A stretch of DNA of 64,000 bases from Octopus sinensis (GCF_006345805.1 NC_043002.1:66340001-66404000); one strand, 5' to 3'; counted from the first letter of the stretch, positions 1 through 64,000 are shown. Notes: generated by a model not told the origin, from the sequence alone. Made by a program: numbers and translations.

Positions 1-565
1 ATACTAATGAATAAATTTGCCCATATATCAGTAAAGCTACTTTAGAATGTAGCTAACATTATAGCAGCAGTCACATACGTTAATTATAACGAACTAGTTT
101 TCCCGTATTCTTCAACAGTATGTTGAAGATTAAAATTCGACTGCAAAGACTAAGTAAATGTCGTTTTAGCAATTAATATTTTGTTGACTAATGTGACATA
201 GAACATGTTAGTTAGCATTTCCCTACTCAAGGCCAAGAGAAATGATGGAAAGAACATTTTAAGAAGGCCTATTTGGCTGATAATAAAATATATTTCCATT
301 GAGAAGAGATTTCAAATATATTCAGCAGCAATGTGAGAGATTTGTAAGCTGACTTTTAAACACAGTATGACAACTGGAGGCAAAAGTATGATGAATTTAC
401 TGTCTGCTTTAAAACAGAAAAGACAAGACTGAAGATTATTTCAGGTAAGCTGCTTCAGCTGTTCTTATGTTATAAAGAACACGGTTTTTATAAACTGACG
501 TCAAAATACACTTGTAACTATCTGAAGAAATAGTGTGTATGTGTATAGCACTGTTATTCTGTATA

Positions 566-736
566 TCGTTGATGGGAAATTTGGATGTTAGGCCACTGCA
601 GGACATCTGTCACTGAAGAACCCACGGCAGGGTGAAATCCCATGATCGGAGCCACAGCAGACGGCTCTCTTCTGTCAATGATACAATTATAAGTGCTTTA
701 ATGCACAACTAGTTCTTAGAGATTCTATCCAGGTAA
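566..736. mobile_element. 171-bp insertion with ~20-bp target-site duplication, carrying a hammerhead-like core
   Basis: Flanks ATAGCACTGTTATTCTGTATA (545-565) and ATAGCACAGTATTCTGTATA (737-756). Interior is GC-richer than background, with CTGAAGA-ACCC-acggca-GGGT-GAAA at 613-637. Confidence 0.55.
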
Positions 737-1913
737 ATAGCACAGTATTCTGTATACTAACACCCCACCATTCAGTTGGAGATTAAGATTACCTTTTAGC
801 ATTAATACCATTTCTGTTGCTATATATATATATTATGTAAGAATAAATAAAAGCATGTAAATATTGGTCTAAAAAATAAAAAACCCTCAGATGGCAAAGT
901 CAAAAACTGCCTGTGGGATTCAGACTCCTCTTTTTAACCCAGTGATCTACATGCTTTTATTTATAGCTTTATCTACTTCAGATTCTACCATTAAAAGCAA
1001 TTTATTTCATGTCTCTGTAGTTTCTAAAGTCTTCTGACATTGGCTTCTTCAAAGCATACTAAAAGCTAAACTGCTATTAAAACAAAACTGGAGGATAGGC
1101 TTAGTAGATTATATTTTTTAAAACTGCAAATAAAGTCCAGAGTAGAATGAATAACTTAGAAAGTGTAAGAGCAGTTACACCAATTACATAGGAACAATAA
1201 ATGATGATTTCAATTAGGTAATAAAAACTCTAGTCTTTATCACCTAATCTTTAAGATGCTAGGCCTTGAACTTACTATGTTAGCCTCAGTTTATGACTTC
1301 TATAAACCATATTGCTAACAAAAGTATACTATTGATACATTTCTTAAAGAATAGTGTACTCTGGACAACAATGTCCAATGTGTTCTTTATAAGATGGTAG
1401 AAGTTAGGCTGCTATTTCTAGCAAGTAAAACAGCCATATCAAGGCTCTCTCAGTGGCCTAGGAACACAAAGAGCTTTTACATGAAAATCAAACTATGAGG
1501 AAAATGCTTGATTCCTGAAATCTTTTGTTAACATTCTTGTAATAACCAGATTTCAGCTGAAATTTTAATAAAATTATAATACAGGTTGCCTTGAGCAGAT
1601 TATTACTGAAAGCAGTGTTGGCAAGACAGCCCCAAAGTCATTGCTCAGCCTTTAATTATTATCATTATTATAATAATAACTGAATTTCGTTTGACTAGCT
1701 TATTGTAAAATAGGACACACACTTTAATTGCTGCAGATATTTTTGCATCACTTCTTTTTTATAAAAAGAAACAGCAACTGATATTAAGGAAAGAAAAACA
1801 GCCCTATACTACACGTAACCTGATATAGTTTCTATAGTAAACTAAAAAAATAAAAATGATAGAAAAGAAAACAATTTTGGTTGTCGCTAACTGCTACTCT
1901 ACACTACACTCAC

Positions 1914-1992
1914 CTTGGACAGTTTGTGGTAATCAATTAAATCTGGCCGGTGCCGATGAATCAGTGCACAGAAGGCCAAACCATCTTTAAAG
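1914..1992 (-). CDS. ACTN: Alpha-actinin CH2 exon, variant b (mutually exclusive candidate), 79 bp, phase 2 to phase 0
   Basis: tttgtctttctacag|C TTT AAA GAT GGT TTG GCC TTC TGT GCA CTG ATT CAT CGG CAC CGG CCA GAT TTA ATT GAT TAC CAC AAA CTG TCC AAG|gtgagt = (S)[26 protein letters not shown]. Same length and phases as 2645-2567, intact frame, many synonymous differences. Confidence 0.95.
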
Positions 1993-2020
1993 CTGTAGAA
2001 AGACAAAGAAACATACAATA

Positions 2021-2056
2021 CATGCATTTTGATGAGTTGCTCAACGGAGAGTTAGC
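2021..2056 (-). promoter_or_regulatory. Candidate branch point (GCTAAC, 2056-2051) and RBFOX motif (TGCATG, 2026-2021) upstream of exon variant b
   Basis: Consensus motif matches lying about 30-60 nt upstream of the 1993 acceptor on the gene's sense strand. Confidence 0.45.
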
Positions 2057-2566
2057 ATTCCTGAACAGACAGACACCAGATATTAAACAGATAGAGAAGA
2101 AATAAAAAAAGAGAGTGTCAGGTAGTAAGGATTTAGCACCGTCACCAAAAGAAGCAAGTTCTGGCAGTTTTTTTTTCTTCTTCAAGAAAAACTTGATATA
2201 TTATTTTCTCTATATGTGTAAGTAAACAACAAAACTAGTGAAATTTCATTTCACTTCTGGCGTTTCTTGCCAGTGATATGTCAGACTGAGATAAAAATCT
2301 GAGGAAGAAGAATGATAGAAGTTAAAAAAGTATAGAGAAAATAAATATCTTTTTATTTCTCTTAATTATCATTTTCTTAATTCTATAAACTGCCAAAACT
2401 TGCTCAGTTAGATAGTGTTTGTGTGAGCAGCATAAATAAAGCACTGGTCAGACAACAAATATAGATGGGTGGCAACAAGTTGGACAACGTGAGGGTGACA
2501 AAACGGAGTTTATTGTTATCAACTCAACAGTGATAACTGGCAGAGAACTCTTTTAGATTGATTTAC

Positions 2567-2645
2567 CCTGGTGAGTTTGTAATAATCCAGCAGTTCTGGA
2601 CGATGTCTGTGGATCAGGGCACAGAATGCCAGACCATCCTTCCAG
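2567..2645 (-). CDS. ACTN: Alpha-actinin CH2 exon, variant a (mutually exclusive candidate), 79 bp, phase 2 to phase 0
   Basis: attacag|C TGG AAG GAT GGT...ACC AGG|gtaaat = (S)[26 protein letters not shown]. Also visible inside supplied ORF 2519..2752. Upstream intron 8,391 bp. Confidence 0.96.
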
Positions 2646-4654
2646 CTGTAATATGACAAATATACATTTATGCAATATTTATAAAACAATTTATAACAAT
2701 AAAAAAAACCCACACAAGTGGATAACAATGGTATAAAGAGTTTCTGGTTCAAAGTATTAAAATGAAATTCTGTCTTAAAATAAATCCTTTTTTTTTTTTT
2801 TTTTTTTTTTGGCAGTCAATCACACCAATTGCAGTGCTTGACCCTGCAACGATGAAAGGCAAATTAACCTCGGCATCATTTGAACTCGGAATGTAAGAAG
2901 GTAAAAAGCCGGAAGAAATGCTACTAAGCATCTGGTCCAGCATGCTAAAGATTCTGCCAAAAAAAAAAAAAAAAAAAAAAAAGAAAAAAAAAACTGAATG
3001 ACATACACTTAAATATACATGCTTCTGTCTTGGTAAATTGATCAGAATTATAACAAAAGCTGGTCATGAAGGCTAAAGGTCATATTAACAACAATAGTAT
3101 AAGCAAAATAAACTATTACAGGAAGAATAAACTGGTTACTAAAATGTGAAAGAAGGACTAACATCATTAAAATGATGTATATATTTCATATACTTTCAAG
3201 TATCTACATATATATACCGTTGCTATTATGCAAAGGTGTCGTAAGTCCAAAACATTGCTTTTTCAGAAAACGAGAAAATAGTTTCACCATTCCATAGCAA
3301 AATCGTTGTACTACATACACTTTTACAATTTTTGATGTCTTGGCATCTGAAGCAGCTGGAGATACGATGGTTTGACTAAAAGAACCAGCTTTGCAAGCAA
3401 ATATGAATTTTGGAAAAAAAAAGATAAAAAAAGAGCATCTGGCCACATTTGGACATACGACAGTTTAACATAATAGTAATAAATACATATATATATATAT
3501 ATACATACATACACACACACACACCAAATGGATGTGTTATAAAACTATTCTGCATATACAATAACAGCCGTACCAACAATCCAACATACCTCTATCATCA
3601 GCTTCCCCATGGATATCACTATGGTTTCGACACCTGGGCAGTACCATTCAATCTGGCAGTGTCAACAGCACTAAAATAAGAGTTGTTTGGGACAAACATA
3701 CCTCAGATATCACCACATTCATTCAATCTTAATTCTATATATATATATATATATATATATGTGTATATATAAAATATGTATACCATTTGCAACTCACTGC
3801 ATCTATAGAGCAATCATTAATAAAAGGATTTAGAGAGGTTATAAGGAGCTGACCAGTGGAAAATACTAGTTTAAAGTAAAGTACACATGACAAGGCGTTA
3901 CTATATAGAATGTCATTAGAGCTTTAACTAAAATCATTAGGATCTGCATATATTTGGAGGAGCAGATATTTATTTTTCATTTTTGTGCGTTTCTTCAACA
4001 TCAATATTTCTGCACTTAAATGAGAAAACTGTTTATTTTATTTTATTTTTTTTAGAGCAATTATTTTCCCAGCAGGATGTTTTTCCTGTGGGGAACCATT
4101 CAGATGATAAGTGTGTGTGCGTGTGGTGGGGGGTATTTGAAATAAGAGACACAAGCAACATTCTTTTCTACAGTAGGCACAAGGCCTGAAATTTTTTTGG
4201 GGGACGGTGGGGCTCAGACAGTAAAGACAGATGAAATACTGCTAAGCATTTCGCCCAGTGTGCTAACATTTCTGCCTGCTCACTGCCTTAATAATATTTT
4301 CTACTCTAGGCACAAGGCCCAAAATTTTTGAGGAGGGGCCAGTCGATTAGATTGATCCTAGTACGTAACTGGTACTTAATTTATCGACCCTGAAAGGATG
4401 AAAGGCAAAGTCGACCTCAGTGGAATTTGAACTCAGAATGTAAAGACAAATGAAATACTGCAAAGCATTTTACCCAGTATGCTAACATTTCTGCCAGCCC
4501 GCCGCCTTTCGACACAAGCAACATTAACTGAGTAATGTAAGAGACTATGATGATAGATAGAATAGTCTCTGGTGTTAAAAAATGTTATATAATGAAAGCT
4601 ATAAGACCTTTCAAATAGGGCATATTTGGAGAAGATAAGTACAAATGGATCTAA

Positions 4655-5095
4655 TTCTTTTCTTTTATTTGTTTGTCATTCTGACTGTGGCCATGCTAGA
4701 GCAGTGCCTTCAGTGGAGCAAATCGACCCCAGGACTTATGGTTTGTAAGCCCAGTACTCTTTCTATCGGTATCTTTTGCCAAACCGCTAAGTTACGGGGA
4801 TATAAATACACTGGCATCGGTTGTCAAGTGATGTTGGAGGGATAAACACAGACACACAAACATATATACACACACACACATATATATACATATATATATA
4901 TATATATGACGGGCTTCTTTACATATATACGACGGGCTTCTTTCAGTTTCCCTCTACCAAATCCATTCACAAGGTTTTGGTCAGCCCGAGGCCATAGTAG
5001 AAGATACTTGCCCAAGGTGCCACAGAGTGGGACTGAACCTGGAACCATGTGGTTGGTAAGCAAGCTACTTACCACACAGCCACCCCTGTGCCTAA
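4655..5095 (-). mobile_element. SINE family A (head GGCTGTGTGGTAAG..., internal TA/TG microsatellite, tail type 1)
   Basis: Same module order at ~18955-19260 (-), ~30960-31190 (-, partial), ~34612-35020 (+) and ~55340-55672 (-). Shared strings include ggcaccttgggcaagt, ggaaactgaaagaagcccgtc, ccccgtaacttagc and ggggtcgatttgctc. Confidence 0.85.
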
Positions 5096-8000
5096 CGATA
5101 AATTTTAAAAAATACCAAAAGTAAAAAAACAAAAACAAAAAAAAACCCCTTGTCCAAAAGAATCATTTAAAAAATTTCAGCTGTGACTCAAGAATATCAG
5201 CCAGACTGTCAGATGGTATATAGCACTGGTCACAATGCACACCTTTGCATTGCTGTAGCTTTTAGAGGATGCCAACCGGTTGGCTAGGTGGGCAGGCCAT
5301 TGTTCCCCACCCCCACCACTAGAATGGAAAACCAGTCTGTTGCAGAGTTATCTGTTTACAGCTGACTGAACTGGAGCAACATAAAAATGAAGTGGTTTGC
5401 TCAATTCCTGATCTAGGAATTGAATCTATGATCTTCCAATCTTGGTCGGCTCTAACAGATTGACTTAACACCACATGACAAAGTTTGATGGACACATCCA
5501 TCTCATCAGATACTATATAAATATAGCTTCTGAATTTTTATGGTTTATATTAATCCTCATGAAATAATTTCATTGATTGCATCTCCTGGACCTTAGCTGC
5601 ATGGACACTCTACATTACATTTCTCTGTATTAGATCACTTTGTAGAGTGTTAGCCGAGTCTGCAAAAGGAGCTTTCTGTGATAGCCACAAAGTTTTCTGA
5701 TTCCATATATTATTTAAATTGTACCTGTAATAGAATAATCTTGTTCTATTCATGAGATAAGATTTACACTTTTCAGTACACAATATCGAAGACATTATTG
5801 TACGATGGTAAAGACCAGCTTTAATCTGCTTTACTTGAGCAGATGTATTGTACTCAATGTACTTTAAAGTGACTACATAATAGAATGCTACAAAGTGATC
5901 CATGTACTCAGTTCACCATATATGCATATGGTTAGCATTTAATTGAAGTTTATTTTGAATGTGTTAACTTAGGACTTCTTAAAAGAAAAACTTCTAGACA
6001 GTTTGGCTTGAAGAGACATGTTGCTATATTAGCAGGCTAAAGAATTAATAAGGAAGTTCTCTTAGTGGTTATGCATTCTGTCACCACTGTGAATGTTTTT
6101 AGAATATAGAAGTGTTATAAGCAGATAGAGATATTGTGAAGAAAACATGTTATCAGACTATCTCACTCAATAACACATTTTTGGAGAGTATGGACAAACC
6201 TGAAACATAAGTGGAATTTTAAAATACATTTAAATTTAAATTCAATAAACTTCAATTTTCTTCGCCAATATGTTATGATTAATTTTCTCTACAATTAAAA
6301 AAAAGGTATGTATGTAAATGTATAAAAATCAATAAATTGATTACTTCTAGCATAAAAATCTAACCTTATTCATATGGTATTTGGTCTACCAAATATCATG
6401 GTGAACCACTTTCTATGGCTACACACAAAAAAATATGTGTATTATTATAAAAAAGGTCAAAATTATATAATACAGATTTACTGATGCATGTTTTTAAACT
6501 GGAAAAATAGTAACTCTAAAAGTCCCTTATCTGCTTGAAATAAATCAAATTGTCTACAGTCAGATATCTTATTTACAAAGTATAAGAAAAATATATTTGA
6601 ACTTTGATATAAAACTATTAACCTGTGATACGATGATAAGACTATCTACATACAAGATCACAATATTTTAATATGTCATTCTGAGTCAATAAAAAATAGA
6701 ATTCTGTTTTCCGTAGTTATTCTAAGATGGTCAGGATATAGCTGAAATTATTTCAACGACTGAAGACAACAGTTATATTTATAACCTTCCAATCATATGT
6801 TTCTATGTTAATAGCCCTGCTTGTATCTCATTCACATTCTGTTCCATTCATAATTCCTATTTACTTAGGAATTCCTGTTATTTTGCACTTATCCTTTTAG
6901 TTTATTCTAAACACATTTTTTTTTATTCACTCCGGCTGTTTTTTTTTGTTTTTTTTTTTTACTTTTTTAAATTTCTTTTTAACCCTGAGGGGGGAATAAA
7001 ATCTTTACATCTTTGTTACTCCCTGATCCACCAAAGACCTTCACAGGAATAAGTATCCTAACCCACATCATCTGGCTTTAGCAGCACTGATAACAGGAGC
7101 AAAAGGAAATATATTGAATGTAAAGGGTTGGATAGGGTGGCAGAGCGGTGGTGGTGGGAAGAAATATACTCTGAAGTGTTTCATGGGGTTACAGGCTCAT
7201 CTCAATCCATGGTTTAAAACTCCTTCCCCTTTCCTTCCCCTCCCAGTAGTTGGAAAGAACCTAGTGAGCAGGAAAATGTACAAATTAAGCAGTGGGAAAA
7301 GTAAATGAGTAAGATCCCCTCTGAGTCATTTATTGGCTATAAAAGGAGCCTGAAGGAGAGGAGCAGGACGGGGATGAGGATGACAGAGAGAAGGAATAAA
7401 GATGCAGTGAAAGCAGTAACAGGCCTCCTCCAATGGAACAACGGCAGCAGCAGCAGCAATTACATTATTGACAGCCGATGTGTTATAGGAAAGCAGTGAC
7501 AGAAATTAAAAATAGCAAGACTGCAAATTACTTGCTTTTAGCAGTCTCACTAAAATATATATATGTGTGTGTGTGTGAGAGAGATGGGATAAGAGCAGCA
7601 GGTAGTAGAGGCCAACATTTGTAAGTAAAATTTTTGAAGCCCCTATGAAAGCAGAAGTAATTAAATGCTACAACAGGAACTTCCCTATCACAATACTTCC
7701 TGCTGAAGAAAATCATTGTAGTAACAAGTAAATAACAAGTGAATCTGGCTTCCTTTTAGCTGTTTTCTATCCAATACGATGTACACTAGTAATTGCAATG
7801 GGAACTCAAACTGTTTTTAGAGCATAATCAGAGCATCATCTCCAGAGTCTTAATTTGAAAGTGAAATAGTTTTGTAAAGATTTCACAATCTTTTATACAA
7901 TGATACTACTGTAAGTATATCTAGATATGTAACCAAAACTCTAAGACAAAATTTTGACTCAATGGAATATGATGGTTAAATCTGTAGAAATCCCAATTTT

Positions 8001-8640
8001 AATATATTTTAATAAAACTGTTGTCTTTATTTTCATTTTCAACACTATCTTTGCTCATGACCCTCATCATTTTCTACAGCACTCATTCGCTACAATTAGC
8101 TTCTGTGTCTACATCTTCAAACCTAAATTCACTTCTTTGTTACTTCCACCCACATGTCTCATTCTAGAGAGCAAATGAAAGTACTTTCAAATTTCTCCAT
8201 TTTATAACTTTCTACATTTCAAAGTTATGGAAATAATTTTCAAAGCTTTTTCAGTAACTTTCTCCATTTCCCTTTCATAAAGTTATTTCACTATTTATTT
8301 ATGTATTCCAATCTTACCAATAGATGTCAAAGAAAGTTATTTCGCTAATGTTTTCGTTTCCCTTTCATATTTCAATAACTTTTCAGCCAAGTTATTTTAC
8401 TATTTATTTATTTTGACCTTTCTTATAAAATATCACAAATTTAGGCATTAATTCGTTTAAAGTGTGGAATTTTAACCTGTTGCTTCAAACTTTTTATATC
8501 AAACCATTAAAAAAAAAGTATTTGGCTTATGTTTAGATTTACAGTTGCTTTCTAGAATTTCTCTAATGTGAGTGCATTCACAAAAACAGGAAGTCCTTTT
8601 GCATGTGAGTGTATGTGTGCATGCTTGTGTGTGTATGTAT

Positions 8641-8647
<7 letters not shown>

Positions 8648-8695
<48 letters not shown>

Positions 8696-8705
8696 TATAT
8701 ATATT
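8648..8705 (+). repeat. (TA)n microsatellite
   Basis: Long TA run. Comparable TA/CA/TG runs at ~3735, ~18140, ~20044-20113, ~23780, ~24310, ~39425, ~44320, ~51866 and ~61812. Confidence 0.95.
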
Positions 8706-8954
8706 TAGTTAACATTTGAAGTGTATAACTATATATTTTGTATACATATTTTATGATTTTATTTACTCATAATTGTATCATAGTTGTACCAATGAAGATG
8801 TTACACTGATGCTCAAACTCTGGGCACACAGTTCCATATACAGAAACCGCTATAGGGTAATGAAAGTGACCACATAATTTCTGTTCTCTTGTCATTGACC
8901 AATTATTTGTGTGTGTGTGTGTGTGGGGGGGGGCGTCACATAAGAAGCACCTGT

Positions 8955-9190
8955 GCTGGCTCCACATGTAAATTACCCATGCTGGTGGCACATGAAAAGT
9001 ACCCATGCTGGTGTCAGATAAAAAGCAGCCAATGCATTCTGCAAAGTGGTTGGTGTTAGGAAGGGCATCCAGCCATAGAAACCATACCGAAACAGACAAC
9101 TGGAACGTAGTGTAGCCCACCAGCTTGCCAGCTCCTGTCAAACTGTCCAACCCATGCCACAATGGAAAACGGATGTTAAATGAATGGTAA
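8955..9190 (+). mobile_element. SINE/LINE-tail family C ending ccaacccatgccagcatggaaaa...gttaaatgatgat
   Basis: Recurrent module (gttggcattaggaagggcatccagcc, cctgtcaaaccgtccaacccatgcc) at ~21620-21975 (+) and in reverse at ~17560-17960, ~24800-25000, ~25170-25450, ~27630-27815, ~34000-34200, ~50640-50830 and ~54670-54830. Confidence 0.8.
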
Positions 9191-10771
9191 TGATGTTTGC
9201 ATTTGTAATTACATTTTCGCTGTTAATAAATTGAATCAACAACATTATATATTTTCAGAAAGTCAATCGGTAAAGGATTAACTGCTTCCATTATTGAATA
9301 CACATTACATCCGTTATTTTCAGAGCTAATACAGCCACTACAAGACAGTAGTTTTCTACATAATTAATACATAAATACATTCATATAACACTGGAATGAG
9401 ACTCATTATTTTTGTTTTTAAAAAGGACTTTCCTGTTTTGTTTTTTGAATTAGGTTTGCAAGATTCCTGATGTGAAGTCATTATTAGTTTGATGATTCAG
9501 AAGGGTCATTATGCCAATAGTAAACACATGCATTGGTTTTATTTCACTTCTTTATTATTTGTTTGTCAGTTTGTTAACTATTGAACTAATTAACTAAGTG
9601 ATTGTTTGATTTATTGTTTGGTTAATCGATCAACCATTTAGGTTTGTCAAAGTCTGTTCACTGCTATTCGTGACTTCGTCATGATATATCCTCTCTACTC
9701 CAAATCAGCTTCGAAAACAATCAAAATTTTATTTCTGCAAATTCTGAATCTTACATTAGAAACACAAAAGAAATCAATGACTGCTTTTTTTGAAAAATAA
9801 GGCATAATAAAAAAAAAGTTAGAGGAGGTGGGGGTTAAAGAAGCCTTGCTTAAATGAATACCCAAACCATACCCTACTGTCTTAAGAAAGGACACTTTAA
9901 ACACTGAGGTCCTATAACTGGCACTTCATTGGTTACGTTGATGACGGTTCCAGTTGATTTGAACAATGGAACAAGCTGCTCATTAAATTAATGTGCAGAT
10001 ATGTGTACCCTTAATGTAGCTCTCAAGGAGATTCAGTGTGACACAGAATGAAGCTGGTCCTTTGAAACACTGGTGCTACTCATTTTTGCCAGCTGAATGG
10101 ACTGGAGCAACATAAAAAAGTATCTTGCTCAAGGACACAATGTTCCAACAGGAATTGAACTCACGACCTTACAGCCATACAACCCAAGAAGATATGATTA
10201 TATATTACATAAACTAGGAAAATACTACCTAGAGAGCAATGCTTTATGTACTACTAATAATAGTGTCACCAGCCCCTTAATAATTTAGCATGCAACCCAA
10301 TTGGATAATTGTACAAACTGATTAATTGATAGTTATTTGATTTTATTCCAAAAGACAATATCTAAGTTGATCTAGAACAGGACTTGAACCTCAGACTTAT
10401 GAACTCGCCACCAGTATATAAAACATCTGGTACTCTTACTCTCTCACCAAACTTTAGTGAAGAAGACTGCTATGTAATAATAAACTGAAAATTGAAAATC
10501 TATTCAACACAGACTGAAATGGTTGATTGTAGACAAGCATGTATATGATTACAATACAAACTAAGAAGGCTTGTTTACTTTAGTTCAATCAACAACTGAA
10601 TATCTATTATGTAACTGCTGTTTAACTGATCAGTACAACAGACATATAATTTATTGATTTGAAGCTGCACTGATAATTTATATGTGATTCATTCGGTTTT
10701 TTTTTTTCCTTCTCCCTACTTCTCCAGCAGAAAAATGTCTGCCAGTGGAGATGAGAGAGTAATTTCCACAG

Positions 10772-10862
<91 letters not shown>
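10772..10862 (+). repeat. Compound microsatellite (AAC)n(AAT)n
   Basis: Uninterrupted AAC then AAT triplets, ~175 bp downstream (gene sense) of the 88-bp exon donor. Confidence 0.97.
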
Positions 10863-10863
<1 letters not shown>

Positions 10864-11035
10864 GATGATGTCAGCAATGATTTAGTCATAGGAATAAACA
10901 AAATATATTTACTGAAGGGTTACCAGCAATACTGACATTCATTAACTGAAATAGTGTCACCCAACTGGGACATTATCTTAATGAAGAAAATAATGAGGAT
11001 TGATAAACAGACTGATTAGCGGATTAATTTCCTTA

Positions 11036-11203
<168 letters not shown>

Positions 11204-13958
11204 TTATTATTAATGAAATGGATAGTTGATTAAATATTAATCATTTATAACCCTGCAAGGTTATCCTTTAAATGGCAAGAAAAGGCTGCATGAATGTGTG
11301 TGTGAAACAGACAAAAACAACAACAAAAAAAACCTCTTTTTCTTAAGGGTAAGTTCTTGTACTTTGTTTCGCTTTATATAAGTACAAAAACCGTGATTAT
11401 TGTTAATCTCTTACATTGTAAAATTTGCAATCTCCTTATCACAAAGTGTCATAAAATATTCACTTTCCTTTACATCAGGTGTGAATATAGATTCATTTGA
11501 GATTCCCACATTGTACAATTGTGCACCAGTTGATGATATCTGCTATTTAATGGTTAAAGCACTTTTGATAAGGGAAGATATCACAGGTTGTTTAACTCAT
11601 ATTATTACTGGTACTCATTTTTACTAATATCTGTGTGATTAAAAAACAGAAATATGAGCTGAAAAATTAGAAATTGTAATGCAACACATTTGATCCTATA
11701 TAGTTTGATAACTGTGATTTCATTATCAATTGGCTCAAAATTGAGTTCTTTTTTTTAAAAACTAAATATGAAATCAATTCTTTTGTTGAAGATGGGAAAT
11801 GTGTGATTGCAATAAATATATTGGTGCTTATTTTATCAATTCTGAAAGAATAAAAGACAGCTGTCTTGAGTTTGTGACACATTGAGTTACAAATCAATGC
11901 CATCCTTCTGTTTCCATATTTCTGCTGAAATAGACTGTCTTTATTTCAATCAATTTTGAAATTATTGAAGAATTTAGTGAAATAACTTTTCTATTGTTAA
12001 GCTGGTGCTCAGAGCAAAGATTAACACCATATTTTCATGGAAGGTTTTAATTTAAAGCACTTTAAAATTGGAAGATTCTAACATAGAACCAGGGACAGTC
12101 ATAGGCAGGTTAGTACAAAAGGATTAAAGATAGCACAAAGAATTTTTCCTTATTGTCTATTCAGTTTTTCTTCACATCTCGATGGTTGTTACAGGTATTT
12201 TCACTGTTATAACAGTTGACTATTTTGGCGTTTTTGTTTTGAGTGAGAGGGAAATCCCGAGATAATCAAATAAATTAGCGCATAGATCAATAATTGAAAT
12301 ATGTAAAAGAAAATTTGAACTTTTACAGTGGACAGTAGCTGAGTGAATAGTCAAAATGTGCCAAAGAAAATTGCATGATTTTCTATTGATTTCTTTCTCT
12401 ATTTCTGATTCATGTTGTTTTAAATTTGTGAGTTACCCAACAGACTAGAGATATATTTTAATAACAGCAGCTATAATAATGGAAAAGATGTCTTTCAAGG
12501 ATAAACTATCAGCACTTAATATGATGAAAGAAATTCAATGGAAGGAGAAAAAAAATTGTAAAAAAAAATATGACATTTATATATGAAAAAAAAAAAAAAT
12601 TCAGGAAGAAATTTATCAAAAACAAATCTAAAGGTGTTCTAAAAGCAGTCAGCAAATGAAAATTTTAAGAAAATAAATAAAAGAACTGATAAAAGAAAGA
12701 TGGAGTTTATCTGTTATAAAATGCTGGTGACATTTCATTTAGTTTTCTCTCTTAATTGATATAAGTTTAAGGAACTAAGATTGACAGTTCAATAACTTAT
12801 ACATCACGGTCTGGAGAAAATGTTTGTTATTTATTTACATAGATTGGGCAAGGATCAATATTTGAGTTACAAAAACAGTCTCCAGAAACAGAATCTTGAA
12901 GAAAACCTTCAGCATACATTCTCTGACTTCATAGCAGTAGATTTTATTGAAATATTTGTGAATCTTATTAGAGCAGTCGGACAAGACTGTTAACAAAATG
13001 TTATGTCTCCCAGGAAAAGATGATATATGAGTTTTATTGTTAATTAAAGCAGGAAGCTTGCATTATTCTGTTATTCATAAGAGTGAGTCATCTCAGCTCT
13101 GACAGAATTATGACAGGGAGAGAGATAAAGAGATATAGAGAGCTCCTGAAATATTTGGAGATGAGCCACAGATTTGGTATACAGGATGTATTTGTCACAG
13201 TACTATACACTGACACACATTGTTTGATTAGACAGTGGTAGTATGAGGAGTCAGAATATGTTGCAATCTGTTTATTGTCAAACCAGTCATCATGGACATA
13301 TACAACATGTACTTGATCAGTGCCTGCTAAATTCTGTTTCTTGGAATACATTTAGATATGTCGGCAACTTAAACATGGAATTCAAAGGAATAAGGAAAAC
13401 TGATGTTGTGATTATTTTGGGGAGTATATGTGCTTTAAGATTGTTTCAACCAAATAGAATGCTGTTGTGCTAATATTGTGTTATGTTTATAAAACCTTTA
13501 GGTATTTGTAGTTGAATGTGCATCTATCTGCAAAGGCTGTTTGAACTGAAAGCAAAGAGGCATGTAGCTGCACATTCTTTTGTTATGTCAGACATATATG
13601 GCGCCTACACGATAAAATTCAAATATCTTCGTTTCCATAAGAAACCTTTAAGAGCCAGTGCCTAGTTTGGCATCATAATATTAATCCAATATATCATTAC
13701 GTCTAAACAGGATCTGGTACCAATTTCTGACAACTAAGTAAACTAAAGTGCATAGAATTTATTAAGTACACTGCCCAGATATTTCATCAGTAGTGAATTT
13801 GAACTCAAGACCCATGGGATGGTTGTCCAATATTACATTTGATTATCCAATTTGCTTCAGCAATTGTTAAGAGGGCATCATTTTGAATGGTTTTATGTGG
13901 CTGTAGTTTGTAACAGAGACACTAAAAGATCAAACATATTGTGTGTAGTGACTCTAAA

Positions 13959-14337
13959 GTGGAGGTGCAATGGCCCAGTGGTTAGGGAAGAAGGCTCATG
14001 GTCATAGGATCGCGGTTTCAATTCCCAGACTAGGCGTTGTGAGTGTTTATTGAGCAAAAACACCTAAAGCGCCATGAGGCTCCAGCAGGGGATGCTGGCG
14101 AACCCTGCTGTATTCTTTCACCACAACATCTTCTCACTCTTTCTTCCTGTTTCTGTTGTACCTATATTTCAAAGGGCCAGCCTTGTCACACTCTGTGCCA
14201 CGCTGAGTCTCCCCGAGAACTACATTAAGGGTACATGTGTCTGTGGAGTGCTCAGCCACTTGCACATTAATTTCACAAGTAGGCTGTTCCATTGACCGGA
14301 TCAACTGGAACCCTCATCATCATAACCGATGGAGTGT
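13959..14337 (+). mobile_element. tRNA-derived SINE
   Basis: A box TGGCCCAGTGG (13971-13981), B-box-like GGTTTCAATTCCC. Its 3' part (cattaagggtacat...gttccattgaccggatcaactggaacc) recurs in reverse at ~9920-10060 and ~59150-59330. Confidence 0.75.
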
Positions 14338-14989
14338 CAATAGTGTCTTTAAAGATGGGAGGTTTGTATTTTAGGGTTGTCTTGAATGGGTCAGTATCAA
14401 AAGGGTTAAAAGGCGGAATGATCAGCAGTGGCACCAAAACAACATTTTGGACAAAGAAACTATGCCACAGTATTCTGTCTTTTCTTTCTGTAATGAATCA
14501 TTAATCGTATTCTCAGCAAGTGGCAGTTAAAAATCAACAATAACTCACTATGATGTAAGACATAATAATATGCAACAGTTAGTGATAATCAACATTAAGA
14601 ATTATCTGAATTTATTTCAACATTAAAAATGTTTTCCTTTTGCTTTGATGGAATATTTAAAATAAATTTGAATATTATTTTCGTGTTTCCATCCTGAAGC
14701 TAGATTAGTAACATTCTGGAGGTGTTGTTGACTGGTTTTGTAAAATGACAGTCCACAGTAATTATTGATTTCAAATTTTGGCACAAGGCCAGCAATTTTG
14801 GGGAAGGAGTTAAGTCGATTACATTGACCCCAGTGGAATTTAAACTTAAGATGTAAAATGAATGAAATGTCACTAGGCATTTTGCACAATAAGCTCCTGG
14901 TTCTACAAGCTTGAAGCCCATAGTAATTATTAGTACCTTATTTGATGGCATATGTGAGGCACTTAACAAAAAATAAATAAATAAAATTC

Positions 14990-15132
14990 TCAAAAACACC
15001 ACCCTGGGTCCTATATGCAAAGCTGAGCCTCCCATAAACTTTCAGCACTAAAGACATCTTTCCTCAGTATGTGCTGCTGATATTGGAGTCTATCTAATAT
15101 GTCTGTATGTCTTTTATACCATCAAATACGGT
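14990..15132. mobile_element. End of a DNA-transposon-like repeat (three copies)
   Basis: caccctgggtcctat(a/g)tgcaaag...cttttat(a/g)ccat(c/t)aaatac(g/a)gta at ~14995-15132 and ~55830-55970; reverse copy at ~43620-43760. The terminus resembles Tc1/mariner-class TIRs; only one end seen per copy. Confidence 0.5.
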
Positions 15133-15184
15133 AGTTTCTATGATAATAGCATTTGTTAAATATAATCAGTTTAAATGATTCTTA

Positions 15185-15313
<129 letters not shown>

Positions 15314-17602
15314 TCAAATGTGCTTCATGATTAAAAACTCATACGGAAAAAAATAATTAATAGACAGATACACATGGTTCTAACTAAACCTATACATCCT
15401 TGATAGCTATTCTGAAAACAAAAAAATGTTAAAACATATTTTCACAAAATAATAATCTTCCATGGAAAAGATGCTTTTCTTTGAAGATAGAGATAAATAT
15501 TTCACACATTTTATGTTAATATCTGTTGTACTTAAACTACGCTAATCACACCCACTCTGTCTGTCTGTGTCTCTCTTAATTTAAAAACCTTTGAAGTCTT
15601 CAGACATAAATTATATGTTCCTCTTTTGCTTTGTGAAGGAAGATCTTAGTAAAAATACAGGCATAGCAATGAGTACAAATCTAAGATTATGTTGGAGGTT
15701 TGAAATGACTAAATTTATGATCAAAGACCTTCCTAATGGGACCATCATTTTTCCTTTTCTTTTTACTAGATATTGTGTACTCAGTGTATCCAATTTTTTT
15801 TAAAGATGGTCAGAAGTGATATGGCTGAGATTTGGCTGTTATATCTAGCAAGCCAAACTCACCACAGACAAGATCCTTTATTAGTACAATTCTAGTGTAG
15901 TAATGTGCTGACAAATGAGGTCTGCTGAATAACATCATCAAAACCACTTTTCAAAGCATGTGGCAGTCAATCTTCCAATCAAACCAAAGAAACCAGGTTT
16001 GCATTCGTTTTTCAAATTGCCAATACTATTTGTTAATGTTAGGGTTAGGTTCTCCTAAGAGAAGTGTGATTTCTTCTTTTTTCTCTTTTGGCCAGGGCAT
16101 GAACAGATGCTATAATGAATACCATCCAATGCTCCAACATTTCTACCAGTTTACTGTCCAGCACTGGTACACATTTTATTGACCCCCTAAAGGGCAAAAA
16201 GTAAAGTTGATTGTAGCAGGATTTGAACCTAGAGTACATGGATCTGGAACAAATACCACAAGGCATTCTATCCAACACTCCAATGACTCCCTGTTTGCCA
16301 CTTTGCCAAGCAGCATGTTCTGAGTAAAGAACGTGTTATTCAGTAAGTATTCTGTTAGACTTTTAAACCCACAGATTTTACAAAGGGCTATTTAAATATT
16401 GATAGATATCATAAGCACACAAACAACAAAAAAAAAGGAAAAAATCAATTGGTATAGATATCAACTTTAACATCAATAAATATACCTGTAATTTAATATG
16501 CCAGTCAAAAAAATAAAAATAAACACTATTTTTGCATATCTGGCAAATTTTTTTGTAAAGCATTTTCAAATCAATACAAATCATATAGATATCACAAAAA
16601 AATTAAACTTTTCTCCTAGACTTTCAAATAATCGATGCTAACTTCAAAGAGTATATTATTTTAAAAGAATTTCTATTACAACCAACATAATGCAATAAAT
16701 GTTAATAATATATACAAACAGCAATTGTAGTTTAATCATGTCAAATAGATTAGTAAATGCACCATACTTCACTATCTAATACAAGAGCCAATTATTTGAT
16801 CCAGTCTTTATTTAATAGAGATCCTTAATAGTAAAAAGAAATCGATAAGGAGATATTCTCATAAATTTAACTCCATACAATTACTAATTTATTTTTTCCC
16901 ATTAACATATAAGTTACTGATTTCATTATTTTTGCTATTATATTTATCTTTATTGTTAGTATTGAATTTTTATCTTCCATGATGAGAACAGCAGGCAATA
17001 TGTAGCCTTTCACCTGCGGCAAAATCAAATAAAAGCAGCTTTTCAAAACTCTCCACCCATGCCGTCTCCCTCCAGAGATGTGTATACATACGTAGCCATG
17101 TCTATCATACACACATACTTAGAATTTCCTCAGCAATTGAACACATTGGTAAGAGAATATACAATCAAAATAGCAACATCCAACAGTACACTGCCAGTAA
17201 GTGTGGTCTATGATAAGAGAAAGAAGTACACTAGTTAAAAAGTGAGCTAAATATAACCAGACACTGGACATTTTGCTTATAGCTAGTGCAACCAATTAGC
17301 AGCATTGTTTTTGTGCTTCTAATCAAAGAATTCCCAATTCAACTCCAGGTGATTAAGTTCTATCAAGTGAGCACTGGTTCTCAGAAATGTTTATAGTCTT
17401 ATATATGTCAGCAGCAAATATTTTAAATGTGGTTGGTTCTTTTGTATAACGATACAAGCCATTCTCACCAAGAAGAAAAATTTATGTTGAAATTAAAAGA
17501 ACTTCTTTAACAAAGCACTGTATTAAAAGTAAGCCAACAAAATGTGTGTGTGTGTGTGTGTGTGAATATATCATCATCATCATCACCACCATCATCATTT
17601 AA

Positions 17603-17817
17603 CCCTTTTGATACCAACCCAGCTGAAACTGCCTCTGGCTCTCTAGTACAAATGTCTTGTTTTCAAAGGTTCTGAATTAAAATCTTCCACCAAACCTTAG
17701 TCACAATTTATGTTTCTAACACAAGCTTAATGAAGTTATTTTACTAAATTCTTGTTATAATTAAAATCAATTGAAAGAAACACAGAGCATCTCAACAGAA
17801 TTATGGTAATGAAAGGG
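17603..17817. mobile_element. piggyBac-type MITE, 215 bp, same family, opposite orientation
   Basis: TTAA at 17599-17602 and 17818-17821. Internal sequence is the reverse complement of the 60881 copy (gaaagaaacacagagcatctc, ttattttactaaattct). Inserted in the TTAA of a family C tail. Older copies at ~11900-12127 and ~62270-62460. Confidence 0.85.
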
Positions 17818-18138
17818 TTAACAGTCATCTTCCATGCTGGTATGGCTTGGATGGTTTTACAGGAGCTCTTTAGCCTGGGGACTGTGCCAAACTCCATCAT
17901 CTGCTTTGGCACAGTTTTCAGTTTGATGCCCTTTCAACTACCAACCACTTTACAGAGTGGACTATCTGTCTGTCTGTTTCTCTCTCTCTCTCCGTACAGT
18001 TTCCATCTACCAAATTCACTCACAATGAATTAGTTAACCTGGGGCAATAATAGAAGACTTTTCTCAAACTTCTACACTGTGGGACTGAATTAGGAAGCAA
18101 ACTTCTTAAAGATACAACTACACCTGCACACACACACA

Positions 18139-18177
<39 letters not shown>

Positions 18178-18261
18178 TATATATATATATAATATAAATA
18201 AGATATATATGTATATCTTTTCTGTAGTTTCAGCTCAGAACTGCAGCCATGCTGATGCACC

Positions 18262-18887
18262 GAAGGCAAACATGGGTATGTGAACGAGAGTAACAAATGG
18301 AAAACAAGACAAGTAACATAAGAAACGACCCTTCATCAGCTGTCGGCTGTTTATCTACTCCACATTTTGAGCAATTAATGACAATATGAGGCTTCAAAAA
18401 ATAGTTGCTCCTGCGAATCAAAATAAAATTTGGGATTTTGCAGAGGGTCAAAGTTGGTAACAAAAACAGGACAGTGGAGACATACAACAAACCAGTTGAA
18501 AACGTCTTTTCCTTACGTGATCATTTTTCTTTTCCTTCAGTCTGTCGCACAGACCAGACGCATTCTTATGTCTCCTATTTTTTCTCTTGTCAAAGAATAT
18601 TCCTTGCTACCTTACATTGTCTGGTCTAACGGCCCTCCATGTTTGTTTTCATTTGGTTTGTTGTATGTCTCCACTGTCCTGTTTTTGTTACCAACTTTGA
18701 ACCTCTGCAAATCCCAAATTTTATTTTGGTTCACAGGAGCAACTGTTTTTTGAAGCCTCATATTGTCGTTAATTGCTCAAAATGTGGTGTATATAAACAG
18801 CCAACAACTGATGAAGGGTTGTTCTTTATATTACTTGTCTTGTTTTCCATTTGTTTCTCTTGTTGTTCACATAGCCAGGTTTGCCTT
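18262..18887. repeat. Long inverted repeat (foldback): arms 18262-18503 and 18645-18887, 141-bp spacer
   Basis: Arms align by eye with about 20 substitutions and 2 indels over ~240 bp (~90%). This explains the near-identical opposite-strand ORFs 18230..18490 and 18639..18998. Inner 9-bp IR AGACCAGAC/GTCTGGTCT in the spacer. Confidence 0.95.
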
Positions 18888-21800
18888 TGTATTTCATGTT
18901 GTTTACATTTTGTGATGTCCTGTACCCATATATGCAGCATAAGTTTACCTTATATTCTTTGTAAGCCTAGTACTTATTCTATTGGTCTCTTTTGCTGAAC
19001 TGCTAAGTTACGGGGAACATAAACTCGCCAACATCGGTTGTCAAGCGATGGTAGGGCGACACACACAGACACAGAAATGCATGCACACACATATATACGA
19101 TGGGCTTCTTTCAGTTTCCATCTACCAAATCCACTGACAAGGCTTTGGTTGGCCTGAGGCTATAGAGGAAGACGCTTGTCCAATGTGCCATGCAATGGGA
19201 CTGAACCCAGAAGCACGTCGTTGGGAAGCAAGCTTCTTACCACACAGCCACACCTGCATCTCCACACAGCCAAGAGAGACAGAGAGTGTGTGTTTATGCA
19301 GTACATGATGATTGTTTTAAAAGGGCTTTAAATAAATTTGCCTAAAAGTTAATTTATAAAAATAAAACGAATACTTGTAATGTAATTCAAGTGAAAAGTT
19401 TTTCAGTGGATTTTACAGAGAAAATATTTATCTTCTTTTTTTCTCTTTGTGTTATTACTTTCAAGTACTGTTATGTGAAGCAATTGAACTATGATCCCTG
19501 CCGTTAAGTTCACATGCCTTCCAAATTTCTTTAGAAACAACTTGCTTGCTTTCTAATCTTAGAAAATAAACCAATCAACCAATTAACTTACTGCTTACTG
19601 TCCTATGACTATTCCATGAAGCTTTGCATGTGATCATTCAATCACCTATACTTTTACACAATTAAATAAGAATAACAAAAAATCTGAGTTGGGTGAATCA
19701 TTAAGAAATTTTCAGTTTGTCAGTCAAGCACTTAATGAATAAAGTTTACAGTTAGCAGTTGTTGATAATGATTAGAAAGCAACATAGTCATGGCAATGCT
19801 AAACACAGGAGGGTAGGTGACGGGGACCTAAATGACAGAGGGAAGAGAGAAACAATAACAGAACACCGTATTTTCCAGATGACAAGCAACTAAGAAAAGA
19901 GTAGATATTTCAATGATTATTAGGGTAAAACAGTAAAGCTTAAGTGATCATTTGACATGGCTGATTATTTCAATTATACTCTTGACTGAAGAGCCATTAG
20001 AGTTTACAGGAGAATTATACAAAAAAAAAAAATACATACTTAGACACACACACACACACACACACACACACCACACACACACACACAACACACACACACA
20101 CACACACACACACGGGGGTGTAAGTGCCTTCTACTAGAGTCCAGAGTCAAACAAAGCCTTGCTGAGTGGATTTGATAGACAGAAACTGAAAAATGCCCAT
20201 CTTGCGCCACTGCCATACAAGCCATGTTCTTCATTTCCAATCTTCCATGAAAACATGTCTGGATACGGAGAAATATTAACTTACTAAAGAAACAAACAAG
20301 GCTTGGTGACCATAAAAGCATCCAGAATAACCTTCCACTGTAAACTAAATATATTGTTTAATGTAATAGCTTTTGAAAATTTTGAAAATCTTTATTGTTT
20401 TAATGCTCACTTTTTCATGCTTGCATGGGTTGGATGGAGTCATTTGAAGCAGATTTTCTACTGTCAGATGCCTTTCCTGTTATCAAGCCCCCCACCTGTT
20501 TCCAAGCAAGGTAACATTTCCTCATGACTAGGTGTGTTTTCGCAGAACATAGGAAATGATACTGCTTGTATGACGGTAACACTCATTTACACCTATCATG
20601 CAATGTGAAGACAAGGAGCATCTCTCGGTTTCCTTCCACTAAATCCATTCACAAAGCTTTAGTAGTAGATGCTTAAGGAGTCACACAGTGGGACTGAACC
20701 TAAAACCATGTGGCTGGGAGCCAAGCTTCTTAACCACACAGCCACAGCCATGCCTTTCAAAATTGTACACAATCTACCAAATTATTTGGTCTTCAAACAT
20801 AAAACATGATTTATGCTCTTTATATTTCTGAATAAAAAATATAAACTAACATAAATTCTAGATTTATGTTGTTTCAAACGTGTGCATTAAAGCAAAATAT
20901 TGTATTCAATCTACTTAATATAAATGACTGAGAATTGCTTATCAAAAAAACTTTAGCTTTTGTGTCTATAACCCTGTAACAATATGATGCTTTTTTTTTA
21001 ATGGTGCTTATATTTTATATCATACAATGTATTATTGATTTACTAGAAGGTTAGCTCAAATCATGTAATTTTTGATAGCATTACAGTTACACGGAGTGTA
21101 TGCAGTCTGCGGTTGCAACGGAAATAACAAAAATAAATAGAAATCTTAACATTGTATTGCTATAAACTGGTAGAATCATTAGCACATCAGACAAATACGA
21201 TCGGCAGCATGCATTTCTTCCTGCTCTTTGCATCCTGAGTTCAAATACTGCCGAGGTCACCTTTGTCTTTCACCCTTGTAGGGTTCAATAAAGAATAAAA
21301 TAGAGAACCAGTGAAGTACCCAGTTTAATATAATTGGCTACACCCTCCCCTCAAAATTGTTGGCCCCTATGCCAGAATTAGAAACAATTATTCCTACCAT
21401 TAGTAAGGCAGTGAGCTGGCAGATTTGTTAGCATATCAGATAAAATGCTAGCAGCACAAATTTTTCTTCCAGTTCTTTACATACCAAGTTCAAATACTGC
21501 TGAGGTCAACTTGGCTTTCAAGCTTTGATAAAATAAAGTACCGAGACTGGTGCCAATGTAAATGACTAATCCCCTACCTAAAGTTACTGGCCTTGTGCCA
21601 AAATTTGAAACAATGTTTGTTTGGCTAGGGGTCAGTAATTTGCCTCATGGAAGCAAAGTGGCTGAGTTCCTTTCAAGTGTTGGACCCCATGGAGGCAATG
21701 ACCAAGACCTGCAATATTATGTCATGCTTGAGAAGAAAACCCATCAAGCCGAGCAAAAACACAGTCATGGCAGATACCAGTGTCATGCAAATGGCACCCA

Positions 21801-23767
21801 TGCCAGTGGCACATAAAAGCACCTATTACACCCTCGAGGTGGTTTGGCGTTAGGAAGGACATCCAGCCATAGAAAACCATACTAAATCAGACTGGAGCCT
21901 GGCACAGCCTTCCAGCATGCCAGCCCAGTCAAGCTGTCCAGCCCATGCCAGAATGGACAACGGACATTAAATAAGTTGTGCTAAAATACTGACTAGGGCT
22001 TATTAACTATTTCTATGATCAGGATTGTCAATTAAGATGTTTTGAATTTAACAGTGGTACATATGTATGTATTTATGTATCATCCTCATCGTTTTAATGT
22101 CCCCTTTTTCATGCTTGCATGGGTCAGTCTGAATTTGTTGAGACAGAATTTCTACAATCAGATGCCCTTCCTGTCACCAACCCTCATCTGTTTCCAGGCA
22201 AGGCAATATTCTCCCATGGCTAGACAGGCTTTCCACGGAAGACTAGAAACTAATAACCTCACTTGTATGACGGTGATGCTCATTTACAGCCATCATGTGA
22301 TGTCTAGACAAGGTTACACACACACACACATGCACATGACAGGCTTCTTTCAGTTTCCAAATTCATTCACATGGTTTTGGATGATCTGTGGTTTTAGTAG
22401 AAAATGCTTGTTCAAGTTGTTGAAAAAGACCAGAAGCTTGGTTCCCAACCATGGGTTCAATCCCACTGCATGGCACCTTGGGCAAGTATCTTCAACTAAA
22501 GCCCTGGGCCAGCCAAAGCTTTCTGAATGAATTTGGTACATGGAAAGAAAGTGAAAGAAGCCTGTCAAAAATATTTATATCTATCAATCTCTCTCTATAT
22601 GTGTGTCTTGTGCATAAAAGCGGTCAAAATATATACACTTTTATGAAAGTTCACTTTCATAAAACAAATTAATACTCCTGCAGTAAGTAAACTTGCTGCG
22701 TAAAATATGCTGCCCCCACCCAAAGCAACTTGATGCAATCAGAAGCAAGGGGGCCATGTACAGACTGCATAGTTCAATTAGTTGGACAATAAGATAAAAG
22801 ATTAAAAGAAAAAACCCATAAGTTTATGATTTCCTCAGAAATTACAGTTGTTCTGATAAAACTTGTATGACTCATAATTGCAACAAATTATTTCATTCCA
22901 TACTGTAATTTATTTTTCGCTTTCTACATTTTCTATGTAATATAATTTAGACCCTAACCAAGAGGACTTCATTAAAAAGACATAAGCCATCACCCCTGCC
23001 CTACATACAAACAAGAGAGGAAAGGCTGCAACAGACATCTATAGTAAAAAAAAAAAAATAAATAAATAAAATAACAACCACAACAACAAAACTGGATGTA
23101 ATGAATGAGGACGATAAGGATGCAAAGGAAAAAAGCAAAGAGAAGGCAGAGTGATTAACTGAGAGGGAGGAAATGGATAATGATATAAGTATTAGCTGTA
23201 GGATGTCAGGAGCTTTTGACAGTAAAATGTCAGAATAGGATAAAGCAAGTTCAAATCCAGTTTGCAAATGAAATTTCGCTTCAGCTAACAATTAATGAAT
23301 GGGAGGTTGTAGTGGTGTGACTTATAAAACTGATACAGTTCTAGATTCCGACTATCACATTCAATATATACATACATACACATGCATATAATGTAGTCGC
23401 AGATATTACAAAAAAAACACCAATAGCATGGCCATGAGCGGAATATCTTTGATCATAGGTTTGCTCAATTAGGGCTGAACAGGAGCTAAATACCAACAAC
23501 CCCATAAGAAAATGTTTGGATCATACAAAGATAATATGGTAAAAGAGTATAGCAGAACACACACACCTGCGCGCACAGCACAGAAAGTATGATAAATACA
23601 AGATGCAGTTTATATCCTTTGTTCCTAATGTATTCTTCACCATTGTGGATGTTGCTCTGTATATCATAATCAGTAATACTACTAACTACAATAGTAACCA
23701 CACTGTTATACTGGATGTAAACTAGATGATGATATTTTACATGGAGCTCTAAACTCACAACTATACA

Positions 23768-23804
<37 letters not shown>

Positions 23805-23807
23805 GAT

Positions 23808-24147
23808 GTGAAAGCACATGGCTCAGTGGTTAGAGCGTCGAGCTTATGATCATGAGGTTGTGAGCTCGAATCCCGGACCAGGCTGTGTATTATGTTCTTG
23901 AGCAAGACACTTTATTTCACGTTGCTCCAGTTCACTCAGCTGTAGAAACGAGTTGCGATGTCACAGGTGCCAAGCTGTATCGGCCTTTCCCTTTTCCTTG
24001 GATGACATCAGTGGCATGGAGAGGAGAGGCTTGTATGCATGGGCAACTGATGGTCTTCCATAAACAACCTTGCCCGGACTTGTGCTTGGGAGGGTAACTT
24101 TCTACGTGCAATCCCATGGTCAGTGTCGTGACCGAAGGGGGTCTCAG
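23808..24147 (+). mobile_element. tRNA-derived SINE with central domain, apparently full length
   Basis: A box TGGCTCAGTGG (23819-23829), B box GCTCGAATCCC (23864-23874), then cttgagcaagacactttatttcacgttgctccagttcactcagctgt. Related heads in reverse at ~5305-5485, ~10050-10160, ~39020-39195 and forward at ~54250-54400. Confidence 0.8.
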
Positions 24148-24303
24148 AATATATATATATATCTAAAATACAAAAACGGGACAAGAAAACAAAACATCCA
24201 GACAGTTAGGTGATACAAAAAGGGACGGAAAACTCCGAATGACCCGTCCTTGTTTTCTTTGTATCATCTAATAAAACAATATAGCGGCGTATGTACACTT
24301 TGG

Positions 24304-24338
<35 letters not shown>

Positions 24339-27300
24339 AAGCTGCAATGAAGTTTAAAAATTAGAACGAAAGGTGAATATTTGTTTCTCATACACTAGTG
24401 AATGAGAAGACCTTGACTTTGCTCAGTAACAAATCTCTCTATTCAGCCCTAAACATGACTATCTGTAGAGATAGAAAAGACATGCAGACTGATAAGTACA
24501 TCAAACAGACTGGTTTAATCATCTGTGGATTAAAATCTAGCTAAGTGCACTTACAACTGTTGACAATAATCCCTTAAAGTAGGTGAGCATCTGCTTATGC
24601 CTAAAATGTTTTATATTTGTGAGGGAAAAGAAGAGCTGTGCATACAAGTTATTGATCAGCCAGACTGTCAAGACAGACCTTAACTAAATAGCCACTGACC
24701 AATACCGTGATAACAAGGGACTCTACATCAACCATATTCCACTGAATCACACTCTTCCGTCTTAAGAAAAGGCAAAAAAGATGCTGCTCTGTGTAGTCCT
24801 AGACATCATTATCATCATTTTGTCTGTTTTCCATGTTGGCATGAGTTGGATGGTTAAATAGGAGCTGGAAAACCAGAGGACTGTGCCAAGCTCTACTGCT
24901 TTGGCACAGTTTATATGACTGGACACCTTTCCTAAAGCCAACCACTTTATAGAGTGTAGTGGGTGCTTTTTATTGGCACCCACCAGCACTGATGAAAGGA
25001 TGGGTAAAAGTGGAATATCTTTGACCATAGGTATGCTCAATCAGAGATGGAGAAGAACTAAACTACAGCAACAATCAAATAAGAGAATGTTCAGATCATA
25101 CTACGATAATATAGCAAAATACGTCCATCATCATCGTTACCAACCAACCTTTCTAAATCGAGATTAGATAGTCTGATGTAATGGGTTCGAGGATTGTATT
25201 TTATTCCAATGGCTGCTTTGGCATAGTTTCTACTGCTTGATACCCTTCCTAATGCCCACCTCTTTACAGGCGTGTGCTGGGAGCCTTTTTCATGGCACCA
25301 GCACTAGTGATGTCACCATGCTGCTTGCAACACTAAAATCTCCTTCAAATGAGTGAAGCTACAAAAGAGGAACGTGGCTTTATGACAAGGGATGAACGGG
25401 TTAATAATGAAAGATGGCATTTTGGCTATTTCTGTAACCCTGTCCAGTATTGCTAGACAATAAGGTAACATGTACCTCGCTATCCTAGATTTTTGATAGG
25501 TCTTTGAGATTTTAGCAACCCTATTCATCAAGATAGTTGAGTGGATGTAATCACAGACATACACTTACTTATATGCTTTTTACTCTTTCTCTTGGTGGTA
25601 CATATATTTCTTCTAAACTACAAAGCTATCGTAATTTAGCAATCCTTTTGTATCTCAAAATAATTACTTCTTTCACAATAAAATGGCATGTATTACACAC
25701 ACACAGAGTTACTTTTGACATATATTGAAGACATTCTTTATTACTTCCTCCTTCACAAACTGTTTTCTTTATTCCTTGTAAGAAATTAAAGTTTAACCTG
25801 CCTAAACAAATGCTAGTGTTTGTACCTCAATGAAATACTGAAATAATACACACAGACACACGCGTATATATATAAAGATATAGATATGTGCAGCAGTCAT
25901 GCTTTTTCTAAAAAATTATGCTTGCCATATTTACTTATAGCACAGCTACAACCAAACTTTTTGACCAATTAAGTCATTCTCTCTTCTTTTAATGGTATTC
26001 TTATCAATATTATTCAACAATTCAAACCAATTCTTATCCAATTGCCCATAGTATAAATGTGTATTTTTCCATGTAAACAACATAAAATATGAATGATGAC
26101 ATACACATTTATGTTTTAACATTGCAGCAAGTTCAACAACTTCTTTGAGATGAACGTGTGTTCACAACACACTTGATTCATTAGGGTAAGGGAACTTTGG
26201 GGCACCTGGTGTTTCGAACTTGTTGTGTCTCCTCAGTTAATGCCACACTGGACTAATTAATCTAACAAGAGTTTAACATAAAATAACTTAAACAATATTG
26301 TCACAGTTCCTTCCAATAGCAACAAAATGAACAATCTGTTTGCCAGAAGGGATGATAACAGAAGCAGGAACTGTGGAAGGATAAAAATTATTTATGCAAA
26401 GTGTACAGTTTAGATATTTTTACTGGATAACATTTTAGGATTTTTACAACATTCATGAGCAATGTAATTTTGATTCCTAGCTGAAGTTGTTGCATCTCAC
26501 TTAGGCCATAATGACCGTGAGAAAAAGAATTGATTTCAAAATTCTATTATCTTTATTTGCCAGAAGTCAATAAGACTAATTGTTTAATAATGAATACATA
26601 TGCTAATCAGAAAAAAAGAAAAAGACAGTTTAGTAATCAACATCACTCATAATTGCTGAGCAAAAAGTGCTGTGTAAGAATGATTCCATGGTGATGTGGC
26701 TCCATTTTGGTCAATACTGTCTGTTATGAAGAAACCATGTATGGAACTTATGTCACTCAGTTAAGTAACCATTGCAATTTTGCAATCAGTTTACAGAGTT
26801 ACATAATGCTTATTATAATATCAACAATGTTATTTGCTGTAGATGATATCTTTATAGCAACCAAAAGGCTACGTCAAGATCAGACAGAAAAACAAAAAAA
26901 TTATGCTAATGGCAGAACCCAATCAATGCAATGCCATTGGGAAACATATTTCTAGTCAAGGAAGAAGATAATTACCAACAGGGATATATATTAATCCGAT
27001 TTGTTCTGGTTGGCTGCAGATATCTTATTGATTATTATTAATTTCACATGTTTTTAATAATGCACACATGATAATTAATGGGGAAAAAATGACTGCTTAT
27101 GAGACCAGATTAAAAAAAGGAAGTCATAATTTATTTAAAATATGTCCAAAGCATAAATATGAATAAGCATTCAGTTTTTCATTCAGTACAGCCTTATTTT
27201 CAAGCTTAGGTTACACTGCTGGATAGAGATGACTGCCACCATATTTTACGTAATGGACACTGCTGTTCAGACACAGCATGTTAGAACATGTTATGAAGCA

Positions 27301-30300
27301 TTGCCAATAGAGACATCAACAGCAGCAACCTAAATCTAACTGTATAACTCAATACTTAATACTCTAGAAGGATACTTTATATGTTGCTGCACAATCTCAT
27401 AGTCTTCCTCTCAAATTCTCCAATAACATACGGTACTAACAAATGTACAATTTCCATAAGACACATTTGAACTACAAGCACTTATCATGCAATGGAATCT
27501 AACTACCATACCTCCACTTTTCACTAAAAATACTTTGAGTCCCTACAGCATCAACTAAAATGCCTTGTAGTATGTTCTGGTTCCCCTGCATTCTGAGTTC
27601 AAATCCCACCAAGGTCAGCTTTGTCTTTCATCCTTTCATTACCATCATTTGATGCCTGTTTTCGATGCTGGTGTGGATTGGATGGTTTGACAGGAGCTGG
27701 CAAGCCAGAGAGCTGCACCAGGTTCCAATTGTTTTATTTTGGCATGGTTTCTATGGCTGGATGCCCTTCCTAATGCCAACCACTTTACAGAGTGTACTGG
27801 GTGCGTTTTATGTGGCTAATAAAAAGAAATAAAACATCAGTCTAGGTTGGCAGACAGATAGAACTGTAAGAACATAGGACTACTAATTTAGCACTCTTTG
27901 TTCCAGCTCTTTGCATTCAGAGTTCAAATCCTATCACGGCTTTACTTGGGTAGTAAACTTAAACTTTCACAGAGAGAAAGAGAGGTGGGGAGAAGGCATA
28001 CTCAAGGAAAAAGTAGTAAAACCTGAGATCTGTTCCTGATCAAACTGCTATAACTGAAACTATGATGAAACATCAAGTACATGACAAACTTAACAATAAA
28101 AGACAGCAAAATGAGATAAAGGAGGAAATGAATTCAATGGGGAAGATATTTCAACTAGATTAAACAAAACAGATTAATTCAAGGAGGAAGCAGGTTATGG
28201 CAAGTACTTTAAGTGACTTCAGGTAATTCTCTCTCTCTCTAATATGATGATACAATTTGAATGCAAACTTTTACAAAAAAAGACTGACAAATCAAGTCTC
28301 AAATTAAATGACAATGCTTGTTCTTGTTGCTAGGTGTGTTGTGATGTATAGGCTAGTTGATCAAAAATTGTTTTGATGTTTGCTCAATCATAAACAGAGA
28401 AGTATATGAAAGAAGCAAAGTACAAATGAGACGAACAGGTGCTTGGGCATTCAAAATGAAAAAAAAAGGGAAGAAAGAAAAGCACTTGCTGATTGATGGT
28501 AGGTAAGAAGTTAGAATGGTAATGACAGACATGTAATGCACATAGTCAACAACTTCTAATCACCACCTTCACAACAACCAGTATTATTATGATCAACATT
28601 AGTATCATCATTGTTGGTTTGCAGTCTACTTTTTTCAAGCTTGCATGTGAATGGGTCAGACAGAATTTACTGAGGCAGATTTTCTACAGCCAGATGCCCT
28701 TCCTGTCACCAACCCTTACTTGTTTCTGAGCAAGGTAATGTTACCCCATAGCCTTTCAGAAGATGAGAAGTGAACATCACTGCTTATATGATAGTGATGC
28801 TTGTTTACAACAATCACACAATGTTGTGACAAAGAGACACAAAAACACACTCATTCCCCATTTAGCCAAGGGCCCACAAGAAAAGGCATTTGCCCATGGT
28901 GCCATAGAGTGGGGCTAAATCTGAAACAATGTTCTTGGGAAGTGAACTCCTTAGGGAGCTAAAAGTAAAGTGTGTTGAGAGGTCAAGATGATGAAAAATA
29001 CAAGAGGAGTAGAGTCTGAGAATGTTAGTCCTCAGAATAATGATCACTGGATTGTGAAGAATAATGGTACACTCATTTAACTCATAACAGTAATAAGAAA
29101 GAATGATGGTGATGATATGTAAAAACTTACATGAAGACATTTAAGTTATCACACTGGGTATCAAAATAAATGTTTCTTCTGTTAGGTTTATTAAAATTGA
29201 AATTTATATATTTCATGATATTGACAAAACCTTGTAGCTTGTTGGATCCTGTCAAACCATCCAACACATGCCAGCAGATAAAACAGACATTAAATAATGG
29301 TGGTGATAGTATTTGTATTTAATGTATGTTTAAGCTTGGCATACGATTAATATTTCAAGTTCTAAACTATGTTTCACCTCTTTGTTTCCCTAGAAGACAC
29401 AAGCAACCTTTTTTGAGAAGCAGGCTGAATGAGACACTGCTTATAATGAAGCAGGTCGTAATACTAAAAAAAATTTAAGGTAATTTTTCATTAGGCATAC
29501 CATTCAGAAAGTCCCATGGGCCACAGTTCTCTTATGACTGCTCTGAAGGAACGTAAAGCCTATTAACTTTACAGCACAGCTCTTAATTGGTGATAGTCAT
29601 TAACATTTTGTAGTACTAAAATTCCAAAATCCTTTTCTAATATCCTAAAATAGATCAGTCTGCTACTCAACAGAAATTAAATCGTTTCAATATTACTATT
29701 GAGGAAACTCCATTATTGTTAGGTGTACTATATGACCATTTAATTAACATGGGTTAGTTTACTCTTTCCATCAACAAAATTGAGAAAATCAGCATTAGCA
29801 ATATAGTGAGAATTCATTTGGCTTATTGCCTACATTGGAAAAAAATCTTAATCATAGTCTACAGAAATTATTATCACTAGATTAAGCTTAGTCAGAGGAA
29901 TTAATACAATTTCTGAAAAACTGCCATACAAAGATTAAGATTAAGAATACAGGCACAAACATGACAGTGTGGTTGGTTGACTCACTTCCCAATCACATAG
30001 TTTTGTGAGAGTCTTATGTAACAAGGGGATTTGGTAAATGGAAACTGAAAGAAACCTGTCCTATGTGTGTGCAACACCTTGTGTTGGCATTACATAATAG
30101 CTGTAAATGTACATTGCCATCATACAAGCAATGACAATTTTCAATCTTCCATGAAAATGTGTTCAGGTCTGAGAAAATATAACTTTGCTTGGAAACAGGT
30201 GAGAGTTGGTGTATGGGCATCTGGCCATAGAAAACTTGCCTCAATGAATTTCCATCAAAGCACAGAAAAAAATGGGTGTTGATGATGATTACGAGGATTG

Positions 30301-30843
30301 TTCTGGAATGAAATGGTGCACCTGTGTTAAACAGAGCTTGAATATTTATCTTCTCACATGTAACTCTGAGGATCTGGCCTCAACTCTACAAAGTTTAGCT
30401 AAGAATTCATCAATTATATTTAGTCTCCATATCTCACAGAGAGATGAAGTATGCCTCTCCATAGAATCTAGTTACAGACAAAGCTTAAGATAACAAAATA
30501 AATAAATAAAGATCTTTACAAAAAGATCACATCAGTAACACTTCAGTTGCTAGGTCAGAATCCTAAAAATCCTCATGCAACAGACACCTTTATGATAATG
30601 ATAACTTAAAGGAACATAATAATGGTTTGAAAATTTGGCACAAAGCCAGCAGTTTTAGGGGAGGGGGCAAATTGATTACACAGACTCTAGGGTTTGGTTG
30701 GTATTTATTTTATCACCATTGAAAGGATGTAAAGCATTGCCAACCTTGATGGAATTTGAACTCAGCAAGCAAAGAGCCAGAAGTAATAAGTCACTAAGCA
30801 TTTTGTCCTACATGCCAACAATTCAGTCAGCTTACCTTTCAAG

Positions 30844-31651
30844 CAGTGGTGGCTCGTAGATGAAATTAGTGGAGGGTGCTGCTTCAGAAAATTTTTAGTT
30901 GTTGTTTTAATATTTTTTTATTCTGTTGTTTTTATTCAGAATAAACATTGGTTGCCAAGAGATGGTGGGGGGTGGGGACAAACACAGACAACCATATACA
31001 CACATATGCATATATATATATATGTATACGACGAGCTTCTTTCAGTTTCCCTTTACCAAATCCACTCACAAGGCTTTGGTCGGCCCGAAGCTATAGTAGA
31101 AGACACTTGCCCAAGGTGCCATGCAGTAGGACTGAACCTGGAACCATGCGGTTGGTAAGCAAGCTACTTACCACACAGCTGCACCTGTGTAAATATTTTT
31201 CAAATCCTGGCAGCTACACTGAAGCTGGAAGCAGGATAATAATCTAATTGTACAATTTATCATATTCAAGATTATAAACACATTTTTAAGCACAACATAC
31301 GTGGGGTCAAAAAGAAACACTGCCTTTCACCAGAACACCAGGGTCAGCAATGTGTTAACCACAGTGCTCTCTCTCCCTAGCGTGCAGCTTCCTATCTTGG
31401 ATATGTGAGCATGCACACAACAGCCAAACACTGCATCACTGGAACTGTGAAGTGCACAATTCTATATAAGGATTTTTGAATTTTCTTCATAAACCAGGGT
31501 ATGGCTACTGTTATTAAGCTGAAGGATTATATAATGTACAAGTATAAAGAATTAAAGTAAAAAAGGTCTCATTATATTGAATGTTATCAATAATATCAAG
31601 TGAAATAGAGGGTGCTGCAGTTCCGCAGTACCTATACACAAGCCGCCACTG
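30844..31651. mobile_element. hAT-type non-autonomous element, 808 bp, 8-bp TSD
   Basis: TIR CAGTGGTGGCTCGT vs CAGTGGCGGCTTGT (12/14). TSD CTTTCAAG at 30836-30843 and 31652-31659. Subterminal GAGGGTGCTGC near both ends. Contains a nested family A SINE. Confidence 0.85.
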
Positions 31652-34611
31652 CTTTCAAGTGAACATAATCATATGTGATAGTTATAACCGGACAAATTAG
31701 TGAAGCTGTGGTGAGAGATTCTACCTTTATTTCAAACTTTCATGTTGATATAGACTAATTAACATGACAAAATTACAACTGTAGGTCATTTACTGAATTC
31801 TTGTACTGATAAAATCAATAAAGTTGGCTAGACATGAAGACAGTGAGTAAAAAGAGGGGGGAAAAAAATTCATTTTATTTTCATATTGCTAAAAGTGTTC
31901 AAGAGAGATGAGTGTGGAGAGAAAATAAATCTGAAGAGAAAAGCAGCAAGAACTGAAATATCCAAGCTGACTTGGTTACACTTTCATCGTTAGTAGAACT
32001 AATTGAAATGATGATATGGGGCGAGATCCATCTTTAAGTTATTTAGTCTGTTACATACAATCCCATCAACGAGAGAGAGAGAAAGAGGGTGGGATCTAGC
32101 TCACTCTGGTTTATTGAAGAACAACACAATTCCAGTATCAGATTTCTACAATAAACAACAAAAATCTGTTTGTCCAATGCAACTGATGTGTAAAGAAGTT
32201 ACAAGTTGATTTTACAAAATCTTTACTAGTGAGTGAGTCACACCTTACTGTTACTGAGAATCTAACATGGTTGACTGGGCATTCTGCCTGTTTTGATGAC
32301 AGTACTTTTTGGCATTGAAGCCAAACAAACACATGCATACAGAACTATATATATATATATGAGAGAGAGATTACAATTCATTAATTGAACATGAATGACA
32401 AACATTTTCCCCCTCCTCATACATATTAAGAGAAATATCTTTACATAAATGAACAGCGGGGAGAGAAAGGGAGAGTAAGATGGAGAAAGGAGAGAGAAAA
32501 TGAAAGGAACATTAAAATGATATCAAATAATCTGGCATTAATTCATTGATGCCAAATAGGCAGCACCAAAACTGATGCCAAAACATCTAATACGATCAAA
32601 CTAACAAATGAAAGACTGTGGGTAACTCAGGATTTTGGTAATACGATGATGGTTATTTCATATCACATAAGAAATTAAACCAGATATTGCTAAATCCCTT
32701 TAGGCGATATGTTCTGTATTTATCTGCTACATAAAGTATTAAATGAAGCTTTTTATAAGAGGAATCTCCCCGACGGTTGTTGCAAGTGAAAGTGCTCATA
32801 AGGATTAATCAAACGAAATTATTAGTTGCAGTAATCTCTGGCAATTTAAAGTAAACTATTCACTAAGGAAATTGCTTTTAGAATTTAATCTTTCTATAAA
32901 GCAACTCAAATTATTTTTACAAGCTGTAGAAAAAAGCATTCCCAGTCTGGAATCATGATCAGATTCCAGTCTAAGTTAAAACTCTTAAAATAATTCAGAA
33001 AAAACGGTTGAGGATAATTTCAGGGAAGGAAGAAGTGTAAAAGACAAGCAAAAACAAATTATGTCAGTTACCAAGCTGCTTAAAGCTAAAGTAGTATAGA
33101 ACCTTTCTTCTCTTACTGCCGACTTGTTAAAAAAACTACACTTGGATTCTGACATTGGCTTCCAGCCTTTAAGTGAGGATATGGTAGATAATCCTCTAAA
33201 TATAACCATTGAATTTCTCAGGTCTTTTATTAGATAGCTCAAAGGTGCTGAAGGGAAGAATTACAAGAGTATCAGATCAAATCTCTAGCTGCATTTAGTT
33301 ACAGACCTTTACATTTAGTTCAAAACAAGTGGCAATTGAATGCTTTTGTTCTGGAGTGAATAAAATATGTATACATTAGTTACTGTATCTGATCTCATAG
33401 ACAGTAAAATATCCTTTATCACATGTTTAGTGTGCTAAAAACTTTTTTTTCCTGATTATCTGTTCTGAAATTGGGATATATCCAATGTACGTACCCAGGT
33501 GTCTTTTATGCTAAGTACTGTAGTTGATTTACTCAACTATGCGCTTTCACCTTGTGCTTAAGTTAGAAAAATAGTGACTCGGCTGCTTGTCTGACCAAAC
33601 TAATGGCATGGAATGATCAAGTGAATAAAACTGTGGTTGCTTGCTTCTAGTTATGGCCATCTTATCTTTATTACTGAGCACAATATTCTTAGATTTAGTA
33701 CTAAAATGGTCAAGTGTTTGTCAAGGGAGACTGCATCAAATTAATCAGGCAAATCATGTAGCAATGTAGAAGCTCTTGAAATTAAACTTCAGATCTCTGG
33801 TAAGATGTCTAAGTATAGAAATAACGTCAAATCTGCGCACGCATGCACGTGCACACACACACACAACATTTATTAGCTTCTAATATATAGTACTCTTCTT
33901 GCTTGCATCAGATACAGGAGAAAGAGAGTGTACAATTATTTCTCTCAGTTTTATCAGTGTTTATGGTTCTTTCCATCAGCAAAGATTCTGAAAATAGTGT
34001 CATCATTATTTAATGTCTGTTTTTCCCAGCTGGTATGGTTGGGCAGTTTGACAGGCTCCAATGAGTTGTAGGACAGCATCAAGCTCCAACACCATCTTTG
34101 GTAAGGTTTTTAATGCTAACCACTTCAGAGAGTGAACGGAGTGCTTTTCTTGTACCACTGACACTAGAAGTCACCAAGTAATTTGCAAGACAGGAAAAGA
34201 GCAGGAAAAAGAAAAAGAGAAGCCAGTGTGGGAGGTGAAAGTATAAATGAGGGACAAGTGCAGATAATGATGTGGTGCCAGAATTCTTTTCCTTCATCAG
34301 TTTTATTTTGACAATCTTCCTTACACATGTCCTGTTTTAAACTCAAAAGGCCTTCATGTAAGACAACCTAAATCTCTGACACTGTCCTCATAAGTTCTGT
34401 ACAATTACAAGTGTAGAGAAAGTTGAATAATTTCCGCTACAACCCTTTATATCTTTTGAATGCAGTAGTTTCTCTTTTTCTACCAAGGTAGCTAATTAGT
34501 TCATTTGTTTCCAAAACAATCCAGTTATGTTAGCATTTACAATTTGTAGCCATCATTTGTGATAACTTTTAAAAATTCAGTAACATATCTGGTTGTTACA
34601 ATGCTATCATC

Positions 34612-35020
34612 TGCAGGTGCAGTTGTGTGGTAAGGAGTTAGCTTTCCAACCACATGATTCTATGTTCAATCCCACTGTGTGGCACCTTGGGTAAATGTCT
34701 TATATTGTAGCATTAGGTTGACCAAAGCCTTGTAAGTGGATCTGGTAGACAAAAACTGAAATAACCCCATTGTATATATTTACATCTATGTGTGTGTGTG
34801 CATCTTTGTAACTGTGTTTGTCTCACCCCACTGCTTCCACTGCTTGACAACAGGTATTGGTGTGTTTATCTCCCCACAACTTAGCAATTCAGCAAAAGAG
34901 TCTGACAAAATATGTACCAGCCTTTAAAAAATAAGTACTGGGGTCGATTCATTTGGCTAAAAATTCTTCAAGACGATGCCCCAGCCTGACCACAGTCAAA
35001 TAGCTGAAACCAGTAAAAGG
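34612..35020 (+). mobile_element. SINE family A, tail type 1
   Basis: gttgtgtggtaaggagttagctttccaaccacatg head, ctggtagacaaaaactgaaa core, TG repeat, ccccacaacttagcaattcagcaaaag and actggggtcgattcatttggctaa tail. Confidence 0.8.
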
Positions 35021-36399
35021 TATGTACCTTCTACAACCCAACATTATGGATTCCACAAGATTTTCTAAACTTCTCAAATCAGAAAATATTTCATTAGTTT
35101 CTCTTGTAGTTCTAATTTTTTCTTAGCATGTTTTTCTTTTTTGGTGGGGGTGGGACTGCTACTAATAAGTATATGTACCAAATATCTCAGTGTTTGAACT
35201 TTGATGGCAAAGTACCAACCAAGTGAAATCAAGAACCACCAACATTCAGTAATCAGTGTATTCCTGTGTGTGCATATTTGTGTGTGTGTGTGTTGGGAAA
35301 ATAGCACTCAGGAACATAATGCTGTTTAAGGCAAACCATATCCACTATCATGGGTAGTAGCATGAATTGGTTGACTTTGGGTTGGTTGGAAAAACTGCTA
35401 TCTGTTGGGAAATATAGGCCATACAGATGAAACGCTACAGGATTGCAAACTTGGCAAACCCTCACTACCAAAGGTAAAAATAAAAAAAGGATATTGAGGT
35501 AATAATAGCAGATTCAACCATCATTATCAGAATTTCTTATTTAATACAAAACTGTACTTCTTGTACTGCTATTATTACACACCATTCCACCACCACCAGT
35601 AGAAGATAAAAGAAACAGAATAGTTAAATGGTAAGCATCAAGCATCATAAAAAAATAACAGAGAAAGAAAGAGGAGTGAGAAAGAAAGAGAATAAGATAT
35701 CATATAGCAGGTTAAGAGTCTAAGAAAAGAAACTGATTAGATAGCTGTAGAAGTAAGCCATTCTTGGTAAGATTGCAGATATCTTGGAGCCTACTATTAA
35801 CAAAGTTTGCATTGCCCAGCAATTCTGTTATTGGCACAATGGATCAAGACAGAATTTATAGTCACGTTATATATTCCTACCCATCTGCACACACAGCAAA
35901 AGTTTATGAAATACAGAAGGAGGTTGAAAGTTATTGGTAAACATCTGAATTACATGTGTGCTAAGCAAGGGCAATTACACAAAAAATACTTTTAGATTTT
36001 AATAAGACAAAAAGGAAAACGAGATAGATATGAAAAGCAAAGCAATTTTACTTAAGTGAGTGGGTGGAGGTGGGTGTCAGTAGAGCAGATGACAAAAAGT
36101 CTTCAACAACAGTAATTTATTTGCCACACGAGCAATGGATGATAGGATAATATGTGAACAGGTTTCAAACATTTTGTGGGGTGGGGGACAAGGTGTTAAT
36201 AGAAGTTGAATGAGAAATGTAAAAAAAAAATAAAAATTTACATGGTACACAAACTATTTTAAACAATTGCAGCATGGAAGATGTTTACATTTTAAAATGT
36301 TCTGAAAATAGGAGCTTCAAATAAGAACTACAGAAGAACCTTAAAGTTTCTTAGATTACTCTGACTACCAAGGCTAAATGCCCTGTCTCTTGCTAATCT

Positions 36400-37010
36400 C
36401 CAGTCAACAAGTGTATGCAAAGAGTGGGCTCATTTGCTTGAGTCAAGTTTACAACTTTTCATCACCTTTCACCTGGAAGATGTGTCTGCGTGTGTGAGTG
36501 CATGAGTTAGCAATGTTTTTGGTGCTAAATGAGTGCCGGCAGAATGGTTTCATTGCTTTGTGTACATTTCGGACAGGCACCAATGAATGCAATTTTATGC
36601 TTGCAAAAGTTACCTGACAATGTCAATGTCAACCAGTAGGCCAATATCAACTGCTAGACCAAGAGCACAGAGGCCAAAAGTCTTGTAGAATAGATCAGTC
36701 ACTTGGGTCTTGTTGGTTGCCAGAGTTACCACAAGAATACTGTTATTGCTCTTGCTCATTACTACTTCTCTTTAGAATTCCAACATGGCAGTTCTTCCCA
36801 ACTGCTCTGCCCAATTAGCAGAGATCTGTGAATACCTGGTAACATTCCAAATACCAGACATCAATCCTGGTCTTCATTTAACCAAGGACTGCAGCTCTGT
36901 CATAGAGACAAGGTGATTGCAACTGTTTGCTGTCCAAGAATCTTTATAGATGCCACAGCCTTAGCACATATCTATGCATCATCAGAGCAATTCACACAGA
37001 TGGATCACCT
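36400..37010 (-). mobile_element. Probable degraded L1/Tx1-like LINE ORF2 C-terminal fragment
   Basis: GC-balanced island. Broken minus-strand frames give LFYKTFG...LAYW...ACPKCTQSNETILPALI (CPKC at 36575-36564), resembling the C-terminal Cys/His motif of L1/Tx1 ORF2 proteins. Stops and frameshifts throughout. Confidence 0.5.
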
Positions 37011-39413
37011 GACCAGCAAAACATGTCCCTTCCATAAGTTATGAAAAAAAAAAAAGAAAGAAAAAGGCAGAATTCTTGAGCCAGTGTAGAAGTCCACATT
37101 ACCATTACTGAAGGTGAAATCTTAAAAAACATCTCTGGAAGCTAAAACTGTGAGTTGTTAACTAGTATTTTTCACTTTATGACAAGAAGTAATGAATCTT
37201 AATCATGGTACAATGTTGAAGACATCTACGGTATTATTCTGCCACAGTTTTTGCAAAAAAGCTATGCATTTTGAATGCTATAGCATTTTCCACTCCTGTG
37301 TTCCCTTCAGTAAGCACACTCACTCTCTCTTTGTTTCTCCTTTCAGCCATACCACTCCAGACCACTCATGCCTGTGCTAAGCACATTCTATTTCTCTCTC
37401 TCTTTTTCTCTACCTCTTCCTAAAACTATTTAATCACATAGCATAACAACAATCTCTTTCTCTTAGCTCTCATCACTAACACTCCCTTTCTCAATTAGTC
37501 ACATGACAGCATCACATATTTGGCTTTGGCATAGATTTAGATAACAATAATAATAATAATAATAATAATAACCAGTGGAGCAGCAGATGCCCTATACATT
37601 TAATTCTATTCCTACTACATTCCACCTTCAAATACTGTTGGAGTTGACTATATTTCATACCCTACCTTACCCCACCAAGACACTGAATGTAATGGAATTA
37701 ATCCAATTGATCATAATCCTTCCATGCAAACCAGGGCTTTGTGTCGAATGTAAATATAAAAATATAGAATATTACATAAAGCAACTTTATACATTAATTG
37801 TAGTGCTGTATACAGTGGAATTGTCTTTCATCTTTGCGGATGGAATATACTTAGAATTAGTAAATTTCTTTTAATGACAAATACACATGCCAAGTTTTGG
37901 AGAGAAAGAAGATACACAGTTGATTGAATTGGCTAGTCTGTCATAGGAATTTATTTTGTTGATATACAAAAGATAAAATACAAATTCCATCCAAGATTTA
38001 AACAACAAAACTATAAGGTACCAAAACCTATTGTCCTTGCCAAGTTAACCCTTTCTCTGACGGTACGTCTAATGAGTAAAGTGCCAATGTTTTAATTTTC
38101 AATTTCAAGAACTTAGTAGGAAGGTTTAGTAAAATATCTAAATTTATATATTGATAAAGTATGTTAATTCAATTAATCTTGGAATACTGTTCATACTATA
38201 ATGAGGGGCCGATAATAAAAAGTGGGGTTAGGAATCTGTTTTAGTTTCTGGCAATAATAATAAACAAAACAAAGTTGATATCATGATAAATATTAAGAAA
38301 GAGATTAATGCCCCCTGCCCAACAAGAAAGGGGGATCCCCCACCTTACCACAAAAAACTTATGGTTTGCCAATTGTTTTCTTAATTAACAATTTCATCAG
38401 TAGAATTGGTATCCGGAAAGATATCATCCAACCATGGACAATCTTCAACAAATTCCATCTGATCCATGGAAGCATGGAATAGAGGACATAAAGACGATAA
38501 TGAGGATCATAGTAATGCAGTTTGCAAGTCTGGCATGCTGGACATCCACACATAGAATATCCACCATGTTGGTTTGTGAAGGACTTCGTCGCCTAATCAG
38601 TGTCCGAGTTGTACATGGAGTTCTCAGACTTAAAAATAGTCTCTATTTTAAAGACAGTAGAGATTTGCTGGTAGGTATAGAGCAGGTAAACTGTACAGAA
38701 GCTCCCTTGATGACTGGAGCTTTGCATTATGTAACTGACATAATATAAACATTAAGATGTAGAGACTAATAACTATCACTCTCTTTAGTTCCATATAAGG
38801 CAGTAGATTAGGAGAAAAATAATTGGCTCAATTAATAAAATTTGATGGAATGTAATTGATTTCTAAATAAGTGCTTACACATGTTGAATACATACAAATA
38901 TATAGACTTAGGTTTTGTCATAAACCCAGATTCATATAGCTGAAGCATAACCTGGTTTGCATGGCCATCAAATGACTGAGGTCACACTGCTCCACCCCAA
39001 ATGGGATGCCACTCTGCAGCAGGTTCAACTTCTCTTAAATTGCTGGTACTTATTTACAGCTAAGTGGACTGAGGCAACATCATGAAATGAAGTGTTTTGC
39101 TCAAAAACAACACATTGCCCAGTCTAGGAATTGAAACTATGAAGCTTTAATTTTAAGTGCAACACCATAGCCACTAAGCCATGCACATTCACAAATGCAT
39201 AAAACACAAGATAAAAGTGAATGCAAAATTGAGATCATAAGATTTGTAAATGGTTTCTCTGAAATTCCTCAGTTACTCATGTTCCAAAAATAGATAGTGA
39301 TCAAATAACTATATCTGCAATCACAAGTAGTGCCTTCTTTGGTTGTGACACTATCTTAAAATAAATCTTGTAATGAAGTTTACCAGCCAGTTCTACAATA
39401 TTCATACATACAT

Positions 39414-39467
<54 letters not shown>

Positions 39468-40872
39468 AATGAAATATTTTGCAGCTAAAGTCTCTAGTAG
39501 AGATAGTAAAGCAGTGAAAATATGGGGATAATCTACATTGACAGAGGCACTGGGAATACTTTTACAAACTTTCTATGTATTGACATGTATCTTCTGTTGC
39601 ATAAATAATATTTCATAAGATTTCACCCTACATTGGCTGCAGTACATAACGGAGAAGAAGCATTACAGGAATGATGATTCTGGCTTAAACCACACACACA
39701 AAAAAACCCAAAAAACTAGAAAATAAAATAAAAAATGATGGAAAGAAACCATGATTGTATTAATGACTCCAAGCATAAAATAATTCAGATAAGCTAAGAG
39801 GATATTTAAGAACAAAGACAAAAGACTGCACTTTGAGACTAAGTCGCTCAAGTTTTCGCAGCTAATCAGAAAGGACACAAGTCTCCCATTCTCTCTCTCA
39901 CAGAATGTCACACACACAAGTGAATCTCAATAGCCAGAAGCAGAGAGAAAATGCTGAATGATTTATTGTATAATCCTCTATGAAATAATTTTCAATATAC
40001 AAATAATGCCAAGCAATTTTCATGTCAACTCTGATCAAGCAGACATTTCAGCCATGGCCATTCAGTTTTTTGTCACCCATGACAACATTATCCAGTGTTT
40101 GAGACAGTTGGGTGTAATTTGAAGGAATTTGACTGCTGGCCAATATGAAAATTTGCCTAAACTATGACAGTATAGGAAAAAGGGAAAGAAAGCCGCCACC
40201 AGATAAAGAAATAGATAAAGCGTGACCCCTTTGAATGACTGGAACACACAATCTTAACTCTAATAAAGAAAAGAGACCAAGTTATTACTATGTCTTAATA
40301 CATTACCAAAAAGTTTCAGTCCAGTAGGCCAAGCCTGTGTGACCTGTTTTTTTTAAATTCTTGTTTAAAGCAATGTCATTTCACTTACATATCTAATGTC
40401 CTTGATAAAGGCAAGATCACCATCTCAGTCTTCAAGTCTACTTAACATTAATGAAAAGGTAATAAGAAACCATTTTAATGCAGTAAGGCATGGCAAGGGA
40501 GGAATATAAAGAAATGGGTGAAGTTTCTATTTAGATATAGAAAGCTTCTGTAATTTACTATACACAAAAAATTTGGCTTAGAAATTTATATATGGTTCAA
40601 GGAATTCATTTCTTTAGTGGATATAAAAAAAATAGATTTTATGTGCTATCTCAATTGACCTAACAAGGCAGCTTATAATTTCAATCTAGGTGTGTCAAAT
40701 GAAATAAATAAATAAATATATTAATACAGGAATGATCCTAGATGTTTAGTTAATATCCTGCAGTAATATTACACTTGTCTCAAGCTTTTTGAGGCTGGCT
40801 TTTTGTTTTAATAGCTCTTGAAATCTACGTAGGTGCTTTCATCTTTACAAAGTTCAAGGTAAACTCACCTAC

Positions 40873-41107
40873 CTTCGGCACCAATGGAAACCAGCCTGAC
40901 ACCTTTGCTGGCAATGTAGTCCAAGGCTTTATTGACGTTGGCTATTTTGTGGAATCTCATCTTGCCTCTGTCTGGCTTGGGTAGTTGTTCACCAGATATA
41001 ACTTCCAAAAGCAACATAAGCTTTAATCCATTCCGAAAATCTTCTTCAATATCTTCTATCTGCGTTCCTGCTTTTCTTAGATGAGAATTACACCAGGCAG
41101 TAAACGT
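40873..41107 (-). CDS. ACTN: Alpha-actinin coding exon (CH1 domain), 235 bp, phase 0 to phase 1
   Basis: Reverse complement reads cag|ACG TTT ACT GCC TGG...GGT GCC GAA G|gtaggt = [78 protein letters not shown], the characteristic alpha-actinin CH1 sequence. AG at 41109-41108, GT at 40872-40871, polypyrimidine tract upstream. Confidence 0.98.
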
Positions 41108-42892
41108 CTGTATGGAAAAAAATAAATAAATAAATAAATAAATGAAAGATATAGATATATTTGAAAATTATGATTATAATTGAAGGAAAAAATAGAATTT
41201 TTGAAGAGACTCAATAAGACAATCTTGACCAATGTTTTTGATAAAATTTGGTTTTGACAAGTTGGACAGTCGTGAAATCTTTTACTTAGAGAAAATAAAT
41301 TGTATCCAAATCTGAAGGTAGGAACCAAGTTGCATTTCAATTTAGAGTAAAATGGAGAATCTGAGGAAACTAGGGGTTTGTCTCATCTATCAAATTCTAA
41401 AACAATAGTTGACTCAATGTTCCATACAACAAATTTGAATTTAGAATCACATGACTGTGAAGAGAACCCTTTTGCTACAAGGCTTTTTAAAAAAAATTAT
41501 TTATTTCTCATTTACTTAGTGTTTATGTTCAAACATTAACTCATTATCAAACAAAACATAAGCAATATATGCACAGACATGTTCACTGTGGTTATAAGAA
41601 AGATAATTTATGACGAAATATATCAATAGAAAAGGATTTTCACATGAAATATTTCAATACATTATTGTACATACACATGTATGATAATGTATACATGTAC
41701 AACAATATATATATAAATGTGGCAGAAAAACCTCCCATATTTTACAAGACCAAGGATGGTTAATCTGAGAGGTTTCTTTTGTTGCACACCATATACATTC
41801 AAGCTTACGGTATATGCTGTGTTCTATATAGATTCATACCATTTAATAAACATGACTGACAAATGTGTTATATGCAAATTAGGAAAACTATTAATGTTAT
41901 ATCTTGATAAGCTGCTACTGTTACATGTGTGTGTATATACACACACAGATTAACTGTTCTCTAAATCCCAAAGAATGAGGAGACAACTGTCCCTAAAACA
42001 GATCTATAAGATCTCCCTGTTATTAAGATTATACGATTTATTTCTTTTTATTGTTTGAGAATCGGCAAAAATGAGAAATCCTGTGTCACAATTTGTGAAG
42101 TTTTAGACCTGATTTTATATCTCACCACTTCAAAACTTGTCATACAACTCTTATCTACTTTTAGGATTTCATTCCATTTTCAGCAAAATTCATTTATTTA
42201 CATCACAGTAAAATAACCTTAAGTTATTTCTTTTACAACATTTTTTTGGGCTTCTATTGAACATTTTATGTTCTGTTTTGAATTACATGTATTTAACAAT
42301 GCTTCTTTTTTTTTGCTGTCTTTGATAGGAGAGAATTGTTGGTGTTCAAAGAACCAGAGAAGCCACTCCTTAAACTAATTGTTAGCATTTGAGTGGCAAG
42401 CGCCTGCCTGGGAGCGGCAGAGATAGCAAGGAGGTGGACTTGCAGCATTCAGTTATGCTTTTTTTTTTATTATGTTCTAATTTCAATAAAATGATTACCA
42501 GTTTATGTATTGACATAAATCCTGTTGAATACAACATTCAACTCCCTCACCAACAGTTTTGACCTTGTGTCAAAGTAAAAAATCACAATTATTAAAAATA
42601 AGGTTACACAGCATTAGTATAAAAATATAGTTTGAAATTAACCGTCATCATCACCATCATTTTAATGCTTACTTTTCCCTGCTCGCATGAGTCAGACAAA
42701 AATCCATTGAGGCATTGGCTCAAAAGCTATGGCCATGCTGGAGCACATTCTGAATGGCCATTTTTTTTGTGATTGACTTTTGGTGAAGGAGGGAGTTCAA
42801 TATTGCTGCCCTCATTTGAGATCCTTGCCATGGTGCAGGTTCATATGACCTTCCTATTGCCAGCTATCTGACATCTTTTAGTAATAATTTCA

Positions 42893-43100
42893 AAGGCAGC
42901 GAGCTGGCAGAAACGTTAGCACGCTGGGCAAAATGCTTATCAGTATTTCATCTGCTGTTACATTCTGAGTTCAAATTCCGCTGAGGCCGACTTTGCCTTT
43001 TATCCTTTCAGGGTCGATTAAATAAGTACCAGTTATGCACTGGGGGTTGATGTAATCAACTTAATCCCTTTGTCTGTCCCTCCATGTTTAGCCCCCTGTG
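42893..43100 (+). mobile_element. SINE family B (ggcagcgagctggcagaa... head)
   Basis: tRNA-like head with ctgagttcaaattccgc B-box-like motif and gactttgcctttcatcctttcagggtcgat core. Many copies: ~4160-4510 (two, -), ~21165-21610 (two, +), ~30625-30840 (-), ~50120-50330 (-), ~52400-52850 (two, +), ~60085-60700 (three, -), ~62540-62700 (+). Confidence 0.85.
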
Positions 43101-44318
43101 GGCAGTAAAGATATAAATAATAATTTCAAAGGCCAGGAATTTGGTGGAAGGGAATAATTGATTATATCAACCCAAGTGCTCTGACTGGTAGCTTATTTTG
43201 ATTGATTCAGAAGGGTTAAAGTTAAATTTGAATTTGATAAGACTTGGAACAAAGTTTGATGCCTTAATGACTTCAGCTCCAGGTCAATGTTCTCGGCTGA
43301 GGTCCATTATAACCCTTTGGATCCAAGTAAGATTTTGTTAAAATTTATGAGAATAAACTTGTTATACTAACAATATGCAAGATATTTCAAAATTTGTAAA
43401 ACATTGAATGGCTATGGAGGTTCATCCAAGGAAAATGGAAATCAAAAGGTTCCATATGTAAAAAAAGGGTTGGGAATCACTATTATAGGTGAAGTAAGTA
43501 GTCTGATTTAGTAGATGGCTTTGTTACAAAAAAATTGCCAAGAAAATAGAGAGATTTAATGTTTATTTCATTGGTGTGAGAAATAAAACTGATTTATCAT
43601 TTTTCTATAAAAGCATGAGGGTACCATATTAGATGCCATAAAAGACACAAGAACATATTAGATGCACCCGAATATTTAGTTAAGAAGTCCTTGTGCATTA
43701 ACATGTAATATAGACTGAACTTTGTCCCCAGGATCCAGGACAATATTTTGAGTTAATTGTATTGAAAAAAAAAGTATGTTTTATGTGCCATGAAACACAG
43801 TAATGTCTTTTGTTTTTTTAATTCAAATTTGAAGATTTACATATCATTAAGGCAAGGTAGAAAGGGCCCTTTCTATTTTGATCACTCAGTTGCACCATAT
43901 GAATGAAACTGCTTGCTAGCAAATCTGAGTGAAGCAAATTCAGAAAACATGGTTTGTGATTAGAGTTATAAATTCATAGACACTATGTCTCTCTCTCTCT
44001 CTCTCCCAAAAAGTTTTTGTTTTTAAAATGAAATATTTTCTTCCTGGCTGTTATATAGTATAACTGGCCTCATTTTCACCTGCCATCTTACTTGAAATTT
44101 TGCTTTGTCAGCCTAAGTTGTTAGCAACCAACCCATTTAAAGTTTTTCTTTCCTTGAATTGTGTGTCACCAACCTACAATACTTGTCAATCCAGTTTTGA
44201 TACAGATTCCATGTTGTTCTGTTGCTTTTTTTTTTCTTCTTTTGATCTCAACCTCATTTATTGTAAAAGTTTTTACTTCACACACATGCATCGTTTAACG
44301 TCCACCTTTTATGCTGGC

Positions 44319-44369
<51 letters not shown>

Positions 44370-44480
44370 TACATGCATACAAACACCTACTTTTATTTTA
44401 GAAGTCATTTGTTCAAAAACTATGCAACAGTTCTACACAATTTCAATATTGATATACATTTTATCGCATATACTATTATA

Positions 44481-47400
44481 TGTAAATGTATCCAGTGAAC
44501 ATCTGCACAGTGTGTCTACCTACATAGTCAATAATGATATTGTCATGCTAATATTTTGTGGTGCTGCATGGGTTTTGCATGCTTGCACACAGGCAGGATT
44601 ACATTAAGGCAATTACTAGTTCAATGTCAAATGAAAGACATTGAATAATGTTGGAGAATTACGAAACTCAGTTATAGCAACCATTTGAAGTTTTGAACTG
44701 ACTGTTGTCAGCTTCTGGATTTACAATAAATACAACTGTTTGTGGCTACTAAAATATACTTCTCAAGTGATCAGCCTACAAACACAAATTGGAATCTAAA
44801 TAAACACACAAACTTTGATAATGTTGAAGAAACAGATGCATGGATGATACAGTTTAATTCAAAATTGCTCACAGGTGATATTAATCCTGGTTAAGCTAAA
44901 ATTCTTTGCATCATGTGGCATCACACTGAGTTCAACTTTGCCTTCCAATGTTTTGGGGTTTGTAAAACAAAGTTTCAGTAAAGTACTGGGGTCAATGGTA
45001 CTAATTCCTTCTCCTCATAATTTCTGGCCTTGTACATAAATTAGAAGCCATTATGTGGTGTCAATGTGTGGAGGCGCATGGCCTAGTGGCTAGAGCAGTG
45101 GACTTGCGGTTGAGGGATCGCAGGTTCAAATCTCAGACCAGGCAATGTGTGTGTTTATGAGCGAAACACCTAAGCTCCATGCGGCTCCAGTAGAAGGTAA
45201 TGGCGAACTTCTGCTGACTCTTTCGCCACAACTTTCCTCCTGCATTTTGCAGCTCACCTGCGACGGACCGGCGTCCCATCCAGGTGGGGAACCTATACGC
45301 CAAGGAAACCAGGCATGGTTCGAGAAGGAGCAAACAATGTGGTGTCAATACAATCATCAAAAGGGAAGATGCCTTATATCCTGCAACAATTCAGCAAAAA
45401 CAAGAAGCGCAGGTTAATAATATCTTAAAACTAAATATGTGTGCTTCTTTATGTAGACTCTTTGTAACCAAGATGGTCCAAAAGCAGAGCATATAAAATA
45501 GATTATTACTAATGGGACCAGTTGTACTGTAACAAAAATAATGACTCCCCATTGTCGAAGAATTTGTCTGAACTACATCTATCTCAGATCTAGATATGTT
45601 AGTCTTGGACAGTCAGAGGAAATGTTTTGCTTTCAGATCAATAGTACACCTAAGTTCTAATACAGAACTTGTTACTAGCAATGACTCATGTAAGGAACAA
45701 GTAACCAAGTAAAGCTAATCTTAACATTGCAAGACAAGGCCCTTTATGTTTTGTTATATATATAGGAAGAAATGCTTTAACTGTGGTAAACTGGGCCATT
45801 TCAGCAAATTATGCTGGTCAGAACCAGTGTATTCTACTAAATCTCTCCATACATTAATATTAAGAGTATGAATGAATCAGCTCGATGATGAAGAAATAAA
45901 TCTGAATATCATTTGTGCAACAAAGGATAATTTATTCTGGATGAATGTAAGTTGAACGCACACTCAGTTGAAATGCATATGGATAACTGATTCAGCAAGA
46001 TCTGTCATTTTGGCTTCACAGTTAGCATAGATATCATTAATAGCTAACTTTCACACCTTATCCCTATAGTAGAAAGAATAGCTAACTTTCTATGACAATC
46101 CATAGCTAGAGGACATTAGCACTACAACAGTTATGTTTGACTCAAGAGATAGAATTGGTCAATAACTCTTGCAAATTTATATCAATTGGTACAAATATTC
46201 TGAAGGATACATCACATCACTATTTTTCTCGAACTCCAGGACTCATAAAGATTGGTTGCCCAATTCTCATGGTGTACATGTGACTGACATCACAGCATTC
46301 ATTTCAAATGGGAAGCTAGTCTGTTGCAAGGTTCAAGTCCAGCAAATTTTGAGGGGAGGAGGCAAGCTAATTACATTGACTCCCCCAGTACTTGACTGGT
46401 ACTTTATCAACCCTGAATGAATGAAAAGCAAAGTTGACTGTGGAAGGATTTGAACTCCATGACCATATGAAGGGTTCAGTGCTGCATCAAGAGTTGTTTG
46501 GGTAAATGAGGAAAGTGGTAAACAGAGAACGTGTGCCAATTACAAAGCACGTTTAAATTTAAAATTTCAACTTTTACTGTATTGAACTCCTTGTCTTGAA
46601 ACAATAATCACTGATATGCAAACAGAAAGTATTGGTTTGGATGAAAACTTCAAGAGATTGTACACAATAAATACAAGCAATGGACTTTATTTGGTCAATA
46701 AATGAGTTTCAGAAATATAGGTCTATTTTCGAATGCTGTATGAAGTCTGTATGTAAAAGAATTCAAAGCATAATTATCTATCAGAACAACATATTCATCA
46801 TTGCAGCAACCTAGAATATATTGAAGAATTGAGGAATTGCAGTTATTGCTAAACTGAAAGGAACCGCTGTATTGATCAAGCCAAATAAATGCATTAATCA
46901 TGCATTTTCCATAAATTACCTAAGAATGAATATTTCAAAGGCTAAGATCAAACCGTCACATAATTTAATAGACAAGATCTAATGGTTTGTTGCTTTTTTT
47001 TTTTTTTGTTCCTAAATCAAAAGGAGATATTAAAAAATATATTGATGTTGCCAAACTATCATCAGCTGCTTGTACAAAGTTTTCATGACATAGATGATTG
47101 TCTTCCTGCAGCGGGCACTAATGTCATTACTTAAAGATATTTAAGTAAGGCAACAAAACTTCAGGGACAATATCTCAAAATGGAAAAGCTTTTGGCATGT
47201 GCTAGCCATAAGCTGGATAATACACAGAGATATTGCAATACTGAATATGAAATCAATGCAGCAGTATGGTATGTTGACAGATTGAGATATTTTCTTTTAA
47301 GGAAATCTTTCAGACTAATGACAGACGATTGCAAATCAATTTTTCAGATCTTGATGTTGTCAAGTGACGTTTTAACAACTGGCCAAATGGACCCTCATAT

Positions 47401-48930
47401 TACCACAATATGTTTTCAAAATTGCCTGTTAAAACTACTCATGTTGATGTTCTTAATAGGCTAAAGTATAACTGTGATGAGTATCATAGCGTTTTTTACA
47501 AGTGCATTGTCTGACAAATTCATTTCGACTCAATGGAAACAGTTTGAGGACATAAAAAAAAACATTTTAAAACATGTAACATTTATACTCAAGTACAGGA
47601 AAAGATTGGCCTTAACTCATTTAGAATAAAAGTACTTTGAAGGACATTCTTCTTAAAGGGCTGTAGTGAATGACCTTATAAAACACAATCTATTTATTTC
47701 CGAACCTTATTGCACAAAAGTTCTTTCTATAATTCATGATACTTGGGCATTAACCACCACCCCTCCCCTGCCACACACACTTACAGAAACTAAATCTTAT
47801 GTTTGATGGCCAAATTTTGTGACAGGAACTAATATCTGATTTAAAAGCACTCTTTGTACTGATAAGTTGCTTGAATCACAACCTTGGAGAAGATTGGACT
47901 GGAGAGACATACAAAATTTTAAGAACATGTTAATCATAGTTTGCCCATTGCTGTAGGAGCTTAGTAACAGAACGAAAATTCTATTTGGCATTTTCATTAC
48001 ATTTGTCATTCTAATGAAAGTGATATCAGACAATGAATCGGCAATTCATTCAATTAAAGGACTGCTTAAACAGATTGGTGTCAAGAAAATTGACAGACCT
48101 ATTGACGATTCAAAATCTAATGACGCAGCAGAAAGTGCTGGGTAATCAAATCTGTGGTAAAACCTAATAGTCCTTCAACCAGAAAATTTAATGAGTTTGT
48201 TACAGGGCTTTTTTTCCCCTCCCCTCAATCATCTAGTGCATTCAAAGTATTTCCAGCAGAGAAATTACTTGGCAGGCAAAACTAGTTAAGTAGTCTACCA
48301 GTTTTACAATGATTAACCAACGGTGCAGTGAGGAACAATGTAAAGGAAATTTACTGCAGATGCATGTAATCTGATTCGTGCTGGTAGAAACACAGCCTAG
48401 ATTAAACGTGAGTATGAAAAAGTTCAATTAGCTTCAAATTGAAATAAAAATCTTCCCGTGAGCACATCTGCTAATCATCATCCCCACCAGCTGCCCTATC
48501 TGAAGACAGATTCCACACCATCATGTGATTGCCTGTAGTAATATTTCTAACAAGTCAACATCATCAATTTCTTCAACTCCTACACAAACTCCAACACCTC
48601 CTATACTACTGACACTACTAAGTCTTGGTGATCCTTACAGCAATTTAGTGAGTAGTCCAACACCATCATGTAGGAGCTGTAGAATTATAAAGGAAATTTG
48701 GAACCCACAATGATATGACTATGACAATTTACCTTTTGTGGTTGGAGCAGTGTTATGGTTATAGAATTCTATTAACGGTATGTAAATATATCCAGTCAAC
48801 ATCTGCACACTGCAACTATCTACCTGGTCTATGACATCATTGTTATGCTAGCGTTATGGTGTTGCCTGCAATATGCATACATGCACAAGATCAGGACAAC
48901 TTAAGGTGACTACCATCTCAATGTCAAAAG
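44481..48930 (+). mobile_element. Decayed Ty3/Gypsy LTR retrotransposon with both LTRs
   Basis: Diverged direct repeats at ~44481-44630 and ~48781-48930 (tgtaaatgtatccagtgaacatctgcaca / tgtaaatatatccagtcaacatctgcaca ... caatgtcaaa). Internal motifs in Gypsy order: CCHC knuckle CFNCGKLGHFSKLC (45773-45814); frameshifted protease motif MHMD(T)DSARSVI (~45970-46010); RT pieces VVWVNEESGKQRTCANYKARLN (~46490-46560) and IIIYQNNIFIIA (YQNN at 46779-46790, a dead YxDD); RNase H (ORF 47180..47464, LACASHKL...RYFLLRKSFRLMTDD); integrase core QPWRRLDW...LIIV...VISDNES...SKSNDAAE (47873-48145). Multiple stops and frameshifts; LTR ends approximate. Confidence 0.88.
45066..45336 (+). mobile_element. tRNA-derived SINE nested in the Gypsy element, 13-bp TSD
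   Basis: Head ggcgcatggcctagtggctagagc...caggttcaaatctc (A/B-box-like). Flanked by ATGTGGTGTCAAT at 45053-45065 and 45337-45349. Confidence 0.9.
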
Positions 48931-51861
48931 ATTGTTTCTTGTTATGCCATGATACACAACAGATGCTTGGCACTTTGAATGTAGAGTTGCAGACTTATGT
49001 AATTATCAAAAACACAACATATTGTTTGGTATCAGTTGCGAAAATAAATTGATTTGCAGAATCTAAAATAAGACGGAACTAATTAGCAACCTGAACCATG
49101 ACAAAGGTACAGGCATTATTTGTGTGGTTAAGAAGTTTCTTTCCAACCATGTGGTTTTGGGTTCAGTCCCATTTTGTGGCACCCTTGGCAAATGCCCTCT
49201 ACTACAGCACCAAGTAGACCAAAGCCTTGTGAGTAGATTTGGTTGATGGAAATTGAAAGGAATCTGTCATATATGAGGTTGTGTGTGTGAGTGTGTCCCT
49301 GCTCTGATTCCTTTGTTTTGATATTGTGCAATAGTTGTAAACAAACATTACCATCAAGCAAACAGTGTCCATTTCTAATCTTCGGTGAAAATATTGCCCT
49401 TCCTGTTACTAACGCTAGAGTGTTTTCCAAGTAAGAGATTTCTTACTTCACACAGATTTTAAGGCACAAAGCAAACAAATGATTTGTTGACAGAAGTGAC
49501 AACACCACCAGAGCTTACAACAAACATCTTTCAAAATAGTTCAAATGTAAACATACACACACACGACAGGGTTCTTTTAGTTTCCATCCATCAAATTCAC
49601 TCAAGAGTTTGGTTTGTCAAGAATACACTTGCTCAAGGTACCACACAGTGAGACTAAAGCTGTAACCACATGGTTGGGAAACAAACCACATGGCCACACC
49701 CACACAACCTTTATATAAATATATAAACATTTATCAAAAGAAGATATTTTACAATTTAGTTTAATGCTTTCACTGAAATATGAAAGCATCTTCTGAGTTT
49801 CAAGGTCATTTACATTTAGTTAAAATTCATAGATCAAGTTACACAGTAACTTCACCAGCCAAAGGGATTGGGTGGTATCTAATTAAGACCGTAAACAGTT
49901 GTTAAATTAATTTTAGCAAATCCTCAATATATTCTTGTTAAGTCTGACCTACCAAATCCCTCTGAATGAACTCCCCTACAGGCTTTAGCTAAAAACAATA
50001 TTGAATTCTTTGGAAAACATATTCACTGTAAAAATGGAATGGATAAAAATTAACTGTTAATTAATAACAGTTAAAATTACATTTATGTATTTACTTGAAA
50101 ATGTGTACAATTGTTTGTTATAGGAACAAGGCCCAACTTTGAGGGGAGGGAGTTAATTAAATCTACTCTAGTATTTAACTGGTACATTAGTTTATTGATC
50201 CTGAAAAAGTGAATGGTGAAGTTAACCCTAATCAGATTTGAATTTAGTACATAGTGAACCAGAAGAACTGCCACAGGTTTTTTTTCCCATTTCTCTAACA
50301 ATTCTGCCAATCCATTACCCTCAAACAAGTGAATAAGCATTTGATTTATGACTCATAATTTTACATTCTGTCAATGGTGTTGTATCTTGAGCAAAGCACC
50401 AAACAGTCTCTGTTCATTTATTTTATAGACTAACAACTAAAAAATAGATGTCAGATGACCCAGTGAAGTAGTGAAATTGATGAGTTGTTTGGTGGCTTAT
50501 AGCAGTGCAAGTTTACATTATCTTGTGAGAATAAACAAAGAAATAACCAATCACTAAGCACATCTTACAAACCATAAATCCATAAACATTGTCATCAAAG
50601 CGGAAGATGGATTCTGGTTTATTTTCAAAGAAACACAATCACAATCATCATCATCATCATCTAATGTCTGTTTTCCACGTTGGCATGGGTCGAACAGTTT
50701 GACAGGAGCTGGCAAAGCTAGGAGCCACACCAGGCTTCATTGTCTGTTTTGACATAGTTTCTATGGCTGGATGTCCTTCCTAATACCAACAATTTTACAG
50801 AGTGTACTGGGTTTGTTATACATGACGGAAGAATAATACATACATACATAATAGGTATACAACAGGCTTCTTTCAGTTTCCATCGCCCAAATACACTCAA
50901 AAAGCTTTGGTCAATTTAAGGCTTTTGATAGAAGACATTCAATCAATCAATTTTAAGTTACCTCTACATATTTTTCTGTAGAATTTAGAGCCATCACTGA
51001 AAGTTATGTTTTGTATACAAATACATCATTGTAAAGAATGTGACAAAATGGCAGGACTTTCCGTACTGGCTCTAAATCCTACAGAAAAGTCTGTAGAGGT
51101 AACTTAAAAGTGATTCAATCGCACTACACAGAGAGTAGGGCACAATATAGACTTATATAGCTTTAATATACTTAGTAGGATATAATGGTTATAAAATGAA
51201 ATATGGTGTTCTTGCCAGCAATTAACGTGTCCAATGTGCCAAGCAGTGGAATTGAACCTGAAACCACTCGACTGGGAAGTGGTCATCTTAAACACACAAC
51301 CATGCATCTACTTTAACTACATTTAACCTTCATTAGATCACAAATATCAAAGTATAGATATAACAGAGGAACTTCTATCCATCTAATTAGGTTTTTGAAG
51401 CATCTTATAATTTAGCTTTGGAGATGTTAATGTATCGGAAATTCAAGAGTGGTTGCCTTAATAGCTGTGTGTGTGTTAGTGGATGCATGCAAATGTTTGG
51501 AAATGTATTCCATTCATATAAAACTAAAAGTGATATTAAAAGCAAACAAAACTCTTTCATTCTACCGTTAAGTTCAAGATTTCACAGAAACAATTTAAGC
51601 TAACATACTTACAACTTTAAACTTGATGTATTTAATAAGTCTAACTATAAAAATGTAACCAAGAAGCCATAGTTTAAATAATTTTCTAATTCATATATTT
51701 TGAGTTAAAGCTAATAATACAGATAAATTCAAGAACTTGAGATTTTACATTTTTCAAGTAGGAGTGAAAGAAAGCAGGAGAATATTATATAAATTGAAAG
51801 CAACATATATTTTATATCTAAGAAAACAGGAAAGAGAAAAAAAATAAAGGAATTGAAATGG

Positions 51862-51892
<31 letters not shown>

Positions 51893-52615
51893 CATTCTTA
51901 AATTTCAGTTTGAAGTAATAATTCTTGATATTTCTACAGTTATTTTTTGGACTCCAAATATAAATTCATAACAGAATATTTGTTTTAAGAACATTGCAGT
52001 AGAGGACTAACTATACATAGAAAGAAAAGAAAGCTTAACAGTTTAGTTTTTACTTATGCTTTTTATTATTATTCTTTTTCACCTCTTGCCTTTAGGTACA
52101 GCATAAACAGAGAAGAATGCTGAAGAATGCTAACAACAATCCTGTTTTTCATCAACTCTTACAAATGATGTGAAAAATAGATTTGGACAAACTGTTATGT
52201 ACTCAAGTAATTTTTATATGAATATTTTTTTTCTTTCTTTTGCAATGATGGCCTTTCAACAAAGGTCACATTTGGTGTTAAATGGAGGGTAGTATACAGA
52301 TATTTTCTCCTTCAGTATAATCAGATCATTATTTAGGTTATCATCATCATCAATGTTATTATTATTATTATCATTATTATTATTATTATTATTATTATTG
52401 AGGCAGCGAGCTGGCAGAATCGTCAGTATGCTGGACGAAATGCTTAGCGGTATTTCACTCATCACTATGATCTGACTTCAAATTCCGCTGAGATTGACTT
52501 TGCCTTTCATCCTTTCAGGGTCAAGAAATTAAGGACCAGTCGATTACTGGGGTCAATGTAATCAACTAGTCCCCTTCCCCAAAATTTCAAGCCTTGTGCC
52601 TATAACAGAAAGGAC

Positions 52616-52649
<34 letters not shown>

Positions 52650-53059
52650 TAAGTGGCAAGCTGGTAGAATTGTTACCACAATTGACAAAATGCTAGGCAG
52701 CATTTTTTCTGGCTCTGCATTTCGAGTTCAAATGCCGTCAAGGGTGACTTTAACCTTAGGGACAAATTGAGGACTGTGGTCGATGTAATCAACTCTATCT
52801 CCTTCAAAATTGCTGGCCTTAGGCCAAAATTAGAAACAGTCATTATCATCATCGTTATTATCAATATCATTATTATTTTTAGAAGCTCTTGAACCAAAAG
52901 GACACAGAAGTAGCTAAAGAAAAAGGGAATATGAAAACCAGAATTTAATCCCAATGGTACACACACTAATTAAGTATAGGTGGTGCAGGCATTGAGCTCT
53001 CTTCAGCTTGCTTAGTGAGTGGGGTACAATTCAGTTACCCACTCCATCTACACCAAACA

Positions 53060-53345
53060 AGAGAGAGAGAGGGAGAAAGAGAGAATGTGAGAGAATGAGA
53101 GAAAGACGTGAGAGAGAAAGAGAGGTGTGAGGGAATGAGCATTGAGAGAATGAGAGAAAGAAGTGAGAGAGAAAGAGGTGAGAGAGAATGAGAAAGAGAG
53201 GTGAGAGAATGAGAGAGAGAGAAGGTGAGAGATAATGAGAAAGAGAGAAGGTGAGAGAATGAGAGAGAAGCGAGAGAGAGAGAGAGAGAAAGGTGAGAGA
53301 ATGAGAGTGAGAGAGAGAATGAGAGAGGGGAGCGGAGGAAGGGTG
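53060..53345 (+). repeat. GA-rich degenerate tandem repeat
   Basis: Repeated GAGAGAATGAGA / GGTGAGAGA units. Confidence 0.9.
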
Positions 53346-56300
53346 AGTGAGCGAGTTCAATAAGAAACACCTCAGAGAACAGATATGGTTACTAGATAAT
53401 TTTCAGACTCAGAATTACAGCTAGTATCACTTTCAGGGACCTTCCAAGGATAAGATGCTGGCAGAAAAGTAAGCAGTCAGCTGATTGTAAGAAGCTGGGC
53501 CTCGTCAAAAGAGGAGAGGAGCAAGGAAGCTTGGCGAGAATGAGAACCAGCTGTCTAGGGTGCCAAGCAAACCAGATGAGACAGAAAAATGGCGGATAGT
53601 GGTAAATAAACAAAAACAAATAAAACTGGCTCAGGTGTGTGAATGTGTGTGTGTGTGTGTGGGGGGGTCCTAGCAGTAGTAGCATCAAGCAAATATGTGA
53701 GCCATATAAGGGGAAAGATGGAAGTTAGTGGCAGTATTTATTTTGTAGTGGAGGTAACCAGATAGTAGCAGTAAGGTAGCTAGAGTGACTAACAAGCCGG
53801 TTAGTAGTGGTGGCTTACCTGGGTAAGATGGAGATTTACAATTAATATATACATACACGATGATGGTGGTGGTGGTGGTGGGGTACTAGTAGAGATGGTG
53901 GGGGTAGAACTAGAAACTGAGACATTCTAAGATATCTAGGGGTGGGGCGGGGGTGGAGAGAATGAGATAGAAAAGCAACAATGAGCTCAAGAGAAAAAGG
54001 ATATGAGAGGAGATTGAGTACCTTCTGTAGAGCAGTATTTAATTATCAAAAGTTGGCTTTTGATAATTAAAAAAAAAAAAATAAAAAAGATTAATTTTGG
54101 CCTTGATGCTTCTTACAAAACAAATTGTAACTAACATCCGGTCACTGCATAAAACCAGCTTTGAACATTTTTTTTTTTGGTATTTTCCCTATTTTTAATG
54201 AACCTCAGCATCAGCAGTAATTAATTTAAGCACTTGTATGATCTGAGAAATTGTGTGGGCAGCCTAGTGGTTAGGAGCATTCAGCTCATGATCATAAAGT
54301 TGTGGGTTCAATTTCTAGGCTAGGTGGTGTGCAGTGCAAGGCATTTCCTTGCTCACTGCTCCAATTTTAATGAGTCCTATTCAGGTCCTGGTACAGCTCT
54401 CTCTTATGCTGTCACATCATGGATGTTCTGCTGGACCAAGGTTGAAAGAATCAAGAGGGTGTCTTAGTAAGTCAGCTCATGTGTACACAGATGTCTGTGA
54501 CAATTAGTAATGGCATGGTGCATATTACCAAGCCACGAATGAGGGATGGCTGTACTGTATTGCATATAACAAGCAGCTTCAAGATAAAGAAAGAAAAAGT
54601 GTGTGTTATGTGTGGGGGAGTTGATTCTAATGTGAGATGATACAAATGCAGATTTCTTGAAATTTATAATTACATCATTATTTAATGTCCATTTTCCATG
54701 CTAGTATGGACTGGATGGTTTAACAGGAACTGGCAAGCAGAAAAGCAACACCAGGCTCTAGCTATTTGTTTTGGCATGGTTTCTATGGCTCGAGGCCCTT
54801 CTGAACACCCAACTATTTTATTTAACTATTTACTATGCTGGCTTTTTAGATGGTGCCACCTATAAATATTTAAATACAGAAAAGAAATTTGAAAAGCAAA
54901 TTTTAAATCAAACTAATTTGATATCATTTCACATCATAATATGAAAGGACACCAACAAATATATGGACACAAACCTATGCACATCACCAGGGTAGGTATG
55001 AGTTTGACGAGGCAGATTTTCAATGACCAGATACCCTTCCTATCACCAGCCCTCAGCTGTTTCCAAGCAAGGTATCATTCCTCCATGCCAAGGCATGTTT
55101 TTGCAGAATATTGGAAATGAATGGCACTGCGTGTGTAACAGTGATACTCATTTACAACTATCATATGTTAAGACAAGGAGACACAAACAGTTTATATATA
55201 TTTTTGATTATATACATATAATACACATATGTACAATGTTTCCTAAAATCTATAGATATCTTCTGTAATACAGAATAATAGCAAAAACAAAAAATATTCT
55301 TATGGTAAGCTAAGATTTACAGGTGCCAATCTTCTTATCTTTTACTTATTTCAGTCAGTGGACAATGGACTGCAAGCATGCTGGGGCACCACTTGGAAGG
55401 GTTTTGGTTGAACAAATCTGACTCCAGTACTAATTTTTTAGTTTGGTACTAGTCTATCAGTCTGTTTTGTTGAACTGCTGAGTTACGGGGGATGCAAACA
55501 ATCCAATAGCAGTTGTCAGGTGGTGAGGAGGGACAAACACAGACCAAATCCACTCACAAGGCATTAGCCAACCTGAAGCTACAGTAGAAGACTAGGTGCC
55601 ATGCAATAAGACTGAACCTGAAATGATGTGGTTACAATGTGAGCTTCTTAACCACACAGCCATGCCTGTGCCTATGTGATATGTTTTTCTATTTTCCTGT
55701 CCTACACTTACTGCCATTTTAAACACATGATCTAAGATTTTTTGTAAAACACAGAACTGGAAACTGAAGCTAAAATATTAAACGTTGGGGGGGGGGGGGG
55801 GGGACTAAAAAAAGTCTAAAAAAAAAAAAATCACCCTGGGTCCTATGTGCAAAGTTGAACCTTTATTACATGATTTAATGCATTAAAGACCATTTCCCCT
55901 GAATATACACTGCTGAAATTGGTGTGCATTTCATATGCCAGTGTATTTTTTTATGCCATTAAATACAGTACAAAGTGGTTAAGATGAGTGGACAGACAAT
56001 AAGATATAAACAAGCTATAGTTATGAAGAATGTTTGAAGAAAGAGACTTTACTGGAGAAAACAGCTTGTTTACGGTGTTATTGGTTATTTTGTAAGTTTG
56101 TGGATGAACAAATAGTTAAGAGTAACTGTGGGTGAAAAAGAAAATGACAAGCATTCTGGAACCAACTATGTTTGACTAATGCTAAAGACATTACTATATT
56201 ATGATAATAGTCAACAGACTGTGAGACAATTAGCATTTGTGTGGACAAGATAAATCAAGACATTTTTCTAAATAATATATCTTGATTTAGAGAAGTTCTT

Positions 56301-58137
56301 TAATTACTAACTTCAAATGTATTCTTATTAATAGGATAAGCTGAACAAATTGTAGAGTGTTTTACAAAATAAGTGTAAACACACAAAACTATTTTGATAG
56401 ACTAACATCATAAATTATTGCTTAAAGTTTTTTAAATGAATATTACAAAAGACAAGAATTTTAATAGAAACTGATGTAAAAAAAAACAAAAAAACACAAG
56501 ACTTTTCTATCTAAAATAGAAATTTTGTTTCAATTTAGCCAAGAGTAAAACTGATGTAACAGACATTAAAAAAACGTTAAGTTTCAAACCCAAATTTAAC
56601 AGCGCTAATATTTTCCCATGCACTGTTAACTTTTTTAGTAATTTCTTTTCTTATTTATAAATTTCTATGTATTTCAGTTGCTTCAACATCTGGCTTTAAT
56701 ACTGAGCTGGAGTTGTGACTTAGAGATGCAAAAGATATAATAAACATTCAACATGGATACATATCACACATAGTTTGAAGGCAAATTGGGTTGTGGGACA
56801 TCACTGAAGTCTTGCTTCTCTAAGTTAGTCCTATCTGGGGTAAATCAATCTTGTAAGCTTTGTACCTCTCCAAGCTATAGCCACGAGAAGTTTGAGCTGA
56901 ATACTACAAACCAACAAAACATTAGTTGGACGGAGTCGTATTGACATGGAGTATTTACCTGTTTACTATTTCAGTTACAGTCGTGTGGGTACAGGGGCCA
57001 CTGAAAGTTTAGTACTCTTTCTAGAAATACAGTGTCAACGAGAGGTTAAAAACCAAATTAACCTTCAGGCAGTAGGTCAACACTATTGACTCAGCCTACC
57101 GCTACCCTTATCTCTTTTGATAATGCAGTAACTAACAACAATATTTAACAACACAAAAGCAAAACATATTATACAACAATGGATGTTTAGCTTTGAATGT
57201 TACATATACAACAGTTGAAGCTAAGAATAAGTCCATACAATGATTTTCAATTGTAGATTATAGACTTTGTTTTTATTAACAACATATTTCAAGAGGAAGA
57301 AAAGCAAGGAGAAAAAACATTAAAAGAATAACAGATCAAATTATTGAGAAAAACCCTCCATAATTACTTCTAGGAAACAAAGAAAAAGGGAAAAAAGGTG
57401 TGTATGGGGGGGGGTTAATCAGCAGAAGATGGTGGGGGAGAGGAACAGGTTGTATAACCTACAACAAAATGGCGTGTTTAGCCACATCTTGTGGGCATGA
57501 TTGCAAAGGCATTGCATGGAGAAAGGTCAGCAACACTCGCTGCAGCAGCTGCTCTTCCACCTCACAGGGCTTATTTCTCAGTGGGGCATTAGTATATAAA
57601 AAGGATTAGTTGTAAAAAAGAGAAAAAAAATGAAAAGCAGTGTCCACTGCAGTGTAACATTGTATAAGATATGTCGTCAAATCATTGTTTTAACATCCAC
57701 TTTTCAATTTTTGCATGAGCTAAATGGAATTCACAGAGGCAGAGTTTTTTTTTCCCCCTTTAAACAACTGGATGTTCTTCCTGTTACCAACCCTCACTTA
57801 TTTCAAAGTCTCAGATAAAGTAAATTTTCCATGTTGAGACATGTTTACATGGATGACTGGAAACAAATGACACTGTCTATAAGATGGTGATGCTTGATTA
57901 CAACTATAATGTGATGTCAAGATGAGACACAGTACATACGGCAGGCTTCTTTCTGTTTCTGTCTACTAAATTCACTTTGGTCAACCCAGAGCTATAGTAG
58001 AAGACTTGCTTCATGTGCCATGCATTGGGAGTGAACTTGAAGCTATGTAATCAGGGAGCAAACTTTTTAACTGCATAGCCATATCTGAACCTTGTACTAG
58101 ATATTCCTTACTATATCACTATTATTATTATTGTTGT

Positions 58138-58410
58138 TCCTTCTCGAGCCATGCCTGGCCTATAAGGGCTGGTTTCCCAGTTTCCTTAGCATATAGGTTC
58201 CTCACCTGGATGGGACGCTGGTCCATCACAGGCGAGTTGCAAGATGCAGGAAGAAAGAGTAAGAGAAGGTTGTGGCAAAAAAGTCAGATGTTCACCATTA
58301 CCTTTTGCCAGATCCGCGTGGAGCTTAGGTGTTTCACTCATAAACACACACATCGCCCAGTCTGAGATTCGAACCCGCTGCTCTAACCACTAGGCCATGT
58401 GCCTCCACAC
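58138..58410 (-). mobile_element. tRNA-derived SINE, same family as 45066-45336
   Basis: Reverse complement aligns by eye along the 45066 copy (gaggcacatggcctagtggttagagc..., aaacacctaagctccacgc, cccatccaggtgaggaacctat). Has a short deletion in the head. Confidence 0.85.
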
Positions 58411-60084
58411 TATATAATTATACTAAAACCTAAATGAAACAATGCTTACCATGGGAATTATTTTTTAATAATGTGGTTCTAGTAATTAAAAAGATACTTC
58501 CTGTGTAAGCTGAGAGGGTTAAATTACATCAATAGGTGTTTGGATCTAATAACATTAACCAGCAGTGTGCAGTTGCTAAAACTAAACAGAAAACAAAAAA
58601 TACTAATTATGATAATTTCATAATCTATTCAAGAAATATTACTTGCTATGAGCTTATACAACTATTTATATACTCTTTGTTAAACTACAGTTTGTAAGGG
58701 ATTCATAAATTTGAAACAAACTTTTATAGTTATGAAAGCAAGTCAAATGATTTAGAAGTGTTTGAAGAACCAGGAAATGCCTCCTCAAAAAAGAAAAACT
58801 TTGTATTGAAGATTAGAACGTTTTTCATAATGTGACCAACACAGATTAAGCAAATCTAAAGTGTACAAGATTTTATCAATTCCTGGAAGCTTATACATTA
58901 TTAGTGTTTATAAGAGCACCTAAAAAAAATAAAAAAAGTGTTCTTAAAGCCTTTCCAAAGATGTTGAATTCATTCCTTGATAATTGATGATTACAGGTCA
59001 ACTTTCGGACTCGGTAGTACTTTTGGAAATATAAAGTTGATAATTACAGTAATTTGATTCTAGTTCTTAAATAGAAATGACAAGCTTGATTCAAAATAAA
59101 GGTTTAGTAAAAAGTATACAGATCATAAAAAGGATCCTGGCACCAAGTTAAGGATTAGAATAACTGGCATTCCATTGGTTACAGTAACAACTGTTCTAGT
59201 TAATCTGATCAACAGAACAACCTGCTCATGAAACTAACTTGCAAATGATTGACCGTTTCACAAACATGCATACAGTGAACGTAGTTCTCAGGGAGATTCA
59301 GTGTGGCACAGAATGTGACGGGGCTGGCCCTTTGAATTATGAGTACAACTCATTTTAACCAGCTCGTAGATGAAGTAAAAAACTAAGAAGATACTAACTA
59401 GAAAATAGTACATATTTTTATCAACTGAGATGAAATATATTTAAAAAAGAAGTTGAGTAGGAGAAGCCTGTTCAGGAAGAAGACAGGAATATATTCTCAA
59501 TACCTTTTAAAAAAGTTATGATTGGATCAATCTCTAAAATGACTGATAAGTTTGTTGTCTTTTGTGATGAAAAACAGATACTGACAGACTTTAAAAAAAT
59601 GAGGAGCATAAAAGGTGTTTACAAGATATTTATAAAACTTACTGTTAAGCTAAATATCTACTGAAAACATAATTTTGGCTGGAAGTATAAAGAAGTCACT
59701 TGTTAATTTATTTCCATTTCAGTTTAGATATGTGGCAGTAATTCCCTTGATTTGTAAAGACAGAGAAAAATGTTGATGACAAACTCTAAAGACATCCCCA
59801 TCCCCAACAGTAAAAAAGGAAGTATGTGACCAGGCGGATAGGGGTTCTTACAGGGTCTGCCAGAGGCAATTATGTCATGTGTTAAATAACATCACTCTAC
59901 TTTCCATTTCACAATAAAATGTCTGGCATTTTGAAAAACTATTTGTGATATGAAGAAAGAAGCCTTCACTAATATCAAGAAACACATTGCAAAAAGTAGA
60001 TTTAATCTTTCATGAAAGCAGTGTCTCTAAAACAGAGAAGCAGATGTTTCCTACAATAGTTTTTTGAAGTGATGTGATGATAAT

Positions 60085-60700
60085 AATCCTTTCAAATTTG
60101 GGGGAAGGGATTAAGTCGATTACATTGACCCTAGTGCATAACTGGTACTTATTTAACTGACCCTAAAAGGATGAAAGGCAAAGTTGACCTTGGTGGCATT
60201 TGAACACAGAATGTAGCGACAAGTGAAATACCGCTAAGCATTTCGTTCAGCATGCTAACGATTCTGCCAGCTCGTTACCTTGATGGTGATGATAATAATG
60301 ATAATAAAATTTGTGGGGAGGGGGCTAGTCTATTACATCAACCCCAGTGAATAATTGGTACTTATTTCACTGAGCCAGAAAGGATGAAAAGCAAAGGTGA
60401 CCTCAGCAGAATTTGAACTCAGAATGTAAAAACAGATGAAATGCTGCAAAGCATTTTGTCTAGCGCAGTAATGATTCTGCCAGCTTGACACCTTAATGAT
60501 AATAATTTTAATTTTGGCACAAGGCCAGCAATTTTGAGGGGAGGTGAAGTTGATCACATTGCCCCCAGAGCTTAACTGGCATTTATTTTCATAACGCTGA
60601 AAAGATGAGAGATAAAGTTGACCTCAGAGGCATCTGAACTAAAAATGTAAAGCTGCTAAGCATTTTGTCCAATATGCTAATAATTCTTGTCATTTTGCTG
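60085..60700 (-). mobile_element. Tandem array of three family B SINEs
   Basis: Three consecutive reverse copies (aaaggatgaaaggcaaagttgacct...atttgaac...aagcattt...ctgccagct), each separated by an (ATA/ATG)n tract. Confidence 0.85.
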
Positions 60701-60716
60701 CCATAATAATAATAAT

Positions 60717-62225
60717 AATAACAAGAGCGCTCAGAGAGTGCAAACCTCTGCCAAGGCAACACCAATATCTTCTCAACGATTAACCAGAGACAATTTTTAA
60801 AATGAGAATATTTGAAATAAACTTGATTGCTCTCACAAATGAGAATACTAATAATGAACTTGACTGCTCTCAAACATTAACCCTTTCGTTACTGTATTTA
60901 TTTTGAGATGCTCTGTGTTTCTTTCAATTATTTTAAATATAACAAAGAATTTAGTAAAATAACTTAATTATCATTAAGCTAGTGTTAGGAATATAAATTG
61001 CAACTAAGGTCTGGTGGTATATTTTAATGCAAAACTTATGAAAACAAGACACTTGTACTACAGAGCCAGAGCCGGTTTTAGCCGGGTTGGTATCGAAAGG
61101 GTTAAGTGAAAAAAACAGGAAGAATAACCCAGAATCCTTGTCTGGTACCGGATCAAGCCAGTCATGTGGTTAAATATCCCTCAAAGTTTCATCCGAATCC
61201 ATCCAGCGGTTCTTGAGATATCTTGTCCATGGACAAACAAACAAACAAACATGTGTAAACAATACCTCCGTTTTAGCGATGGCGGAGGAAATAATAAGAG
61301 CACTCAGAGTGCAAACCTCCACCGACACAACACTAACATCCTCTCAATGATAAACCGGAGATGATTTTTTAAATGAGAATAACGGAAATAAAATCCTTCA
61401 ATGAATATCATGAGAGGTTTTGGTTTTGAGAGCAGTCAAGTTCATTATTAGTATTCTCATTTTAAAAATTGTCTCTGGTTAATCGTTGAGAAGATATTGG
61501 TGTTGCCTTGGCAGAGGTTTGCGCTCTCTGAGTGCTCTTGTTATTATTTGCTAGCAAAAACTGTCCGATGAACGGCAATGGGAAACTCAGAGTAACAGGT
61601 TTTGTTGAATTTTCTGCTGCTTTAAATAAAGTATATATATATATATAAAATAGATCCTGAGTGAGAGGTGAAGGTAGAGGAGATAAATGGCAAAGAGAGT
61701 GTCATATGAATGAGAAAGGAAGGGGTGATAGATGAATAATGAAGGAAGGAGTGAAAAAGCCAATAAACGGCATTTAAAGTGTGGGTATGTGTGCATGTAA
61801 AAGAGAGGTAAGTGTGTGTGTGTGTGTGTGTGTGTGTGTACAATGGTTATGTTCAATGCTGAAAATGTGTGTATGTATACAAGAGAACTATATGAAACTT
61901 TACATATATATGTAAAGAAAATACAAAAAATAATTCAGAATCCTTGTCCAGTACTGGATCGATCCTAAAATCTAATTAGTTTGTGCCAGTCATGAAGCCA
62001 AACATTCCTGAAAGTTTCATCCAAACCCATCCAGCGGTTCTTGAGATATCTTGTCCATGGACAAACAAACAAACACGACTGAAAACAATACCTCTGCCTT
62101 CGCTAAAGTGGAGGTAATAATAATAATAAGAGCACTTAGAGAGTGCAAACCTTCACCAATGCAACACCAACGTCCTCTCAACAATTAACTGGAGGTGATT
62201 TTTAAGGTGGAGGTAATAAAAAAAT
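60717..62225. mobile_element. Cluster of Helentron-associated-like (HINE) non-autonomous elements
   Basis: 5' end AA(C/T)AAGAGC(A/G)CT(C/T)AGAG..TGCAAACCT occurs four times (60717+, ~61293+, 61545-, ~62125+). Internal ~37-bp tandem unit. Core (catccagcggttcttgagatatcttgtccatggac) + (AAAC)n + terminal hairpin (CCTCCG..CGGAGG ~61266-61289; ACCTCTGC..GTGGAGGT ~62090-62116) occurs twice. This architecture fits HINE/DINE-like elements; assignment is by structure only. Confidence 0.6.
60881..61101. mobile_element. piggyBac-type MITE, 221 bp, TTAA TSD
   Basis: TTAA at 60877-60880 and 61102-61105. TIR CCCTTTCGTTAC vs CCCTTTCGATAC (11/12). Confidence 0.88.
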
Positions 62226-62774
62226 AGAACTAGAAAACAAAGTTTGCATGTAGAAATTGTTCCAAATCACTTGACGCTTTTACCAAATTTCTGTTTAAAT
62301 TTATTACCTTTATTTCAATTAATTTTGAAAACAATGATGAAATTTAGTAAAATAATTTGGTCATTATAAAGTTGGCAACTGGAACATTAACTGACATGGA
62401 ATTTAGAAGGAAGCCCTTTAAAACAGGGGCAGTCTCAGGTTAGTTGGTATTAAAAGGGCTAAGCTTATAAAGAATTTTAATACCAGTAACAAGAAGGTAA
62501 CAAAGCAGGGGAGTCATTACATTATCGGTCAAAAATGCATTGCAGCCAATCCTTTAGCTTCTTGGTTCAAATCCAGCTGAGGTCAACTTTGCCATTCATC
62601 CTTCCGAGGTTGATGAAAATAAAGAACTACTTTAGACCTGGGGGGATGATTAAATCAAATATATTCTTACCCGACAAAATATGCTGCCTTGTTTCAATGA
62701 ATCAATGTTAAGAAACTGACATCAGTAACCAGATTAATGGCGAATTCTGTTAAACAGCTTCATGCTGTAATCAT

Positions 62775-63192
62775 CATCAACATCATCGTTGTTTTAACGT
62801 CCAGTTTCCCATGCTTGTATGGGTCGGACAGAATTTGCTGCAGTGGATTTTCTATGACCAGATGCCCTTCTTGTTGGCAAACTCCACCTGTTTCCAAGCA
62901 AGATGATATTTACCCATAACCAGACATGTTTTCATGGAAGATTGGAAATGAGGGACACTATTTGCCTGACAGTGACACCTATTTATAACTATTATGCAAT
63001 GTCAAGGCAAGGAGACAGTAACACACACACACAGAGGAAGGGGGCTGTTACACCGTTTCCATCAACCAAATCTACTCACAAGGCTTTGGACAGCCTAGGA
63101 CTATAGTACTAGACACTTGCCCAAGGTGTACAGTAGTAGGACTGAACCTGAAACTATGTGGTAATGAAGCTATCTTCTTACACACAGCCAAG
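62775..63192 (-). mobile_element. SINE family A head with tail type 2
   Basis: Family A head and core joined to a different tail (cagatgcccttc, tttccaagcaag, tgtcaaggcaaggagac, ...ttaacgtcc, CAT repeats). Similar copies at ~20410-20755, ~22080-22430, ~28610-28950, ~29950-30290 (+), ~49105-49430 (+), ~54965-55200 and ~57690-58085. Confidence 0.8.
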
Positions 63193-63712
63193 CTAGAAAT
63201 AAACTCCTAATATAAATAAATGAAAAACTAAATTTACTTACTGAGAAGGTGGGGAGGAAGTGTATAGCTCTTTAACAAAGGATGTCACAAACTTTGGGAA
63301 ACAATTTATAGAGAAAATGCTCAAGTCAGATGTCTTTTGATACATTTAATGGTTTCTTTATAAGACTCCATTCTCTAAATATAGAAACTATCTAAATTGA
63401 ATATTGTATAGGTATAGAGTTTCAAATAATACCAATAGGTTACCTAAGCCAGTTAATGAAATCTCACAGAAAATGTCCAAAAGCATTGAAAGGAAATCGT
63501 ATTTGAAAGTGTACAGATCACTAGAGAAACTGAAAGATTACTAATGTATTTTGGGTTCATTTATAATAAGATATTTACATATTGCAAGACTTGTGATATG
63601 CAAGGTTTGCAAACACCTGCAGAATTCAAAAGAGTTAAGCAACATAAAAAAAAAAAGATCTTTCAGTTTAACACCATTTCACTTAAATATATCATGGTTG
63701 TGTGGTTAAGAG

Positions 63713-63973
63713 CAGGGCTGTGGAGTCGAAACAAAAACCTTTGACTCCGACTCCTCTACTATTGGCACCTCTGACTCCGACTCCTCTTTCTGTAATTAAG
63801 TGATTGTGGTCTATATATCTCATAAAACATATGCTTGTACTTTGAGTAGGCCTATATGTTATAACTGGTTTATATTAAAGAATAAAGACATTGCGGGTTG
63901 GAGTCGGTATAGTTTTACCGACTCCGACTCCAGCTACCCCTTAATTGTTTCCAACTCCGACTCCACAGCCCTG
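63713..63973. mobile_element. hAT-type MITE, 261 bp, 16-bp perfect TIR, 8-bp TSD
   Basis: TIR CAGGGCTGTGGAGTCG / CGACTCCACAGCCCTG. TSD GTTAAGAG at 63705-63712 and 63974-63981. Subterminal (GACTCC)n repeats. Interrupts a family A SINE head (gtgtggttaagag|attcgattcccaaccacat). Confidence 0.92.
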
Positions 63974-64000
63974 GTTAAGAGATTCGATTCCCAACCACAT

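What the first reader, a model, noticed from the sequence alone, without database searches (positions are those of the whole stretch)
1914..2645. Tandemly duplicated, mutually exclusive CH2 exon in alpha-actinin (vertebrate exon-6 equivalent)
Seen: two 79-bp exons 574 bp apart with identical phases (2/0) and canonical splice sites, encoding (S)[26 protein letters not shown] and (S)[26 protein letters not shown]. The DNA has diverged mostly at synonymous sites while the protein is preserved, implying both are under selection. Joining a to b reads AGG|CTT TAA (stop at the second codon), and skipping both shifts the frame, so only one-of-two splicing is productive. The 574-bp spacer is too long for steric exclusion, so regulation plus NMD is implied. 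Known: the described alternative cassettes in alpha-actinins are the exon-8 (end of CH2) and exon-19 (EF-hand) equivalents; I know of no report for this exon. From memory, variant b resembles the Drosophila sequence (SFKDG...PDLIDYAKLSK) and variant a resembles vertebrate ones (SWKDG...PEL). The W/F switch sits at the end of the reported PIP2-binding peptide TAPYxNVNxQNFHLSWK. Inference: a tissue-specific (muscle vs neural/non-muscle) switch tuning the actin-binding domain.
Basis: partly seen in the sequence, partly recalled or inferred. Interest (0 to 1): 0.9.

Follow-up and report, generated by a model that had tools for sequence, protein, structure and literature searches.

The report
Ancient either-or exon pair in alpha-actinin
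The octopus alpha-actinin gene really does carry two alternative copies of one small exon, used one at a time; the pair predates the split of molluscs, brachiopods and annelids and is already in automatic gene annotations, so it is a solid but only moderately new finding.

Summary
Observation confirmed. On the minus strand the window holds alpha-actinin exons. When spliced, they reproduce residues 34-196 of Octopus vulgaris/O. sinensis isoform X1 (with exon 6a, 2645-2567) or O. sinensis isoform X2 (with exon 6b, 1992-1914).

Both exons are 79 nt, in the same phase, with AG/GT splice sites, 574 nt apart. Synonymous sites between them are saturated (pS 0.82) while pN is 0.12. Joining a to b gives CTT TAA.

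The pair is not cephalopod-specific. The same a-then-b tandem lies in the genomes of Lottia, a chiton, Lingula and two annelids. A mayfly has one copy. RefSeq lists X1/X2 isoforms differing only in this exon for octopuses, many bivalves, gastropods and Lingula.

New here:
- UGCAUG sits 32-34 nt upstream of exon 6b in octopus, limpet, chiton and brachiopod.
- Exon 6a always has the weaker 5' splice site and 6b a consensus one.

Best model, inferred: 6b is the default exon. An Rbfox-type factor represses it, so 6a is used in muscle and neurons. NMD removes double inclusion and double skipping.

I found no paper describing this exon pair, but Lek et al. 2010 could not be read. It is a new member of a known kind, of moderate interest.

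The parts
2567..2645 (-). Exon 6a (upstream copy): 79 nt, phase 2 to 0, encodes (S)[26 protein letters not shown]. The 5' splice site is weak (AGG|gtaaat, 7/9 matches to consensus) and the polypyrimidine tract is poor.
   Evidence: Used in O. vulgaris/O. sinensis/O. bimaculoides isoform X1 and in all cephalopod transcript assemblies seen. The peptide is 25-26/26 identical in Lottia, Liolophura and Lingula.
1914..1992 (-). Exon 6b (downstream copy): 79 nt, same phases, encodes (S)[26 protein letters not shown]. The 5' splice site is consensus (AAG|gtgagt, 9/9) and the polypyrimidine tract is better.
   Evidence: Used in isoform X2 of O. bimaculoides, O. sinensis and Argonauta hians. The peptide is identical in Lottia, although 14 of 79 nucleotides differ, all synonymously.
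2021..2026 (-). UGCAUG (Rbfox-type element) 34 nt upstream of the exon 6b acceptor, between the likely branch-point region and the polypyrimidine tract.
   Evidence: The same hexamer lies at -32 (Lottia), -34 (Liolophura) and -33 (Lingula); Owenia has GCAUG at -40. It is the only non-splice-site hexamer shared in register by 4 or more of 6 species in an unbiased scan of four 120-nt flanks.
1993..2566 (-). Intron of 574 nt between the two alternative exons (GT...AG, U2-type).
   Evidence: The equivalent intron is 533 nt in Lottia, 556 in Liolophura, 931 in Lingula, 303 in Capitella and 1109 in Owenia.
11037..11124 (-). Constitutive upstream exon (vertebrate exon-5 equivalent, 88 nt), encoding (E)[28 protein letters not shown] and ending AG| in phase 2. 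It is the donor for either 6a or 6b.
15193..15279 (-). Constitutive exon (87 nt), encoding [28 protein letters not shown] (end of CH1).
40873..41107 (-). Constitutive exon (235 nt), encoding [10 protein letters not shown]...SIGAE (CH1). It equals vertebrate exons 2+3 fused.
   Evidence: Pfam CH domain, E 2.5e-39.

Best explanation
SHOWN
- This is the 5' part of the single alpha-actinin gene of an octopus (Octopus vulgaris or O. sinensis; the gene spans about 150 kb).
- The 79-nt exon that encodes the second helix and following loop of the CH2 domain exists as two tandem copies, 6a then 6b.
- Mature mRNAs carry exactly one copy. The two proteins differ at six residues: W/F, E/D, L/I, Y/H, T/S and R/K.
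- The duplication is ancient. The same a-then-b arrangement occurs in a gastropod, a chiton, a brachiopod and two annelids. Both copies are under strong purifying selection.
- Including both exons gives a stop at the second codon of 6b. Skipping both shifts the frame.

INFERRED MECHANISM
- Exon 6b has consensus splice signals and is the default choice.
- A UGCAUG element about 33 nt upstream of its acceptor lets an Rbfox-type protein block branch-point/U2AF recognition of 6b in Rbfox-expressing tissues, expected to be muscle and neurons.
- The weak exon 6a is then spliced instead.
- Nonsense-mediated decay removes the rare double-inclusion and double-skipping products.
- The conserved R (AGG|) versus K (AAG|) last codon is at least partly a splice-site-strength difference.

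INFERRED FUNCTION
- The two CH2 variants tune the actin-binding domain, either its stability or closed/open balance, or the neighbouring PIP2 platform.
- This gives one gene a muscle/neuronal form and a general form.
For: Gene identity and exon model.

One-of-two usage. Each of these isoform pairs differs only inside this exon:
- O. bimaculoides X1/X2: 6 residues.
- Ostrea edulis X1/X2: 4 residues.
- Sinanodonta: 6 residues.
- Gigantopelta X4/X3: 5 residues.
Both exon types also occur among the annotated isoforms of O. sinensis, Mizuhopecten, Pecten, Argopecten, Mytilus californianus, Mercenaria, Dreissena, Mya, Ruditapes and Lingula X1-X4; for these only the exon-6 peptide was read, not the whole proteins compared.

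Independent transcript assemblies (Logan):
- 6a type: P0260, P0261, P0381 (57 contigs).
- 6b type in bivalves: P0302 (13 contigs), P0419, P0406, P0439-P0443.

Genomic tandem pairs found by tblastn: Lingula L001, Liolophura L002, Capitella L003, Owenia L004, Lottia L007. The mayfly Cloeon L006 has a single exon.

Selection: pS 0.82 versus pN 0.12 and a simulation P of about 1e-5. The 6a peptide is 25-26/26 identical across four classes or phyla at only 60-65/79 nucleotide identity. Octopus and Lottia 6b encode identical peptides with 14 synonymous differences.

Frame logic in six species.

UGCAUG at -32 to -34 in 4 of 6 species, the sole shared non-splice-site hexamer.

Conserved 5' splice-site asymmetry, 6-7/9 for 6a versus 8-9/9 for 6b in all six species.

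Precedent: Fox-1 represses exons through (U)GCAUG in the upstream intron, including the NM exon of the vertebrate alpha-actinin NM/SM pair (PMC2777236).
Against: - No RNA-seq junction counts or tissue data could be examined, so the tissue pattern and the direction of the switch are untested.
- In cephalopods, 6b use rests only on RefSeq/DDBJ gene models. Exact look-ups of hypothetical 6b versions of six cephalopod transcript-assembly proteins found none.
- Capitella lacks the upstream UGCAUG and Owenia has only GCAUG at -40.
- Lingula also has UGCAUG at +122 and +243 downstream of 6b, which by the usual position rule would enhance 6b.
- The polypyrimidine-tract asymmetry is not consistent in the annelids.
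- The annelid copies resemble each other more than the mollusc copies do (23-24/26). Gene conversion or an independent duplication in annelids is therefore not fully excluded.
- No functional difference between the W and F forms has been measured. Three of the six changes are conservative.
Confidence: 0.72

Rival explanations
1. One of the two copies, most plausibly 6b in cephalopods, is a decaying or unused pseudo-exon, and the X2 isoforms are annotation artefacts.
For: No cephalopod transcript-assembly protein with 6b was found, whereas 6a versions are abundant.
Against: - 6b keeps an open frame, consensus splice sites and a peptide identical to that of Lottia, despite 14 synonymous nucleotide differences.
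- It is intact in six genomes.
- 6b-type full-length transcripts exist in several bivalve assemblies.
- The neutral-decay simulation gives P of about 1e-5.
Confidence: 0.03
2. The exon choice is enforced mainly by competing RNA secondary structures (a docking site and selector sequences in the introns), as in arthropod Dscam1, 14-3-3 zeta or Mhc clusters, rather than by a trans-acting repressor.
For: Many invertebrate clusters of mutually exclusive exons use this mechanism (established knowledge; PMC6071210 is listed).
Against: - Best intron-intron duplex energies between the three flanking intron segments are not better than dinucleotide shuffles in any of six species (z from +0.6 to -1.8).
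- No conserved intronic hexamer other than UGCAUG was found.
- The inverted-repeat search found only TA/CA microsatellites.
- The duplex test is crude and could miss a short conserved stem.
Confidence: 0.1
3. Mutual exclusivity is steric: the branch point of exon 6b lies far upstream, close to the 6a donor, as in alpha-tropomyosin exons 2/3 and the vertebrate actinin SM exon.
For: Distant branch points are documented for tropomyosin and actinin pairs of mutually exclusive exons (PMC7969005).
Against: - The AG-free zone upstream of the 6b acceptor is only 49 nt in octopus and 19-40 nt in the other species. There are branch-point-like CTCAT and CTAAC motifs within about 60 nt, so a distant branch point is unlikely.
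- There is no long polypyrimidine tract across the 574-nt intron.
Confidence: 0.05
4. The pairs arose more than once, for example independently in annelids and in the mollusc+brachiopod lineage, so the feature is recurrent rather than a single event of about 550 Myr ago.
For: - Annelid copies both start with F and are 23-24/26 identical to each other, against 20-22/26 in molluscs and the brachiopod.
- Owenia carries further duplicated exons, so the locus is duplication-prone there.
Against: - The order is the same, with an R-ending weak-donor copy first and a K-ending consensus-donor copy second, in all six species.
- Owenia 6a has the YYKLSR signature. Owenia 6b is 25/26 identical to octopus 6b but 20-21/26 to the 6a exons of molluscs and the brachiopod.
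Confidence: 0.15

Closest known systems
Vertebrate ACTN1/ACTN4 exon 19a/19b (NM/SM) mutually exclusive pair
   Same: - Same gene family, and a tandem-duplicated exon pair used one at a time.
- Fox-1 represses one member through upstream (U)GCAUG (PMC2777236).
- It produces tissue-specific actinin isoforms from one gene (PMC4550062).
   Different: - It lies in the first EF-hand and switches Ca2+ sensitivity; it is not in CH2.
- It is reported to have arisen in chordates (PMC4550062), whereas this pair is lophotrochozoan.
- There the repressed exon is the upstream one and a distant branch point contributes. Here the UGCAUG precedes the downstream exon.
ACTN2/ACTN4 exon 8a/8b and the Drosophila Actn ABD/neck alternative exons
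   Same: - Alternative homologous exons within the actin-binding domain of alpha-actinin.
- They give muscle and non-muscle forms in Drosophila (PMC4550062).
- The event is old, shared between human and fly (PMC8373072).
   Different: - It affects the end of CH2 and the neck (the ...[11 protein letters not shown]...HAF... exon), two exons downstream of this one.
- That event co-exists with single or duplicated exon 6. Cloeon has two copies of it but one exon 6; Owenia has both duplications.
C. elegans egl-15 exon 5A/5B and vertebrate FGFR2 IIIb/IIIc
   Same: A two-exon mutually exclusive pair whose tissue-specific choice depends on Fox-family binding to UGCAUG in the intron next to the regulated exon (PMC2777236, names them; the details are from my own knowledge).
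   Different: These are unrelated receptor genes. Regulation there has been shown experimentally; here it is only inferred from motif conservation.
C. elegans atn-1 exons 4a/4b
   Same: Mutually exclusive homologous exons in an invertebrate alpha-actinin, verified experimentally (PMC4165533).
   Different: The exons are 161 and 83 nt, not 79/79. The size suggests the exon-8 equivalent. I could not map them, so the relation to this pair is unresolved.

Membership tests
alpha-actinin (CH1-CH2 actin-binding domain, spectrin repeats, EF-hands) | Two calponin-homology domains at the N-terminus, with sequence orthology to alpha-actinins | tested here: met
   Pfam CH domain at E 2.5e-39, two stretches. 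The spliced window exons equal residues 34-196 of O. vulgaris/O. sinensis alpha-actinin. The best PDB matches are actinin, ACTN2, ACTN1, ACTN3 and ACTN4 at E 1e-59 to 1e-69.
alpha-actinin (CH1-CH2 actin-binding domain, spectrin repeats, EF-hands) | Spectrin-repeat rod and C-terminal EF-hands in the same gene | tested here: met
   These parts are not in the window, but the full-length octopus protein that the window exons match carries PF00435, EF-hand families and PF08726.
Tandem-duplicated mutually exclusive exons | Adjacent homologous exons of equal length and phase, each with its own canonical splice sites | tested here: met
   79/79 nt, phase 2 to 0, AG/GT sites, 72% nucleotide and 77% amino-acid identity.
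Tandem-duplicated mutually exclusive exons | Mature transcripts contain exactly one of the two | tested here: met
   Four X1/X2-type isoform pairs (octopus, two bivalves, one gastropod) were compared over their full length and differ only in this exon. Both exon types are also annotated in further bivalves, O. sinensis and Lingula, where only the exon-6 peptide was read. Full-length Logan transcripts of each type exist in bivalves. For octopus 6b there are only gene models and no raw junction reads.
Tandem-duplicated mutually exclusive exons | Inclusion of both or neither destroys the reading frame | tested here: met
   Double inclusion gives a stop at codon 2 of 6b in 5 of 6 species and after about 20 codons in Capitella. 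Skipping both gives early stops.
Tandem-duplicated mutually exclusive exons | Both copies conserved in related species | tested here: met
   Six genomes from three phyla keep both copies intact and in the same order.
Rbfox-regulated alternative exon | (U)GCAUG in the intron flanking the regulated exon, conserved across species | tested here: met
   TGCATG at -34, -32, -34 and -33 in Octopus, Lottia, Liolophura and Lingula; GCATG at -40 in Owenia; absent in Capitella.
Rbfox-regulated alternative exon | Binding by an Rbfox protein and a change of exon choice when the site or the protein is removed | not testable with these tools
   This needs CLIP, a minigene or a knock-down.
Rbfox-regulated alternative exon | Exon usage correlates with Rbfox-expressing tissues (muscle, neurons) | not testable with these tools
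   The transcript assemblies carry no tissue labels. The dominance of 6a in cephalopod assemblies is only suggestive.
RNA-structure-controlled exon cluster (docking/selector type) | Conserved complementary intronic sequences competing for one docking site | tested here: not met
   Duplex energies are no better than shuffles in six species, and no other conserved intronic hexamer was found. The test is crude.

The most novel reading that the evidence does not exclude
Lophotrochozoans have kept a switch in the CH2 domain of their only alpha-actinin gene since before molluscs, brachiopods and annelids diverged (by general dating more than 500 Myr ago). It has not been described in the literature.
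- It is gated by an Rbfox-type factor acting through a UGCAUG about 33 nt upstream of the second exon.
- One exon (6a) is frozen at 25-26 of 26 residues.
- It would be the invertebrate counterpart of the vertebrate split into muscle and non-muscle actinin genes.
- The conserved last-codon R/K difference would be held by splice-site strength rather than by protein function.
Probability: 0.45. Interest if true: 0.55.

Novelty: new member of a known kind. Interest (0 to 1): 0.42.

Why it matters
Alpha-actinin is the main actin cross-linker of Z-discs, dense bodies and adhesions. Vertebrates diversified it by gene duplication plus two known alternative exon pairs. This would be a third, independent pair, placed next to the PIP2-binding platform of CH2, in a large animal clade that has a single actinin gene.

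- It offers a natural experiment on how small changes in CH2 tune actin binding: W/F at a conserved aromatic position, plus a five-residue loop signature.
- The UGCAUG is held within 3 nt of the same position in four distant lineages (cephalopod, gastropod, chiton, brachiopod). That makes it an unusually clean case of deep conservation of a splicing-regulatory site.
- Practically, the pair causes annotation errors. Several mollusc gene models fuse both exons.

Tried and rejected
1. The first homology search with the 163-aa fragment returned only proteins of 286 aa or less and nothing closer than 93%. The tool appears to limit target length to about 1.75 times the query. Padding the query with X lifted this limit.
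2. The representative search gave only vertebrate full-length representatives and was of no use for isoforms.
3. No genomic DNA could be fetched for other cephalopods. The gene spans 118-150 kb and no DNA is returned for such long ranges, in O. vulgaris, O. sinensis and Argonauta. Within-cephalopod intron conservation could therefore not be tested.
4. Lingula X1, Tubulanus X2 and Folsomia X1 are not on record as gene products. The Tetranychus look-up returned a transcript, not a genome.
5. Exact look-up of hypothetical 6b versions of six cephalopod transcript proteins found none.
6. The metagenome scan returned only metatranscriptome-like actinin contigs, none from cephalopods.
7. The inverted-repeat search was swamped by TA/CA microsatellites. 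The duplex-energy test for selector/docking pairing was negative.
8. Exon 1 and exon 7 were searched for and are not in the window.
9. Seven literature searches found no description of this exon pair. Lek et al. 2010 (PMC4125621), the one paper most likely to mention it, is not held.
10. I recalled a possible ACTN1 disease mutation at position 25 of this exon. It is not in the table I could check, so I dropped it.

Full report
**What is in the window.** tblastn with a vertebrate alpha-actinin places five coding segments on the minus strand, at 41.1 kb, 15.2 kb, 11.1 kb, 2.6 kb and 1.9 kb. Reading the sequence gives these exon borders: 41107-40873 (235 nt), 15279-15193 (87 nt), 11124-11037 (88 nt), 2645-2567 (79 nt, exon 6a) and 1992-1914 (79 nt, exon 6b). 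All have AG acceptors and GT donors.

Spliced with 6a, the exons translate to exactly residues 34-196 of alpha-actinin isoform X1 of Octopus vulgaris (CAI9724319.1), which is the same protein as O. sinensis XP_029637553.1. Spliced with 6b, they give residues 34-196 of O. sinensis isoform X2, XP_029637554.1. The gene spans about 150 kb in both assemblies. Exon 1 and exon 7 lie outside the window. The sizes 87/88/79 nt match what I remember of vertebrate exons 4/5/6, so 'exon-6 equivalent' is a fair label.

**The observation.**
- The copies differ at 22 of 78 coding positions, 14 of them third positions.
- By Nei-Gojobori counting that is 14.5 synonymous and 7.5 non-synonymous differences, giving pS 0.82 (saturated) and pN 0.12.
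- If 22 substitutions fell at random, 6 or fewer amino-acid changes without a stop would occur about once in 100,000 trials.
- Joining 6a to 6b reads AGG CTT TAA. Since 79 is not divisible by 3, skipping both exons also breaks the frame.

**Both exons are used, one at a time.** The first homology search was blind to full-length proteins. Padding the query with X fixed that.
- O. bimaculoides isoforms X1 and X2 are 888 aa each and differ only at residues 171, 187, 189, 192, 195 and 196, which are exactly the six a/b differences.
- O. sinensis X2 and Argonauta hians X2 carry 6b.
- Full-length comparison shows the same kind of pair, differing only inside this exon, in Ostrea edulis, Sinanodonta and Gigantopelta.
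- Both exon types are also annotated in Mizuhopecten, Pecten, Argopecten, Mytilus, Mercenaria, Dreissena, Mya, Ruditapes and Haliotis species, and in the brachiopod Lingula anatina (X1/X3 carry a, X2/X4 carry b). For these I read only the exon-6 peptide.
- Independent transcript assemblies (Logan) hold full-length proteins of the a type, including cephalopods (one sequence on 57 contigs), and of the b type in bivalves (for example one on 13 contigs).
- For cephalopods I found no assembled b-type transcript, even by exact look-up of six hypothetical b versions. Use of octopus 6b therefore rests on gene models plus the conservation evidence below.

**Age.** tblastn on fetched genomic loci shows the same tandem, W/R-type first and F/K-type second, between the exon-5 and exon-7 equivalents.

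| Species | Locus | First copy (a) | Second copy (b) |
|---|---|---|---|
| Lottia gigantea | L007 | 24500-24578 | 25112-25190 |
| Liolophura sinensis (chiton) | L002 | 30809-30887 | 31444-31522 |
| Lingula anatina | L001 | 22554-22632 | 23564-23642 |
| Capitella teleta (annelid) | L003 | 7044-7122 | 7426-7504 |
| Owenia fusiformis (annelid) | L004 | 33659-33737 | 34847-34925 |

- The chiton is annotated with one isoform only, yet its b exon is intact.
- The mayfly Cloeon dipterum has a single exon 6 flanked by introns of about 50 nt.
- The 6a peptide is 25-26/26 identical among octopus, limpet, chiton and brachiopod, while the DNA is only 60-65/79 identical.
- Octopus and Lottia 6b encode the same peptide with 14 synonymous differences. 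The mayfly exon encodes that peptide too.
- The duplication therefore predates the mollusc-brachiopod split. Given the shared order, the shared R/K ending and Owenia's YYKLSR/PDLIDYSKLSK signatures, it most likely predates the split from annelids as well.
- The annelid copies are more alike than the mollusc ones, so gene conversion or a separate origin there is not excluded.

**How the choice is probably made.** The intron between the copies is 303-1109 nt in all species. The AG-free zone before 6b is short, 49 nt in octopus, so steric exclusion through a distant branch point is unlikely. Both introns are ordinary GT-AG. A test for unusual intron-intron complementarity was negative in all six species.

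Two conserved features stand out.
1. TGCATG lies at -34 (octopus, window 2026-2021), -32 (Lottia), -34 (chiton) and -33 (Lingula) from the 6b acceptor. Owenia has GCATG at -40 and Capitella has none. The surrounding intron sequence is otherwise unalignable. In an unbiased scan of all hexamers in four 120-nt flanks, this is the only non-splice-site word shared in register by four or more species. The background frequency is 0.25-0.57 per kb, so three further hits within a 7-nt window are very unlikely by chance (my estimate is below 1e-5).
2. The 6a donor is always sub-optimal ((A/C)GG|GTAA[A/C] or GTAGG, 6-7/9 matches). The 6b donor is always near-consensus (AAG|GT[A/G]AG, 8-9/9). The conserved R versus K at the last residue is thus also a -2 G versus A difference in the donor.

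Fox-family proteins repress an exon when bound to (U)GCAUG in the upstream intron. They do this at the NM exon of the vertebrate alpha-actinin NM/SM pair (PMC2777236).

My model is that 6b is the default exon. An Rbfox-type protein blocks it in muscle and neurons, and weak 6a is then used. NMD clears the frame-broken by-products. The dominance of 6a in cephalopod transcript assemblies fits this, but only weakly. These steps are inferred, not shown.

**What the protein difference may do.** The exon encodes the second CH2 helix and the following loop.
- R192 of the ACTN2 PIP2 platform (R163/R169/R192) lies in the invariant HRHR.
- The W/F residue is the penultimate residue of the mapped PIP2 peptide 165-181 (PMC4259493; the numbering is my own count).
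- The other five differences cluster 4-13 residues after R192.
- A tuning of domain stability, CH1-CH2 opening or PIP2/neck regulation is plausible but untested.

**Comparison with what is known.** Described alternative exon pairs in actinins are these:
- The EF-hand exon 19a/b, which arose in chordates (PMC4550062).
- The exon-8 pair, shared by ACTN2/ACTN4 and Drosophila (PMC8373072).
- C. elegans atn-1 exons 4a/4b, 161 and 83 nt, probably the exon-8 equivalent (PMC4165533).

The exon-8 duplication is visible in my Cloeon and Owenia loci and is separate from the exon-6 pair. Seven full-text searches found no description of an exon-6 pair. The most relevant paper, Lek et al. 2010, is not held. 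The isoforms themselves are in RefSeq for well over a dozen species.

**Verdict.** The feature is real, strongly conserved and functional. It is a further tandem-duplicated pair of mutually exclusive exons in a gene family already known for them. It is present in automatic annotation and apparently not discussed in print. The additions from this work are the dating to the lophotrochozoan stem, the positionally conserved UGCAUG and the conserved splice-site asymmetry. Interest is moderate (0.42), not 0.9.

Noticed in passing
L004 (Owenia fusiformis) 28896-29110, 33188-33268, 37755-38552: The Owenia actinin gene has further tandem exon copies. There are two copies of the exon-5 equivalent, a third exon-6-like copy with an in-frame stop (SFQDGLAFTALINIH*PELLDYDKLKK), and two copies of the exon-8 equivalent.
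   Followed up: no
L006 (Cloeon dipterum) 10570-10656 and 10935-11021: There are two homologous copies of the exon-8 equivalent ([29 protein letters not shown] and [29 protein letters not shown]). This is the known insect alternative exon pair at the end of the actin-binding domain. Exon 6 is single here.
   Followed up: partly
Proteins P0257 (Tegillarca granosa), P0258 (Nucella lapillus), P0389 (Mytilus coruscus), P0404 (Mya arenaria): Deposited gene models fuse both exon-6 copies into one coding sequence by translating or trimming the spacer. These are annotation errors caused by the exon pair.
   Followed up: partly
Protein P0256 (Tubulanus polymorphus isoform X2): This nemertean model repeats almost the whole actin-binding domain twice in one 912-aa protein. 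It is either a local assembly or annotation artefact, or a real segmental duplication. The gene locus was not on record.
   Followed up: no
window 53060-53327; 60070-60485; 20044-20113; 3470-3790, 4860-4910, 8630-8700: The window contains several repeat arrays: an AG-rich low-complexity array that explains the GC-skew spike at 52-54 kb, a 213-bp unit repeated twice, (AC)36, and TA/CA microsatellites inside the 8.4-kb intron upstream of exon 6a. No tRNA genes and no ORF of note were found.
   Followed up: no
exon-6 peptides across arthropods: Arthropods with a single exon 6 split by lineage. Pterygote insects, a decapod, a centipede and two springtails (Allacma, Orchesella) have the F/b-like form. 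Chelicerates, the springtail Folsomia and copepod-like sequences have W. Whether this reflects differential loss of an older pair or simple substitution is open.
   Followed up: no
L001 (Lingula) +122 and +243 downstream of exon 6b, and -210 upstream: Lingula has extra UGCAUG copies around exon 6b. The downstream ones would, by the usual position rule, enhance rather than repress 6b, so regulation in Lingula may be more complex.
   Followed up: no
tool behaviour: the search for homologous proteins returned no target longer than about 1.75 times the query length. Padding a fragment query with X to about 570-590 aa retrieved the full-length orthologues.
   Followed up: yes
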